A stretch of DNA of 64,000 bases from Sphagnum compactum (lineage: Eukaryota), in contig OZ234494.1 in NCBI GenBank assembly GCA_965153455.1, positions 9,052,001 to 9,116,000 on the forward strand, in the 5' to 3' direction. Shown piece by piece: positions 1 through 64,000 of the stretch. The position numbers and the translations under genes were made by a program. Numbering within the stretch: position 1 is the stretch's first letter; the number at the start of each line of letters is the position of its first letter. The notes beneath the pieces are model-generated. The model ran no database searches. It was not told the origin of the DNA and saw only the letters and a program-made list of their open reading frames with translations.

Positions 1-3000
1 GGGATTCTTCGTCAATGATATTGAACCTTGGTTGTCACATCAAATCACCATCGCCTTCTTCTCTTTCATGTACCCTTATTCTTTCATGAGCTTTGTCATC
101 CATATGGCTTCCTTGGTAACTTGTGTACTTGCCATGTATTCGGCCTCCGTCGTTGACAAAGCAATTATGGGTTGTTGTTTGCTACTCCACGAAGTGGCTC
201 CACCTCCCATCATGAATACAAACCCTGTGGTGGATCTCCTATCCTCAAGGTCACAGGCCCAATCCGCATCACAATATCCGACCACATCTTGGGGTGATAA
301 TCCTCCGAAGCGTAATTTGAATTGCAATGTGCCTTGCAAGTATTGAAAAATGCGCTTCACTGCAATCCAATGTTCTAGGCTTGGATTGGCCATGTGTTGA
401 CTCACCACGCTTATTGGGTATGCCAAATCAGGTCGAGTACACAACATGGCATACATCAAGGATCCCACAGCTTGTTGATAAGGAACCTTCATCATTTCAT
501 CATCCTTGTTCACATTCTTCTTTAACTTCGTCTTGGGATCAAGTGGCACTCTGATGGCTTTGCAATCCTCCATGCGAAAGCGTTTGAGAATCTCCTTGAG
601 ATACCCAATTTGGTTGATGTAAAGAAGACGTTGTGCACGATCCCTTTCCACTTCCATGCCAAGGAAAAAATGCAAATCACCAAGATCTTTCATTTCGAAC
701 TTTCGAGAAAGTTCTTTCTTCACTTGCAAAAGCTTGTCCTTATTATTGCACACCAAAATGAGATCATCGACGTAGACGACGATGAAAAATTTCACATCCT
801 CGACTTGCGCAACATACACACTAAAGTCTGCATCACTTCTCGTAAACTCGATGTTTTTCAAGAAAGCGTCTAGCTTTTGGTTCCAAGCCCTTAGATATTG
901 TTTCAAGCCATATAATGACTTGTGAAGCTTACACACAAGATGTTCACCTTCATGTGTGAATCCTTCGGGTTGCTCCATGTAGATCTCCTTTTCAAGGTCA
1001 CCATTGAGAAATGCGGTTTTGACGTCCATTTGATGAATCTCCATGTCTTCAATGGCCGCTAGTGCAAGGATACAATGAATTGACACAAACTTTGCAACGG
1101 GTGCAAAAGTTTCATTGTAATCGACTCCAAATGTTTGGGTGAAACCTCTTGCCACAAGTCTCGCCTTGTACCGTTCGACTTCACGATCGACCCCATGTTT
1201 GATTTTGAACACCCATTTGCAAGAAATGGGTTTTTTACCCTTGGGGAGTGGCACCAAGGACCAAGTGTTGTTGACAAGAAGAAGTCGTATTCTTCTTGCA
1301 TGGCAATCTCCCACTTCTTTGCATCTTCTCCATTCAACGCCTCTTCCACGGTTTGGGGTTCTTCCGAAAATGCCATGGGGGCTCGTTCCACCTCTTTGGT
1401 GGCGACCCACCAATCACGAGGTCACTCCTACGTTATCTTTGGGGCCTTTCTCTTGGTCCATCTTGTTGTGGTTCATTCAAACCCTCATCTTGTGATGAAG
1501 CAAATTCTTCTTCCGAAGAAGAGTTTGTTGTAGATTCATCACCTTCCACATCTTCCGCTGGTCTTACTTTCAAAGATATAGGATTAACATCCTTCACAAG
1601 TTCGTCGACTTCATCCACAACAAGGTGTTCTATTTGGTTTGAAAGGGGTCTCTTATCACGAACACCTTCTACTTCTTCCATCCCTTCAAGGAACACAACA
1701 TCTCGACTTTTAATGATCCTTTTGACTTATAGACACATTAAGCGATATGCTTTGGTCCCTTCACAATACCCTAGAAACACACAAGGTATGGATTTGGACT
1801 CTAATTTGCTTCTCTTTTCATCTGGAATGTGTGCAAATGTTTTGCAACCAAAAACTCTCAAATGAGATACATCCGACTTTGTACCGGTCCACGCTTCTTG
1901 TGGGGTCTTTGAATCAAGAGCTTTAGTTGGGCATCGATTCTTGATGTAAACCGTCGTGTTCACCGCCTCCGCCCAAAACTCCAAGTCAAATCCTTGTGCA
2001 CGAATCATGCTTCTAGCGCATTCCATGATGGTCCTATCGGTTCGTTCCGCAACTCCATTTTGTTGTGGTGTGTAACGTGCACTTGTTTGACGTTCGATTC
2101 CACATTCATGCAAAAAGTCATCAAACTTTTTGGACACAAATTTTCCTCCGTTGTCGGATTGCAAGGTTTTGATCTTCATGCCGGTTTGATTCTCCACTAA
2201 GGCCTTGTATGCTTTGAATTTGTCAAACACTTCTCCTTTCGCTTTCAAGAGGTAAACATGAGTTTTTCTCGAAAAATCATCGATGAAGGTGACAAAGTAT
2301 CGTGCTCCACCACGAGATGTGGTCTTCATCGGTCCGCACACATCGCTATGCATTAGTTCCAAAAGCTTGGAAGCCCTACTTGCTTCATCTTTAGGAAAAG
2401 ATGTCCTTTGATGTTTGCCTTCAATGCAAGCTTCACACACATGGTGCAATGGCATTTCTTTCAAATTCATGCCATTGACCATATTCTCCAACTTCTTAAG
2501 ACTCGCCATGTTGAGGTGGCCAAATCTTTGGTGCCAAAGCGTAGCTCCTTCATTCGAAGACTTTGCCACATTCGCACTCTCCTTTCAAACATTGACGTTG
2601 AGAAGATACAAGTTCTTCTCCCTTCGTGCTTGCACCACAACGATCCATGGACATTGTTGACCTTACAACCATCCTTGTCAAATTCCACTTTCAAGCCTTC
2701 CGAAATGAGTTTGCTAACAAAAATGAAACTATTTTTCATTTTCGGAACATGAAGAACTTGTGTGATGGTTGTAAGCAACATTTTACCTCCAACTTACATT
2801 GTGGCCTTGATGCTCCCTTTGCCAATGGCCTCCAAAATGGTGTTATCTCCCATGTACACCTTTCGTGCAACAATGGATTCGTAAGTGGTGAACCACTCTC
2901 GTTCGAACGTCATGTGTTGCGTTGCGCCCGAATCGATGATCCAATCGTTTCTCACATGATCATTAGCACTCAAGGCGGTAACAAACATTTGTTATTGATC

Positions 3001-3722
3001 ATCACAAGTTTGGTTTGCTTTCTCATCACTCTTCTTCTTCAAACAATTCCTCACAAAGTGTCCGGGTTTTTTACAATAAAAGCAAAGCTTTTCATTTGCC
3101 TTATGGGTTTTGTTAAGCAATGCGGCATTCTCTTTACTTTCACTTTCTTTTATTTTGGAAACCTCATGAAGCAATCGAGCGACGATGAATTGAAGGTCAA
3201 CATCCTTGGTTGACATGGACTCCAAATTCGTGACCAAGTTATCAAAAGATGGGGGAAGGCTCATGAGAAGTACCATGTAGACGTCCTCATCTTCAATGTT
3301 CACCTCAATGGAACGTAATTGATCCGCAAGCGCCTTCACCATGTTGATGTGCATAAGCAAGTCCTCCCCTTCTTGCATTTTGATGGTGAAGAACCTCCTT
3401 CGAAGAAACAACTTGTTTCCGATGGTCTTGGCTTCGTGGACACCGCAAAGTGTTTCCCAAGCGCTTTTGACATTTTGCAATATTAAATGTGTGCAAGTTG
3501 TGCATCCGTGAGATGTTCACAAAGTAGTGCAAATGCCTTGGTCGCCTTTTCGTTATAATCCGTGATTTGATCTTCATCATGGGGAATTGTTGCACTCCCA
3601 TCAACAAACTTCCAAAGCCCGTGCTTAAAAAGCATCATGCGCATCTTGAACTTCCAAAGGTGAAAGTTGCCACCATCAAACTTTTCCATGACTTTCAAAG
3701 ACTCCATTTGGAATGATGACAT
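1..3722 (-). pseudogene. Copia gag-pol polyprotein broken by several stops and frameshifts
   Basis: Gag start MSSFQMESLKVMEKFDGGNFHLWKFKM (ATG 3722); zinc knuckle CFYCKKPGHFVRNC; protease WIIDSGATQHM; GAG-pre-integrase LWHQRFGHLN..CEAC; integrase HSDVCGPM / SDNGG / QQNGVAER; RT QMDVKTAFLNG and YVDDL; RNase H DADWA..RRSTTG..LSTTEAEY. Premature stops at about 3483, 2992, 2794, 1433 and 76, plus frame changes. Confidence 0.95.
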
Positions 3723-4403
3723 TTTGTTGAACATAAATGCTAAAACAAACACTCTATGTTTTTTGTATTCAAATGAAGTGCAAGTGGGAGAATTTGAAGT
3801 TGAAAAACTTGCTAATGTTTGAAGACCTCACTTGAAATCTGTCCCACTCAATGGCTATATGTCACAAAACAAAACCCTTACAAGAAACCCTCAAACACTT
3901 GAAAAACTTTCTTGCACAAACTTGAAATTTGGCTTGAAACTTGTAGGATTGGCAAAGAACTTTCTTTAACACATTTGAAACTTAAACCTTTCAACAACTT
4001 GAAAAAAAAAACTTCTCTTACACCTCAAACTTCAATGTTGAAACTTTCAACAACTCGAAGAACTCTCTTCCACACACTTTTTCAAACTTCAACGTTGAAA
4101 ACCTCAAAAACTTGAAGAACTCTCTTTCACACTTTTGAACTTAAAACTTGAAACTTAAAGACTTGAAGAACACTCTTCCACACTTAAGAACTTACAACAC
4201 TTTGAAGAAGTCTCTTCCACACCTCCCACTCACTTGGAAAAGTTGTAAGCTCCTTATATGCCACCACTTGGAAATGAACTCCCACTCACTTTGCAAACTA
4301 AAAACCTTCTCTCAAAAGGATTCTCTCCTTTTTTCTATGCAATACAATCTCAGAACCTTTCACTACTTCTTGTTCTAACACAATGTCCTTTCTCTTGCTT
4401 GGT

Positions 4404-4417
4404 GTGGGCCCATAACC
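4404..4417 (-). promoter_or_regulatory. Primer-binding site complementary to the internal (anticodon-arm) part of initiator tRNA-Met (half-tRNA type)
   Basis: The minus strand reads GGTTATGGGCCCAC directly after the LTR end. This is complementary to GUGGGCCCAUAACC of plant tRNAi-Met rather than to its 3' CCA end. Confidence 0.85.
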
Positions 4418-4881
4418 TATTGGAAACAACTTGAAAACAAGCAAGAAATGAAAGCTTCAAGGTTCATGAAATGGAACAATTGTATTAACTAACAAGAAAA
4501 TTACAAAGGTTGTATGCTTCAAATGCTACAATCACAAAACTATGGCTTGCAACAACTAACAAAGCTTGAAGGTTCTATGTGCACACAAAAACCATGAAAG
4601 GAGAGAATGAAAAACTATTCAAAACCATTCCATTATATACTAACTCCTAAACCTAAAGTAGCCGCCACTTAACCCTAACCTAGCCGCCACCTAACCCTAG
4701 CCGCCACCAAACCCTAACCCTAGCCGCCGCCAAGCCCTAAGTAGCCTCCACTTCCAAACCCTAGCCACCACTATTCAACTTAACCTAACTACTATAAGGA
4801 TGTGAATACTATTCATCCTTTTGATGAATGTTTCACACATTCATCAACATTGGGAATTAGAAACGAATAGTATTTCTAACA
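4418..4881 (-). repeat. 5' LTR of the Copia element (~464 bp)
   Basis: On the minus strand it starts TGTTAGAAA (4881) and ends TTTCCAATA (4418), an imperfect terminal inverted repeat with CA apparently mutated to TA. It abuts the PBS. TATA-like GTATATAATG at 4631-4640. The partner LTR is outside the window. Confidence 0.8.
4648..4770. promoter_or_regulatory. Short tandem repeats in LTR U3 made of GCC-box cores alternating with telo-box-like motifs
   Basis: AGCCGCC at 4660, 4682, 4699 and 4722 (degenerate at ~4743 and ~4763), separated by AACCCTA/AAACCCTA. Lies just upstream of the TATA box in element orientation. Confidence 0.6.
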
Positions 4882-6170
4882 ATTACCCTAATGAAATGCA
4901 TGTGTGAATTGGTTGGATATGATATTGTAAATGTGTCCATAGGGTATTGCATTGTTCAATTAGATGATATGAAATATAACCTAGACATGAGGGTATTGCA
5001 TAAAACCAAAATAATCTAGTAATTGCATTTTTGAATCAAATGAAGTGAAATATATTATCTTGGGCATGAGTATTGCATAACAACAAAATAATCTATTGCA
5101 TTTGCATTACTTTGATGAGGGTAATGCATGTGTGAATTGGGCTGGATATTATATTGTTAATGTGTCCATAGGGTATTACACAAATGAAATAAATGAGATA
5201 AAATAGTTACAATTAGACCTACTCGTTTATTGGAAAACAATGAAATGATTCAATTTGCAATACCTTGATGAGGGTAATGCATATGGGCATTAGGTTGGAT
5301 ATGTTATTTCTAACATGTCCTTGGGGTATTGCATTATAATAAATTTGTTGTGCTCATGCATTAGTCTAATGACGGTATTGAAAAAAGAAATAAGGTGCAA
5401 TATGATGTTTTCACTTTGCCTTGGCAGTATTGCATGTCAATAAAATCATCTAGTTGGCGTGCATTACCCTTATGAAGGCAATGTGATGACTAATTAATTT
5501 TGCAAGTTGTGCTAAATGTATGACATGAGTTCAAAATCTAATAATTGTGAGGAAGTTCAATAAGGGTATTGCAAGAACAATTACATTAGTGGATTTATGT
5601 GACTTGAGTAAAAATATCAAGTTCATTTGCAATACTCTCATATATGATTTAATTGTTGAGTTTTATAAGGCTACAGAAAATAAATCTAGTTTAGTTGCAA
5701 TACCTTCAATTGGGTCATTGCAACATTGTTTTCCACAAGCATAAAGTTACATGGTCTAGTAGGAAGGTAGGTAGGAAACAGAATGAAACAACTTGTCTAG
5801 TATATTGCAATACTTTCATCGACCTGCATCATCGTTGCGTTGGTGGAGATTTAATGTGTAGGTACATAGGTAGGTAGGTTGATGGGAAGGTAGGTAGATG
5901 GGTGGGTAGGTGGGGGAGGGAGGAGGCTAGGGTGCATAGGTAGTAGTCTAAATGTATGTAGGTAGGTGAGACCTGGGCGGGCGTGGGGGTGAGGAAAAAA
6001 CAAAGTTCCCAAAAAAAGAACCAACCTGGGCTGAGGAAAGGAAAAAAAAAAGGTGAACTTGAGTTCGCCACCTTGGTTAGCCCAGGGACAGGGGGAGACG
6101 AAAAAGGTGCACCCACAAGCGCACCATCCATCCACATGGGTGCACTGGTGGGTGCTGGTTCACTCTAGCC
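4882..6170. mobile_element. Terminal arm of a MULE related to the 28313-43358 element; the Copia element appears to be inserted into it
   Basis: The TIR at 6139-6170 (reverse complement GGCTAGAGTGAACCAGCACCCACCAGTGCACC) matches the big element's TIR at 26/32 positions. G-rich GTAG subterminal tract at 5860-5990; about a dozen GTATTGC/GCAATAC-like motifs in 4940-5815. Confidence 0.7.
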
Positions 6171-6198
6171 CAGCAAAGGGAGAAAGACTTCCTAGGAC

Positions 6199-6509
6199 AG
6201 GACGTTAAATCAGGAATGGGTCCTTGTTGCACACAGTACAACAAACAGTACAAGAGTATTGTCTGCTTCTTCTTTTTTTTCTTGTCTGCCCTTGGCCTGA
6301 TCCATTTTTTTGAAAAAACTGTTTTATGATACCCAAAAATAAATATCATGCATGCTTTTTGAGGGCATGCATGATAAGATTTTTTTGGCAAGGGCAGCAT
6401 CAAGATGTGTCTGGTCAGGAAACTGGGCAGTCAGGGAAAAAAAAGAAGCTGACACGCTACTACTTTTGTACTGTCAGAAATAAGGAGCCATTGTTGATTT
6501 TAAAGTCCT
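6199..6509. mobile_element. ~310-bp foldback MITE-like element
   Basis: AGGACGTTAAATCAGGAATGGGTCCTTGTTGCACACAGTACAA pairs with the reverse complement of TTGTACTGTCAGAAATAAGGAGCCATTGTTGATTTTAAAGTCCT. Central palindrome TATCATGCATGC...GCATGCATGATA at 6343-6374. No TSD resolved. Confidence 0.55.
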
Positions 6510-9009
6510 CCCTCTGATCATGAGTGATGAGATAGGGACCACTTCCCACCTCCATTTACCAAAGGCAATGTACTTCATATATGGCCACATAGTAGTAGCT
6601 AGGCCCCCATATATAATTGGTGAGGTACACCACATGGGGCTTTTACAGTTTCACATCCTATGATGATGGTGGCAAGGTTATTAGTAGTTATTACCTTCAT
6701 GCCAGCCATCCACATTGAAAGTAGTGGATTTTATTTTATTTTTTCAATTTTGTGATATTGAAAATTTGGCAAAATCCCCCCACCCCCCCCCCCCAAGAAG
6801 AAGAAGGGGAAAAAAAAAGCCTAGCAAAATTAGTCAAATTTGCACTACCTTTGTAATTAAAAAATCCAAAAATTTCAATTATTTTTTTTGTTGAAAAAAA
6901 GAACCTACTTTTGCTCCAAAAAACCACTTTGATTCAAAGTGGGCTTGTCCCAAAGTTGTGTGGGTTGGTGGAAACTAAATGGATAGTCTAGTACACCCCT
7001 GCCACAACTATCTAACCCTTTCCTTTAAGCACAGCTTAAGTATTTGAGCTTCCTATATATTTGTATTATATGACATTATGTGATAATAAATAAATAAATA
7101 AAATTATATATTCTAAATCTATTATATTTATATACATGAATGAAAGAAAATTTATCACTGTTTGCAGAATGTAAGAACTAAGAACTCTACTCCAATTCAA
7201 TCTAAGAAGGAATTGGGGGTGATTTTCACTAAATTAAATCCCAATTATTTATTTAGTGCAATTGGTTATCTTGGAAGTCTCTTTGAAACTTTAAAACCAT
7301 AGTGGATTGGAATAATACATTGATTTCCTAAATTTGATTTTCCAACTTTCAGGTTCCAATTTGTGAATGATTTTATGTCAAGTAAAAATCCCAAAAAAGT
7401 GTAGGCTCGTCTGATTTTGGGGAAATGTTTTTAAATGATAAAATGCATATTATTATTTTTCGAAAATAAATTCACTGTTGACAATTATTGGAATGAATGA
7501 TGATTGCATTAGCTACTATGGAGGCAATATTTACAAAAGTCTTTCATCAAAATCATAAAATAAACATGAGTAGTTGTGAGCTCCCTTGAGCTTCCTAGAA
7601 ATGTATTCAACTCTATGGTTGTTGCAATATCTGATTGTATTGAGAAAAAATGAAGTCTAGAATCATCATGCTTTCTTTGCCTACAACATATTATGTGTAT
7701 TCAAGGTATGTTCTAGTTTCTAATTACATGTCAAGAACAAAAATTGTTCAAAATAAAGGTCAATGATTCTTGATTACTACTTTGTACCTAATATCAATGT
7801 GCATGTTCCCCAACAAAACCACATGTTGAAATCTCTAATTGTTTTTTAAATTTATGCAATTTGAGTAGCAATTTCAATAAGGATATGTAGCATAACTCAA
7901 TATTAGTGTGTCAGAGAATTATAATGGTCATTTTGAGGCTCGTTAGAAGGAACAAAAGGTTTTACGAGTTTTTCCAAAAGGTTGTAGAAGACATCAAATG
8001 ATGCTAAAGATGTTTTACTGTCCTTCGCAACAAATGCAAAGACAAAAAAGTAAAGGTGTAAAATACAAGATATCCATGGTATGATCTCTCCTTTAATTTT
8101 AACTAGTTGTAAACATAATTGAACTTGAAATTATCTCTTTTTTTTATAATACATAACAATCTTTATTCCTGAAAGGAAAGATGCATAACAATGGATCTTC
8201 TTTGGAATAACTTAAGTGAAATATAAAAATCATTAACCTCCCTTCCCTACTACTTCTAGAGCTTTAAGTCCAAACTTTTTAGTCTTTTAAACTAGTTCTA
8301 TGTTATTAGTTGTTTTATTCATGTGTGCTTCAAGATCATCTATTTTTATCCCTAAAGGGCAATCTACTTCTAGCATTATGGTGTTGTAGACCCAAATGAA
8401 TGCATAGTCCCTTGCCTAAATGCATAACCAAACCCCTCAAACAATCATATTCTGAGGTATGACTTTTAAGCCATCACACGTGGTGGGTAATCCTTTCAAT
8501 GTCTTTCACTGTTCACCCATGGACTCCAATCCACTAGACCAAGTATGTCTTATTATTCATCACAATGATTGATCAAATCCCCCCATATTTGTTTATGAAA
8601 AGTGATGTCAAGTACTATGGACCTAGAAGCTTTCCCCCTTACGCATGAAATCAAAATGGACATGGTAAGAACACTTTGGCAATAAAACATAATAGGAACA
8701 CAATTTTTTCAATTGAAGTTTCAAGGTTACATAATGTGTAAGGTCATGTGCTTTGCTTAACATAGATTTGCAAACATTAGCATAATTATAAGATTGCATC
8801 ATAGTCATCCTTATCAATTGTGATGGATATAAACTGGCATGTTTAAAGGGATGCAGGGAAATGTAGATCCTTTGGGGTTGCTTCCATTTTTTTTCAAATT
8901 TTGGTGTGTGAACAAATGTAGGGTGCAACTAATTCATTATGAGAATTTTTTTAATATTTTCAATTTAATAAAATATACCTTCAAACCCCTCCCCCCGCCC
9001 CTTATGTCA

Positions 9010-9190
9010 TCCTGTTTTGACCCCCTCTTTCCTTTTCCCTGAGGGCCTCCACTGCTAGTACATATATTTTCACTGCTCCTACATGTAGGACTACTATAAT
9101 TATTCTTGTAACTCTCTACATAATTAAATGTTGAGTTTCAGCATTTCATACCCCAAATTTAATAAAATTTTCTTACTTTGTGGACCTCAC
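9010..9190 (-). repeat. Inverted paralog of the sequence into which the 15-kb MULE inserted (empty site)
   Basis: Its reverse complement aligns with 28160-28312 (..GTATGAAATGCTGAAACTCA..TAATTATAGTAGTCCT..GCAGTGGAGG..AAAGGAAAGAGGG) and contains a single AGGAAAGAG. Confidence 0.8.
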
Positions 9191-12100
9191 TCAAAGGGGG
9201 GATGAGGGATGAAAGGGGGCCCAAAGACAGGGTGAAGACAGGGTGACTTTCTGGAAAATTCTATTACATGCCCTTTAATCACACAGTTTCCAAACAATTC
9301 AACAAAAATTATAGATGTTGGTAATACAGTCTTGGATGGATGGTAGGATATTGATCAAAATGAAAACACAACAATTCACTATGATATGATTTTGTATTTT
9401 GCACACTTGTGCACAGACTTCACATTGAGGGGCATGAACTACCCCATGTACCTTGGCATGTATATTGTTAATAAGTGCACATGTGCCTATACTCTATTTT
9501 CCAATTGGAATAATTGCATTGAATAGACAAAACACACACAACTTTAAGTAAATGGAAACAACCAAAAAATTCAGTATGTATTTATTCCATTGTGATCATA
9601 ATTTTATTTTTTAAATGACATTCTTGGCTTACTTTTTAATTCCACTCACAAAAGTTTTTGAGGATCTAGTTTATGGGTGATTGTTTAGAATCTATTGTAT
9701 GGTCATCCTTCAACAAGTGTAAACACAATTCCTATCATATGGTCATCTTTGGACAATTCCACAGACAATTTCAAATACAATTACCTCATTTCCAAGCCTA
9801 ACTAGATCCATTTTTATAACTATCTCTGACTCCTTTCCCTACCCACCAACATGGATATGAAAAGGCAAATTAACATTTGTCTTTTCATGTCCATGATATT
9901 TATATTAATTCAAATTAAATTTTGCATTAACATAAATAATGATGAATTATTGAAAACCATCTGAAAACCTAAGAAAAAAAAGCTTGATTGTCACTAATAA
10001 TGTGCAGTAGTGTAGAGCACAAATATGTAATATATGCCATTAACTACCAATGTAGAAAATAAAATTGTGTTGGGGTATCACAACCTACAAAAGTTCCTTC
10101 CTTCCCTACCTTTATTCTTTGGTTCACCAGGTTAGTTCCCTATTATAGGTATGCCTATTTGAAATGCAAATGGGAAGTAAGAAATCCGACACATTAAAAA
10201 AAAATAGGGCCCATTATAAGAATTAGGCCTCAATAGATTAGGTGTTAACTTTTTTATTAGTTTTTTTTAGGTTCAATGAATTTTGTTGATTGTCACATTT
10301 GTCTTGAAAACTTATCCAACATTTTTCAAAATGTTGAAAAAAGTTTTAAAATGGAAAGAAATCAAATGAAGGTGTTATTATTTGGGTGATATGTTTACTA
10401 CTGTATTTTCATGTACTATCTTGATAAATTTGATAAATTTGCAAATACAATTTTTAAAATAATGTTTTGAAGCAAAAACATTATTGTTCTAGACATACCT
10501 GTATAATTTCTAATTTGATGGAAATACATATTATAAATGTACTCCATTTCAATGTTAAGGTGTTGAAAAGTCAATTTAGATCCACCTTTTCGAAAACAAA
10601 TGCAATGCATGTTATTATCCCATGATATATTGGAGAAATGCGAAGATGGTACCATTGTTTTAATGTAAAAAAGATATTGGGAGTTAACCACACTTTAATA
10701 AAGTGTTTAACGTGATCAAGAAATATGTTGACATGCATATAACAAAGCATTAAAAATCGTGATTTATAATTAAACGTGAGTGAATACATTTGATTTCACA
10801 ACTTTGAAATTTTAATCCTTATACAATAAAAGCTTCCACCAATTTAAAAGACATCATTTGTGATTGTCATTTGCAACTAAATTTTTGTCACAAATGACAC
10901 TTGCGACTAAATATCAGCATAACAACAAGAAACAAGTTGTTAATAACGTTAGTCACAAGTGATAGATGAAATTATTTTTTTTATAATGATTTTATGCATG
11001 TATCCAAGGATGAGTTCATGCGACTACAATGCACAACCATAGCTTGTTCACACATGTACCCTAAGAATGTGACATGTGACATCATTTGGATTTCTCAAAA
11101 TATTTTGCCAAACAAATATTTCCTTTTTTTTTCAACCATTCGATTAAAGTAATTAAATTTTGCCACATGGTGGCCTAAGATTGTGCCATGTGGCAACTTA
11201 ATATTGCCTTATAATCATCAAGGTTTAACTTAGGGTTAGACCATTTATCATAAGCCACGAGGCACCTAAGCTAGGCCACCTAACCTAGTTAGGTGCCTAA
11301 GGTACCTAGCCTAATTTCAAGCTAGATGATGTGGCATCTAGGTTAAGCCTAAGCCACCTATCCATAGGTTTAGCCTAGGTAGGTCCTTAGGTTTAGGTCC
11401 AAAACTTTTACAACAAAATCCTATTTTATTTTAAGTTTAACCTTTTGGGTGGAGTCTATGTGATTAGCTCCTCCCACATGGCAATTGAAAAAATTGAATG
11501 TGTTTACTACACCAAACCAACCTAGTTATGTAGTTTGTGAATTTGAAAGGGAAGACAAACAATATGGGATAAAATTGTAGCTTAATCACATAATTATAAC
11601 CTAGTTGCAACTATACCCTAACACATACCATTGCATAGCCTATCTATTAAGTAGCATAGGTTCTTACTAGGTACCTATTTAGACAATATTTATGTTAAAT
11701 ACATATTTAGATAACCTCTAGATAATTATTTATTTTAAATACCTATTTAGATAGCTTTTAAATAATCACTTAAATAGCCTAAAAATAGTTAGTGGGTATG
11801 TAGGTACGTACGTAGGTATTTAGTAAGTAGGTAAGAGGCACATAATAGGTAGATAGGTATGTGGGAGGTAGGTTTTATTACATAGGTATATAGCTAGTAA
11901 AAAATAAATATTTTCTAAAAAGGAAGGTAGGTCTTTAATAAGTACGTAGATATATATGTATAGATATGTATGTATCATTAAATAGTCTATATGTGTAGCT
12001 ACTAAATAATATACGTACCTTATGCAACTATAATGTGACTATCTTGGTTACATGTGTAATTAAATGTATATATGATGTTGTATAAAGTACAAAAACATCA

Positions 12101-15039
12101 TGAAAAATCAACCTATTGGAAGGATGAAATAGGTCACATTCACAACCTTGTTGAAAGGATGACCAAAATCCATCCAAATTTGAAAAGTAATCGCATAAGT
12201 AACAATTTATAATCATATGCAACATTTAATTGCACATAGTCACATAGGGAATGGTTGCAAACGACAAGATCTACTATTGTTCCATGACCATGTTCAATAG
12301 TATTTTGTGAAAGATGTATCAATCAACAAAAAACAATAAACTCTTTTAATTGTATATCAATCATCACATGTTAAGTATCATTTATTTTCACAAATATAAC
12401 TATGCAAAAAATGGAGGAAAAATGCAATAAGAAGAAGAAGAAAAATCCATATCCATTAATTAAATGATTACAAATTCATCTAGTCATTAATCATTGAACA
12501 TAAAAGCAAACCAACAAATTGGTTTCATTTGTAACATGTTGTCACCACCTTAAATAGTTTCAAACACTAGTTGTTTCGTGTTTGGCCTCTTGATTTTTGT
12601 TAAACCATTATCTTGTTTTGTTGGAGGTCTTAGATCATATTGACTTTGGCACCTTCCCTTTGAAAGGTAACAAAAACAAGCAAGTTGTGACCTTTTGCCC
12701 CCCATGAAAAAATGGATAGTTTAAAGCAACACCGCAATGTTGTGAGCAAAGGGCAACAAGATAATTTTGTGAAGAAGTGAACATGAGTAGGTGATCTTGA
12801 TATAATATTTTTCATAATATTCTACCCATGTGGACAAAATATATGTTGATGTGGACAAATATTGTGCCACATGGTCATGGATGAAAATGCTTATGGATGA
12901 AATTTGATAATGAATGAAAGTTATGGATGATTTCTTTTTTTAAATGTGGGTGGCATAGGTTTGTGAACCTTGATTTTGGAAACTTATGCACATAAACTTA
13001 AAAAGTTATGCTTGAAATTCAACTTTAGATGTACTATCTTGCACTATGCATTCATTTCAATTATTAAATAAACGAATTCAAAAACAAAATGAAAAAGAAG
13101 GAATGTGTATATTTAGTGTACTTGTGTGGCAACGCTAATTAAGACTTGCATTGGCATCTAGACTAATTAAGATTAAAGAGAGGTTTGAATTATGTTTTTG
13201 GAAAGAAGATTTGAATTAATCTTCTTCCATGAGGATGTTCAAAATGAATATCGAAAAGGTGAAAGGTCATTTTTACATATCACATTTTAAATATAAAAAG
13301 GAAAAAAAGGGACCTTAAACATGACAAATTAATTTGGATTTTGTTTCGAATTTTGCTTTTGAATTAATGTATTTCATTTTGTTTGAAATAATGACAAATA
13401 ATAAGAATTCTATTGCATTTTGATCATAATTGTGTATGTGAATATTATGAGCAATGTTGTAAATAGAGATGTATCAAATTTGTTATGCAGTACTTTAGAT
13501 GTAGAGACTAAAGTGTAGATTGTATGATAAAAAGTGCAGTTTAGAACTACAGAATTCAATGTTTACTAATACCCTCCATCTACACATACAATAACAAATC
13601 TTCCATATTTGGAAATTATGTTTCAAATTCTACATTGAACAAAACATCTTACATCTCATACTATTAGTGGTACTACTTTAAATTCAATGTACTCTCTTGA
13701 ATTACATACCCACTTAAGTAATTGACCAAACAAATTCAAGTGCATAGCCAAATGAAAGAATTTGAAAATAAGTGACAAATGTGAATATATATAATATATT
13801 CTCCATCTTCACATACTTTGCCAAACATGAAGGACTATGCTTCAAGTTCTACATTAGTTTTGGATGTACTCGCTTTCAAATCTCATATGCACAAACAAAG
13901 GCCATAGATGCACATTTACATCCCCTATCTACAAATTATTCTTACTATGTAGCCATGGCACAATTTGTTAATTTATGAACTGCATTTCAACTCCATGTCA
14001 AATAACAAATGAAAATTTCCATTTGCCCACAAAACATGACATGTTGTAAAATGTGATATAGGTGCTTACAATGTACCTATTCCCCCACCCGCTGCAGGAA
14101 GTTACCATCATCATGATAAAATCCAAGTGTGAGCCAAAAAAATTCCAATTATCACTTCATATTGTTTATGGTTTTCAGGTGGACCAAAAGTGATGGAATA
14201 AATTTTTCCATACCCTATAGGAGGAAAAGGTGGCATGACAACACTTGCTTCAAAAATTCAACCAACTTCCCACTTATTTTGTTGTTGAATTGAAGCTTGA
14301 ATATTGTAGGACATTGGATATTTTTATTACTGTGAATTTGTGGCCAAGCATCTACATGCGATAAAATATTGATAGGGGAAAATCTCCCGTCACAAAAAAG
14401 ATTTCTAAAAAATTCCAATGGTTGATTGATAGGGGCATATATCAAGTCGCAAAGAAGATTTTTAAGAAGGCATGTTAGTTGTTTGCAAAGGAAAACATTA
14501 GCTTCTTCCAATGTTGTTACCTTGTCTTGAGAGAGATCAATCCTTTCTTGCATAAGCAATGTTGAAGGCACAATTAGCCTATCCATTACATACTTTCTCC
14601 TAGCGCTTTTAACGGAACTATTCAAATCATCATGACAAAACAAGAACTTGTGAGCCTTGTAAGGTGCATAGTTACACCATGCAAATTGGCAACCTAATTA
14701 CCATCAAGGAAAAAGGTTTCCAAATAAAGAAAAGAATAAGAATGCACACCTCAAATTTCATGTCTACCTTTTTGTTTTTGCCTTCTAGTAGTAACTACCG
14801 TCTTGTGGCAGAATGCACTTTCTATTCCAAAACTAGAGTAGAGAGTAGATAATATTCTAACTTTATGGAACAAAAGAAAAACTAATACATAAGAGTAACA
14901 AAGTTTTATATAAATTTGTTATGAACTATTTTCCGTTCCTTTATCACATTCTAAGTAAAACACAAACCAACAAGGAATGTTAGAATCCATACAACTTTAA
15001 CCATTTTCCATCACATAATGACAAATACCATTTTTCCCC

Positions 15040-15655
15040 ATGTTCTTCTCCTTGTTTTTCATAAAAGAATGTTACACAAGCATCTTCCTAATGCTAATGA
15101 TCTAATTTTCTAATTTTCTAATCTTCTAATGTAATCCTTCACTCCTCCCAAGAAATAAATAAGGAACTTAAGAAGGATGTTCACCACACAAAGGTTGAGT
15201 CTTTATCCTCCTAAATTTCCTAATCCTCTTACATCTCTTTATCTTAATCCTTTCCACACATCTTAATTAAAGGAAATCTATCCATCCCTTATCCATTTGG
15301 ACTAATTAATTTATATGATTTCACCCCCTAGTAATAAAAGATGGTAAGTAGGATATTTACCACTAGTAAATAAATAATTATTAAGATGCCCTTTTAAATG
15401 AACTAGATTAGGATATTATTTCTAGTAACTAATATATTTTTATTAGAATTCCTCCTAATATTAAATTTTGATTATTTTATCCCATGAAGGTAGTTCATTA
15501 TATATTGACGATATTACCGTTAGAAAACATTTTCACTTAAAATTTTTCATAAGAATGTTTTGCCATTTGATGGTAACTACCATTTAATGACGATACTATT
15601 GTCTCATAACATCTATAGTGTTTAACCAACATAAGACAATTTTCTACCATTAACA
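15040..15655. repeat. Degenerate LTR-like fragment related to 17438-18497
   Basis: Shares the TTTCTACC(C)ATTAACA end and a TTCACCCC..GATGGTAA..TACCACTA motif with the 17438-18497 element. Left boundary and TSD not resolved. Confidence 0.35.
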
Positions 15656-17437
15656 TGCACCTTTGGAACCATGACAACCCAAAATAAAATGGAACAAAAA
15701 TGCCACAATTTATTCTTTTCTATATGATTTTGGCTTTGCAATAATGTTTGATGTCTTTGTGTATATAAAACATTGAATGTTTGACTTGGGAAGGGCATTA
15801 TTCAATACTTCAATTAACACCATCACCACAAATTTTTTAAAACATTTCTTTACCATTGTGTGTGAAAATTAAAGGTGCTCTTTTACATTACCATTCAATT
15901 AGCCAACGTGCACATTTGCTGGGTGCAATCACAATCAAATGAGCCAATGGTGACAAAAGACTCCCACAAATGGGCCCTTTGTGGACATTTTAACATTTTC
16001 ATAAAAAAATTCTTTCAAAAAAGAGTATTGCAACATGTTTTTTAAAAAATGTAAAAATCCCCCAATAAATTACATTATTTGTGTTAATTTTTTTGGAATA
16101 AATATGACTTGTCTAAAAATGTACATATTTTGTTAGATTTTTTTTGAAAAATGATCATAATTTCAAATCATGCTAAAATATGATAACTACTTTAAGTTTT
16201 AATTTTGTGTATTATAAGCCATAATTTTTTTCATATACCCATTTACATCTAACAAATGATTCTTGAAATTTGGACATTTTGAAATTATATTTTAATTTTT
16301 TAAAAAATTTCAAATATTAATTTTTTTGATTATGAGTTCTTTTTAATGTGGATGGTAGGTTATCATCATTTAAAAAAAATTCCCATCAAATTTTTTATAT
16401 TAAAATAATCTTTAACCTAGTGGTTTATAAAATTGATTTTTTGGTGTTAAAGTTCAAAAGTCCTTTACTAAAACCAAAACGTAATTTATCAAATTTAATG
16501 ATTTTTTCAAAATTCTTCAACATTCATATAAATCATTTAACAAAACATTCCTTGATCAACATGACATTAAGATGACATTACATAAATATGTTTGACAAAA
16601 TTGATAGTTTTTTTATCATTCAACGTCGTTTTTGGCTTGTTTGATTGTGATCGCACCCCACTATGGTGTTGAAGCGAGTTCCAATTGTCTCCATTTCCAA
16701 ATGAGAATAGTTAACATGGTCAAGCCTATGTGAATCCCATATTGACTTTAAGGGCATTCCTACCTTTTGTTTGGTGGATCCACAAAACTCCCCACCTTCC
16801 AAATGTAATATCCTTGACAAATAAGAAGAGTTCAAGGCATTTGTTTTTACTGCAACAATCATTTGTAGAGGGTCATTAAACTAGTTAATTTTATGCAAAT
16901 GCAGTTCATTCCTATTCAGACCTCAACTAGATTAACCACCCTTCTAGTGCTCATAGTACAACACACTATGTTTGAAATTTTGCACATAGTCATTGAAGGT
17001 TGTAACATACATGCAAGGACCCCTTTCCCCAAACTATTGGAACCAAAGGTTGCAAACTATCTTTGAGAGGTTAGAAGTCAACATGTCTACCAGCTCCTCC
17101 AAGATGAATTTATGAATCAATTTTAAAGAGACAAAATAAGAATATAACTTGCATGATGTGGAGATTGTGCACAATAAATTGGCGAAACATTAGGAAAAAG
17201 TCTTACATGTAACATGAATCATCCCCATTGTTTAACTAGTTGTTGAACTTTTGAATTGCAGTTTTGGTAACAACTTCAAAGAAGTACCACCAAGATTGAA
17301 CTGCAACATACTATTGAAAATCAACGTCTAAACCATATGTTGTGTTTTTATATTCATAACATAAGGCCCTATGAATCTTTTGTAACTTGAGTGTAATCAA
17401 TGCCTAATGTATTTATCAAATGATTGAACTTAAACAA

Positions 17438-18497
17438 TGTTAAAGGGTGAAATTGTGGCCCCCAATCATTACCCCTCCTTCAGGGGGTAAGACTAGGGAC
17501 AAGGTTAATTGACACATTATTACTTCATGTAAAGACTACCTTCATTTTCTTTCTTTACTACACCTATTCAAGTAGTAAACAAGAGGTCATACAAGTGGAA
17601 ATGGGGAAGGTAAGGGTATGGCGTTTAAACCAAACCTACCTTTGTATCAGTTTTCTAATCCAAGGACTAAAGGGTAGAACGAAGGGAGGGCAAGATGAGA
17701 GAGGAAAACCTAAGAATAATTATTATCAATGGGTTTTTAATACCTTCAACGTCCCCTGGATACTTCCCAAGGGGCTACAGACCTTTCTAACTATATTGTC
17801 CTTCCCTTCTCCATGCTTACAGGTTCTCTAGTGACTCTGTCTGCCACTTGCATCCCTCGACGTCCCTCCTTTGTGGCCTTTTCATCTGCAACCCATTATC
17901 ATACCTTTAATTTCCACCACCATGGACTTGCTACTACCCTCTTGTGGTAACCATTAGTTTAAGGTTCTAGGGACTACCTAGGAATCAACCCTCTTACTTT
18001 TTATCCTAGAAGAAATGTGGAGATACTAACTAAAGGAAACATCCTACTTGTATCATTAAAACAACATTACCTTCCACACTTAATAAAACATCAAAGCAAT
18101 ATAAGAAACTCGAGTCCTTCAACCATCTTCCAGTAAAATCACACACAAAGTACATACTTCTTCCTCCATTCCTCTCATCCACACTCTAAGTGATATTTCT
18201 CTATCTCCCAAAAGCCTTAATGAAAAACTATTTCTCTTCCCCCTTCCTCTATTCCCCTTCCCCCCATACCACACACAAGGCCCTCATTGACCCCTAAAAA
18301 AAAGGCCCTTATCCTAATCCCTTCCTAGAAATCTCCTAGATGATTGTGTGAATTACCCTCAACCACTCACTAACCCGAACTACCTAATCCCACTAGCTTC
18401 ACCCCTTGGGTAAGGGATGGTAAATCTACCACTAATAACTAGTAGTCACTAGGAAGCCTATGGATCTATTTAGTCTAGAGATTTCTACCCATTAACA
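17438..18497. mobile_element. Solo LTR (1060 bp) inserted in the decayed transposase
   Basis: TGTTAAAGGGTGAAAT ... ATTTCTACCCATTAACA termini (TG..CA, ~16-bp imperfect inverted repeat), flanked by a 5-bp TSD AACAA (17433-17437 / 18498-18502). No coding capacity. Confidence 0.75.
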
Positions 18498-21400
18498 AAC
18501 AAGTTCAATCCTTGTCAACCAATTTCACATCCAAATCTCCAAACTCATGAACAATTTGCATGGCATTCCATTTTGCTTGCACACCATCTATTTTGAACCC
18601 CTTGAAATTGGGTTTAGTAACATCATGTTTTAAAACAATGTCATTGAACTTCCTCCACATTTTGCATTGTGCTTATGTATACTATGATTAGATGTCACAT
18701 ATTGCAATGGTGATGACTTTGTAATAAACTGGGTCATAGACATGATAGGCTTTAGTTGTCCAACCTTGAACACACTTCAATGATCAAACATGATGCAAGC
18801 ACTTTGGAGATTATCGTCAAGTTGCATTCACACCACTAAATCTAGTTCATTATCTTGGCCATTGATTAACATTTTGAAAGGAAAAACCTTTTGTCCAAAC
18901 ATTTGCCCATGAAAACAAGTATCTTAAATATAATCATAAGGACTCATGGACTTTAGTGTAAAATGTTGTCGATGTAACTTCTATTCCCATGATGATGCTT
19001 GGAAAATGCAATCATGTTTCAAATGTTCAATTAGCAAAAGGTAAATTTGTCCATCACTTGATGTAGTTTATTGCCCTTCAAGAGCTCCATAAGCCTATCA
19101 CCATCTTCATTGAACAAGTGATCAAACAAAAATGTCTTACACACAACCAATGCAATTGCAAAGGGTGTTACATTGGGTGTGTGAAACACCTACACCTCAA
19201 CCAAAGACTTGATCTTTTCCACAACCTTAATTTGCCATTTGCAATGGGATGGTCATGCATGCCAAGGTGAATGGTCGCTCTTGGAAGGGTGTCCAATTTG
19301 TGAATGACATAATACATCCAACATTTGCAAGTCTACACACAAATGAGGAATTAACCACAAAATTTATAACCAATTGTGCAAACTAGAAGACCTAAGACAA
19401 TTGTTTTTACAATTAGAAGCTAAATTGACTCTAGTGCAAGCACCAATCACACAAACTTGTCACACTTGTCATAAATTGGCAATGGAAATGGCCCAAACAT
19501 CTATTGGTTCCAAAACCCGATCTAAAATTGTTAATAATGTTGGTTGTCTTGACTTTGTACTAAGCATGACCATCATACTTCATGTCCATTCCTTACATTT
19601 GTTTAAAATGTCCTAATCATAGGAAAAAATGCCCCTTTTTAACCAATTGTTTTTCAATTGCATGTCATTTCAACTATGTTACAACTTCATGTTTTTTACC
19701 ATGTGATTTGCAAGTAAATCAATCAACCTATTGATTTAGTAAACAATTGAAACCAACCTTGACTAAAGGGCCAACTCTAGAATATTATTGGCATCAACAA
19801 ACTTTTCAATTAATCTATAATTGTAGATATCACATCATGCAACTATTGAATGATGTGGTTACATCACAAGTCATTTGTTTGATTATTTTGGTAATCATGT
19901 TTTCGAGATGGATGAAAAAATTTAAGTTGGATGGATGAAATGTTGTGCACATTTTTAATTTTGCATCTAAGTAAACTACTTTAGACCTATTTAGACTACC
20001 TATACATTTAGGTTAACTACCTATTACATAGTTATACATAGGTTACTTAGTATACTAGCTTACAATATACCTAAGCTACCTCCTAGATAGTTTAATCTAG
20101 GACATGGGCATAGACATGGTAAAGTATGCCAGCCAAAGACACTTGCTATTTTTTTGGAAAATATCCATAAAATATATTTTAATGTATTGAATCCATGAAT
20201 ATTATTTAAGTCAATGATCAACACTTATAAGTTCTTTGATTTCATTGCATAATATTGAAGAAACACATGTTTTAATATGCATTTAAATACATATTTTTGA
20301 AATGCAAGTACAAAAAAAACATGTCACAGTTTTGCAAAATTGAATTACAAGTACATGACAAAAGAACACCAATTAAAATTATGATAATTTTAAGTTGATG
20401 AAGGCTTAGTGTGTATGGATATAGTTTCAACTTTTCATATTCTAGTCATAATCTATCAAAGTTTTAATGTAAAAGTATTCTGGAAAATTTCAACAACCAA
20501 CCAATTTTAAATATGTTTTTCATTCTTTTTTCTTATATAAAAATTCTTCAAACTTTACGTACAACTTACAATAAACTCAATGAAGTGCTTTATGATTTCA
20601 AAATGCAATTTAAATAGGCTTTTAATATTATTTTTAATATTAATGTTGAAAATATATTTTTTAAAAATATATTTTTTTAAGACTATTTTTTTGGCATACT
20701 TTATCATGTTTGGACCCACATTTATAGGTAGTTTAACCTAATCACATGGCCTAGGTTTAAGCCTAGCCTAAGTGCCACATGGTGTAGGTGTAGGCCTCAC
20801 TTTAAATGACACATGGCTTGAGCTAGGTTTAGGCTTAGGTGCCACATGGTTTAGTCATAGGCCTAACCTAGGTGCCAATTCACTTAGCTTAAGCACCACA
20901 TAAGTCTATGCCTAACCTAAATGCCATTTGACCTAGCCTAAGCACCGACTAGTAGAAAACCTCCTTTTAAACCAAAAAGTTTTCAACTTCACATCGTTTG
21001 CAACTATGTTGTAATTAGGATTTTTTAATTTAAAAAAATGGAAAAATTACTAATTAAATCGACCCATCTATTATATTGGTATATAGTTGAAAGTATTTTC
21101 AACTAGGTGGTCATTTGCCAAATATTCCCAACATCAACAATGGTCCCAAGTTGAATGCCCAACTGTGTTGGTAAACAATGTGAAGTATGTTTCAACTAAG
21201 GGGCCATTTTGGGAATATTCTTAGCATCTAAAGCTTTGGAGTGATATTATTTGGTTGATTAGCACATTTTAGGAATACACTTTAACTTGAGGGAGGATCA
21301 CACATTTTTAGCAACATGTGTATTCCTATGGTTGTGTGGAGAGGTATTATAAAATTATTTCTGTTATTTGTGATCCTCCGTCAATTTTAGAGCATGTTAT

Positions 21401-24400
21401 TACAAAAAAATGTGATTTTATGTGTCCAATAGGGGTTTTGTTAGTTGTATGATGTTCGAAATCAATTCTATCATACCTTTTTTATGTTGTGAAGGTTGCA
21501 AATTTGGTTCTTGAGCCTATTTTCTCTAGGAGAAAAATGTAATTGCCAAGATTTTGATAACTACCATGTTTGTGAAGGTAAGGAGGAAAAAGAAACGCAA
21601 TTGTACTATAAATTCTAGGTTTACAATTTAAGGTTTATAGTTTACAATTTACACACCTAGAGAAGAATTCTTCAAATTTTTTTTTAAAAAACTCCTATTA
21701 ATGAGTATTATGTTTCATAACATAATTGCTTCATATAGCTCAAGTGACTATGGTCATTATATGGAAATAGAAAAGTAAAATTGTTAGGATTACCGAATCA
21801 AAAGCTAGGGTTGGATTTTATTGTTCATTACAACAATCCAATAATCCAAAGTTACCAGTAGTAGGAAGGAGTGGTTGAAAAGCCATTATTTGCACTATTT
21901 TAGGTGGAGGTTCACTTGTTTCCACCATTTTAATTATGTTCTAAAAGGAGTTAGGTGAAATCAGGTGGCTTGAATTAAACCACCATTTAGTGGGATCAAG
22001 TGGTTGATTTTGGACGATATCTAGGTGATTAGTTTGTTAATGCCACTTTTGTAGGAGGTAGGTAAAGTACCTATTTGATTATTTAAAGGCTTGTTTCGTG
22101 TGTGGAAGAAAAAGGGAATTGAATATATGATGCATGTTCAAATTTCTAAATAAAATTATGTGTGATAAAATAGATTAGACTTGAATAAAAACTGTAATAG
22201 TGGTAGTAAGGTACTATAATGTTCCAATAGCCTTATAAGATGTGATTATGACAAAACATGTGCAAAAAATGGTGATTCATTGTGTTTTACTTTTGTTACT
22301 AACGTGTGTGCCACCTAAGGAAATATCTATATGTAGCTACTTTATCTAGTAGTGTTAAGCTTACTAAAAAAACACTAAAAGCATTCATTATTGGAATTGT
22401 TACATTGTTAGAATTATTTGTTAAGGATTAGAATAACAACTTACCAACAGTAAATTCCATCATAGTAGCCTGGAACATAGTGTTTTTTGTTCTAATAGGT
22501 TTTTATCTATGTTAATTAACTATTGTAAGACTTTCCTTCTAAAGATCTAGGTGTAGTAGTTTGTTTTTTATATATTTTCAGATCTAATAACCCTTAGCTA
22601 CTATACTATTTTGACACTTGAAATCTCTTGGACATTAGCTTAGAGTTTTATGAAATTTTATCACATTATAATCTATAGTAGGTAATTAAACTTTTAAATA
22701 TATATATTTTCACATGTTTGCTTACTTAGTAAGATTAATCTATTGTCTCCACCTAGATGTAATATGTCCTATTGGGTCCTTAGAAATAACTAGTTTCCAA
22801 TAACACAAATAACAAGCCAGAGATAATAGTACCTATGGGAGGAATTACCTTGAATATGATCCCACAAAAAAAAATACAAAAAGGAAATAAAGAAGAAGAA
22901 TTTTTTTTAGAGGTATCTTCCATTGATTTCAATCCTACTTCATTTGTTTCATATGATAGTACAAAACACCCCCTCCATTCTTGCCAATTCTAGTAGTGTA
23001 TTCCCATTTACATACACACATTTGAATATTAACATTAGAATTCATATGTTCCTAAAAATAAATGACCCTGCAAGATTTTTACAACTTCAATGTTCATATG
23101 AGTTGTTCAAATGAACTACAAAATTTTAGTGAAAAGGATCATGAAGCTTTGAACATAGTTTGCAACACTAATACAAATGTAAGTCAATTCCTATGGAAAC
23201 AACTTACAAGTGATATGTGAACATGTAATAAGTCCAAAAAAATGAAGTTTTTATTATAGGGTTTAAGCCTTCTATGTAATAACTAATATAATTGTAATCA
23301 TACACCCCTAGAAGAAATCATGTTGTTTGCAACCACCTCTCATGCAACTAAATGTTGTTTGCAATTATGAAAAGTTGTTTATGCAACTACTTTTCAAGTT
23401 TGGATTAGTTTTGGTGTTCTTTGCAACTAGGTTATGAGTATGATCTATTCCATCCTTCCTTTAGGCTAATTTTCATGGTGTCTTTGTATTTTTAAAAACA
23501 CCATATATATGTTTAGTTGCACATGCAACTAAACATATCACATTATAGTTGCATTCAATATTTACACTACCCAAGTACCTACTTATTAGGAACTAGATAC
23601 CTATTAAATACCTAACCTACTAGTACTAGGTACTTAGTTCCTTCAAGATATGTACCTAAGATAAAAGTATAAACACCTCATAGGTACCCAATAGATAAGA
23701 GGTAATAGTTGTGACATTGTAATTATGTTGCAATTAAAGATTTATCCCATATTTTTTGTCTTCTCTTTCAGATTTGCAAACTATATAAGTAGGTTGGCTA
23801 GGTGCATTAAAGAGATTCAAACTTAACCCTAAATGGCACTAGGCTAACTGTAAGCTACGTAACCTAGGTCTAGTTATTCAAACTTTAACCTAAGTAGCTT
23901 AAACCTAACCTAGGTGCCACATGGCACATTGTGGTTAACAATCATTTGAAATCCTAACCCTAATATGATGTTCTTTGATGAATTTAGGATGTACACATGG
24001 CAATCCTATGACCACTTGATCTACAGTCATATGTAATTACAATTAAATAGTCACAACTATGATTGCAATGTTTCCCCTCAACATGCATCATGTGGCACAT
24101 TTTCTTGCATCAAAAACATGAAAGTTTTTAATCATGGATATGCAAGACATGTCATGTGGTGCATGGCTTTTAAACTGCCACATGTCAAATTTTTGTTGAT
24201 GGACATGGTAATTGCAAGTATAGTTGCATGCACTTGTTTGAAAATGAGGTGTCTTCAAATGTATGTATGCATATTTATGTTTACACTTGACTCATTTTAA
24301 ATGCATCTTGGCACTTTGGAAAATGCACACATTAGAAAAAACAACACAAGATGTGATGGTTAATAATTACAGACTCTTAATTTATATCATCCCTTTCCCC

Positions 24401-25576
24401 TATGGGCATAACAACTAAAAAATTCATGTGTTCAAAACAATTACAAAAAAAATTCGTCATAAAAATTCCAAGATCTTTCAAAGATCTAAAATGTCTAAGG
24501 ACATATTTCATAGGGGGGTGTTTTAACAAAATTTGTTAGAATAACTTCTTCCCATTAAATTTATCATTGAACTAGGATGAAAAACATCCTACAACTTTAA
24601 CAACTCCACATTGACCAAACACAAGAGCTATGAAAGTTGTTAGTCAAACATAAATCACAATAAGATGACATATCTACAATTTTCAAAATGAAACCTACTT
24701 GTAACTAAAAATTAATTAGACATTATCTAACTTAACACTTATTAACAGTAAATTTGTAGGCCATTGCAATTATGCAATGAAAAATGATTATTGGAACAAA
24801 AGTTGAATCAATAGCTTTCCATTGGGTTATTGTGATGACATCAATGTGGACACTGCCATATGAACACTACCACATGGAAAAAATGATGATGTGACAAAAT
24901 ATACGAATATGTCAAAATATATTTTATCCATGTTGAAAGAATTTGTCATACAATATTGTTTTAACGTGGACAAAATATACGTGGAATATTTTTCAAGCTC
25001 ACACTCACATGCTCATGAAATAACATTCTTAAGTTGAAAATAGTTTCTTTGATTATTCTATGAATTGTGCTTTTGATTTAAATTAATTATTTGAGTTTTT
25101 AATCCAATTGGTTAATGGTCCGTATACTTGACTCTTAGCCATTGACACTTTCTTTGAAAAAGAAAGATCTACAAAACAATGGTGACAACCCAAAGAAAGG
25201 AAAGCAAAACAAATGAACAATTTATGTGCAAATTGGAAAAATCAAAATAAGCAAGTCCATGTTGTAAAATGGAAAAAGAAAATTGAATTAACAAATACTA
25301 AGCTTATGTTAAACTTTACCATACATTATCATGTCGAGGATAAAATGAAAGGAGAAATCAAAGAACACATGTCCTATATTATACCTATTTAGATGGTATA
25401 GCCTTAATTCTGCTACCAAAGACCACAACATTAATTGATCAACTCGCAACATTGATTAATAAGTCAGAATTGAGAATGAGGGGGAAAACCCAAATTTGAG
25501 AGGTGACAATTAAAAGATTTCATTCAGGCTAAAAGCCATTTGCCACATATATTTCAGTTGAGTGATATCAAAATGC

Positions 25577-25915
25577 GGCCACAGTGAACCAGCACCCACC
25601 AACGCACCATCCACTGGATGGATGCCCGTTATTACTCAGTTGTGGATGAACCTCAACTGAGTTAATATTTGATTTCACCTTAGTAGCCAACTTTGTAAGA
25701 AATAGGTCTCATACATAGGTAAGTAGGTAGGAAAATAGGTAACTACTTGGTAAGGGCTGATTTTACAAGTGGGTTGTCAGTAGGTAGGTAGTAAAAAAAA
25801 GCACTGAGCTAACGACCATGGTTAGCTAGGCAGCTGGAACCCAACAGACAACTGTTTCCTGACCACTTACCATCCATCCTTCATGGTGCACTGTGGGTGT
25901 TGGTTTACTATGGCC
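25577..25915. mobile_element. Non-autonomous MULE (MITE, 339 bp)
   Basis: TIRs GGCCACAGTGAACCAGCACCCACCAACGCACC / GGTGCACTGTGGGTGTTGGTTTACTATGGCC; 9-bp TSD TCAAAATGC (25568-25576) / CCAAAATGC (25916-25924). Confidence 0.8.
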
Positions 25916-26221
25916 CCAAAATGCGTTACCTGTTTGTTGGTTGTACCTAGACAGATGAGACTTTGTATAAGCTTTGGGATACAATTTTAACTTCAACTGG
26001 GAACCAATTTGTGAATGATAAGTATACAAAATAGACTTAGCTGTATTATTTAAGCTGCTTATTTAATCAAATTCACACTAAATTCAAATTACCTAACCAT
26101 GTTATACAATTCTTTCAAGACTTAATTGTACTCTGGAATGTTTTTCTAACCTAATGCATTTTGCATTCAAATTACCTGGTCATGTTATACAATCCCATCA
26201 TCTTCATGATTTTGTTTGAAC

Positions 26222-28041
26222 CAGTGTTGGGTGGTTATCAAAAATAGGAATAGACCAATGTTGGGCTAGCACCTAGTTTTGTGGGTTAGAATCAGTGTTG
26301 GCCAGTTCTCGGTCTTTAGTGGATCTGGAAGGTCTAATTTCTTTTCCAATATGCAAGACCCTTTGATTCGGAGTCTAGGGCATATTTTCAAAATTTAAAA
26401 CTTGTCAAATTCGGGTGTGGGTCCAAAGTTTTAGACTACTGGTTCCGGGTCCAACGGATATAACTTTTATAAGGTCCTGAACCCGGAACCAGTTTTAGTG
26501 TAGTTAGTTCACCAATAAAATGAAGCATGTTCATCAGTTGCTTCCACATCCAAAAGTGAGAGCTTGTTTTAGGATACATAAATAATCATATTTGAGCTAT
26601 GTTTCAATATAGCCATTTGCAAAGTTGCTGAACCTTAAACTCCAACTATATTTCACTACAGCTACCACATTTCTCAAATGTTACTTGCAAATTTTTTTGC
26701 ACCAACCCAAGGACAAAAACTACCAAAATTGTAAGTACATGAAGCATCTAAGATGAAAAAAAAAGACTTGAAACTAGTAACATTTATTCATCTATGCAAC
26801 TGGAGCTCAAATAAAGCAAATCAATAATTTTCTTCTTCAAAAGAAACCCACAATCAAAGATGAGATTTTCATTGTCTTCTAGCAACACATCTCCACTTCA
26901 ATGAAGTCACTCAAAGATGAAACTTTTCCCCTTGGACCAATCAAACTATCTACCCAATCAAAATCAGGGACTAGTCGTTAAATATGATTTGACTATGTTT
27001 ATCAGACTCGTTCCAGGCCTCGTCCTGGGCTCCGAAAGCTGTGGTCATTTTCACGGTCCTAGCAATCTTCCAGTGGTTCACTGGATTCACCCTAATTCCT
27101 ATCTAAACTAGGACCCTGGCCCCTATGACCTGGACCCGGCCAAACATTCTTAAGACCCTATGGGTCCGAGTCTTAGACATGTCTGGTTCCATCTAGACTC
27201 GAAGGGTCTGGTTCCATTGCAGGTCTAGCTCAATTTAAACCCACAGGGTCCAGTTTTATGGCAAGTCTTGCTCCATCTAGACCCATCGGGTCCGGTTCTT
27301 AGGCCCGGACCCAGACCCAAACCCAACCAAACCCGGCCAACATTGGTTGGAACCATCAGTTCCATTTCCAACTAGGAACAACTGAGCCAGGTCCAGTTTT
27401 CAAATTTGGAATTGGAACGATTTTATTCCTTTTTAAGAATTGAAACTGGATTTGATTTTTTTAATAATTGGACCCAAAACAGGAATCAAATTTAAAACAA
27501 TATTTTGCCCTAAAATTGAGTTTCTGATTCTATTACATTGGATCTGGTCTAAGTTAGTGAGAACCACACTAGAACTGGGTCTCATTTTCAGAACTGGAAA
27601 TGCAACCAGAACTGAAGATTTTTTTTCTTTGAAAAATCAGATTCTCAATTTCATTTGTGTGTGGAACTAGAAGCAAAATGGGAACCAAAGGTTTTTCATA
27701 AAAATAAAGAACCACCCAACAGGGGAGTAGACCCGTCCTGGCTATCAAGGTGGTTCCAAGATTCATATCCATGATTCTGAAAGGAAATAAAAAAACTGGT
27801 TCTGATATATAATCACAATCCTCAATATTTTAAATAACATTATAAACCCCACTGGTTCTTTACCGGTTAATTAATTCATGAAAATCATCCATTCTTTGAG
27901 GTTTCAAAATAATAGAAACCAATTGTTCTTTGATTCTGATTTAATTTAAAGCTGGAATTGAGATTCTCTGTTGGTAAAAGATATTTAAAATTTAAAACTG
28001 GCAGTTCTTTATTAATTCAATAAAATAACCACACCACCCTG
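26222..28041. mobile_element. Non-autonomous hAT-like element (outer)
   Basis: TIRs CAGTGTTGGGTGGTTAT / ATAACCACACCACCCTG (14/17 match); flanks GTTTGAAC / GTTTGACA, a degenerate 8-bp TSD; body rich in GAACC/GGTTC motifs. Confidence 0.55.
26293..27345. mobile_element. Non-autonomous hAT-like element nested in 26222-28041
   Basis: TIRs CAGTGTTGGCCAG / CCGGCCAACATTG; 8-bp TSD GTTAGAAT / GTTGGAAC (6/8, both differences are transitions); GGTCC/GGACC subterminal repeats. Confidence 0.6.
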
Positions 28042-28795
28042 GTTTGACATTTGAACCTGCTATGAAAAGGAAAGAGCCGTCGTGCAATAAAGTTATACAG
28101 AAAGTCGCCCTCTCTCACAGAGTTCACCCCATATCCCCTCTTTCAGAGTCAGTGTTATCCCCAAAGAAAGGAAATTTTATTAAATCTCAGTATGAAATGC
28201 TGAAACTCAGCATTTAATGCACAAGGTTGGAGAGTAATTATAGTAGTCCTGCAGGTAGGAGCAATGAAAAGGTATGTAGCAGCAGTGGAGGCGCTCAGGA
28301 AAAAGGAAAGAGGGCTGGAGTGAATTAACAGCCACCAATGCACCAGTTGCGGATGAGCCCGTTGAGGCCATTTTCCGGATGAACGAAAATCCCATCCTCC
28401 CTGCCCGCATATATATATATTTTTCACCTCTTCTCTACCCCAAAATTTTCCCTCCTACCTACGACATACCTCCCCCCTCCTACCTACCATCTACCTCCCC
28501 CCTCCTGCCTACCACCTAACTCTCCCCCTCTTACCTACCACCTACCAACCCCTCCCCCTCACTCCATCGCCAGAGCTCCAGAGACGTTGAGCGGGAGCGA
28601 GCTTGGAGCAGGGGAACCTGGAGCGGGAGCGAGAGCTTGGAGCAGGGGAGCCTAGAGCTGGAGCGTGACCCACGCGAGACCCAGGTAAGCATCTTCCTTT
28701 TGTTTGTTTGTTTGTTTGTTTGTGGAGCTGCGCTGCACAAGATACGCAGCGCAGCTCCACAATGCAACTCTTTGTGTTGCAAGAAAAAAGAAAAA

Positions 28796-30113
28796 GAAGA
28801 AAGCGATGGTAGCAACGTTGACATCGCCTTCTTCTTTTTTGTGCAGCGCAAGAAAAAGAGGAAGAAGAAGGCGACGGCAGCTGCCATTGACTTCTTCTTC
28901 TTCGTGTTGCAAAAAAAAAAAGGAAGGAGAAGGCGACGGCAGCTGCCGTCGCCTTCTTCTTCCTGCTGTGGAGCTGCGCTGCGGCGCAACGTAGCTCCAC
29001 GAAAAAGGCGACGGCAGCTGCCGTCGCCTTCTTCTTCTTCGTGTTGCCAAAAAAAAAAAAAAAGAAGAAGGCGACGGCAGCTGCACAAGATACGCAGCGC
29101 AGCTCCACAATGCAGCTCTTTGTGTTGCAAGAAAAAAAAGAAGAAGAAGGCAATGGCAGCGTTGCTGCCGTCACCTTCTTCTTCTTTGTGTTGCAAGAAA
29201 AAAGAAAAAGAAGAAGGCGATGGCAGCGTTGCTGCCATCGCCTTCTTCTTTTTTGTGCAGCGCAAGAAAAAGAGGAAGAAGAAGGCGACGGTAGTTGCCG
29301 TCGCCTTCTTCTTCATCTTCGTGTTGCAAAATAAAAAAGGAAAAAGAAGGCGACGACAGCTGCCGTCGCCTTCTTCTTCCTGCTGTGGAGCTACGCTGCG
29401 CTGCCGTCGCCTTCTTCTTCTTCGTGTTGCAAAAAAAAAGGAAGAAGAAGGCGACGGCAGCTGTCGCGCCTTCTTCTTCTTCGTGTTGTAAAAAAAAAAG
29501 GAAGAAAATGGCGACGGCAGCTGCCGTCGCCTTCTTCTTCTTCTTTGTGTTGCAAGAAAAAAGATGAAGAAGGCGACGGCAGCTGCTTTCGCCTTCTTCT
29601 TCTTCGTGTTGCAAAAAAAAGAAGGAAGAAGAAGGCAACGGCAGCTGCTGTTGCCTTCTTCTTCCTGCTGTGGAGCTGCGCAGCTCCACGAAGAAGGCGA
29701 CGGCAGCTGTCGTCGCCTTCTTCTGTCTGGTGCGAAGCCGCGTTGTAGCGTAGCTCCACGAAGAAGGCGCATTGGTTTTTTTTTGTTGCTGCGCTGCAGC
29801 ATTGCAGCGCAGTGAAGAAGGCGACGGCAGCCACGCTATCGTTGCCTTTTTTTTTTTCTTGCTGCTGTGCTATAGACGAAGGCAACGGCATCTGCCGTCA
29901 CCTTCCTCTTTTGGTTTTGCTGCGCTGCAGCGCAGCAAAAGAAGGCGCCTTCTTCTTGTAGTTTTGCAACGTAGGAGAATTTATATTGAAGAAGAAGATG
30001 ACGACAGCTGCCAGCACCTTCTTCGATGGCTTTGCTATAAGGAAGTGGTGTCCTCCGCCTTTCTTTTATGGTTTTGCTGCGAAGAAGGTGACGGCAGCAA
30101 TGTCGTCACCTTC
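28796..30113. repeat. Array of ~20 palindromic units, consensus GAAGAAGGCGACGGCAG|CTGCCGTCGCCTTCTTC, with GTGTTGCAAAA-type spacers
   Basis: A 34-bp self-complementary core recurs about every 60-70 bp (e.g. 28861, 28928, 29003, 29210, 29275, 29441, 29501, 29565, 29628, 29690). It lies between a CAG|GTAAGC donor (28685) and a TTTAG acceptor (30201). Confidence 0.9.
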
Positions 30114-30215
30114 CTCTATGGTGGCAATTGTGTTTTTTTTCCTTTATTGTTGCGTATGCTTTAGTTCATTAGAATTAACAAACTGGTGGTTTTTGGTTTA
30201 GGGTTGGAGGTTGTA

Positions 30216-31934
30216 ATGGGTAGGGGAAGAAGATTAAGGAAGAGTGGTGGTGGTGAGTTGGAAGGCAAGAGGCAAGATTATGCTACAGCAGATGAGGCAA
30301 GTCTTTTGCCAAATGTTGCTGTTTCAGATGAGCCGATTCTTCTTTCATATGTTGCTGGAGGAGATGAGGCAAGTGCTGAGCCATTTGTTGCTGCATTAGA
30401 TGTGGCAATTCTTCAGCACAATGTTGCTGCATCAAATGTGGAAGTTATCGAGCAAAATGTTGCTGCATCAAATGTGGAAGTTATGCAGCAAAATGTTGCT
30501 GCATCAAATGCGGGAGGTGCCGAGCAAAATGTTGCTGCATCAAATGCAACAACTGCCCAGCAAAATGTTGCTGCATCAAATGCAGCAACTGCCCAACAAA
30601 ATGCCGCTACATTAAATGAAGCAATTGATGACCGAAGTGTTGCTGCATCAGATGTAACAATTGCTGATGGAAGTGTTGTTGCATCAGATCAGGAAATTGG
30701 TGAGAAAAATTGTGCTCTATCAAAATTGAAACACAAGGATAGCATTGGTATAGATTGTTTTAGAATTTGTGGACATTAGAAGATAGGACATTAGATTAAT
30801 TACAGATTAATAACATTGTACAAGTTTTCTTGAAGTTTAATTATCTCCGCACCTTCCATCATTTGTTGGAAGGTGCGGGAATTTTTTTGTCAAAATTTTT
30901 TTACTGCAATACCTTAAAACAGTTCATGTTTATAGGAGTAGTATGTGATTTTGTGATTTGATGTTTTGCAATACCTGCATTCTGTTTTTTGAACTTTCAG
31001 TTTTTGGGTTTAGGTTTGGAACTGGAAACTGAGCAAGCTTCTCAACCACTTGCACTTGTTTGTCCAGCTAATTTGGCTCAAAAGGATAAGGAATGGACAA
31101 AGGTTGGGTCTAAATGGAAGTGCAGAGTCGGTAATTGCACTGTGGCATATTGTGCAAAATTGCTATTGACCAAGCATCTGAAGGAGGCGCATGGTTTGGT
31201 GGCAGAAAAGTCCAAACCTGGGAGGCTTTCAACTGCTACAGGAGGTCCTCGACATCAGGACCATGCCAAGATGAACGCTCGCATTTTGGGAAATGCGATG
31301 GCTGTTCAAAGGAGGAATGACCAGAAAGTTGCTAGTCGTGCTCGTGCCAAAGTAGAGCGCGAGTGGAATCACCTGGTGGCTATTGCAAAACAGTGTCCAC
31401 CACTGCCAAAACCTGCTTTGGTTAGATTAGCCCAAGAATAATTGTTGAAGGTTTTAGGCCTCAATGCTTGGGGCGTGGGCAGTGTGGCGCCAGATGCAAT
31501 TGTACGAATGGAGAAGGATGAAGACTTATAGGGGACGATCCGATCCACCCGTTGTGCATATGCACGAGAATTAAAGATGGCATGGGATGTGAAGAACTGA
31601 GAGTGAGAGTCCAGTAAAACATCTCGAAAAAAACAGCTGGGAGATGTTTTGGATTTTCATGAATCTAGAATGATTCATGGAAGGTAAGAAACAATAATAA
31701 GTAATGTTTATTGTTTTTTATTGTATTTCATCCAAGGTGTGTTTAGGGTTAATTTTGTGATTTTTGGGTGTTTACAGGGTGCAGGACCAGACAAAGGCCC
31801 AGTTTGTTACAAATGCAATTCAAGTAGAGATGCAACGCCGGCATTTGTACACTGCTCGTCATGCAGCAAAGGCTGCAAATGCAGTAGCTGCATACCGCGC
31901 TAAACACAGGATTGTAGATAGTGATATGTGTTAG
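30216..31934 (+). pseudogene. MULE accessory gene: ~436-aa protein with 12-aa repeats and one C2H2 zinc finger; 4 in-frame stops
   Basis: Predicted exons 30216-30699, 31014-31683 and 31778-31934 with GT-AG introns and consistent phases (1311 nt). C2H2 motif CRVGNCTVAYCAKLLLTKHLKEAH. Stops TAA 31439, TAG 31529, TGA 31598 and TGA 31604; no frameshift needed. Confidence 0.7.
30414..30699 (+). repeat. 36-bp coding tandem repeat (~8 units, xQNVAASNxxxx)
   Basis: AATGTTGCTGCATCAAATG recurs with a 36-nt period (30421, 30457, ...). Confidence 0.85.
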
Positions 31935-32339
31935 GGTTTCACTTTATATAATTAATTAGGTTTTGTAACCCTTTCATTTTTTGGACTACCCAATTTTGAA
32001 CTTCAATCCTTTGATATGTTATAGAGAACCAACACTTTTTTTTCAATAGGTTCTTTAGTAATTTTTCATGCACCCATTTTTGTACATCTTTTATCAATAT
32101 AATAGTACCTTCTATTCACACTTGTTGATGGGTATATGGTTAATCATATATGTCTTCTTTGTCATAATTTTTTTAGTACTAGAGATGTAAGAATCAAACC
32201 AAAGATCAAAATGAACATTATGCAATACTTATATCTAATATAATACGACTCACATCACCTGAAGACTTTTTAAACAATCCACACATTTTAAACATATAAT
32301 ACCTACATCATTCTCTATTATGAACTCCATTTTCAAAAA

Positions 32340-32625
32340 TGCAATACCCACATATAGGTCCAAAATAGCCATATGCATTTTGCATTCGTTGCAATACCCG
32401 CATATAGGTCCCATAATAGCCACTGGGTTTATAAACATTCCTTGCAATACCCGCATATAGGTCCCAAAAATTGCTGATAGTCTTCATTCCTTGCAATACC
32501 CGCATATAGGTCCCATAATAGCCACTGGGTTTTTTAAACATTCCTTGCAATACCCGCATATAGTTCCCATATAACCCCTGGGTTTTTTTCCATCTCTTGC
32601 AATACTCGCATGTAGGTCCCATAAT
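32340..32625. repeat. ~50-54-bp tandem repeat (6 units) with core GCAATACCCGCATATAGGTCCC
   Basis: GCAATAC starts at about 32341, 32391, 32444, 32493, 32547 and 32599. Confidence 0.85.
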
Positions 32626-34465
32626 AGGTGCTGGTTTTTACATTCACTATGAAACTTACATTTTGTAATAAAATTAATTTAGAATAATAATTAATTTTGG
32701 GTATATAAAAAGACATAATTTTGGTACCCAGGCCACTTTTGAAATGACATTACATGCGAGTATTGCATTGAGGGTTTAGGGTCTTCACATATGGTTTCCT
32801 TCAATCACCTATGTATTATTTCAATATGATCTTGCATGTAGGTATTTTATCTAGGCCTTGATCTTCATTCAAAGGCGCACCCAAACTACATATTGGGTAT
32901 TTCAAAGCGACCTTACATGTGGGTATTACATTTAAGGTTGCCCTTTCATTGTAGGTTTTACCTTATTCACCTATGGGTTATTTTCAAATAAACATGAATA
33001 TGGCTATTGCATTTAGGGTTAAGGTTTCATATAATTTTGCAATATCCACACACATACTTACTTTCACCATTTGTAAATTTAGCCATAATGTTTAATAATT
33101 AAATAAAATTTGTGACAAAACACAAAAGAAGGTATGTCTTTTACCATTTGTTAATATCCAAGCTGATCTCTTTCAATTTCTTTAAAAATATGTATTGCAT
33201 TTTTTTACATATAAAATTCCCCCTATAATGCACCGTAGATTTATTTTATTTACTATTAATTTGTAAAAAAATTGTTAATTAATTTAGGGTTTCCCAAACT
33301 CTAAATTTGAATCATACTCCAATAGTATATACTTATAACAATTATATGGAAAAATGTGCTTTCTTTTTGATAAATTCTTTTAGTTCAAATTTAAAATGTT
33401 ATAACACAATAAGGATTAGACATTAAACTATCATAAATGCTTATTAGGCTTACGTCGCCTAGGCTAGTATATTACCTATATGACTAGTAGGTTTACTTAA
33501 TGCATTCAATCACCTTCAATACCTACATAGACCATCTAAGATATTAATTTAGAAAGCTTACATTAATGAATAAATTACATAATAGGCCTATATTAAGTAG
33601 GTAGCCTATCAGGTAGTTAATTAGGTTACTTAACAAATAGCTATATTTGTAGGGATTAGGGTTTTAGGGTTTACCCAACCCTAACCTATGAAAACCCAAC
33701 CCTAAACCTTAAAATATTATATGTATTGATTTGAATCAACAGTATAATTCCATAATATCATTATTTATATATTAGGTGTTATAAATAACAATATATTTGG
33801 ACCAATATTTAAACCAATATTATACATCATAAAAAATAAAGTTTACATAAGGACTTGTGTTATATATCTATAAAATATAAAATATTTTTGACCCACTATA
33901 TGAATATTTTAACCAAGAAATTATTTACTATATATCAGAAAAGTATAAATTAAAATTTCAATTAAACATAGGATTAATATATGGGAGAGATCATTTTTAT
34001 TATTATGTGAAACAGAAAAGAAGAAAGTAGAAAATTACGTGCTTTGAATTTTTTTTAAACATAATTTAAAATCTTGTTAAATTAAAGACTTTATATTTAT
34101 GTTTTTAGTATGAATATACAACTTTAAAAGGGGAAAAAAAATATGAACATCGTTGAAAAATATTTAAGCTTGAACTTTTTATTTTTTGATCTTGACAAAC
34201 TTTGTATTGCATTTAGGGTTGGGTTTTCACATAAGGTTTGTTTTTTACCTTTGTGTGATAACTCCAACCTAATTTTCCCAATCTCTTTTAGGAAGATATA
34301 GAATGAAATTGTATTGTTTCACATATGTCTAAACCCTAAAACATTTCGGCCAATTTAATATAAAATATTTATGATAATTAATGAATTATCAATAAAATTT
34401 GTCATATAATTAAATAATTAATAGACCATTATTTTAGATAATTTAAATGATTAATTATGAAGAAT

Positions 34466-35580
34466 TAGATAATCATTTATTTATTTAATATAATTAACTA
34501 ATCATTTGGCTTAAATTTATTTACTTGAAAATAAAAAGTTGGATTTAATCAGATTAATTAATTTGATATTTGATTAACTAACTTTAGTATACATTTTTTT
34601 TAATAAGTTATTGGAATCACTATTTAAGATAATTATTCCATGTTATAGATTGCAAGTTCAACTTTTTCATGAAAATTTCTTACACTAAAATAAGCTTGAT
34701 CACAATTGTCATTGTACTATTTGTTCCACAAACAATAGAACCTCTTTTAAAATTCATGAAAAAAAATAAGAATCATGGATTCCTAATCAACAACCCCAAC
34801 CTCCATACACACCTTTGTTAGCATATGATTTTGAAATTAACTAATTATTTTAGAATGACCCAAAATGCAGGTATTGCATTTAGGGTAGGATCTTCATTTA
34901 AAGAAGGCTTAAACCCCACATGCATATTTTTTGTGTGACCCAAAGTGCAGGTATTGCATTTAGGGTAGGATCTTCATATAAAGATGCTTAAACCCACATG
35001 GGTACTTTCGAAATGGCCTAAAATGCAGGTATTGCATTTAGGGTAAGGTTTTTTCAAAGTGACTTTGCGTCTGCATATTGTGTTTAGGGCTAGGTCTTCA
35101 CTTAAGGGTATCCAAACCTTTTAGATGGGTTTTTTTTTTAAACGTGTGGGTATTGCATTTAGGCTTGTTTTTCATTTAAACTTGCAATACCTGAACTTAT
35201 ACTTACCTCTACTAACTGGAATGTTGGGGTTTCATTGCAATACCTACATCCGTACTTACCTTTACAAACTGGAATTTTGGGGCATGATTGCAATACTTGC
35301 AATTGTACTTACTTTTACCAACTGGGATTTTGGGGCCTAGTTACAATACCTGCATCTAACACTAATATTATCATTATCCTTGTGTTTTTGCATTTCACAC
35401 TTTTTGTGCTTATTACTTGGAAACAATAATAACCTTTGTGCCATATTAGACTTCATGTGTGTGTTGAATACATGATGTTCAAATAATTTGGGGTATGATT
35501 TCCTCCATACAAAATTGATTCTAAAAGAAAATTTTTAGTGCTAATGGCAACAATCTTGATTAGTAATTGAAACATTTATT
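34466..35580 (+). repeat. ~1.1-kb segment repeated directly at 40901-42169 (partial third copy ~40390-40860)
   Basis: Both copies start TAGATAATCATTTATTTATTT, contain the 79-bp array and the TTTTACCAACTGG block, and end GTAATTGA(A/G)ACATTTATT. Confidence 0.85.
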
Positions 35581-38273
35581 CATGACATCGTTTAGTACGT
35601 ACATTTGTGTGATTGAGCATTGTTTCATGCCAATCTTTGAGCCGTTTGACACTATTTCCCAATCCATCTTCTACACGACGTAACACCAATCCTGGGTGTG
35701 AAATTGCATTTGCCTTTGTGAGGCGTATGTTACGAATATTACATGCCAATACTCTCATGTGTGAGGTGGCATGTTCACAAAGTGTCACATCGCCTTCTTT
35801 ACATTCATTTGTGATCTCTTGCATTGTAGTGACCAATTGTGCAAGAGCCCTTTCCATTGGGGTTGATGAATTTATTGTCTCATTAGACCCTACAATGGCA
35901 CCCATAGGGAGATCATTTTGCTCCATGTTCATGAGCCCATCAAATTTCATGATCCCATCATCACCTTCAAGATGATCATCTTCGTCATCATCACTGGACT
36001 CCATATCATCTGGAATATGTTGCGGGTCTGCAAACATGTGACCCAACCCTCCACGATGTGATCCATACCATGTTCCACAGTAATGAATGATATCCTCTTG
36101 AGAAATGTCTGTGCATGTGAGAATGACCTTAATTTGGTGTTTACACATGTTCCCTCGCAATGCCCATTCGCATGTGCAACAAAACATTTCGGTGAATGGG
36201 AATTTCACCGTGTAAATAACATTGGGAAGGCGTTGGCTCCGTACGGCCCAAGCTCCATCACTCTCAAGGGTTGGTTGGTACACATGGCTGAGTGGAATAA
36301 GGGTTGCCTTTTCCACACTTCGTGTAATAATGGCCTCCATAACCTTGTTTTTTATGAAACCCCTCTTTTTCATTTCCAATGTGTGCATGTAGTGGTGTGC
36401 AATGGTTGTTGTTAATCGCCACACCAACCAGTCAATCCTACGCCCTCTAAGGCCTTTTGTGTCAAGAGCAAGCCAACGTTTCAATGCACCATGATATGAT
36501 TCAATGCTCGCTTGGGTGTCTTGGTTGGAATGGGGCACTTTTCGAACACCCACCATCCATAATTCTACAAACATAAACACAATACATAAGGATGAATAAC
36601 ATTATACAAAATAATTTTGAATGCTGAACCATGATAAATATTATCACTTACCAAATTGATGGTAATAAGTCCAGAAATAGTTTGTCCACGCATCACCAGG
36701 CCTATGTTTATGAAGGCTTTCTCTCACAGCAACCCTCCCACGCTCTTTGAAGTCATCAATTGTTTCTCCATGATTGATGGACATGTACATCACATCATGA
36801 AGGTCTTGGAGGATTCCACCCCGCACTTCCACATCTTTGATTTTTTCAATACCACGTAGGCGCCATGCTTTGAGAACATGCCAACAACAAAGGTAGATGG
36901 GAACCTTGTCCATACCCCATACGACCCTAATAAGGACACATATGCAATAAAATCTCCATGAGTGGATGGGGTTAGTACAACATAAAATGCATTTGAAGTA
37001 ATCAAGAATTTTATGAAAGATATTAAAAAACATTTAAGGAAATAAACACACAAAGTCGATACTAGGTATAGAACTAACCGTAATGCCTTCAATTCTTGAG
37101 GTGCATCATCAACGAGAAAACATGATGGTTTCCAATGCGGCATGTGTGATAACATCTTCTCTTTTAATGGTTTCAACCATTCGATCAAATCTTGCACTGT
37201 TTGCCTACTTGTAATGATCCAGGCTAAAGGGACACCCGTGCGATGATCATCAAATCCCATCAAGGTGAATAGATGGAATTTCATGTCATTTGTGCCAAAT
37301 GTTGCATCCATAGAAATGGCACCATTGTGACCATATGATAGCATGGACTCACATTGAGTTGGTGTTTGAATACCTATGGTGAATGGGACTTGAGTTCCGT
37401 TCATTTCACCAACATCTTGGAAAAAGAACACATCTTCTGGATGTTGGAGAGCCCAAGACCGAATTGAAATTGCAGGGTTAGTGTGTAAACGCTAACTCCC
37501 TTTCTTATGTTTCCGATCCAAACATGCAATGTCTTGAAGCCGAATGAAATCATCTCGTGTCATGCTTTGACCCGCATTCACACGTTCCCACCAAATTGCT
37601 TTATGCTTGTCATATATTTGTTTGGTCGTATAACCTAAGCTTAGTTGGGCCCATATGTGATCTTTCAATGCTTGTGACATGCGTGGAGCATAACGAGACA
37701 TACGAGAAATGGACTCTGGGTCATGCTCACCATGTGCGAATGACCCATCAATTCGTGTATGGGCCTTATGATAAATTGTGATCTCAGCCACATCAGGTCG
37801 TGTGTATAGACGTTTGATTGAGAATGACGCTAGGCATCCTTGTTTAATAGATCGAATGTGGGTTGAATTTTCTCGATAGTCCTCTGGTCCATATGCGCAT
37901 TGATACCTAAACCAAAAAACTTTCAAAACGTAAATTATTACATCTTTGGTATATGAAATAAAGAAATTAAAAAGGTTAATGCCATAAATGTTTACCATGT
38001 ATGCCCGAGGTGGTTTTTGATAGTTGGTCGCTTGACATCCGTTTGGCTTGGAAAGTTTTTGTAAACACTCCATTCCACAGGGGTGCTCGTATCCCCTCGT
38101 TCACCTTCCAAGAATTCGGAGATGCGAGCATATGGAACATAAACAAATTGAATGGTCACTTTATTTTGCCCTCCATGGCGTATCCCAGATGTCCACACCA
38201 AGTCTTTGTTTGAGAAAGGGGACTTGATGGGGTTTTGGACATGAATGGAATGGGACTTTGGAACCCTTGGCAT
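35576..38273 (-). pseudogene. MULE transposase with SWIM zinc finger (AT4G13970/AT1G60560-like), ~789 aa, 4 exons, single nonsense mutation
   Basis: Exons 38273-37996, 37906-37079, 36926-36652 and 36564-35576 (GT-AG, 2370 nt, in frame). N-terminal YQCAYGPED..KQGC..YHKAH; catalytic ISMDATFGTN, FLVDD, CCWH and IESYHGALK; SWIM CTCEWALRGNMCKH. TAG at 37492-37494 (probably from TGG). Confidence 0.9.
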
Positions 38274-38592
38274 GATTGAAAGAAGTAGGACAAATTCCTG
38301 CATCAAGAAAATTTATAATTCTCTAAGCATTCATCATTGAACAAAAACCCAAAATGCAATACATACATGGCTCCTTTAAAATCAATGTTGTTACTTGGAA
38401 TTCCCATTACAACACCCATATCATGATATAAAAAACCTACTATTCCAATGTACATAACGTACAATACTTGCATTATGAACCCATATACTAAAACAAACTT
38501 TGGCAATACCCACATTGAGCTATTAAACCTCCCATCATTGAAAATTTTCTCATATGCAATACCCGTATTGTACCTTAAACCCATAATGTTTG

Positions 38593-39838
38593 AAAACCCC
38601 ATGTAGCAATACCCACATAATGATAGTTAATGCACACTGTTTGAGAGGTGCAAAATGCAATACCTACCTTAAGCCATAAAACCCACACTGGTTGTGGGTA
38701 GTCAATGCATTATTCGCATATGGGTATGAAAAAATAAACTACAAAGAAATATTGAATATGAAATATCCATGTAAAAGTATAAAACCTTTATCTATGCTTG
38801 TATACTTAATGAAACTTGATGCCCTTTCTATATCCAACAACTAGGAAATGAAAAGAGTTTGAATTATGAAAATATAAACAAAAAAACAAAAGAAGTAACA
38901 AGAGACAAATGCATACCTTTAAGAATAAAAGATGACAACGGTCCACCAAAGTTTAAAGTCCCAATTGAAAACGCAACCCTAAAAAATCATAACTCGTACA
39001 AAAATGGGTTAAAAAATATTAAACTCTAGGAACTATGGAACATATGGAAACAAAGGAAATTCAAATTATGGTATAGATCTAAACAAGTGAAAAGATCAAA
39101 AAGCAATACAATGAGCAAAATTTAAAGTATAAACCTTAGGTTTTGAAATATATGAACCAAATTCTTATACACTAAATAATAAAGCATAACCTTAAAAATC
39201 CAAATGATATTTTGCAAAACGCCATGTAGCAATACCCACATAATGATAATTAATGCACACTGTTTGAAAGGTGCAAAATGCAATACCTGCCTTAAGCCAT
39301 AAAACCCACACTGGTTGTGGGTAGTCAATGCATTATCCGCATATGGGTATGAAAAAATAAACTACAAAGAAATATTGAATATGAAATATCCATGTAAAAG
39401 TATAAAACCTTTATCTATGCTTGTATACTTAATGAAACTTGATGCCTTTTCTATATCCAACAACTAGGAAATGAAAAGAGGTTGAATTGTGAAAATATAA
39501 GCAAAAAAACAAAAGAAGTAACAAGAGACAAATGCATACCTTTAAGAATAAAAGATGACAACGTTCCACCAAAGTTTATAGTCCCAATTGAAAACGCAAC
39601 CCTAAAAAATCATAACTCGTACAAAAATGGGTTAGAAAATATTAAACTCTAGGAACTATGGAACATATGGAAACAAAGGAAATTCAAATTATGGTATAGA
39701 TTTAAACAAGTGAAAAGATCAAAATCCAATACAATGAGCAAAATTTAGAGTATAAACCTTAAGTTCTAAAATATATGAACCAAATTCTTATACACTAAAT
39801 AATAAAGCATAACCTTAAAAATCCAAATGATATTTTGC
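38593..39838 (+). repeat. Tandem duplication of ~623 bp upstream of the transposase
   Basis: ATGTAGCAATACCCACATAATGATA at 38601 and 39224; both copies end AATGATATTTTGC (39215 / 39838). Confidence 0.9.
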
Positions 39839-41299
39839 CATAAGCCTTATTACAACCCTAATTATACAAACCCTAACAAAAAAAAGTCTTAGTGATATAT
39901 GTCCTAAACCCAAAAAACTATACAAACTATACAAATTATATAATGCAAAATACGTTAATCTTTAAAAACAATCAAATAAATTTCATACAAAACCAAAAGA
40001 GAAGATATGTCTCCAACTTAATTTTTGTGTGATCTCTCCAACTTAATTTTTTCCACTCTTTTTGAAGAAGATATAGAATGCAATTGTATTACTTCACATA
40101 TGTGTAAACCCTAAAATTTTCCCCCCAAATTTAGCCTACTTTAGATTAATTACTATACATTTGTGAAAAACTTATTAATTAATTTATGTGTCTCAACCCT
40201 AAACCTAATGGTTAAGTTAGTAGGGTATGTAATTAATAGAGTAATTAGGTTAGTAGGGTAGGTGGTTAGTACAATAGCTAAGTCAGTAGGATAACTAGTT
40301 ATTAGGGTAGCTGTGTCAGTAGGGGATAATAAATAAGGTACCAAGGTTGGTGCAATACTTATGAGGGTAGGAAAGTGAGCAGGGTAGCTATTCGGAATGA
40401 CCCCAAATGCAGGTATTGCATTTAGGGTGGGATCTTCATATAAAGAACCCTAAACCCCACATGCGTACTTTCGGAGTGACCCTAAATGCAGGTATTGCAT
40501 TTAGGGTAAGATCTTCGTATAAAGATGCTTAAACCCACATGCGTACTTTCGAAATGGCCCGAAATGCAGGTATTGCATTTAGGGTAAGGTTTTTTCAAAG
40601 TGACTTTGCGTCTGCATATTGTGTTTAGGGCTAGGTCTTCACTTAAGGGTATCCAAACCATTTAAATGGGTTTTTTTGAAACGTGGGTATTACATTTAGG
40701 TTTGTTTTTTCATTTCAACTTGAAATACCCAAACTTATACTTACCTTTACCAACTAGAATTTTGGGGTTTCGTTGCAATACCTACACCCGTACTTACTTT
40801 TACCAACTGGAATTTTGGGGCATAATTTCAATACTTGCACTTGTACTTATTTTTACCAAACCCTAACAAAAAAAAGTCTTAGTGATATATGCCCTACACA
40901 TTAGATAATCATTTATTTATTTGGAATAATCAACTTATCATTTGGCTTAATTTTATTTACTTGGATAATAAAAAGTTGGATCTAAAAATCAGATTGATTA
41001 ATTTGAGATTTGATTAATTAACTTAAGTATATTTTTATTTTAATAAGTTATTGAAATCACTATTTAAGATAATTATTCCATGTTATAGATTGTAAGTTTA
41101 GTTTTTTCATGAAAAATTCCTACACCAAGATAAGCTTGATCACAATTGTCATTGTATTATTTGATCCACAAACAATACAACCTCTTTTCAAATTCATGAA
41201 AAGAAGTAAGAATCATGGAATTCCTAATCAACAACCCTAACCTCTATACACACCTTTGTTAGCATATTAATTTGAAATTAACTAACTATTTTTGTGTGC

Positions 41300-41650
41300 C
41301 CCAAAATGCAGGTATTGCATTTAGGGTAGGATCTTCATATAAAGAAGCTTAAACCCTACATGCGTCCTTTCGGAGTGGCCCAAAATGCAGGTATTGCATT
41401 TAGGGTAGGATTTTCGTATAAAGATGCTTAAACCCCACATGCGTATTTTTTGTGTGGCCCAAAATGCAAGTATTGCATTTAGGGTAGGATCTTCATATAA
41501 AGAAGCTTAAACCCTACATGTGTCCTTTCGGAGTGGCCCAAATTGCAGGTATTGCATTTAGGGTAGGATCTTCATATAAAGAAAGCTTAAACCCTACATG
41601 CGTCCTTTCGGAGTGGCCCAAATTGCAGGTATTGCATTTAGGGTTGGGTT
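41300..41650 (+). repeat. 79-80-bp tandem repeat (5 units); sister arrays at 34860-35050, 40400-40590 and 42800-43080
   Basis: Unit CCCAAAATGCAGGTATTGCATTTAGGGTAGGATCTTCATATAAAGAAGCTTAAACCCTACATGCG...; (G/A)GTATTGCAT at 41311, 41390, 41469, 41548 and 41628. Confidence 0.9.
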
Positions 41651-44233
41651 ATTTCAAAATGATTTTGCATGTGCATATTGTGTTTAGGGCTAGGTCTTCA
41701 CTTAAAGGTATCCAAACCATTTAGATGGGTTTTTTTGAAACGTGGGTATTGCATTTAGGCTTGTTTTTTCATTTCAACTTGAAATACCCAAACTTATATT
41801 TACCTCTACCAACTGGAATTTTGGGGTTTCGTTGCAATACCTACACCCGTACTTACTTTTACCAACTGGAATTTTGGGGTATTACTTGCACTTGTATTTA
41901 CTTTTATCAACTGGGATTTTGGGGCCTAATTATAATACTTGCATTTAACACTAATATTATCATTATCCTTGTGTTTTTGCATTTCACACTTTTTGTGTTT
42001 ATTACTTGGAAACAATAATAAGCTTTGTGCCATATTAGACTTCATGTGTGTGTTGAATACATGATGTTCAAAGAATTTGGGCTATGGTTTCCTCCATACA
42101 AAATTGATTCTAAAACAAAAAATTTAGTGCCAATGGCAACAATCTTGATTAGTAATTGAGACATTTATTAAAGTAAAATATCAGTTTTGAAATATATGAA
42201 CCAAATTCCTATACATTAAATCATAAAGCATAACCTTACAAATCCAAATGATATTTTGACATAAGGCTTATTACAACCCTAATTATACAAACCCTAACAA
42301 AAAGAAAATTTAGTGATATATGCCCTAAACCCAAAAAACTATACAAACTATACAAATCATATAATGCAAAATAAACAAATTTAAAAGAATATAGGAAAAA
42401 AATTAGAAACCAAAATTCAAAGGTTTTAAATTATAAATATTTATTAACTGAAAGAAAATACGTTAATCTTTAAAAATAATCAAATAAATTTCGTACAAAA
42501 CCAAAAAAGAAGATATGTCTTTTACATTTGTGTGATTTTTCCAACCTAATTTTTCCACTCTTTTTGAAGAAGGTATAAAATGCAATTGTATTACTTCACA
42601 TGTGTGTAAACCCTAAAAATTTCCCCCCAAATTTAGCTTACTTTAAATTAATTACTATACATTTATGGAAAACTTATCAATTAATTTATGTGTCTCAACC
42701 CTAAACCTAATGGTTAAGTTAGTAGGGTATGTAATTAATAGAGTAGCTAGGTTAGTAGGGTAGGTGGTTAGTACAGTAGCTTGGTTAGTGGTGTGACCCA
42801 AAATGTAAGTATTGCATTTAGGGTATGATCTTTGTATAAAGAAATGCTTAAACCACACATGCGTACTTTCGAAATGGCCCAAAATGCAGGTATTGCATTT
42901 AGGGTAGGATATTTGTATAAAGAAAGCTTGAACCCCACATGCGTACTTTCGAAATGGCCCAAAATGCAGGTATTGCATTTAGGGTAGGATCTTTATATAA
43001 AGAAAGCTTGAACCCCACATGCGTACTTTCGAAATGGCCCAAAATGCAGGTATTGCATTTAGGGTAGGGTTTTTAGGGTAGGGTATGTAATTAATAGGGT
43101 AGTTAGGTTAGTAGGGTAGGTGGTGAGTACAGTAGCTAGGTAGAAAAGTGAACAGGGTAGAAAAGTGAGGAAGGTAGCTATGTGTGAGGTCAGGTCCAGG
43201 GAAAAACGAGCAAGAACCAAAAAAAAAAAGTACAATGGTCAGCAGCAAAAAGAAATGGACTGTCATGAACCCCATCCGGCGCCGAATGAAAAAACGCAAC
43301 CCATCCAGTGGACAGAACGGCCAACTGGTGCATTGGTGGCTGTTAATTCACTCTGGCCAGGAAAGAGGGGACGAAACTCCGTTTACCACCAATATTGGTG
43401 GAGAAACTAGTTTGGTCCCAGTTATTTCGTTTTTGTAAAATTTCATTCCCAATTATGCATTTGATGCCCTATTATGCCGAAACTGACCGTTCTCGCTCCC
43501 TTAATCTGACTTTACAGATAACTTTAATGAGCCACTTGTTATAAGATCTCACATCTGATAGGTTTTTTGAATACCCAATGATGCTGGTCAATAATTAATC
43601 AATCAATTAGAAACAACTACTTGTAGGTCTTTATCACGTTTTAAACATAATTAATGCCCAATTAAGCAAACAGGTGGATTGATTGATCACTCTTCCATGA
43701 CTGCTCTGCAGATAACCGTTTAGAGCAGTTACATCTTTTATCTGGATAGGTATACCTGATGGGTTAAAACTTTAAAAAACTGGTTAATTATGTATCAGAT
43801 CCCATATGGGGATGATGCACCCCCTCAAATTAGCATGTGCCAATGAATGCTTACCGGGCAGAATTGGTCGTTCATGGCCCAATTAATTGACATTAAGGTC
43901 TGGGTTCGCAGACTATGTCATTTTCTTGATCACATTATCTGATATAGTGTTCGAGTGAGGATCTAGGCTCAGCCCCAGACATAAATGTCTCGAGTTGGCC
44001 TTGCCTTGCCCATTATATCGGATATGTCACCTAGTTTGCATTATCCGACTTGCTAATTTCTTTACCCAACATAACAAGCAGTGTTTAACCAGGGTTTAAC
44101 CATTCTATAGAATGTTAAAAGCAAAGGGAATGCTCAGCCAGAATAAGCACCACATTCCAATCAAGATAATAGTCCTTCCCTTGCTTTCAAGGGTCACTGA
44201 CCTTGTGCCAAATGGTGAGAGTATGGAGCAATG

Positions 44234-44700
44234 AGCTAGAGTGAACCAGCACTCATCAACACACCACCCATTGGATACCTATTATGTGTACAGTAAAGTC
44301 CTGGGAGCAGGGCGTTAGCCTTTGTAATGAACAAGGCGCCAGCCCTCCAGTTGTATAGAGGGAAATTATGTTTGTCCGTACAATGGAAGGGCCCACAAGC
44401 CATTTCAGGAGTGAAATGTTTTGCCCCCAAGGCTATTATGACTCAGTTATGGGTGAACCTTACCTGAGTTAATATGTAGTTTCACCTTGGTAATCAGTTC
44501 TGGAAAAAGTTGGTCCTGCTTATAGGTAGATAGGTAGGTAAATAGTTTACTACTAAGTAAGAAGTAAATAAGTAGCTTCCTAACACTGAGAGGGACTAGC
44601 TCTCTGCCCTTTTTTAGGTTCTTGTGAGCTGTGCGTCTATTGGCCTTTCTTCGACCTTCCCTTTTTGTCTCCCCTGTGATGGTTCTGGCCATCATTCTTT
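44234..44700 (+). mobile_element. Left part of another copy of the 25577-25915 MULE-MITE family, with a ~150-bp insertion
   Basis: Terminus AGCTAGAGTGAACCAGCACTCATCAACACACC; 44432-44500 matches 25625-25695 (ACTCAGTT..GAACC..CTGAGTTAATAT..TTTCACCTT). Right end not found. Confidence 0.55.
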
Positions 44701-47700
44701 TATTGGATTTTTGTGAGTATTGTGATAGTTTACAGAGGTAAGGACTGTTTTACTACCTGCCTACTGTGAGGGATTATTATTGAATATAGGATGCCCTTCA
44801 AATACACTTGGGAAATTTCTGGGAGTGCTTTATGAATATAGTAAGCACTAGCCGTTCTTTTTTTAAAACAAAATAGTTGAAACCCAACCAGCACTTGCCT
44901 AATAATAATGGGCTGGAGCACTTCTTCTGTAAATAAATTAACAGAGCATTTAGGGATGAATGTTGATCCTGTTTTCATTCCCTTGGGGGAAGGTTTTTGA
45001 AAGGTTCTTAATGAAAATGGACCTTCCCCCCATTGGGATACAATTGCAAGGAACTTTATTGCCATTTGCTTGGAATGTAAAGTACTCCAGACAGTTCCTA
45101 GTGTATTTGGAGATTGGCTTATACATGTGAAAATCCCTCTATGAAAAGAGGACAGATGTTACATCTACTTAGGGCATAAGGTCCCCTCTGCTCCTGAATA
45201 GTAGGCGTAAGATCCCTTCCACTCTTACTACATTATGATCTATGCATATTTAGGTGTAGGGTGAAACCCTTGGCAGCAGGCTCTACTAGAATAAGTGCTC
45301 ATGTGAGGACTTAAAACCTTTAAAACCCATGCCCCCAGGGTTTTACCAAGCATAAAGGCTTGCTTTGACTTTTGTCTTTCTTTTCCACATGATACCCAGA
45401 AAAACAAAAAAATTGAGGGGGCATTTTTTAAAAAGAGGAATGCCTACCAGACCAAATAGCAAAGGAAAAATATATACTGAGTAACATGCCCTCCACTTAC
45501 ACTACAGAAAATCAGAGCAAATCTTTACACTCTGATAAGGTTTTGCCTTGTACTTTAAGTTTGGGTAAGGCTCAAGGTGGGGGGATATTCCCAAAATGTA
45601 GGGCTTAGGGCTGGACTACCACTTGTCCAGGGCCCCTTATTTTGGACAGTTGAACTTTACCCTACTCTTAATGGGGTGCATGCAGTCAATCAAATCCTCA
45701 TTCACCTAAACCCTTATACCCCCAAATGATAACCTCAAGTCATAAATGATTTCATAATTATCCCATATGGAAAATATTGTTCAAGACACTCAAATTTAAA
45801 TATTTAAGAGGTCATGGATGTTGGTGTCAGGTGCCCAACCATTTGTCACATTGGTCATGTCTTGCCTAATGTCGTCACCCATATCCAAGATATAAGTAAA
45901 ATAAATCTAAGATATCTGGAAAATACATATAGTGAATTTTGTATTTGTAAGTGAAATATGGCATGTCATCTTGTGTTACCTAACTTGTTTAGAGGATATA
46001 AGTGTTATGTATGAAGGCATAATGTTGCAATGTTATAAAATCAAGTTTGTGAAAGATAGGGAATAGTAACGTCTAAACTTTTGTTTTATTGGATTGTGCA
46101 TTGGCTACTAGGTTTCTGTATATCAATCAATGAACAACTAGCATGTACGAGTTGCAAAATGTAGTACCATGTGTGCAAAATGTGATCCAAATTTGCATGA
46201 AACCATACATGTTTGTCTTTCAAAGCTATCATTTAAATGCATTGTAGATGTGTCACCTTTTCAAAATTATTAATGCATGCAATTCAACCTTTCACTACAA
46301 ATCAATACAATGATATGATAAATATCATATGCTAGGTATATATATAAGAACAGTGTGCATTTGAAATTACAAATGTCATCATATATCCTATTTCCCTTTC
46401 ATGGAAGATCAAAATGTGCAACTACCAACACTTAAAATTAAAGCCCTATTACCAAATGCACTTGAAAAATTATATTTTCCAATGAATGATAGTCTAACAT
46501 GCTTAGAAGAAATATACATAAGATGTAGACTAGATCATGTGAGAAGTGCTCACAAACTTCTTCATGTGTCCATATTGGCTAAAGCATGGGACACCAAAAA
46601 GCAAGACCACAAGTACATAATACATGTGCTTGCAAGGCACATATATACTTGCCCCTCTTGCCAATGTTATGAGCAAGCACGATGCTAAATTAATGGCAAT
46701 TACATAAAAGGTAACAACCCACCACCACAACGTACTCTAGATGTGCATTCACATTATTAATTTTTTCCAACAAATATTAGCATCCAATGAAATGGACAAG
46801 GAAATGTATAACACCTTTGGATGCAAGTTGACATGTGTTGAACAACTTCCACCTTGTAATAGGTCAACAAATGTTGGGCGATGATCACAAATTTTCCATC
46901 TTGCATGGTTGGATATCCCTCTAGACCAAAATGGGGTCCCTATGTAATAGAGGAGGCAGTAGCAAAAAAGGAGCCTTTTATAAAACATAGGATTCCAAAT
47001 GCAATGTTGTTAAATGTCTTGCATAATTCTTGCAAGGTGGAACCCAACATCTTCAAGGAAATCAATTTCAACTTGTATCAACATAATGCCCAATTGTACA
47101 GGTCACAAGAAAGGGTTTATCTTTCATTAATGAACGAATAATTCCACCCACACAAATTTTGATGTCATTTAAGCAAAACCAAATGCTTTATGGTGGGTGT
47201 CATTTACATTGTGTGGTTAAACCACCTTTTGTAACAAGGAGATGCAATCCCAATAGGTTGGCCAACCCTACACAACAGTTAGGTGCATTTGTTATAATTG
47301 TAAACTTATAGGGCATGCAATGAACTTTTTTTATTTTGTATTTGTTCTAATAATGTGTCACATAGCCTTAAAGCATTCAATTTTTAATACGTTAGTGGAT
47401 GGAAGATGAGGTGCAATGGAATGGCTTAGATTGCACCTAACATTCTTGAAAACTTTGGAACATTGAAATTCACCATGTATGCGGTGGGATTTGCTTATAA
47501 ACCCAATATGGTCATACAACTTCCTCTTAAAGCTTCCAAGTCTTTCCTTTCCTTCCAAGTGAGGGACAAAAGAATGGAATGGATAAACATGTTTTGTAAT
47601 TGGTGTGTTAGATCAAAGTAAAAGGATCTTCCTTTTGGCACATGACATGAATTAAACTTGCTCCAATTGGTCAAGTCCACCTCTTGTTTGGCCATGTTTT

Positions 47701-48559
47701 AGGAAACACCAAGAATAGATCTATTGTATGATGGCCCTACCAAGGTCATATTTAGTGGCTTCAAAAAAACCATTTCCTTTTTTGCTTGATTGATGTTACC
47801 ATTGGTTATGGACTATCTTAAACAAGTTGTAGGTTGGCATTTGATATTGTTGATCCAATGTCATGTCCTACATATCAAAGACAATAATAAAATCCCAATT
47901 TCACATTTTCAATCAATTGACAATAGACGTCATTCTTACAATGCTCAATAATTATTCAAAAAAAAGACTAAACCATAACAAAGCTAATGCGAATTACATG
48001 AGTTCGAGGGCCATAAATGAATGAATATATTTAAATATTTTTGAGCACAAACAAGGGTTGTGACCAAAAGGGAAATTTGTTACCAAATGCTTCATAACAT
48101 AAATTCATATTTGAAATAATAATGAAAGTAAAACTAGAAAAATGACCCAAAACTAAACCTCACCAAAACCTAAACACAAGCCAAACATGACAAAAAATTT
48201 AATAGGGGTCCCATTGAAAATCAATGTTATGAACAACCCCATTAATACAATAGCAAAAAAATCATGAAATGGCAAAAAATTAACAACAACATATAGCCCA
48301 AAGACAAACATAGAACATGTAGAAGATCATTTTGGATTATAACATCACCTCCAAGTGGACAATCCAAAAATGGTTTGAAACTATATTACAAAATAAGAAT
48401 GTGATGAATAATTCTTATATAGGTGATGTAGTTATACCATTGGTGGTTGGGAAGTGCCAATATGCCAACCATTCAAGAAGAGAGTTGATGATTTTAGTGT
48501 CAATGTTACCCAAATTTGGTAATAAATGATTTAATAGGTTAAGCATGTTATTAAACGTA

Positions 48560-51500
48560 ACATGTTGTCGTTTTAGGAACATGTTGCTGAAAAAATCCAA
48601 AGGTGAATTAACCTTAATGGGAATAAAAAAACCCTGTTAACATTTGGTGACCATGCAATGGATCAAAATTTCAGAAGCAATCACATTTAAAATTTTTGGT
48701 TAGATTTAATAGTTTAGTAGATCAAGTTTGAAAATCAATCATGCTTCAAAATTTGATTTGTCACATGTTTGCTTATTTTGTGTAAATTTTAGGGTTCAAG
48801 TTTCTGATCTTGATTTAGTCTAAAAACCTTAGGGATAGGGTGAGGTTAGTGTAAAGTCTTTAAAGATAAATAGGCGCTCAATCTGTAACAAAAATTTATA
48901 CAAACTTCTGACTGCTAGGAAGGGTCATTCTGAAAAAAAATCTATTGTTCAAAAATAATGCAAGGGTTTTCCTAGAACTTGTTGATTTCAAAAAATGTCA
49001 AGAGTAATTACTAGAAGTCTTAGGAAATAATTAAAATGGGCCAGACATTACCTATTTGTTTGGAAAGACACTTATTGATGTCTACCTTTTAGGAGTCTCT
49101 AACCCTAAAGGTTATGTCCATTCACAGTCATAGAGTCATTTTTGCATGAAGCAATATAAAAAACTGTCGTGTCTTCATTATGTCTCTTCATTTTCATTTT
49201 CTTCTTCATATTAACAAGGGCCATGAGTGAGAATGCTTTAAAGAGGCTAAGGCAAGAAGTAAAAGAAAAAGACGTTAAAAGAAAAGTTGAAGCTTTTAGG
49301 AAGGAACAAATTGAGAAAAAGAAAGCGGAACAGGTTTGATTAATTGGAGCGATTTATGTAGAATCGCTTGCTTCATGCGCACCTACAACAACAAAAATTA
49401 GAATTTTTGAGCAAGAACATAGAAGTAAGGAATTAGAAGAGGAACTAGAAGCAATATTGAACTTTTTAAAGAAAACCACTACTTTTACAACAAAACTAGT
49501 ACCACAAGTTATTGTTATTTTAGATTTAGAGGAAGAAGTGGAGGTTGGACTTCAACCTGCTGTCTAGGAACAGCCACAACCAGTTCCTAAATCAAGACCT
49601 GTGCAAGAGAAAGAGTTGCAATAACCTATGAATAGTGGGAAATATTTCTCCAATAACTCTTTGAAGAGGGACCTATTTCCACAACATTATTCCTTAACGC
49701 CCAAGATCAGGAACAAGAACTATGATGAAGCGAAAAGGCAAAGTGCTTGTAGAAGAACATGTTGAGAAACCTATTAAGAAGAAACCAATGTCCAAGACAA
49801 AGAGAGAACCAGAAGATGTTGCAAGGGATGAAGATGGATTCCAACAAACTCAAATGGGCTAAACAAGCTGGTTTGGAGAGGCTTTTCAACCTGCAGTGGA
49901 CAACACCAAAAGAAGACATGTTACGAAACTTCATTTCGAACCTGGAAACAACGGAAGATGGAAGAATTTTAAGGCGAGTACATGGTCAAGAAATTCTCAT
50001 TGATTAGGTATTAATTCATGAACAACTTGGAATTTCCAAGGAAAGAACATTAGATGCTGTTAATGCAACTTTTGAGGAAGCCAAAATCGCCTTAAAAAGA
50101 ATTGTAGGACCACATGCTTTTGTTGAGAATGAGCAGTGGAGTGTAGTGCACATGAAAGAGGAATTTCATGCAAGATTTGCAACTATTTTGCAAATTTTAT
50201 ATTAAAGGGAGAGGTTAGTTTATTTTAACAATCAGATTGCCATTACTTTTGACCTAGCCAATAAGGGGCAACCTATTAACTGGTGTTCTATAGTGCTAAC
50301 CCAGTTATTGGTTGAACTTATTCATTGGACTAAACGTAAAAAAAAGGCAGCAGCTAACTTGGTTTCTAGCAAAACTAAAACAGATAATTGTTATTCAGGG
50401 CTAATTTTAGACATTCTGTTTAAGAAGTGGTTCCCTTTATTTGAGATGCCTTCACCAAGAACAACAACTCTAGAGGAACATGTATCAGCAACCAGCAAAA
50501 AGCGCTAGGTTGCACAACAATGACAAATTTCACCTGAACTTGTTACCACGGAGCAATTTTTGAAAAAGAAAAAACCAGCATGTTCGACTACAACATCAAT
50601 TTTACCCACACGTCAGTCCCATCGACTAAAACTGCATACAAAATCGCCTACACCAAGGGATAGGTTAAGCATTGAACCTGTTACCTCACCACCAAGAAAG
50701 AAGTCCAGGACTACTTTTGGATCACCGGTTAATGATTCAGAAGAGGATGAAAAGCGAACCTATTCAGATGAGATTAAAGGTAGGGGAGGAAAAAAGCTTG
50801 ATGCAACAGCCACGTAAGGCAACATCGAGGAAAAACTTGAACCCAACCTGGATCAAGTAGTTGACAACATTCAAATTGAACCTCTTGTATCTGCTGAACC
50901 TATAGTTTCAATTATAGAACTTGCAGTTGCAATTACAAAATCGTTCTAACCTATTCAACTTGTAGTGAACCTGTACAAATAGAAAACCCACAATTTTTTA
51001 GATTTTAACCTATCCCAGTTTCTGGTCATTCCATAGAAACTTTGAGACATATTAACATGTTTTTAGAGCAAGTTGCTCAAAATGCCACAACTTGGTTAGG
51101 AACATTGCAAGAATTGTTAAACCTTATAGTTGAGTTTGAACAAGTAAAGGAAAATATGTCTGAAACCCATAACCAGCTACAAACCTGTAGCTTAGAGCTA
51201 GAAACTGTGCAATTTTTTTTGAAAAATTGTGACAAATAACTGGTCAAAATCAAAGGACAATTGAATAGGGTCCAACATGAAAATTAAAACATGTCCAATA
51301 AGTTGAATGAGGCAGAACAGGCTGCTGGGAAAACTGAGAACTTGCAGCAAGAGTATGTTGAACTCAACCAGCTTAATTAGAAGACCCATAATGATTTGAC
51401 TTGTCTCCAAGTTGATTTGGAGCGAATGACAAGAGATTACGCCAAAATGGAGGAGTTCAGTTTGGAATAACAGGGTATTATAACCAATTTGGAGCATACC

Positions 51501-53050
51501 TATCAAGATTTAAGGGAGCAACATGTGGTTACCCACATAGAATTTGACAGGGGAAACAAAGTTTTACTACTCAAATCCAAGACTGGAAGGGTTAATATGA
51601 GATGGCCAAAGTACAATTGAACAAACCCAGCCCCATTTTACCTGTTAGAATGAACAATAGGTTGAAGGAGTTATTGCTAGACAATACCTTATTTAAAGTG
51701 TAGAACCAAGCCTTGGGAGATAGAAATCCCAAGTGGAAATAGTGGTGGCATATTGTTTAGGAGTTCACAGGAGTAGATTTAGGACAGTATGGAGTTGGCT
51801 CATTTTGATGAACAAAGTTATCAACTTGAGCCACAATCTTACTAAATTGTTTTCCCTGATTTTGATACGAACCCACAAGTTTCATGTCTATGGAAATCGG
51901 AGCCAATAATAGAATTCTGACAACGCCATCTGTGCTACAACTTGTTACTAAACCAATTAGTCCACTAAGAGATGGAACAAGTTTAAAAATCATACCCTTA
52001 CATGTTCAGATTTTTACTATACCTATTCCAATAACCATTGTTGTTAATCAACTTGTAGAAGGTAGTGAGAGATCTAATAAGAAACAAGATGAACATGTTA
52101 ATCCTTCATATGTTATATTGGACAGTAGATTAAAGTCTTTAGAATTCTTATCTATTAGTGTACTTCTGACCCCACACTAAATAGGTATAGGTCAAGAGGT
52201 TACTTTGATATCAAATACCTTGCATGCCTTGGAGGTATACACAACACCCATAACAACCGTTGAAGACACACCTGATTGATAGAAGACTGCAACGCCAACT
52301 GATCTTCAAATCTTGAATCAAGTTGAACTTGTGGAGGTAGCAAGTGCTAAACTTGTCAAAGAAGTCATTAATCAACTGGTTACAAAAGGAAAAAATTAAC
52401 CTAGACCTTTGAGCTAATATTTCAAGGACGAAATATAAATTTCGAAAGGGGATAATGTTACCGAGATTTAACAAGTGACTTAATAGGTTGATAGTATAAG
52501 CAAGTTATTAAACCTAACAGGTGTCATAGCCTATTATTTAAACTAACATGTAGTATTAACTTAACCAGTTACTAAACTTGGTAGGTAATGACTGGGTTAA
52601 GAATATAGGTTGACAAGTTAATCAATAAGTAATATGTAGAACATGTACTTGACAAAACCGATAGTTGGCCATGTAGTTAAGCAGGGTGTTTTTTTTTGAA
52701 ATTTTGGACTATTGGTCTAGGTACTAGTTAATGACTGTTTATAATGGTCAGTTATGATTGTTGTATTTTGAATTGGCTAGTATAGGGCTAGGAGGACAAA
52801 CCTGTTGAAGGACTTTTGGATCTCATTCATGATTATGTGTTTCCACTTTTGAATCATGGAACATGGATCATTTTTCTTTCAGCCTATTTCCTTCAAGTTT
52901 GAGCAATTTGTGTACATGTTAGTTTAGGATTTGTAGTAACTTAAGTTTTATTTTATGTGTTGTATGTACTTGTTGCTACTTTAGGAACCTATTACTGAAA
53001 AAATCCAGAGTTGAATTAACCTTAATGGGAATAGAAAAACCCTATTAACA
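48560..53050 (+). mobile_element. Non-autonomous LTR retroelement with no recognisable gag/pol, nested in the transposase relic
   Basis: 3' LTR 52803-53050 (TGTTGA..TTAACA) follows the purine-rich AGGGCTAGGAGGACAAA. Its last ~80 bp are repeated at ~48560-48642, followed by PBS-like TGGTGACCA at 48645. The 5' LTR appears truncated; no TSD resolved. Confidence 0.65.
49223..51700 (+). pseudogene. Decayed retroelement accessory ORF: charged N-terminus, plant-transposon-protein-like core, coiled-coil C-terminus
   Basis: MSENALKRLRQEVKEK.. (ATG 49223); WAKQAGLERLFNLQWTTPKEDMLRNF..VHGQEILID; PINWCSIVLTQLL..CYSGLILDILFKKWFP; S/P/K/E-rich tract; heptad-like region 51050-51520. Many stops. No RT or integrase motifs seen. 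Confidence 0.5.
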
Positions 53051-56000
53051 GTCAAGTACATGATGTGATGACAATATTTAGGATTGTTCAGGGCTTTGTA
53101 GTTAATGTTTGATTATTTTGTAATCTTTGATTATTTTGTAATCCTTAACAAAAACATCAAATTTTTGAATAAAAAAAGCCTTGATATGGGCTAAATTCTT
53201 GCATTTTTGCAAAGAATTTTCCTAATGATATCAACATGTTCATTCTTTGCCCACCATCACATCATAATGGTTACCAATACCAAACTCCTTTGCCATTACA
53301 TTGAAGTTGGCTTGGGCATTGATGGTCATGAACCCTTTGAATTGAACATTGTCCACCCCATGTGATGTCATCAACTTTTCATTGCAAATCTATATATTCT
53401 TGTCACATGTCACATAAATAATGGTCATCACATGGCAAATGGAAGGATCATATACATGGTAGCTAAATGTGGTCCAATCTTTTACTTTCTTTGTGTGATC
53501 AAACATTATCCATGCATGTTGCAAGTCTCTTTCGAGTTGCATCCTTCTAAACAAGCCAATTCCAAATTTAGGTTTAGTTGTTGACATCCCGAATAAGTAC
53601 ACTTTAAACAAACCCTAACCAAGGGTATCATACATTTTCCTCCTTTTGACTTCCAAAATCTTATAGATACTACCATGTGTAGTTGATTGATCATGAAAAC
53701 ATTAAATTTGATTGTATAAACTTGGGGATGAAATAGTTTTGAGTTTATCCTTGAAGGCTACAAGTAAACTTCTCTAGGGGTTCATCCTCTAATCCAAACA
53801 CATAACTATCCATCCAAGATTCTCACACTATTAATGCAATTGTAGATAAAGTTCTTTTAAGGCATTTGGAAACCTTTTTTTATACAAGAGTATGCCATTG
53901 GATGTTTTTTGCAATCACATGGGGCCTTTTGATGTTTATGATTCTTGATGTAGAGACATGCCCTAGTCATATCAAATCTCTTATGATAAATGTACTACAT
54001 CTTTGCAAAACATTACACAATACAATGAGGTTTCATCTTGCAATGCACACAAATGATAAAAAATCCAAGGCTTCCATGGGAAGGAGAATTCACAACTTGC
54101 CTATCCTTACATGTACAATTTGTGCATGCCCATTGCACTTCATCTATGCACATCCACTATTAGGACAAACCAAACTACATGCACATACATGTTGTGTAAT
54201 GAAAAATGAGACCATGGACATTTTTTATGTTTGATGTTCTAGTGGACACCCATTCATGATGATCATACTTGTAATTTCATGCTTGAAAATGCACAAAACA
54301 AGAACAACTTGACTACTTTGATGGTCAAAGATCTAGCTTGTTTTTGTTCCTTTTGCCTACATAGAAATTAGTTTGATTATCAAATTGTGCAATGGATTAT
54401 TCAATCAAGGTGAAAACACACTTTGGGGGGGGAGGGGGGGGGGCAATTTAGGCACTTTCACAACAAGTATTATAATATCCACCTTTCAAAAATAATGCAT
54501 TGCATTTATTTTTGGTTATTTCTCTTAGTGTTTGGGCTTTATATTTTTATTTTCACAAAGTTAATGCTATTTAATATTATTTGAAAAATAAAATGGAATA
54601 TTAAATTCAAATAATCATGGGCATATCTATGGTATACACAATATAATAGAGGTTGTTCCTTGTTTCAAATTGCACTAATGTTTAGTTTGAATTAATCATC
54701 CAAGAAACATTTGAAATTGAATTTTAGCAAATGGCCCATTTCACATTTCTTGTCATCTTCCATTTGAAAGTGATTGTTTGTCAAATTTTTAATTTTCATA
54801 TATAGTCAACACCTTTCAAAAAACCCATTTGATATGATAATTATTCAAAAATTTTCACATGGTTCACAAATTTGATCCAATCATATGAAATCACAACGTT
54901 GAATAGATATTTCATATTTAATATAAATTTCATAAAGATTAAAACTCATTTCAACCATTTTTGGAATATATTGCATTTTTAATACATTGTTATGTACATT
55001 TTTTTAGCACATATATTCTAACATCACATAATAATAAAAATTAAAATATAATTTTTTTAACATTTGATTTTTTTGTGTTTTGTCCTACCAAAATATGCAA
55101 AAACATTGTGAAAATATATTTAGTAATGACATGGTGGAAGTTCAAACATGGGCACCCTTGAAAAAAAAATGATGTGACTACATTATTGGCCCCCTCATAG
55201 TGTGGTTTCACCTTATAATGTTATGTATGATGACTAAGATGGGGAGTGGGATTTGGTAAATACAAAATCTCCAATCCTACATTATGTCTAAAATCTGGAT
55301 TGAAATATAATAAAATTAAGACCAACACAATCTGTTCATTCAAATATACTTAGAACTAGTTTCAAAATTAAAATCCAGTATTGAAAGTATGAGAAAAAAA
55401 TCAAAATAACAACTCTGACTATGGAAACAAAGCTTTTCCAAAGATCAAAACATATTTCTCATACTCCATTAAAGCTCCATGTTGTAGAATGATACAATGA
55501 TGATAAAAACTATGTAATCTAACTAGTAATTGATATTTACAAGTAAACAACAACGTTAGACATTGGTATTGTAAATAAAGAATTTTGTTTAAAATAAAAA
55601 ATGATTTCTTATCAAATCAATGATGGGATCTGATATGATTTGACTTGAACTTCATGTTCTATGGTAAGAACCTTTACAACAATGCTTGCAAACTTTGGTT
55701 GTAATCTATACAAATACAAAAGCCAAAGGATGTGCATGTTGTTGCATTTTCCATTCCACAACTTCCCTACCTTGAACAATGTACAACATACCACAAAGGA
55801 GCATCATGTTCCCCCTGTTTTGGTTTGTTGGAACAATGCAATGACAATGACGAATGAACATGGTCTTCCCTTGTTTCAATTGTTGCAACAATGTGATAAC
55901 AATGACCATAGGGGAGTGTGATGCTCCCGTGATTCTATTGTTGCAACAACAACATAGAAAATAAAATTAGAGAGAACACAATGCTCCCCTTCCATTTCAA

Positions 56001-56719
56001 TTGTTACATTTAGTTTATTACAATGACTTGGGTTGTTGTGGGGAGCTTATTTGTGTGCTGACCTTGGATGATGCAATGAACTTGCTTATTGTGATGGCTT
56101 CGGTTGCTATGATGAGTTTTCAAGTTATGATGTTTGTTAGTTTCCTTACTTTCAACGAGCAAGCAAGAAATGAAGCTAAGGGTAGCTAGGAAAGCATGAA
56201 ACTAGGTTAAGGTAGGTAGAATTTGAGCTATGGTGACTAATTATGATTCTACCCTAGTCAATATATTAGATTCCTTTGAAGGATGTTGTGGGCCATGACT
56301 ATTTAAAGTGGCCAAGAAATAAAGGGGACATGATTCCACAAAGAGAAAAATCAATCCCGTAAATAGTGGAATGGGCCCCACCCCCGGCCATTACTCCAAG
56401 GGGGATGATTTTTTTTCATTTACTTGTCTCCATCCACCACGGATGAGAGGTAACTCCGAATGTGATGGTCAATGAGCCTTTGGCCATGAATAAAGACCTC
56501 AAGCTTTTTCCTAGTGGAAATATCAGAGCATATTTACTCATGGTAAAAGGGAAGTGGGTATAGGGGCCTAAACCGACCACAAGTAAAATTACACTATTTG
56601 ACAAATAAGAAGTCACCATGTGTCAAAAACTTTAGGGAAAGTGGCACTGCACTTTATGGGATTCGAAATCCTGTTTTGAGATCTCATCACCACCGGCTAC
56701 AATGGGTACGTGGTGATGA

Positions 56720-57400
56720 GACCTCAAATGGGGGAGGGGTTTGTTTTTCTCTACCTCTTATGTAAAGGATTCTGAAGGCAGATTCTGCCACTTTCTAGAA
56801 ATCTTGGATTTCATAAATGACGATTTTGACTGGTTCTACAAAGAACAGCTAGAGTGCTATTTTATTAGCAGAATCTTCCATTAAAAAGCCGTTACACCAT
56901 GGGAAACGCCCCTAGGGTGTATTCTGTGCCCTTGTAAGCATTTAATGTGAGGCCCAGGGTTCCAGCCTCAAAGGAAGGGGGTGTTCTCTTCTTTACTAAT
57001 TATGTAAAGGATTTTGAAGGTAGATTGTGCGACTTGTTAGAAATCTTAGATTACAAAATTGGTACCTCCTCAAAGGAAGGGCGGATTTTGAGGGACATGA
57101 AATTTCTTCAAATACAACTAGAGTGCTATTCTTTTTAACAGAATCTTCCCTTAAAAAGCCTTTACACCAGGGAAACCGTCTTTAGAGAGTATTCTGCACC
57201 ATTGTAAGCATTGAAGGTGAGGCCCAGTGATTTTGAAGGTAGATTCTGCCACTTGTGTGAAATCTTCTATTGCAGAATCGGGACCTCCTCAAAAGGAAGT
57301 GCCGATTTCAAGAGATGTGCAATTTTTCAAAAATCAACTAAAGTGATATTTCTAAAACGGAATCTCCTCTTACGAATCGTTAACGCAATGTAAAGCGTTC
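56720..57400 (+). repeat. Three degenerate tandem copies of a ~240-270-bp unit upstream of the ROMO1 gene
   Basis: GATT(C/T)TGAAGG(C/T)AGATT(C/G)TG at about 56768, 57010 and 57229; AACAGCTAGAGTGCTATT / AATCTTCC..TTAAAAAGCC blocks are repeated. Confidence 0.7.
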
Positions 57401-57432
57401 ATTGCCCAGCGATTTAGGGTTCCAGGCTCTTC

Positions 57433-57441
57433 TTAGGGTTT
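57433..57441 (-). promoter_or_regulatory. Telo-box (AAACCCTAA) upstream of ROMO1
   Basis: TTAGGGTTT at 57433-57441 and a second TTTAGGGTT at ~57413, ~300 bp before the ATG; such motifs are common near plant housekeeping promoters. Confidence 0.45.
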
Positions 57442-57735
57442 CAGTTTTCTTCGTATTTCTGTGCGAATTGAGTTGCTGCTGTGGGTGTCGTGCGGGGTAG
57501 TCCTTTCTCTGTGGAGTTGGGTTTTGGAATCCAGAGCTTGATCTATCGAGAAGAAACGTGAAGTGGAGAGAGAGTTGGGGTTGTTGTTGGAAGCCAGAGC
57601 CAATGAGCTGGTGAGAAAAGGGTAAGAGTGGCAGGAGAATAGTTGTGGGTGTTGGAACCCAGAGCATGAGCTGCTTCTGATCAGAAAAAAAAGGGAGTGA
57701 GGAGAGGGGAGGGAGAGAGATTTAGGACGAAGAAG

Positions 57736-57960
57736 ATGGCGAGGAATGATTGCTTGACGAGGGTGGTGGCAGGTGTGGGAGTCGGGGGAGCGGTAGGCGG
57801 GGCTATTGGAGCTGTGTACGGCACCTACGAGGCTTTCAGGTATAGAATCCCGGGCCTTCTCAAGGTTCGTTATGTGGGGCAGACCACCTTGGGTAGTGCT
57901 GCAGTTTTCGGCCTGTTTCTCGGAGCTGGTAGCCTGATCCACTGCGGGAAGAATTACTAG
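57736..57960 (+). CDS. ROMO1: Reactive oxygen species modulator 1 / Mgr2-like mitochondrial inner-membrane protein (74 aa)
   Basis: MARNDCLTRVVAGVGVGGAVGGAIGAVYGTYEAFRYRIPGLLKVRYVGQTTLGSAAVFGLFLGAGSLIHCGKNY, the characteristic plant Romo1/Mgr2 Gly-rich two-helix sequence; intact single-exon ORF. Confidence 0.93.
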   Translation: MARNDCLTRVVAGVGVGGAVGGAIGAVYGTYEAFRYRIPGLLKVRYVGQTTLGSAAVFGLFLGAGSLIHCGKNY

Positions 57961-60600
57961 TGGGCTGCAAGCAAGCGGCCGAAAGAACGAATGATGGGTG
58001 CTGCTTGTTTGTCGGTTTGCACGGTTGCACCTCGACAGGATTTTCAAAAGAGACAAAAAAGAAAGCAACCTGTGTGTTCTCTTTTACTCACATTAAGAGT
58101 GCCAAAGATCTCTCAGGTATTGAGGCCTTTTTTTGGGGTTTGTTGTTCAGCTCTCTGGCTGGCCAGGGTTTTTTCAAGTGGCCATTTGTTTGTGAATCTG
58201 GTTTACTGAATTGCTTATCTGCCATGCTGATAATTGCATGTGGAAAGTGACAGCCCCATCTTGATTTTGGGGTGTATAAAATTTGCATCAATCAACTCTC
58301 TGGAATCAGATTTCTGAGAGTTGTCTTTGAATCTCTTTCGGATCATCCATTGCCTGTTTACTTGTTGAGAGCCACTCTTTTGTTCTTGTAGATGGTCTAC
58401 CGGCTGGTTCTAGTCATGATGCAATAATACAAGGGCAAAATTCACACTCTGTCAATCAGCAAATGCAAATTGTTAGGAAGTGATCAGATTTACATGCAGT
58501 GTGTTTTTGGATGAGACTCTCATTGCCATTGCTATTTGTGAGTTCTTCTGGGAAACATTATCCATGGATTCTTCCTGCGAAGCAAAGATGAACATCAACA
58601 CTGATGTGTGGAGGAAATGCAGGAAGTTGTTCAACAAAACATAGAGGAATCAAAAATTACCACAGGGCAAAGACAAAAGGATCAAACCATCTGAATGGAG
58701 ATCTTGAAATGACTTTTTTGCAGCTGTTCTGTTTGTGGAATAAGAGAATCCAAAGTGATGACACAGAGACCTGAAATTTTGTCTGCAAAAGTTTCCACAT
58801 GGGTTGGTTTCCACTGAGATACCTAATGCTCAATGTTTCCTGTGTCCACTTGGGTTTCGGTGAATATGTGTTGGCACTCAATGGTTACTGATTTTTTCTC
58901 CGTTCTATATAGTTTTAAAAAGATAGGTAAACAGAGCTCAATGGTTACTGATTTATCTCCTTTCTTGCTATAGCTGAGAAAAAGATAGATAAAACAGAGC
59001 ATTGCAAAATGTCAATCAGTGTCTTTGAAGAAAACTCTGGATGAGATTTTTGCTGGAGACTATGACTAGGTTGAACAAACATGATTGGAAAGAAAAGAGA
59101 AATTCTGAGTACTATCATCTGATCTCCCATTAACCATTTGCTCTCTCTATGCTATCTATGTTACACAAAGAGGAAGAAGCCTAATTCCAAAAATCTTCTC
59201 CAGATTTTTATGTGTTATCCTCTTCACCTACTGAAAAGTTTGGCCTCTTATCAAGCTCTCTGAAAATCCATTTCTTACATACTCAAGATTCCTTTCTCCA
59301 TGGGAGGAGAGAGAGAGAGAGAAATCAATCAAAAAGAGCACTACTACCACCACTGCCATTCCTAGCTCAGAGAAGGGAAGTGAATCAGTAGTTCATAATA
59401 ACAAGCAGCCAAACTGTTTCTGTCAGTTCCAGCAGAGAACCAAAACTTAAAAAGACAACAATTGAGCGATGTGAGTTCAAAAAGGGAAACTGCAGTTGCT
59501 GCTGTTGATTCTCTCACTCTCTCACGCCAGAGCTTCCGCACCCTGCGGAAGAGGGTGCCGCGACGCAGCACAGAAAAGACTAAGTATGAACTGGATTTTA
59601 TTGATACACTTTTTGACGGGGAGATTATGGTGTTCATACCGTGCATGAATCGGGCAGGCCAAATGTTGGTATTGCGTTCACACGGGGAGTGGACAAAAAC
59701 GAGAGTTATGATGAGGTGTCAAACAACACGTCAACGATTGGAAAAGGGCCCCCGGCAAAAGCAGTTGGAAAGAAATGAAAATTGGCGGAAAGAAATGGTC
59801 CAGCTGGCAGCCAGCGACTGCAAAGGCAAAAGATGCACGGTCTCCCCTCTAGCCTTTTTTTTTTCGCTGGGTATAAATAGCGAAAAAGCTATGTTTAAAA
59901 TTAAAAATTGCTATAATCAAGTGCTTTTTGAGATTTTCAATAGCCAGAATTCGACCAAAATTTAAGAAAAATCGCCAGATTTCTATATGCGCTTCAAGTA
60001 GTTAGCCAAAAACATTTAGCTTGTAGTCAAATTTGGCTAATTCTTCTTGTGGATCGTGGCCTCTTTGGCTACGTCACAAAATTGACAAAAGAAACATTGG
60101 TTCAAGTAGGGTTTTTCTTTTTTTCCAAATTCCTCAAGTAGGTCCATTCGTGAGGATCCCCAGCACTAATTAGCATTAAATGGCGACTGTACTAGGTAGA
60201 CTATAGCGTTTTTACAAAAGTGCTGCTGCAAGTGGCGACCTAGGAAGTGCATAGGTCTAGATGTGGCTAATTTAATTATTTTTATTTCGAAAAATGGCGA
60301 AGAATGTGCTAAAAATCACATACTTTTCGTGGGTTTTTCTTCTCTCCCCATTTCCTGAAAATAAAATGCGCCAAGTTGAGAAATTTCGCGAAAAAAGCCT
60401 TTGTACAATTCGCACTGGGTTTTTTTTTCGTTTGTCGCCACAATGCGAAAGCATTCGCCACTATAATTAAAAAACAAAAAAAACACTGTCGAGTGCCGTA
60501 AGAAAAAGAGGAGACAGAGAAAGAAAAAGAAAGGGAGCGGGGGTGAAGCGAGCGAGCGATCGAGGGTTTGTTCCCGTCCTCCGCAGCGTCCCCCTCGCGC

Positions 60601-60690
60601 ATGGACCAAGCTGCTCTCGCTGGAAGATGGTGGCTATGGAGCAAGTGCGCCCTCAAGATCTCGCCGCGCACATCCCAACTGCGTCATTGA
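60601..60690 (+). other. Upstream ORF 1 (29 aa, MDQAALAGRWWLWSKCALKISPRTSQLRH) in the predicted leader of the acidic-protein gene
   Basis: ATG 60601, TGA 60688-60690. An overlapping uORF2 (60627-60809, 60 aa) is in another frame. Predicted leader intron 60939-61102. Confidence 0.5.
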
Positions 60691-61174
60691 CGCTCTCAAG
60701 TGTGCACAGTAGCAGTTGGCGCCTTCTTCTTCTTCTTCTTCTGTCTTCGCACACTTGCGCGGCGGTACCTGTCAATTGCAATCGACCGCAGAAGACGAGT
60801 CTGAGATAATCGTGGCGACGACTCACTCTCGCGGCGGCGGTATTTTGCCGTTTTTGCGACTGCCAGGAGGAGTAGTATTAGGGAAGCTGCTGGTTCTTGG
60901 CGACGATTGCATTGCTGCGGGGGTGACAGCTTTGGAGAGTAAGGTTTGCAGACAGGTCTTGGAGGATCTTGATCTGTTCAGCAAGCAGGGAACAAGAATA
61001 GGAGGTGGTGGCAGTGGTGGTATTATTGTTATTGTTCAGTTGAGCTTTTTGTTGCACAACCGCTTTGCTGCTGCTGCCGCGGAGCAAGTTTTGTGCTTGT
61101 AGGTTGTTGTGCGGATGCCCTGTGACAACTCGGGTTTGTGATTGTCGAGTGGGCCCGGTTTGTCTTCTGTCGGC

Positions 61175-61801
61175 ATGATGAAAGCTAATAAGCAGTACTT
61201 GGAGAAGGCGGTGGACGCCAACAACGATAAGGAGCGGCCTGAGTCTGACGACGAGGGAGGAGACTCCGAAGAAGAAGAGGAGGAAGAGGAGGAGGAGGGG
61301 GAGGAGGAGGAGGAAGAAGAAGATGTGGATGATGCTAACGGCCATGGCCTTGATGTGAATGGTAACCACCAAGGCGTTAGGGACTCCAAGGTGATTGTGC
61401 TTGAAGATGATGATGAGGAGGAAGAGGAAGAAGACGAAGGCGAAGGGGAAGAAGAAAGAGATGACGATGGAGAAGAAAACGAGGATTCGGACGATGAGGA
61501 AGACGACGACGACGGTGGGAGCTACCATCGAGAGGAAGTCGTAGTGGCGGCTGCTCATGTCAGAGGAGGAGGGACTGCCACCACTGGCGTCAACAACAAC
61601 ATACATGGCTCCGAGGATGACGAGGTTGAAGACGATGACGAAGACGATGTGGAGGTGCAGGACATAGAAGAGGAGAGCGACGACGACGAGGCTGGTGGAG
61701 AAGACGAAGAAGAAGAAGAAGAAGACGAAGAGGAGGCCGTTGGTGATGACGAAGAGGACGACGAAGGTGAGAGCCTCCTCCTCCCTCCTCTCCTTAAGAG
61801 T

Positions 61802-61857
<56 letters not shown>

Positions 61858-63296
61858 CGTTCTTGTTCAGAAAAAAAAATTCCTCCTCTTTTGTTGGCCT
61901 GAAAGAACACACTGCTGGATCATCATCATAGTAGGTTTGAGGTTTTAGAGGCTTGCGGCGGCACTATCATTTTGCAAGCTTCTGTAAAGTCCTTCTGTTG
62001 CCACAAGAATCCTTGTTTTCTTTTTCAGACCTGCAGCCTTCGTTTTTTCACTTTGCAGAGCATCCGAGCGGCGCGGTTGTCAGCACAGAGGGAGAACTTG
62101 ATGTTCAAGAACATGATGAAAACGAGGAAGATGAGAACGGAGAGCTTGGAGAAGATGAAGAAGACGAAGCAGAAGACGATGAGGTGGAGGATGACGACGA
62201 CGAAGATGACGCTGGGAAAGACGAGGTATAATAAGAGACACACCACCCTTCTTCTTTTATGGCCTACCTCCTTCGCTTGTGGGTTTTATATATGGGTTCT
62301 GTTCTCAAGGACATATGCAGACTGTGAATACCTTGTTGGAGAGACGCTCTTTTTTCCCTGAACTTCACATGAACAACAACCTGGTGCTCTGTTCAGCTTG
62401 TGCAGCAGATGTACTGACTTTTGTTGCTGATAGAGTTTCCTCCTGATTGTGGTGTTCAATCCATTTTGCTGTCTACTTCCTTTGCCTGGTAGTTCAACAG
62501 GAGAGAGATGTAAGAGGTCTAGAAGGGTTGTGGGAAGGGAAGTCTTGAGGAGGAGAGTAGTAGCAGGGTTTCATGTAGAGACCATATAAATTACATGCCA
62601 GATGGGGTTTCCAAGGGCTTCCAGCTGTGGCAGCTTGCTACTGTTGTTGTGCTCACTTCCATACCACTAGTGTAAGAGTTTGTGGGAAGTAACAAGAAGG
62701 CATGTAAAGAAAGTCTTCCCTTTTTGATCCTGCAATCCTGCTTCTAATCTGAAGTTTTGAAGCATGGGTGGTGACTGCTGTTGCCTGAACTCCTGGGGTT
62801 GTTGGTTTACAAAACGCTGGCACGGTCTCGCTGATATTTCATGTTATAATACCCAAAGTTACATTGGGAGGGTGCATGCAGATTTTTGCAGATTGGTCTA
62901 TCTGATGACTGTCACAACTCCAGACTTTTCCACATCTCAGTCCTGTTAGATGCTGTGTTTGAGGCAGAGTTTTAGCTAGTTGGTAGTGGCTCCTTTGTGT
63001 GTGTGTGACATGCGGTTGTCAAATCTGACCTATACCCCTGCCTGTCTCTGTGTGTGTTGCAGGAGGATGAAGAGGACTATGGCACAGAGTATCTGGTGCA
63101 ACCTGTGCAGCCAGAAGATGATGAAGGAGCCAGTGACTTTGAACCAGGTGAAGGTGACAATGAGGATGATGAGGATGAGTTTGAAGATGAAGAGGAGGAT
63201 GTTGTTGAGGAGGCTGTTAAAGAACCCATGTTGGTCAAGGGGAAACGGAGTAGAGAGGAGGATGAGGAAAAAGAGGGACGGCCACTGAAACGGTAA
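61175..63296 (+). CDS. Highly acidic nuclear protein related to the C-terminal part of plant ANP32 (LRR domain absent), ~330 aa
   Basis: Exons 61175-61766, 62059-62225 and 63063-63292/63296 (GT-AG, phases fit). Motifs QYLEK..DKERPESDDE, DVEVQDIEEESDD, VSTEGELD, DYGTEYLVQPV..GASDFEP and basic tail KGKRSR..RPLKR. CG|GTAAGT at 63293 may be a further donor. In-frame TGA at 61139 precedes the ATG. Confidence 0.8.
61805..61852 (+). repeat. (GA)n microsatellite in intron; others at 63323-63362 and 59308-59322
   Basis: Direct reading of the sequence. Confidence 0.95.
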
Positions 63297-63320
63297 GTGA
63301 CTGATTGTTGAAAAGAGATA

Positions 63321-63363
<43 letters not shown>

Positions 63364-64000
63364 ATTGCTTTATTTGAGTCTTGCAGTTTTTATTCTGCAC
63401 TGGGGCTTGGGGGGGAGGAGCCATGCAGCGATGTGTTTTGTTATAGCTCTGGATAAGAGTGTTTGAAGAAATACTAAGAGCTACACAGAGCTGATAGTTG
63501 TGGATCACAGTTGTGCCACATGAACAGGGTCTGAAGACTTTTTACTCCCAAGTCTCCATTGTCATCAAAAACTGCAGTTTGTAAAGTTTGCTGAAGCTTT
63601 TTTGTTTTTCCTTTCTGGTTTTTGGGTGTGGTGACTTGTTGAGTGTGGCTGTTGGGTTGTTGTGTGTGTGCATATTTCCATATCGTAGAACTCCCCCTCT
63701 TCTGCTGTTCTTGTAACGGTATGTAACTTGTGCAAATCAAGGATAGTTGCTGTTTTTGACAACACACAAAAACTTGAAGTTTGCGATGGACAACAAGATG
63801 AAAGCATCCAGTCTGGGAAGCAGACATTGGAACTGGACTCCAGTGGTGCAAGTGACAAGAAGAGCACTCTGGCAGCTTGGATTCTTCAACAACTTGCAAC
63901 AGCTACTCTGAAGCAAACATTTTTCAACTTCCTTCGAAGCAACAAGAAGGAACAATACTGCATGCATTTCTGCACATCAAAACAGACCGCGGAGTCTTCC

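Follow-up and report, generated by a model that had tools for sequence, protein, structure and literature searches.

The window, that is the whole 64-kb stretch of DNA that was analysed, contains a MULE of about 15 kb at positions 28313-43358, with a four-exon transposase gene on the minus strand and two further open frames, orfA and orfB, on the plus strand. The features of the element and its borders are as follows:

28304..28312, no strand: target-site duplication (TSD) of 9 bp, left copy, AGGAAAGAG, identical to 43359-43367 and present as one copy only in paralogues of the flanking repeat
28313..28349, plus strand: left terminal inverted repeat (TIR) of 37 bp, at the end farther from the start of the transposase gene; 35 of 37 positions pair with the right TIR, and the end is kept in other copies
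28769..29724, no strand: subterminal G+C-rich palindromic tandem arrays with 62-67-bp units, composed of inverted and tandem repeats; a similar repeated region occurs in the related locus L003
30165..30776, plus strand: orfA, an open frame of weak conservation and uncertain status whose coding sequence includes a 36-bp tandem repeat
30962..31438, plus strand: orfB, the second frame conserved in the family; it encodes a C2H2-like zinc-finger motif and is oriented convergently to the transposase gene
35576..36564, minus strand: exon 4, with the putative catalytic E in IESYH, a SWIM-like CxC...CxH motif, an acidic tail and the stop codon
36652..36926, minus strand: exon 3, with the CCWH motif; GT-AG model guided by homology
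36927..37078, minus strand: intron 2, 152 nt, placed by homology only, with GT-AG ends; required for collinearity with relatives
37079..37906, minus strand: exon 2, with a CCHH zinc-finger region, a helical region and the putative catalytic residues D293 and D359/D360; Pfam MULE match, E=1e-08
37492..37494 (plus-strand coordinates), minus strand: single in-frame TAG, codon 230; TGG in 64 of 80 related loci
37996..38273, minus strand: coding part of exon 1, with the ATG at 38273; the N-terminus of seed-plant family members aligns here
38298..39539, minus strand: intron of the 5' UTR, 1242 nt, with GT..AG splice ends; RNA joint 38296>39539 (cut +1)
40389..43155, no strand: about 2.8 kb of extra sequence in the window copy, an internal duplication of the element's 5' and 3' parts with 79-80-bp tandem arrays
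43322..43358, minus strand: right TIR of 37 bp, at the end nearer to the start of the transposase gene; same TIR pairing, likewise kept in other copies
43359..43367, no strand: right copy of the TSD, identical to 28304-28312

The inner 32 bases of the two TIRs are identical, and even with up to three mismatches allowed the 64-kb window has exactly two occurrences of this 32-mer core, with no occurrence expected according to 100 shuffles. The duplication AGGAAAGAG on both sides of the element matches at nine of nine positions; TSDs of MULEs are about 9 bp long, with a range of 8-11 bp. Additionally, empty sites are represented by paralogues of the flanking repeat, one of them at window positions 9022-9213, which run uninterrupted across the insertion point and contain a single TSD-like 9-mer. 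In the DNA run X11, 60 loose ends were recorded at position 28311. The 37-bp TIRs and the 9-bp TSD of the original prediction were thus recovered and complemented by the empty-site paralogues. The element had also been called recently mobile, which is plausible, its age being undated.

The four exons of the transposase gene, whose three intervening introns measure 89, 152 and 87 nt and all have GT-AG ends, add up to exactly 789 codons without a frameshift, in agreement with the predicted spliced ORF of about 789 amino acids that is interrupted by a single TAG. The spliced translation includes all of the motifs that had been named, with DATFG starting at residue 293, FLVDD at 356, CCWH at 382, IESYH at 481 and the SWIM-type pattern CxC...CxH at 590-603. 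The putative catalytic residues D293, D359/360 and E482 as well as the CCWH motif align with the corresponding motifs of related proteins. Exon 2 matched the Pfam MULE family PF10551 with 36.0 bits at a gathering score of 27.6, so that the assignment of the TIR/TSD-bounded element to the MULEs holds. The SWIM family PF04434 reached 9.9 bits in the window copy, which is under the Pfam cut-off of 19.6, and the CxC...CxH pattern aligns with the SWIM finger of the relatives. The DNA-binding domains PF03101 (FAR1) and PF03108 (MuDR) gave no match in the exon translations of the window. Within the zinc-finger region, C3, C24 and H58 are invariant across 35 sequences and H49 is near-invariant. The structure model of exon 2 had a pLDDT of 80.4; the top VIA row obtained with this model was an unrelated viral protein.

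Expression of the gene was evident from RNA contigs that contain spliced joints with GT..AG ends on the gene strand, exactly at the modelled exon borders and in RNA runs only. Introns 1 and 3 were confirmed at their modelled boundaries, the former by a joint in three RNA runs, one side of which measures 255 nt in X17, and the latter by the joint 36564>36652 between exons 4 and 3, which occurred exclusively in RNA runs. The joint 38296>39539 of the 5' UTR intron was present in the RNA runs X15, X16 and X17 and absent from the DNA run X11, while intron 2 was retained in the RNA contigs covering it (records 11, 19 and 28). Between 51 and 81 RNA contigs per run were at least 99% like the stretch compared; the tables of X15 and X16 are nearly identical and may represent one data set. 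At position 37493 every contig covering the site, whether from RNA or from DNA, carried the change T>C that yields the codon TGG.

At least 571 relatives of the element were confirmed in metagenome contigs. Among the best 80 of these loci, the codon at the site of the TAG was TGG in 64 cases, TAG in eight, TGA in five, TAA in two and CAG in one; as had been predicted for position 37492, TGG is therefore the usual codon of the family. The search for further copies bounded by TIRs and TSDs yielded three independent loci: L003 has both ends and is flanked by a 9/9 duplication, and L005 and L057 have both ends and a 9-bp duplication after a boundary shift of one base. The duplication pair of L062/L063 has decayed to 6/9. 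Comparison of the window copy with L003, L005 and L057 also defined its extra segment of about 2.8 kb. With regard to the plus-strand frames, orfB was found in 21 of the 80 loci with 53-79% identity and is stop-free in L003, L005, L045 and L057, but no Pfam family was detected for it and its Atlas scores were below 0.9. A tblastn search with orfA hit nine loci at 29-43% identity (one HSP of 24 residues at 67%), with stops in nine of 11 HSPs.

These data bear on two alternative readings of the locus. The long, nearly intact and transcribed ORF could belong to a domesticated moss host gene that happens to lie between chance inverted repeats. This reading is negligible in view of the at least 571 relatives, with stops in most of the 80 examined, of the same ends flanking other copies at different sites, each with its own TSD, and of the empty-site paralogues. 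The other alternative regards the element as an old dead insertion of an immobile family, with the RNA resulting from read-through or silenced-repeat transcription; it is consistent with an intact, fully open transposase frame in none of the best 80 of the at least 571 loci, with differences of 3-14% between copies, mainly transitions, and with the internal duplication in the window copy. However, the TSD is exact, the TIRs differ at just two positions, and a single stop interrupts the 789 codons of the window copy, compared with 8-20 stops in the six of 80 loci in which all four exon pieces are covered; moreover, correctly spliced TGG transcripts exist, and 51-81 RNA contigs per run are closely similar. 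We consider a dead family possible but doubtful, and as no fully open transposase copy was seen, current autonomous activity of the family stays a candidate property.

The element is best explained as one copy of a large, transcribed MULE family in a bryophyte, most likely in a moss, and as a living cousin rather than the direct source of a family of seed-plant genes; we assign a probability of roughly 0.85 to this interpretation. The assignment to a moss draws on the labels of the runs and on Ceratodon purpureus, the best named relative, with 43-46% identity. Such an element would move by cut-and-paste. If the transposase works like MULE, hAT and IS256 enzymes, it may bind the 37-bp TIRs through its N-terminal CCHH zinc-finger region, the RNase-H-like DDE centre (D293, D359/360, E482 and CxxH) may cut and rejoin the DNA, and a 9-bp staggered cut at integration may have left the duplication AGGAAAGAG. 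The window copy appears to have landed within another repeat, to have gained the 2.8-kb internal duplication afterwards and to have undergone one G-to-A change that turned the conserved TGG into TAG. Owing to this change it cannot make its own enzyme, and it could still be moved in trans by sister copies with TGG that are transcribed and spliced.

A scan of 1.84 billion proteins yielded 22 matches of at least 480 amino acids, and all 21 named ones are from land plants. The best full-length matches of the transposase are land-plant SWIM/MULE proteins, which align from the first Met and the N-terminal block via the zinc finger and the DDE core to the SWIM finger. The transposase is collinear with a seed-plant family at 33-39% identity on exon 2, and exon 2 alone matched 18 of the 19 angiosperm proteins listed with E values of 1e-42 to 1e-49 and the 19th with 3e-34, at 97-100% query coverage. 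Neither PF03101 nor PF03108 was found in any of the 13 relatives scanned. As judged from the sequences, the transposase lineage is a distinct group of land-plant MULEs without FAR1 or MuDR DNA-binding domains. The original prediction had likened the protein to the SWIM proteins AT4G13970 and AT1G60560, and this likeness is supported insofar as the best full-length relatives form the conserved seed-plant SWIM family rather than FAR1, MURA or MUSTANG; judging by annotation names, this family is presumably that of AT1G60560 and AT4G13970. This label rests on names, because no Arabidopsis protein was among the matches listed in the protein searches. The names 'zinc ion binding' and 'SWIM zinc finger family protein' are also attached to family members from other species, and AT4G13970 is described as 'zinc ion binding' (PMC6265505).

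The seed-plant family can be divided into three paralogue groups, each with members from Ginkgo and angiosperms: group A of about 697 amino acids (e.g. Castanea P0010 and Ginkgo Gb_37568), group B1 (including Perilla P0064 and Ginkgo Gb_34654) and group B2 of about 800-1100 amino acids (e.g. Theobroma P0296 and Ginkgo Gb_09265). The family evolves slowly, with approximately one cluster per species and group and a branching that follows the species tree; in group A, the Castanea protein is 65-85% identical to those of other seed plants from Ginkgo and Cryptomeria to eudicots. Angiosperm members of group A have H or N in place of the first catalytic D, whereas the window protein keeps it, and CxxH has become CxWR in gymnosperm and B members. 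A likeness at the level of the MULE superfamily only, with the seed-plant genes derived from another MULE lineage or from no transposon at all, would accord with the lack of a Pfam MULE match at E<=0.01 in P0010 and P0057, representatives of angiosperm groups A and B2, and with a tree confined to ingroup sequences. This explanation is improbable, given the strength and coverage of the exon 2 matches, an alignment that spans the N-terminal block, zinc finger, DDE core and SWIM finger, the residual MULE scores of gymnosperm members of the conserved clade (27.4 bits for P0249 and 23 bits for P0280), and the fact that all named full-length top matches of the whole-library search fall in this SWIM/MULE group.

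The tree was unrooted and included no MURA, FAR1 or MUSTANG sequences as outgroup. The conserved seed-plant clade received SH-aLRT support of 99-100, with a 25-row clade at 99, and the window protein lies outside of it. Together with its sister P0001 from Ceratodon purpureus (support 100), the window protein forms a moss pair that groups with liverwort and fern sequences. Multicopy, TE-like proteins of the conifers Taxus, with 18 near-identical members, and Cryptomeria are nearer to the conserved clade than the moss pair, and for this reason the moss element is regarded as a cousin and not as the source. The original prediction had proposed the element, as a mobile form from a non-flowering plant, as a candidate source of the domestication; in its stronger form, the AT4G13970/AT1G60560-like angiosperm genes would descend from transposons of this moss lineage. 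This claim draws on the full-length collinearity at 33-39% identity and on the intact first D of the moss protein, but it is not supported, since the conserved clade comprises three groups common to Ginkgo and angiosperms and the moss pair sits elsewhere. Forcing the moss pair beside the conserved clade cost 31.3 lnL and was rejected (p-AU 0.0044), the tested grouping having been named after the tree had been seen. Moreover, Ginkgo and Cryptomeria orthologues are located inside the conserved clade, and the domestication therefore predates the angiosperms. Taken together, an origin of the angiosperm genes from the moss lineage is very improbable. In the favoured interpretation, the land-plant MULE lineage of the transposase also gave rise to the strongly conserved family before the gymnosperm/angiosperm split; as the transposase is a distant cousin of this family, which seed plants have retained over hundreds of millions of years, the family probably began as a tamed transposon.

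The seed-plant SWIM family is almost unmentioned in the open literature and is unstudied: the gene codes AT4G13970 and AT1G60560 are mentioned only incidentally, PTHR33977 yielded no mention in the open literature, and the phrase 'SWIM zinc finger family' appeared in no title or abstract, as far as the open literature was accessible. Its angiosperm members, as represented by P0010 and P0057, have drifted so much that their MULE domain escapes detection by Pfam. A transposon relative that is transcribed, well preserved and delimited by defined ends provides an anchor for tracing the origin of the family, allows the residues lost on domestication to be worked out and offers a basis for testing which DNA is bound by the shared N-terminal zinc-finger region. 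The element is valuable mainly because it points to an ancient, probable MULE domestication that has gone unstudied; to transposon biology as such, it adds one more MULE family.

Among known proteins, Ceratodon purpureus KC19_1G317700 (P0001, 497 amino acids) is the closest named relative; its identity to the window protein amounts to 43% on exon 2 alone and to 45-46% in an alignment of about 487 columns. DATFG, DD, CxxH, IESYH and SWIM are all present as in the window protein, whereas the gene model is shorter and has a gap in the middle region. The seed-plant SWIM family shares the order of N-terminal block, CCHH finger, DDE core, CxxH, E and SWIM-type pattern, but it is slowly evolving with eroded catalytic motifs, while the window gene lies outside the clade and belongs to a multicopy transposon bounded by TIRs and a TSD. 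At the level of the fold, the RNase-H-like cores of the IS256-family ISCth4 and hAT Hermes structures weakly resemble residues of about 140-275 of exon 2, below the level of kinship (Foldseek E 0.0075-0.012, probability 0.95-0.99; VIA Z 5.3-5.6; sequence identity 10-13%), and the matches to Hermes, ISCth4, Mos1 and integrases are altogether weak (Foldseek E >=0.0075, VIA Z <=6).

MuDR/MURA elements and MUSTANG have PF10551, a 9-bp TSD and a DDE centre combined with CxxH in common with the window element, and their C-terminal SWIM-type finger has a SWIM-like pattern as its counterpart in the window protein, but the window protein is devoid of PF03108 and orfB has no detectable family. The TIRs of MuDR are about 200 bp long, compared with 37 bp here, and the convergent orientation of the second ORF is reminiscent of the mudrA/mudrB arrangement. 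FAR1/FHY3/FRS proteins are MULE transposases that became regulators of the host and combine a MULE core with a zinc-finger DNA-binding domain and a SWIM finger, according to the parts of the sources consulted (PMC8599713, PMC13306707); they differ by PF03101, which was found in none of 13 relatives of the window protein and in none of the window exon translations. Together with MUSTANG, FAR1/FHY3 represent earlier cases of MULE transposases tamed into plant regulators. We are inclined to regard the seed-plant SWIM genes, with their three groups presumably including AT1G60560 and AT4G13970, as a further family of domesticated Mutator transposases, the third and so far unrecognised, whose ancestral transposon lineage would survive in a transcribed form in mosses, liverworts, ferns and conifers, the window element being the best-preserved moss copy seen. 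If so, the family would be older than FAR1/FRS and MUSTANG because each of its groups has Ginkgo orthologues; MUSTANG (MUG) genes are absent from gymnosperms according to the part of PMC4948706 consulted, whereas the seed-plant SWIM family is present there.

The element is bounded by TIRs at 28313-28349 and 43322-43358, in which 35 of 37 positions are paired and the 32 inner bases are identical. With up to 3 mismatches allowed, the inner 32-mer occurs twice in the 64-kb window and not once in 100 shuffles. The same 9 bases, AGGAAAGAG, are located just outside the ends at 28304-28312 and 43359-43367. Paralogues of the left flank (9022-9213 of the window and, among the related metagenome loci, L042/L046, L059, L070 and L074) continue into sequence resembling the right flank and contain the 9-mer as a single copy. 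Moreover, 60 contigs of the DNA run X11 depart from the window at 28311 and continue as the flank paralogues do. Since both the paralogues and the X11 contigs read through, the boundaries hold, as does the assignment of the 9-mer to a target-site duplication, and the MULE bounded by TIRs and a 9-bp duplication, as described in the original prediction, is confirmed. The MULE itself lies inside a different repeat of high copy number (28155-28312 plus 43368-43440, with the paralogue at 9022-9213 on the minus strand), and the X11 contig depth is several-fold higher in the flanks than in the element. Two joints spanning the whole element, 28236>43414 and 28308>43414, were rejected as excision products or empty alleles, as their coordinates deviate from the expected empty site and their sides measure at most 28 nt. 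A second MULE was not found in the 64-kb window. The remaining features include Ty1/copia-type retrotransposon frames at 79-3827 on the minus strand (RVT_2 with E=3e-77, integrase core, gag and zinc knuckle) and an open frame at 57670-57957 on the plus strand that matches Romo1, the reactive mitochondrial oxygen species modulator 1 (E=4e-22), and that is the only clear host gene found in the window.

The frames of the element include a transposase gene with a four-exon GT-AG model.

Coding features of the MULE
38273-37996, minus strand, coding part of exon 1 of the transposase gene
37906-37079, minus strand, exon 2 of the transposase gene
36926-36652, minus strand, exon 3 of the transposase gene
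36564-35576, minus strand, exon 4 of the transposase gene
30962-31438, plus strand, orfB, a second frame convergent with the transposase gene and carrying a C2H2-like motif

The three GT-AG introns of the transposase gene comprise 89, 152 and 87 nt, and the spliced frame consists of exactly 789 codons with a single internal TAG (codon 230; 37492-37494 of the plus strand) and without frameshifts. All motifs listed in the original prediction are present in this translation: DATFG, FLVDD, CCWH and IESYH start at residues 293, 356, 382 and 481, respectively, and the CxC...CxH pattern covers residues 590-603. Exon 2 matched the Pfam MULE model with 36 bits, above the cut-off of 27.6, and the Pfam SWIM model scored 9.9 bits on the window copy against a cut-off of 19.6, with a pattern that lines up with the SWIM fingers of the relatives. 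In an alignment of 35 sequences, C3, C24 and H58 at the start of exon 2 are invariant and H49 is nearly so, which makes this stretch a predicted CCHH zinc-finger region; our guess for this N-terminal finger is a putative WRKY/GCM1-like CCHH class. The AlphaFold model of exon 2 had a mean pLDDT of 80.4, with low confidence for the finger (residues 1-70). When this model was submitted to fold searches, DDE transposases and integrases (Hermes, ISCth4, Mos1 and retroviral integrase cores) were matched only weakly, with Foldseek E-values of 0.0075 or worse, none reaching 0.001, and VIA Z-scores of at most 6.0, the top VIA row being an unrelated viral protein. These weak matches are compatible with an RNase-H-like core in the modelled exon, without proving one.

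Scanning of metagenome contigs yielded at least 601 pattern matches, at least 571 of which code for a relative. The 80 best loci (L001-L080) share 78-92% protein identity and 86-97% DNA identity with exon 2 of the window. At the site of the internal stop they carry TGG in 64 cases, TAG in 8, TGA in 5, TAA in 2 and CAG in 1, so that TGG is the ancestral codon, as the original prediction had guessed. Fifteen of the 16 other codons are G-to-A products. Differences between these loci and the window at 37081-37905 are mostly C>T and G>A, and this excess, together with the G>A stop codons, fits cytosine deamination of silenced repeats. Both element ends are present in five of the 80 loci: in L003 (11.3 kb) the two ends are flanked by a perfect 9-bp duplication, L005 and L057 show 9-bp duplications after a one-base boundary shift, and L062 and L063, apparently one place assembled twice, retain a decayed pair with 6/9 matches. 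The search for further copies bounded by TIRs and a TSD was thus answered by L003, L005 and L057 from metagenome contigs. An intact transposase was present in none of the best 80 loci, and exon 2 is open in only two of them (L001 and L009). Strict blastn exon projection covered none of the 80 loci fully, and stop codons were counted from tblastn instead, by which six loci span all four exon pieces, each with 8-20 stops. The window copy with its one stop is the best preserved among the copies examined.

Near its left end the element contains G+C-rich palindromic arrays with units of 62-67 bp, and arrays of 79-80-bp units are located elsewhere. The frame orfB is present in 21 of the 80 loci and open in L003, L005, L045 and L057. 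It matched no Pfam family even at E-values of up to 5, and its Atlas neighbours, some of them C2H2 proteins, are weak (0.84-0.88) and serve as leads only. The RNA contig depth of the orfB region resembles that of the transposase. Relative to L003, L005 and L057, the window copy has about 2.8 kb of additional sequence that lies between gene and right end; this internal duplication (40389-43155) is restricted to this copy and mixes sequence from the 5' and 3' portions of the element. In this copy alone, roughly 750 bp are also duplicated in tandem upstream of the gene (38464-39952).

The gene was found in runs labelled as moss, plant, air and soil metagenome and as two coded organisms. Splice joints were analyzed in contigs of three RNA runs (X15, X16 and X17) and one DNA run (X11) with a likeness of at least 90; the tables of X15 and X16 are nearly identical and possibly represent one data set, and the sides of several joints measure only 26-30 nt. 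The joints of intron 3 (36564>36652), of intron 1 (37903>37993, cut +3; shorter side of 255 nt in X17) and of a 5' UTR intron of 1242 nt (38296>39539) were detected in RNA runs only, with GT..AG on the strand of the gene. Position 37493 is C, corresponding to the codon TGG, in all RNA and DNA contigs covering it. Accordingly, the spliced joints and this base indicate that sister copies lacking this TAG are transcribed and spliced. All RNA contigs shown that span intron 2 (36927-37078, minus strand) retain it (records 11, 19 and 28), and in records 19 and 28 intron 1 or intron 3 is removed. Regulated retention, an assembly effect or slow splicing could underlie this pattern. With intron 2 retained, the frame would stop early, upstream of the CxxH motif.

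When exon 2 was searched against 1.84 billion representative proteins, 1197 matches were obtained at E<=0.001, 50 of them reaching 1e-30. Among the best 150 of the 1197 matches, 22 proteins comprise at least 480 aa, and the 21 that are named all belong to land plants, including the liverworts Riccia and Calypogeia, the fern Adiantum, the conifers Cryptomeria and Taxus, as well as Amborella and other angiosperms. A word-indexed search detected a protein of the moss Ceratodon purpureus (P0001) with 43% identity and 19 angiosperm proteins that are 31-36% identical and cover 97-100% of the query; 18 of these have E-values of 2e-49 to 9e-42, and the remaining one has 3e-34. The alignment with the relatives extends from the first methionine to the SWIM finger of the window gene. 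The FAR1 (PF03101) and MuDR (PF03108) DNA-binding domains were found in none of 13 relatives and in none of the window exon translations. The predicted kinship with a conserved plant gene family, and not with FAR1, MURA or MUSTANG, is thereby supported.

The Castanea protein P0010 (697 aa) retrieved 630 matching proteins, the best 120 of which include eudicot proteins with 70-85% identity and those of Amborella (72%), Ginkgo (Gb_37568, 69%) and Cryptomeria (65%). The Pterospermum protein P0057 retrieved 651 matches of about 650-1200 aa, including Carica and Tarenaya (group B2). Two unrooted trees of 32 and 41 rows were computed by quick searches with SH-aLRT support only, drawn by midpoint and built without a MURA, FAR1 or MUSTANG outgroup; five fragmentary rows (P0034, P0058, P0069, P0124 and P0132) were dropped from the smaller one. 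Both trees recovered a conserved seed-plant clade (support 99-100) consisting of the paralogue groups A, B1 and B2, each with a Ginkgo protein, in which branches are short and the branching order is that of the species tree. Members of group B1 have so far been found in Lamiaceae and Ginkgo only. The first catalytic D is replaced by H in mesangiosperms and by N in Amborella within group A, CxxH is changed to CxWR in gymnosperm and B members, and the Pfam MULE model did not match P0010, P0057 or P0064. The catalytic motifs of this clade are eroded.

Long-branch seed-plant proteins are placed next to the conserved clade in both trees (support 93-95), including a Taxus cluster, a Cryptomeria protein and Amborella LOC18422177. 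The Taxus chinensis cluster (P0087) comprises 18 members and the Cryptomeria japonica cluster (P0034) three, each at least 90% identical and on different large contigs, the Taxus copies on many of them; DATFG is intact in the Taxus cluster. These clusters are probably transposon copies that stand nearer than the moss element does to the conserved genes of seed plants. The Amborella protein (P0052, 809 aa) forms a long branch outside the three groups, with D2, CxxH, E and SWIM eroded, and may be either another domesticated copy or one in decay. The window protein and its Ceratodon relative are paired with support 100, with a weaker grouping with liverwort and fern proteins. Forcing this moss pair beside the conserved clade lowered lnL by 31.3 (p-AU 0.0044), in a comparison that involves long branches and a constrained group named only after the tree had been seen. 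With other relatives closer, the moss lineage is placed as a cousin of the conserved genes and not as their nearest transposon relative, and its proposed role as a candidate source of the domestication is not borne out. The tree topology suggests that the domestication predates the angiosperms.

Transposons of the MULE type are well known, and so are MULE transposases that became host genes. The proposed link to AT4G13970 and AT1G60560 is based on annotation names alone, and no Arabidopsis protein was among the matches listed in the protein searches. AT4G13970 is described as 'zinc ion binding' in a table of PMC6265505, and family members elsewhere are annotated as 'zinc ion binding' or 'SWIM zinc finger family protein'. 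In the accessible parts of the literature searched, the two gene codes have incidental mentions only (PMC6265505, PMC6323297), and Hoen and Bureau 2015 may list them; both codes are absent from the 10 supplementary files of PMC5715367 and from two files of PMC4948706. Within the same partly accessible literature, 'SWIM zinc finger family' is used in 12 papers, never in a title or abstract, and PTHR33977 nowhere. The boldest reading, which we put forward as an idea, is that an old, unrecognised MULE domestication stands behind the conserved seed-plant family. The domesticated genes named in the accessible part of PMC7385966 are only FHY3/FAR1, DAYSLEEPER and MUSTANG, with none of this seed-plant SWIM family, and MUSTANG arose after the split from gymnosperms, according to the available text of PMC4948706.

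Follow-up and report, generated by a model that had tools for sequence, protein, structure and literature searches.

Transposons are established to counter their own silencing in a sequence-specific manner through VANC in Arabidopsis and through TnpA in Spm. As described in the accessible part of PMC5735166, VANC binding to its motif and demethylation have been shown in Arabidopsis, and VANC motifs change between close families. Element-encoded regulation through clustered family-specific motifs is described for TnpA, of CACTA elements, and for AtMu1c in the accessible part of bioRxiv 10.64898/2026.08.24.746577. Maize MuDR, in the accessible parts of PMC10401008 and PMC6446971, carries two convergent genes between terminal inverted repeats (TIRs) of 150–250 bp and makes a 9-bp target-site duplication (TSD). 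Second ORFs of MULEs are also described for Spectre of aphids, as a C2H2 zinc finger protein, and for Mutyl of yeast, whose mutB has a DNA-binding role; these belong to other hosts and can be compared with the moss locus by description only, motif arrays going unmentioned in the accessible part of PMC6446971.

The element, its two genes and their copies

The window analyzed here, 64,000 nucleotides of Sphagnum compactum DNA, contains a Mutator element of ∼15 kb (28315–43360) with TIRs and a TSD, GAAAGAGGG at 28306 and 43361, whose length falls within the 8–11 bp of MULEs (Table 1). A reading made earlier from the sequence alone (the sequence-only reading) had delimited a candidate system at 30216–43080, which does lie inside the element, but the real span is wider. 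That reading's spliced C2H2 gene on the plus strand (gene 2), converging on a transposase on the minus strand, was borne out, and the transposase domain is that of MULEs (PF10551, E = 4e-9, above the cut-off). Two convergent genes between TIRs and a 9-bp TSD recall MuDR, but the ends of the moss element match each other over only ∼35–45 bp and it has selected internal motif arrays. Clear TIRs are present in this element and nine other copies, unlike the absent or degenerate TIRs of VANDALs. Both genes are broken in the window copy, gene 2 by four premature stops, all in exon 2, and the transposase by one. Copies L046, L048 and L098 have intact spliced transposase ORFs of 789 codons, and in L048 gene 2 is intact as well. 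When transposase hits not already linked to gene 2 hits were chosen, 3 of 16 had gene 2 within 8.5 kb. The sister element (family G) extends beyond the window, and its gene 2 homologue (34% identical) lies directly to the left of the window, past an inserted Copia element.

Table 1. Positions of features in the window (element, sister element and MITE).
Feature	Position	Strand	Remarks
Sister element (family G), right arm and TIR	4882–6173	+	10 motif sites
340-bp MITE	25577–25916		TIRs of the same clade; 9-bp TSD; motif-free
Left TSD, GAAAGAGGG	28306–28314		identical 9-mer at 43361–43369
Left TIR	28315–28349	+	∼35-bp core; apparently 4 nt short relative to right TIR; no GTATTGC
Left-arm array	28730–30110		CpG-rich palindromic ∼62-bp units upstream of gene 2; no GTATTGC
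Gene 2 exon 1	30216–30699	+	basic N-terminus, then a variable count of 12-aa (36-nt) acidic/Ala-rich repeats
Gene 2 intron 1	30700–31013	+	two GTATTGC sites (30906, 30968), on minus strand
Gene 2 exon 2	31014–31683	+	one C2H2 finger, basic K-x-GRP stretch, QDH..MN motif, long helix of 33 residues, LG..WGVG helical domain
Gene 2 exon 3	31778–31934	+	basic Ala-rich C-terminus and stop; identical join in P0236; intron 2 joint in RNA contigs
Motif array 3′ of gene 2	32222–32766	-	50–54-bp units; 7 sites on minus, 1 on plus strand
Direct-repeat block	34464–35580		79-bp and 53-bp motif units, 3′ of transposase; pairs with 40395–42169
MULE transposase, 4 exons (38273–37996, 37906–37079, 36926–36652, 36564–35576)	35576–38273	-	789 codons; premature stop at codon 231
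Motif sites upstream of transposase	38356–39286	-	partly within a 623-bp tandem duplication
Right-arm motif arrays	40352–43056	+	79–80-bp units at 40391, 41296 and 42797, in duplicated blocks
Right TIR	43320–43360	-	no GTATTGC
Right TSD, GAAAGAGGG	43361–43369		copy of left 9-mer

Gene 2 is multicopy and spliced, its relatives are transcribed, and purifying selection acts on it. Out of 574 candidates, 150 copies (55–99% identical) were scored, and among 19 copies examined, 8 of the 13 with a parsable exon 1 had a complete ORF with canonical splice sites. As in MuDR (accessible parts of PMC10401008 and PMC6446971), recombination yields new combinations of transposase and second gene, and many copies without a transposase retain an intact gene 2. 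The dN/dS ratio, set beforehand as a test that could refute the sequence-only reading, was 0.225, 0.159 and 0.154 between subfamily consensuses as compared to ∼0.5 from copy to consensus (Fisher p = 0.017, 0.0002 and 0.0001); toward distant families, synonymous sites are saturated and 53–62% of non-synonymous sites are kept. The copy number and purifying selection rule out a one-off capture of a host fragment as the origin of gene 2, a capture private to the window copy having been the other outcome foreseen as fatal. A polyA run (X11) gave 71 reads, all <95% alike and thus derived from relatives, mapped without a silent control stretch; in every case the first mate had the orientation that a dUTP-type library gives to sense RNA, and depth over the gene 2 introns was almost nil. 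The convergent layout recurs in families whose gene 2 proteins are only 35–49% identical, and this moss MULE clade has long carried its second gene. More distant lineages (P0060, P0083, P0114, P0118 and P0130) are known as proteins, without genomic context, and a metagenome scan with P0114 confirmed nothing.

The most likely end of exon 1 is 30699, where an RNA-contig joint and the annotated Sphagnum protein P0231 place it. This exon varies from 136 to 448 nt among intact copies, with variable 12-aa tandem peptide repeats, and a variable region of this kind is also described for VANC (PMC5735166, accessible part). The finger matches TFIIIA/GLI fingers (E = 1e-5). A Pfam profile search with the three exons found no family at E 0.1, including DUF1985/DUF287 (MAIN-like), and zinc-finger families were the only ones recurring when alignment A1 was compared with Pfam; the lack of VANC similarity asserted by the sequence-only reading thus holds by sequence profile, and gene 2 differs from VANC in combining a C2H2 finger with an unmatched helical domain. 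By name, no MURB occurs among the listed gene 2 homologues. The modeled helical domain appears to match no fold: with the exon-2 model compared as one piece, for which reason no new fold is claimed, Foldseek gave no pdb match at E 0.001, and in the VIA comparison (pdb_via_wide) the best Z of 5.1 was confined to the long helix. The first ESM Atlas match (0.91) is an unnamed cluster with a recognition score under threshold and serves as a lead only; a homodimer prediction for exon 2 scored 0.00, with no bearing either way; and none of 1001 candidates of 392–2000 aa was a longer or fused form of gene 2, which is weak evidence. Literature searches found nothing relevant to the family, which is undescribed in the literature searched; repeat libraries that accompany Sphagnum genome papers could name it.

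The motif and its switch in a sister clade

The window holds 56 copies of GTATTGC against 6.95 ± 2.48 expected, a count reached by none of 100 shuffles. The dozens of copies noticed earlier amount to 43 within 30216–43080, and the sister arm, also noticed, has 10 at 4944–5813. The repeat arrays then described were recovered as 50–54-bp units at 32340–32645 and 79–80-bp units at 34854, 40391, 41296 and 42797. Scattered copies had been placed in two stretches: 38350–38670 does have five (38356–38663), but 32750–33050 has a single exact copy (32760), its other sites being variants, e.g., GTATTAC, GTATTAT and GCTATTGC. None of the 43 sites lies in an exon, across 3775 coding nt. The motif is also absent from both TIRs and the entire 1.9-kb left arm, with no copy in 28315–30905 or past 43056; it is internal and TIR-free, unlike the terminal clusters of Spm TnpA and the TIR sites of AtMu1c, which has no accessory gene (accessible part of the bioRxiv source). 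Nor was it present in any of the 20 copies of a MITE that bears clade-type TIRs; this MITE has spread without the motif. Two to five sites stand just upstream of gene 2 exon 2 in every family checked. Helical phasing is not claimed because the clustering of spacings at 50–54 and 79–80 nt in F0–F3 gives way to scatter in F4 and G.

The motif has a conserved core, GTATTGCA, in most cases with RG before it. This core is dense in non-coding DNA, is conserved by selection, and is lacking in the TIRs and the TIR-sharing MITE. GTATTGC reaches 17.8–33.3 per 10 kb in four family groups versus 0.83 in the genome background, and this ∼20–40-fold excess upholds the enrichment on which the sequence-only reading depended. 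Close pairs across the genome number 1012, as compared to 6 for the reversed control. A 7-mer window on the motif shows 2 differences in 140, and windows shifted by ≥3 show 11–33 in 140, a footprint that persists when CG/CHG positions are dropped from the control (p = 0.007 and 0.037). The core is common to the four groups, with family-biased bases upstream of it, and GTATTGC is the top or near-top 7-mer even in families whose non-coding DNA fails to align with the window. Sites are not independent, 45 of 167 F1 sites sharing one context. Away from the clade's elements the motif is at background density, with 3 copies in 36 kb near six MULE domains of another type.

In these respects the moss elements resemble VANDAL21/VANC21 and VANDAL6/VANC6 as presented in the accessible part of PMC5735166: a MULE with an accessory gene, and a short motif packed densely into introns and into intergenic and subterminal non-coding DNA, where most copies share an orientation and form tandem repeats. 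In both groups the motif changes by about two bases from one related clade to another (AGTATTAC versus AGTTGTCC in VANDALs, GGTATTGC versus GGTATAAC in the moss). However, the moss motif is not private to one family, and its specificity appears to turn over more slowly than in VANDALs, given that it is common to at least four families with proteins 35–49% identical.

In a deep sister clade, H, GTATAA(C) replaces GTATTGC at equivalent positions and strand, sites upstream of exon 2 included, and the finger helix of gene 2 differs from that of the GTATTGC clade. Clade H loci found by protein alone (26.7 kb) have 2 copies of GTATTGC and 15 of GTATAAC, and in four H elements the 36 GTATAA hexamers, 32 of which run antisense to gene 2, exceed the ∼6 expected; these H copies are old and few, L153–L156 being 95–99% alike, and the H motif was first chosen from related genome loci. 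GTATAAC occurs at 2.15 per 10 kb in genomic H stretches, and its density in family G is only slightly below this, at 1.74. A Fisher value for the H footprint is disregarded here, since each pair had entered the count once per direction. TTAGGTATAACA shows no overall enrichment genome-wide (54 versus 163 for the reversed control), with 4 matches in H loci and 1 beside L148, and a homologue search using an H segment returned one protein. Clade H is set apart in both the gene 2 tree (support 0.999) and the transposase tree (1.0). Because the only switch of motif found in comparing motif with protein is thus one event tracked by both trees, it cannot name the reader.

Candidate readers of the motif

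What stands of the proposal that a zinc-finger protein reads GTATTGC is a conserved gene and a selected motif, with the finger protein as predicted reader. Its binding sites would be the motif clusters within the gene 2 intron, in the stretch separating the two genes and ahead of the transposase gene, and it would act in trans on all family members, including the transposase-less copies that encode gene 2; the transposase would bind the TIRs. More weakly, we suggest that the element's genes may be kept expressed because their transcription is activated or DNA methylation is relieved locally, in the way of VANC and TnpA. The prediction is that an intact gene 2 protein would prefer GGTATTGCA over GGTATAACA or scrambled DNA. 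Constancy of the motif over gene 2 proteins as diverged as these counts against the finger protein as reader, and a single finger normally reads 3–4 bases, where the footprint here covers 8. From these sequence comparisons, we consider it an even chance that the arrays are read by the finger protein for control of the element that encodes it, in a VANC/TnpA-like manner without VANC domains. The fuller proposal is tentative, and we lean somewhat against it: an independent bryophyte anti-silencing system in which a MULE-encoded C2H2 family would bind GTATTGCA (GTATAAC in the deep clade), the finger helix would set specificity, and silencing would be relieved in trans, also by helper copies.

In AtMu1c the transposase needs no accessory protein to bind a motif and bring about hypomethylation, and AtMu1 ChIP peaks lie at TIRs (bioRxiv 2026.08.24.746577, accessible part). 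By analogy, the N-terminal zinc domain of the moss transposase might read the motif and activate or demethylate the element, leaving gene 2 as a mudrB-like insertion helper; the transposase tree follows the motif switch as well as the gene 2 tree does, and convergent layout, module swapping and second-gene-only copies are as in maize MuDR (accessible part of PMC10401008). We nevertheless judge this unlikely because the moss motif is missing from the TIRs, the left arm and all 20 MITE copies, and the two motif clades differ in the helix of gene 2's conserved finger.

A host transcription or chromatin factor for which the elements acquired sites, gene 2 having a separate role, would explain a motif that stays constant over deeply diverged proteins, as expected of a slowly changing host factor, and also sites clustered upstream of the transposase and in introns. 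However, the sister clade uses another word at equivalent positions in the same genome, so that a second host factor would be needed, and the background density away from the clade's elements also argues against it; we regard this explanation as quite doubtful. An explanation in which the gene 2 protein binds the motif to repress the element or limit its dose, or to scaffold the transposition complex on full-length elements, and not to counter silencing, seems improbable. The sites just upstream of exon 2 fit a feedback loop, and the many transposase-less copies with intact gene 2 are compatible with this explanation, but arrays on both sides of the transposase and their tandem amplification follow the pattern of VANC targets (PMC5735166, accessible part), and the MITE has moved without the motif, contrary to a required scaffold. 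Finally, a neutral by-product of tandem duplication, unrelated to gene 2, would suit the concentration of most window sites in a few amplified units and the slower mutation of a motif without CpG, but is largely refuted, and very improbable, given the sharp footprint that survives CG/CHG removal and the motif's rank in families with non-coding DNA not alignable to the window.

Significance

Under the rival explanations too, these elements carry a protein family that is undescribed in the literature searched. Reading of the motif by the finger protein is easy to test, as there are intact copies, a predicted 8-base site and a two-base variant paired with a different finger helix. If true, epigenome editing could gain a tool, a small protein that lifts silencing at clusters of a short motif, and the moss would offer a third solution, with an unrelated protein, after VANC and TnpA, implying repeated evolution of the strategy among land plants.

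Gene 2 across copies of the element

The window element is a Mutator-like element (MULE) in which a C2H2 zinc-finger gene (gene 2) faces the transposase gene, and the sequence-only reading was right to describe this convergent pair together with motif arrays, of which we count 43 GTATTGC sites in the element. One premature stop interrupts the transposase (stop-free in 3 of 9 other copies checked) and four interrupt gene 2, all in exon 2, so that the window copy is dead, yet still readable. On the 28100-28314 side it is inserted in a repeat; at about 9020-9200 a related copy of that repeat stands uninterrupted, in inverted orientation (88% over 84 nt at 9023-9200, with the target 9-mer present once). 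The CpG-rich array upstream of gene 2 could form hairpins or be a promoter region.

Features and their positions (window coordinates unless a locus is named)
Feature	Position	Strand	Remarks
Copia-type LTR retrotransposon	1-4881 (and L147:9366-10000)	minus	frameshifted, inserted in family-G element
Sister arm	4882-6173		right end of family-G element
MITE, 340 bp	25577-25916		TIRs of MULE clade; 9-bp TSD CAAAATGCG
Degenerate 42-bp tandem repeat	27153-27297
MULE	28315-43360		short TIRs; 9-bp duplication GAAAGAGGG at either side
CpG-rich palindromic unit array	28730-30110		upstream of gene 2; also in L105, L032
Transposase gene		minus	four exons, 789 codons; MULE domain PF10551, E 4e-9
Gene 2		plus	three exons, 436 codons
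65-bp unit, three spaced copies	56768-57293
Long acidic (E/D-rich) open frame	61142-62361		probably part of a host gene
F3 expanded intron regions	L096:6170-6590, L097:3505-3880, L100:6072-6512

Gene 2 is not a capture limited to the window copy: an exon-2 search of the 382-Mb genome gave 574 candidates, 150 of which were scored, and 8 of the 13 close copies with a parsable exon 1 (19 close copies in all) have a complete ORF and canonical splice sites, four with and four without the transposase. Both genes are intact in one copy (L048); another (L031) has an open gene-2 frame and an altered acceptor. Within 8.5 kb downstream of the 19 close copies, nine have a near-identical convergent transposase, nine a right TIR without transposase, and one neither. 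Direct-repeat blocks (34464-35580 and 40395-42169) flank the transposase, and deletions between them, with several distinct breakpoints, appear to have given rise to the transposase-less copies. Convergent transposase pieces were found in 12 of 20 further gene-2 matches (two of them close copies). Gene 2 lay at most 8.5 kb away in 3 of 16 transposase matches, a fraction biased low because these were chosen as not already linked to gene-2 matches; two of the 16 (L112, L117) have a full transposase through to the left TIR and lack gene 2. At L124 (G000:C17:13915900-13925899), which has a divergent transposase and 20 motif sites of a flavour resembling that of transposase-less L107 and L109, no gene-2 match was found in the 6.7 kb downstream. 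Family elements are nested or adjoining at L047 (G000:C8:1410900-1420899), where two right arms stand head to head, and at L106, where two gene-2 copies face each other.

Family group F1 differs from F0 and F2 by 8-14% on the gene-2 side (exon, intron and 3' DNA) and by 1.1-3.8% on the transposase side, from which we infer that modules have been swapped by recombination; module exchange between mudrA and mudrB is reported in the accessible text of PMC10401008.

Neutral evolution of gene 2 does not fit its substitution pattern. From 88 exon-2 matches covering at least 170 residues (51 distinct), Nei-Gojobori comparison of three subfamily consensuses (n = 20, 11 and 5) gave dN/dS of 0.225, 0.159 and 0.154 (dS 0.27-0.41), against about 0.5, with 18 stops, for copy-to-consensus changes (p 0.017, 0.0002 and 0.0001 in three linked comparisons). 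That this baseline is below 1 is probably due to transition bias and the sampling of top-scoring copies. Comparison with the distant families shows saturation at synonymous sites (pS 0.76-0.84), while pN is 0.38-0.47. As to expression, 71 reads of a polyA run (X11) fall on intact copy L002 in a single orientation, the sense of gene 2 provided that the library is of the dUTP type, and the two introns have almost no coverage. Because no read is at least 95% alike to L002, they come from relatives. Contigs X3 and X4 from RNA libraries, apparently a single data set, have joints that agree with both introns.

The predicted protein begins with a variable 12-residue repeat (exon 1) and follows the pattern W-x5-6-C-x4-5-C-x12-H-x3-4-H, a K-x-GRP stretch, QDH..MN, a long helix and LG..WGVG. 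Its finger matches those of TFIIIA and GLI (E 1e-5 and 3e-5), and Pfam zf-C2H2 weakly matches 7 of 35 family members. An AlphaFold2 model of exon 2 (pLDDT 86, pTM 0.53) has a 33-residue helix at 94-126, and structure searches with it found no fold match. A 50%-cluster protein library held 274 matches, the best 150 of them at 26-86% identity; none of 10 looked up bore an informative name, and homologues with a named organism come only from Sphagnum balticum and S. jensenii, as unnamed products.

The GTATTGC motif

The expected enrichment over background is borne out: GTATTGC occurs per 10 kb 23.4 times in F0-2, 17.8 in F3, 20.6 in F4 and 33.3 in G, whereas the 120-kb control has 0.83, and arbitrary stretches gave 7 in 84 kb. 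Close pairs of GGTATTGCA number 1012 genome-wide versus 6 for the reversed pattern. In the window element no site falls in 3775 coding bases, the left arm or the TIRs. In an unbiased 7-mer ranking of 18 divergent loci, GTATTGC came first or second in 10 and fourth or fifth in four, and was weak or not enriched in L091, L092, L102 and L103. L107 and L053 show no non-coding alignment whatever with the window element, and L096, L097, L109 and L124 have only short non-coding stretches in common with it.

At 10 homologous sites in the subfamily consensuses, the 7-mer window on the motif shows 2/140 differences versus 11-33/140 for windows shifted by at least 3, and the conserved span is GTATTGCA. 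The contrast holds after CG/CHG positions are dropped from the control (p 0.007 and 0.037, generous values, since the window copy served to define the sites, several of which come from one tandem array). Judged from this footprint, the motif is selected. Upstream of it the preferred bases depend on the family: ATGYRG in F0-F3, (T)RARG in G and F4. The third intron of the transposase reaches about 400 bp in F3, where it carries 3-4 motif sites; in the window it is 87 bp long and motif-free. The motif GGTATTGC and the VANC21 target AGTATTAC have GTATT-C in common, a likeness that is probably coincidence; GGTATTAC is a frequent variant in these moss elements.

Family G, the MITE and clade H

The sister-arm element has a gene-2 homologue (34% identical) just left of the window, past the inserted Copia element, whose LTR lies at 4417-4881 and whose two LTRs are 92% alike. 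In other G copies the homologue is at the equivalent place in 6 of 9 (tblastn or profile; 7 of 9 counting weak profile matches), and no transposase was found ahead of the TIR.

The MITE has TIRs nearly identical to those of family G and similar to those of the window element. It is high-copy (2749 genome candidates, 40 scored); about half of the fetched copies have a 7-13-bp duplication, and 0 of 20 contain GTATTGC or GTATAAC. The MITE thus suggests that movement can do without the motif, whose role would lie in regulating genes and not in the cut-and-paste step.

Clade H, the deep sister clade, comprises old copies at seven genomic loci (L091, L092, L148-L152) with transposases 33-52% identical and GTATTGC at background. 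There AGGTATAAC, picked after inspecting these loci, occurs 7 times in 65 kb, and not once in the 434 kb that cover controls and the other groups. Five metagenome H loci found by protein alone (four of them 95-99% alike, and at lower H-motif density) contain 2 GTATTGC and 15 GTATAAC in 26.7 kb, with a convergent transposase visible in three; family G has 1.74 GTATAAC per 10 kb. As in the window, H sites lie between the genes and just upstream of exon 2, antisense to gene 2. The finger helix reads Y-K-[YH]-Q-N-H-[FL] in clade H versus Y-x-[AVT]-K-[WY]-[LN]-L in GTATTGC families. Because this is one contrast and clade H splits off in both the gene-2 and transposase trees, the switch does not name the motif reader.

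Known systems and a possible role

By layout the closest system is VANDAL/VANC (accessible text of PMC5735166), from which the moss element differs in having TIRs; in a profile test no VANC domain matched the gene-2 protein. VANC is described as MAIN-like and dimerising through a coiled coil in the part of bioRxiv 2024.04.02.587720 consulted. The gene order is MuDR-like, and a C2H2 second ORF is already known from Spectre (PMC6446971, as far as its available text goes). A transposase can itself act as regulator, according to the available portion of bioRxiv 2026.08.24.746577. We found no description of this moss family in mostly open-access main texts.

The proposed two-component system survives every computational test run (multicopy occurrence, selection, enrichment); its motif reader and chromatin effect are what we infer. 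What sets the system above a plain two-gene MULE is the footprint, together with the clade-specific motif and the MITE that lacks it. The chances are even that gene 2 keeps its element expressed by reading the motif, and true anti-silencing is somewhat less likely than not.
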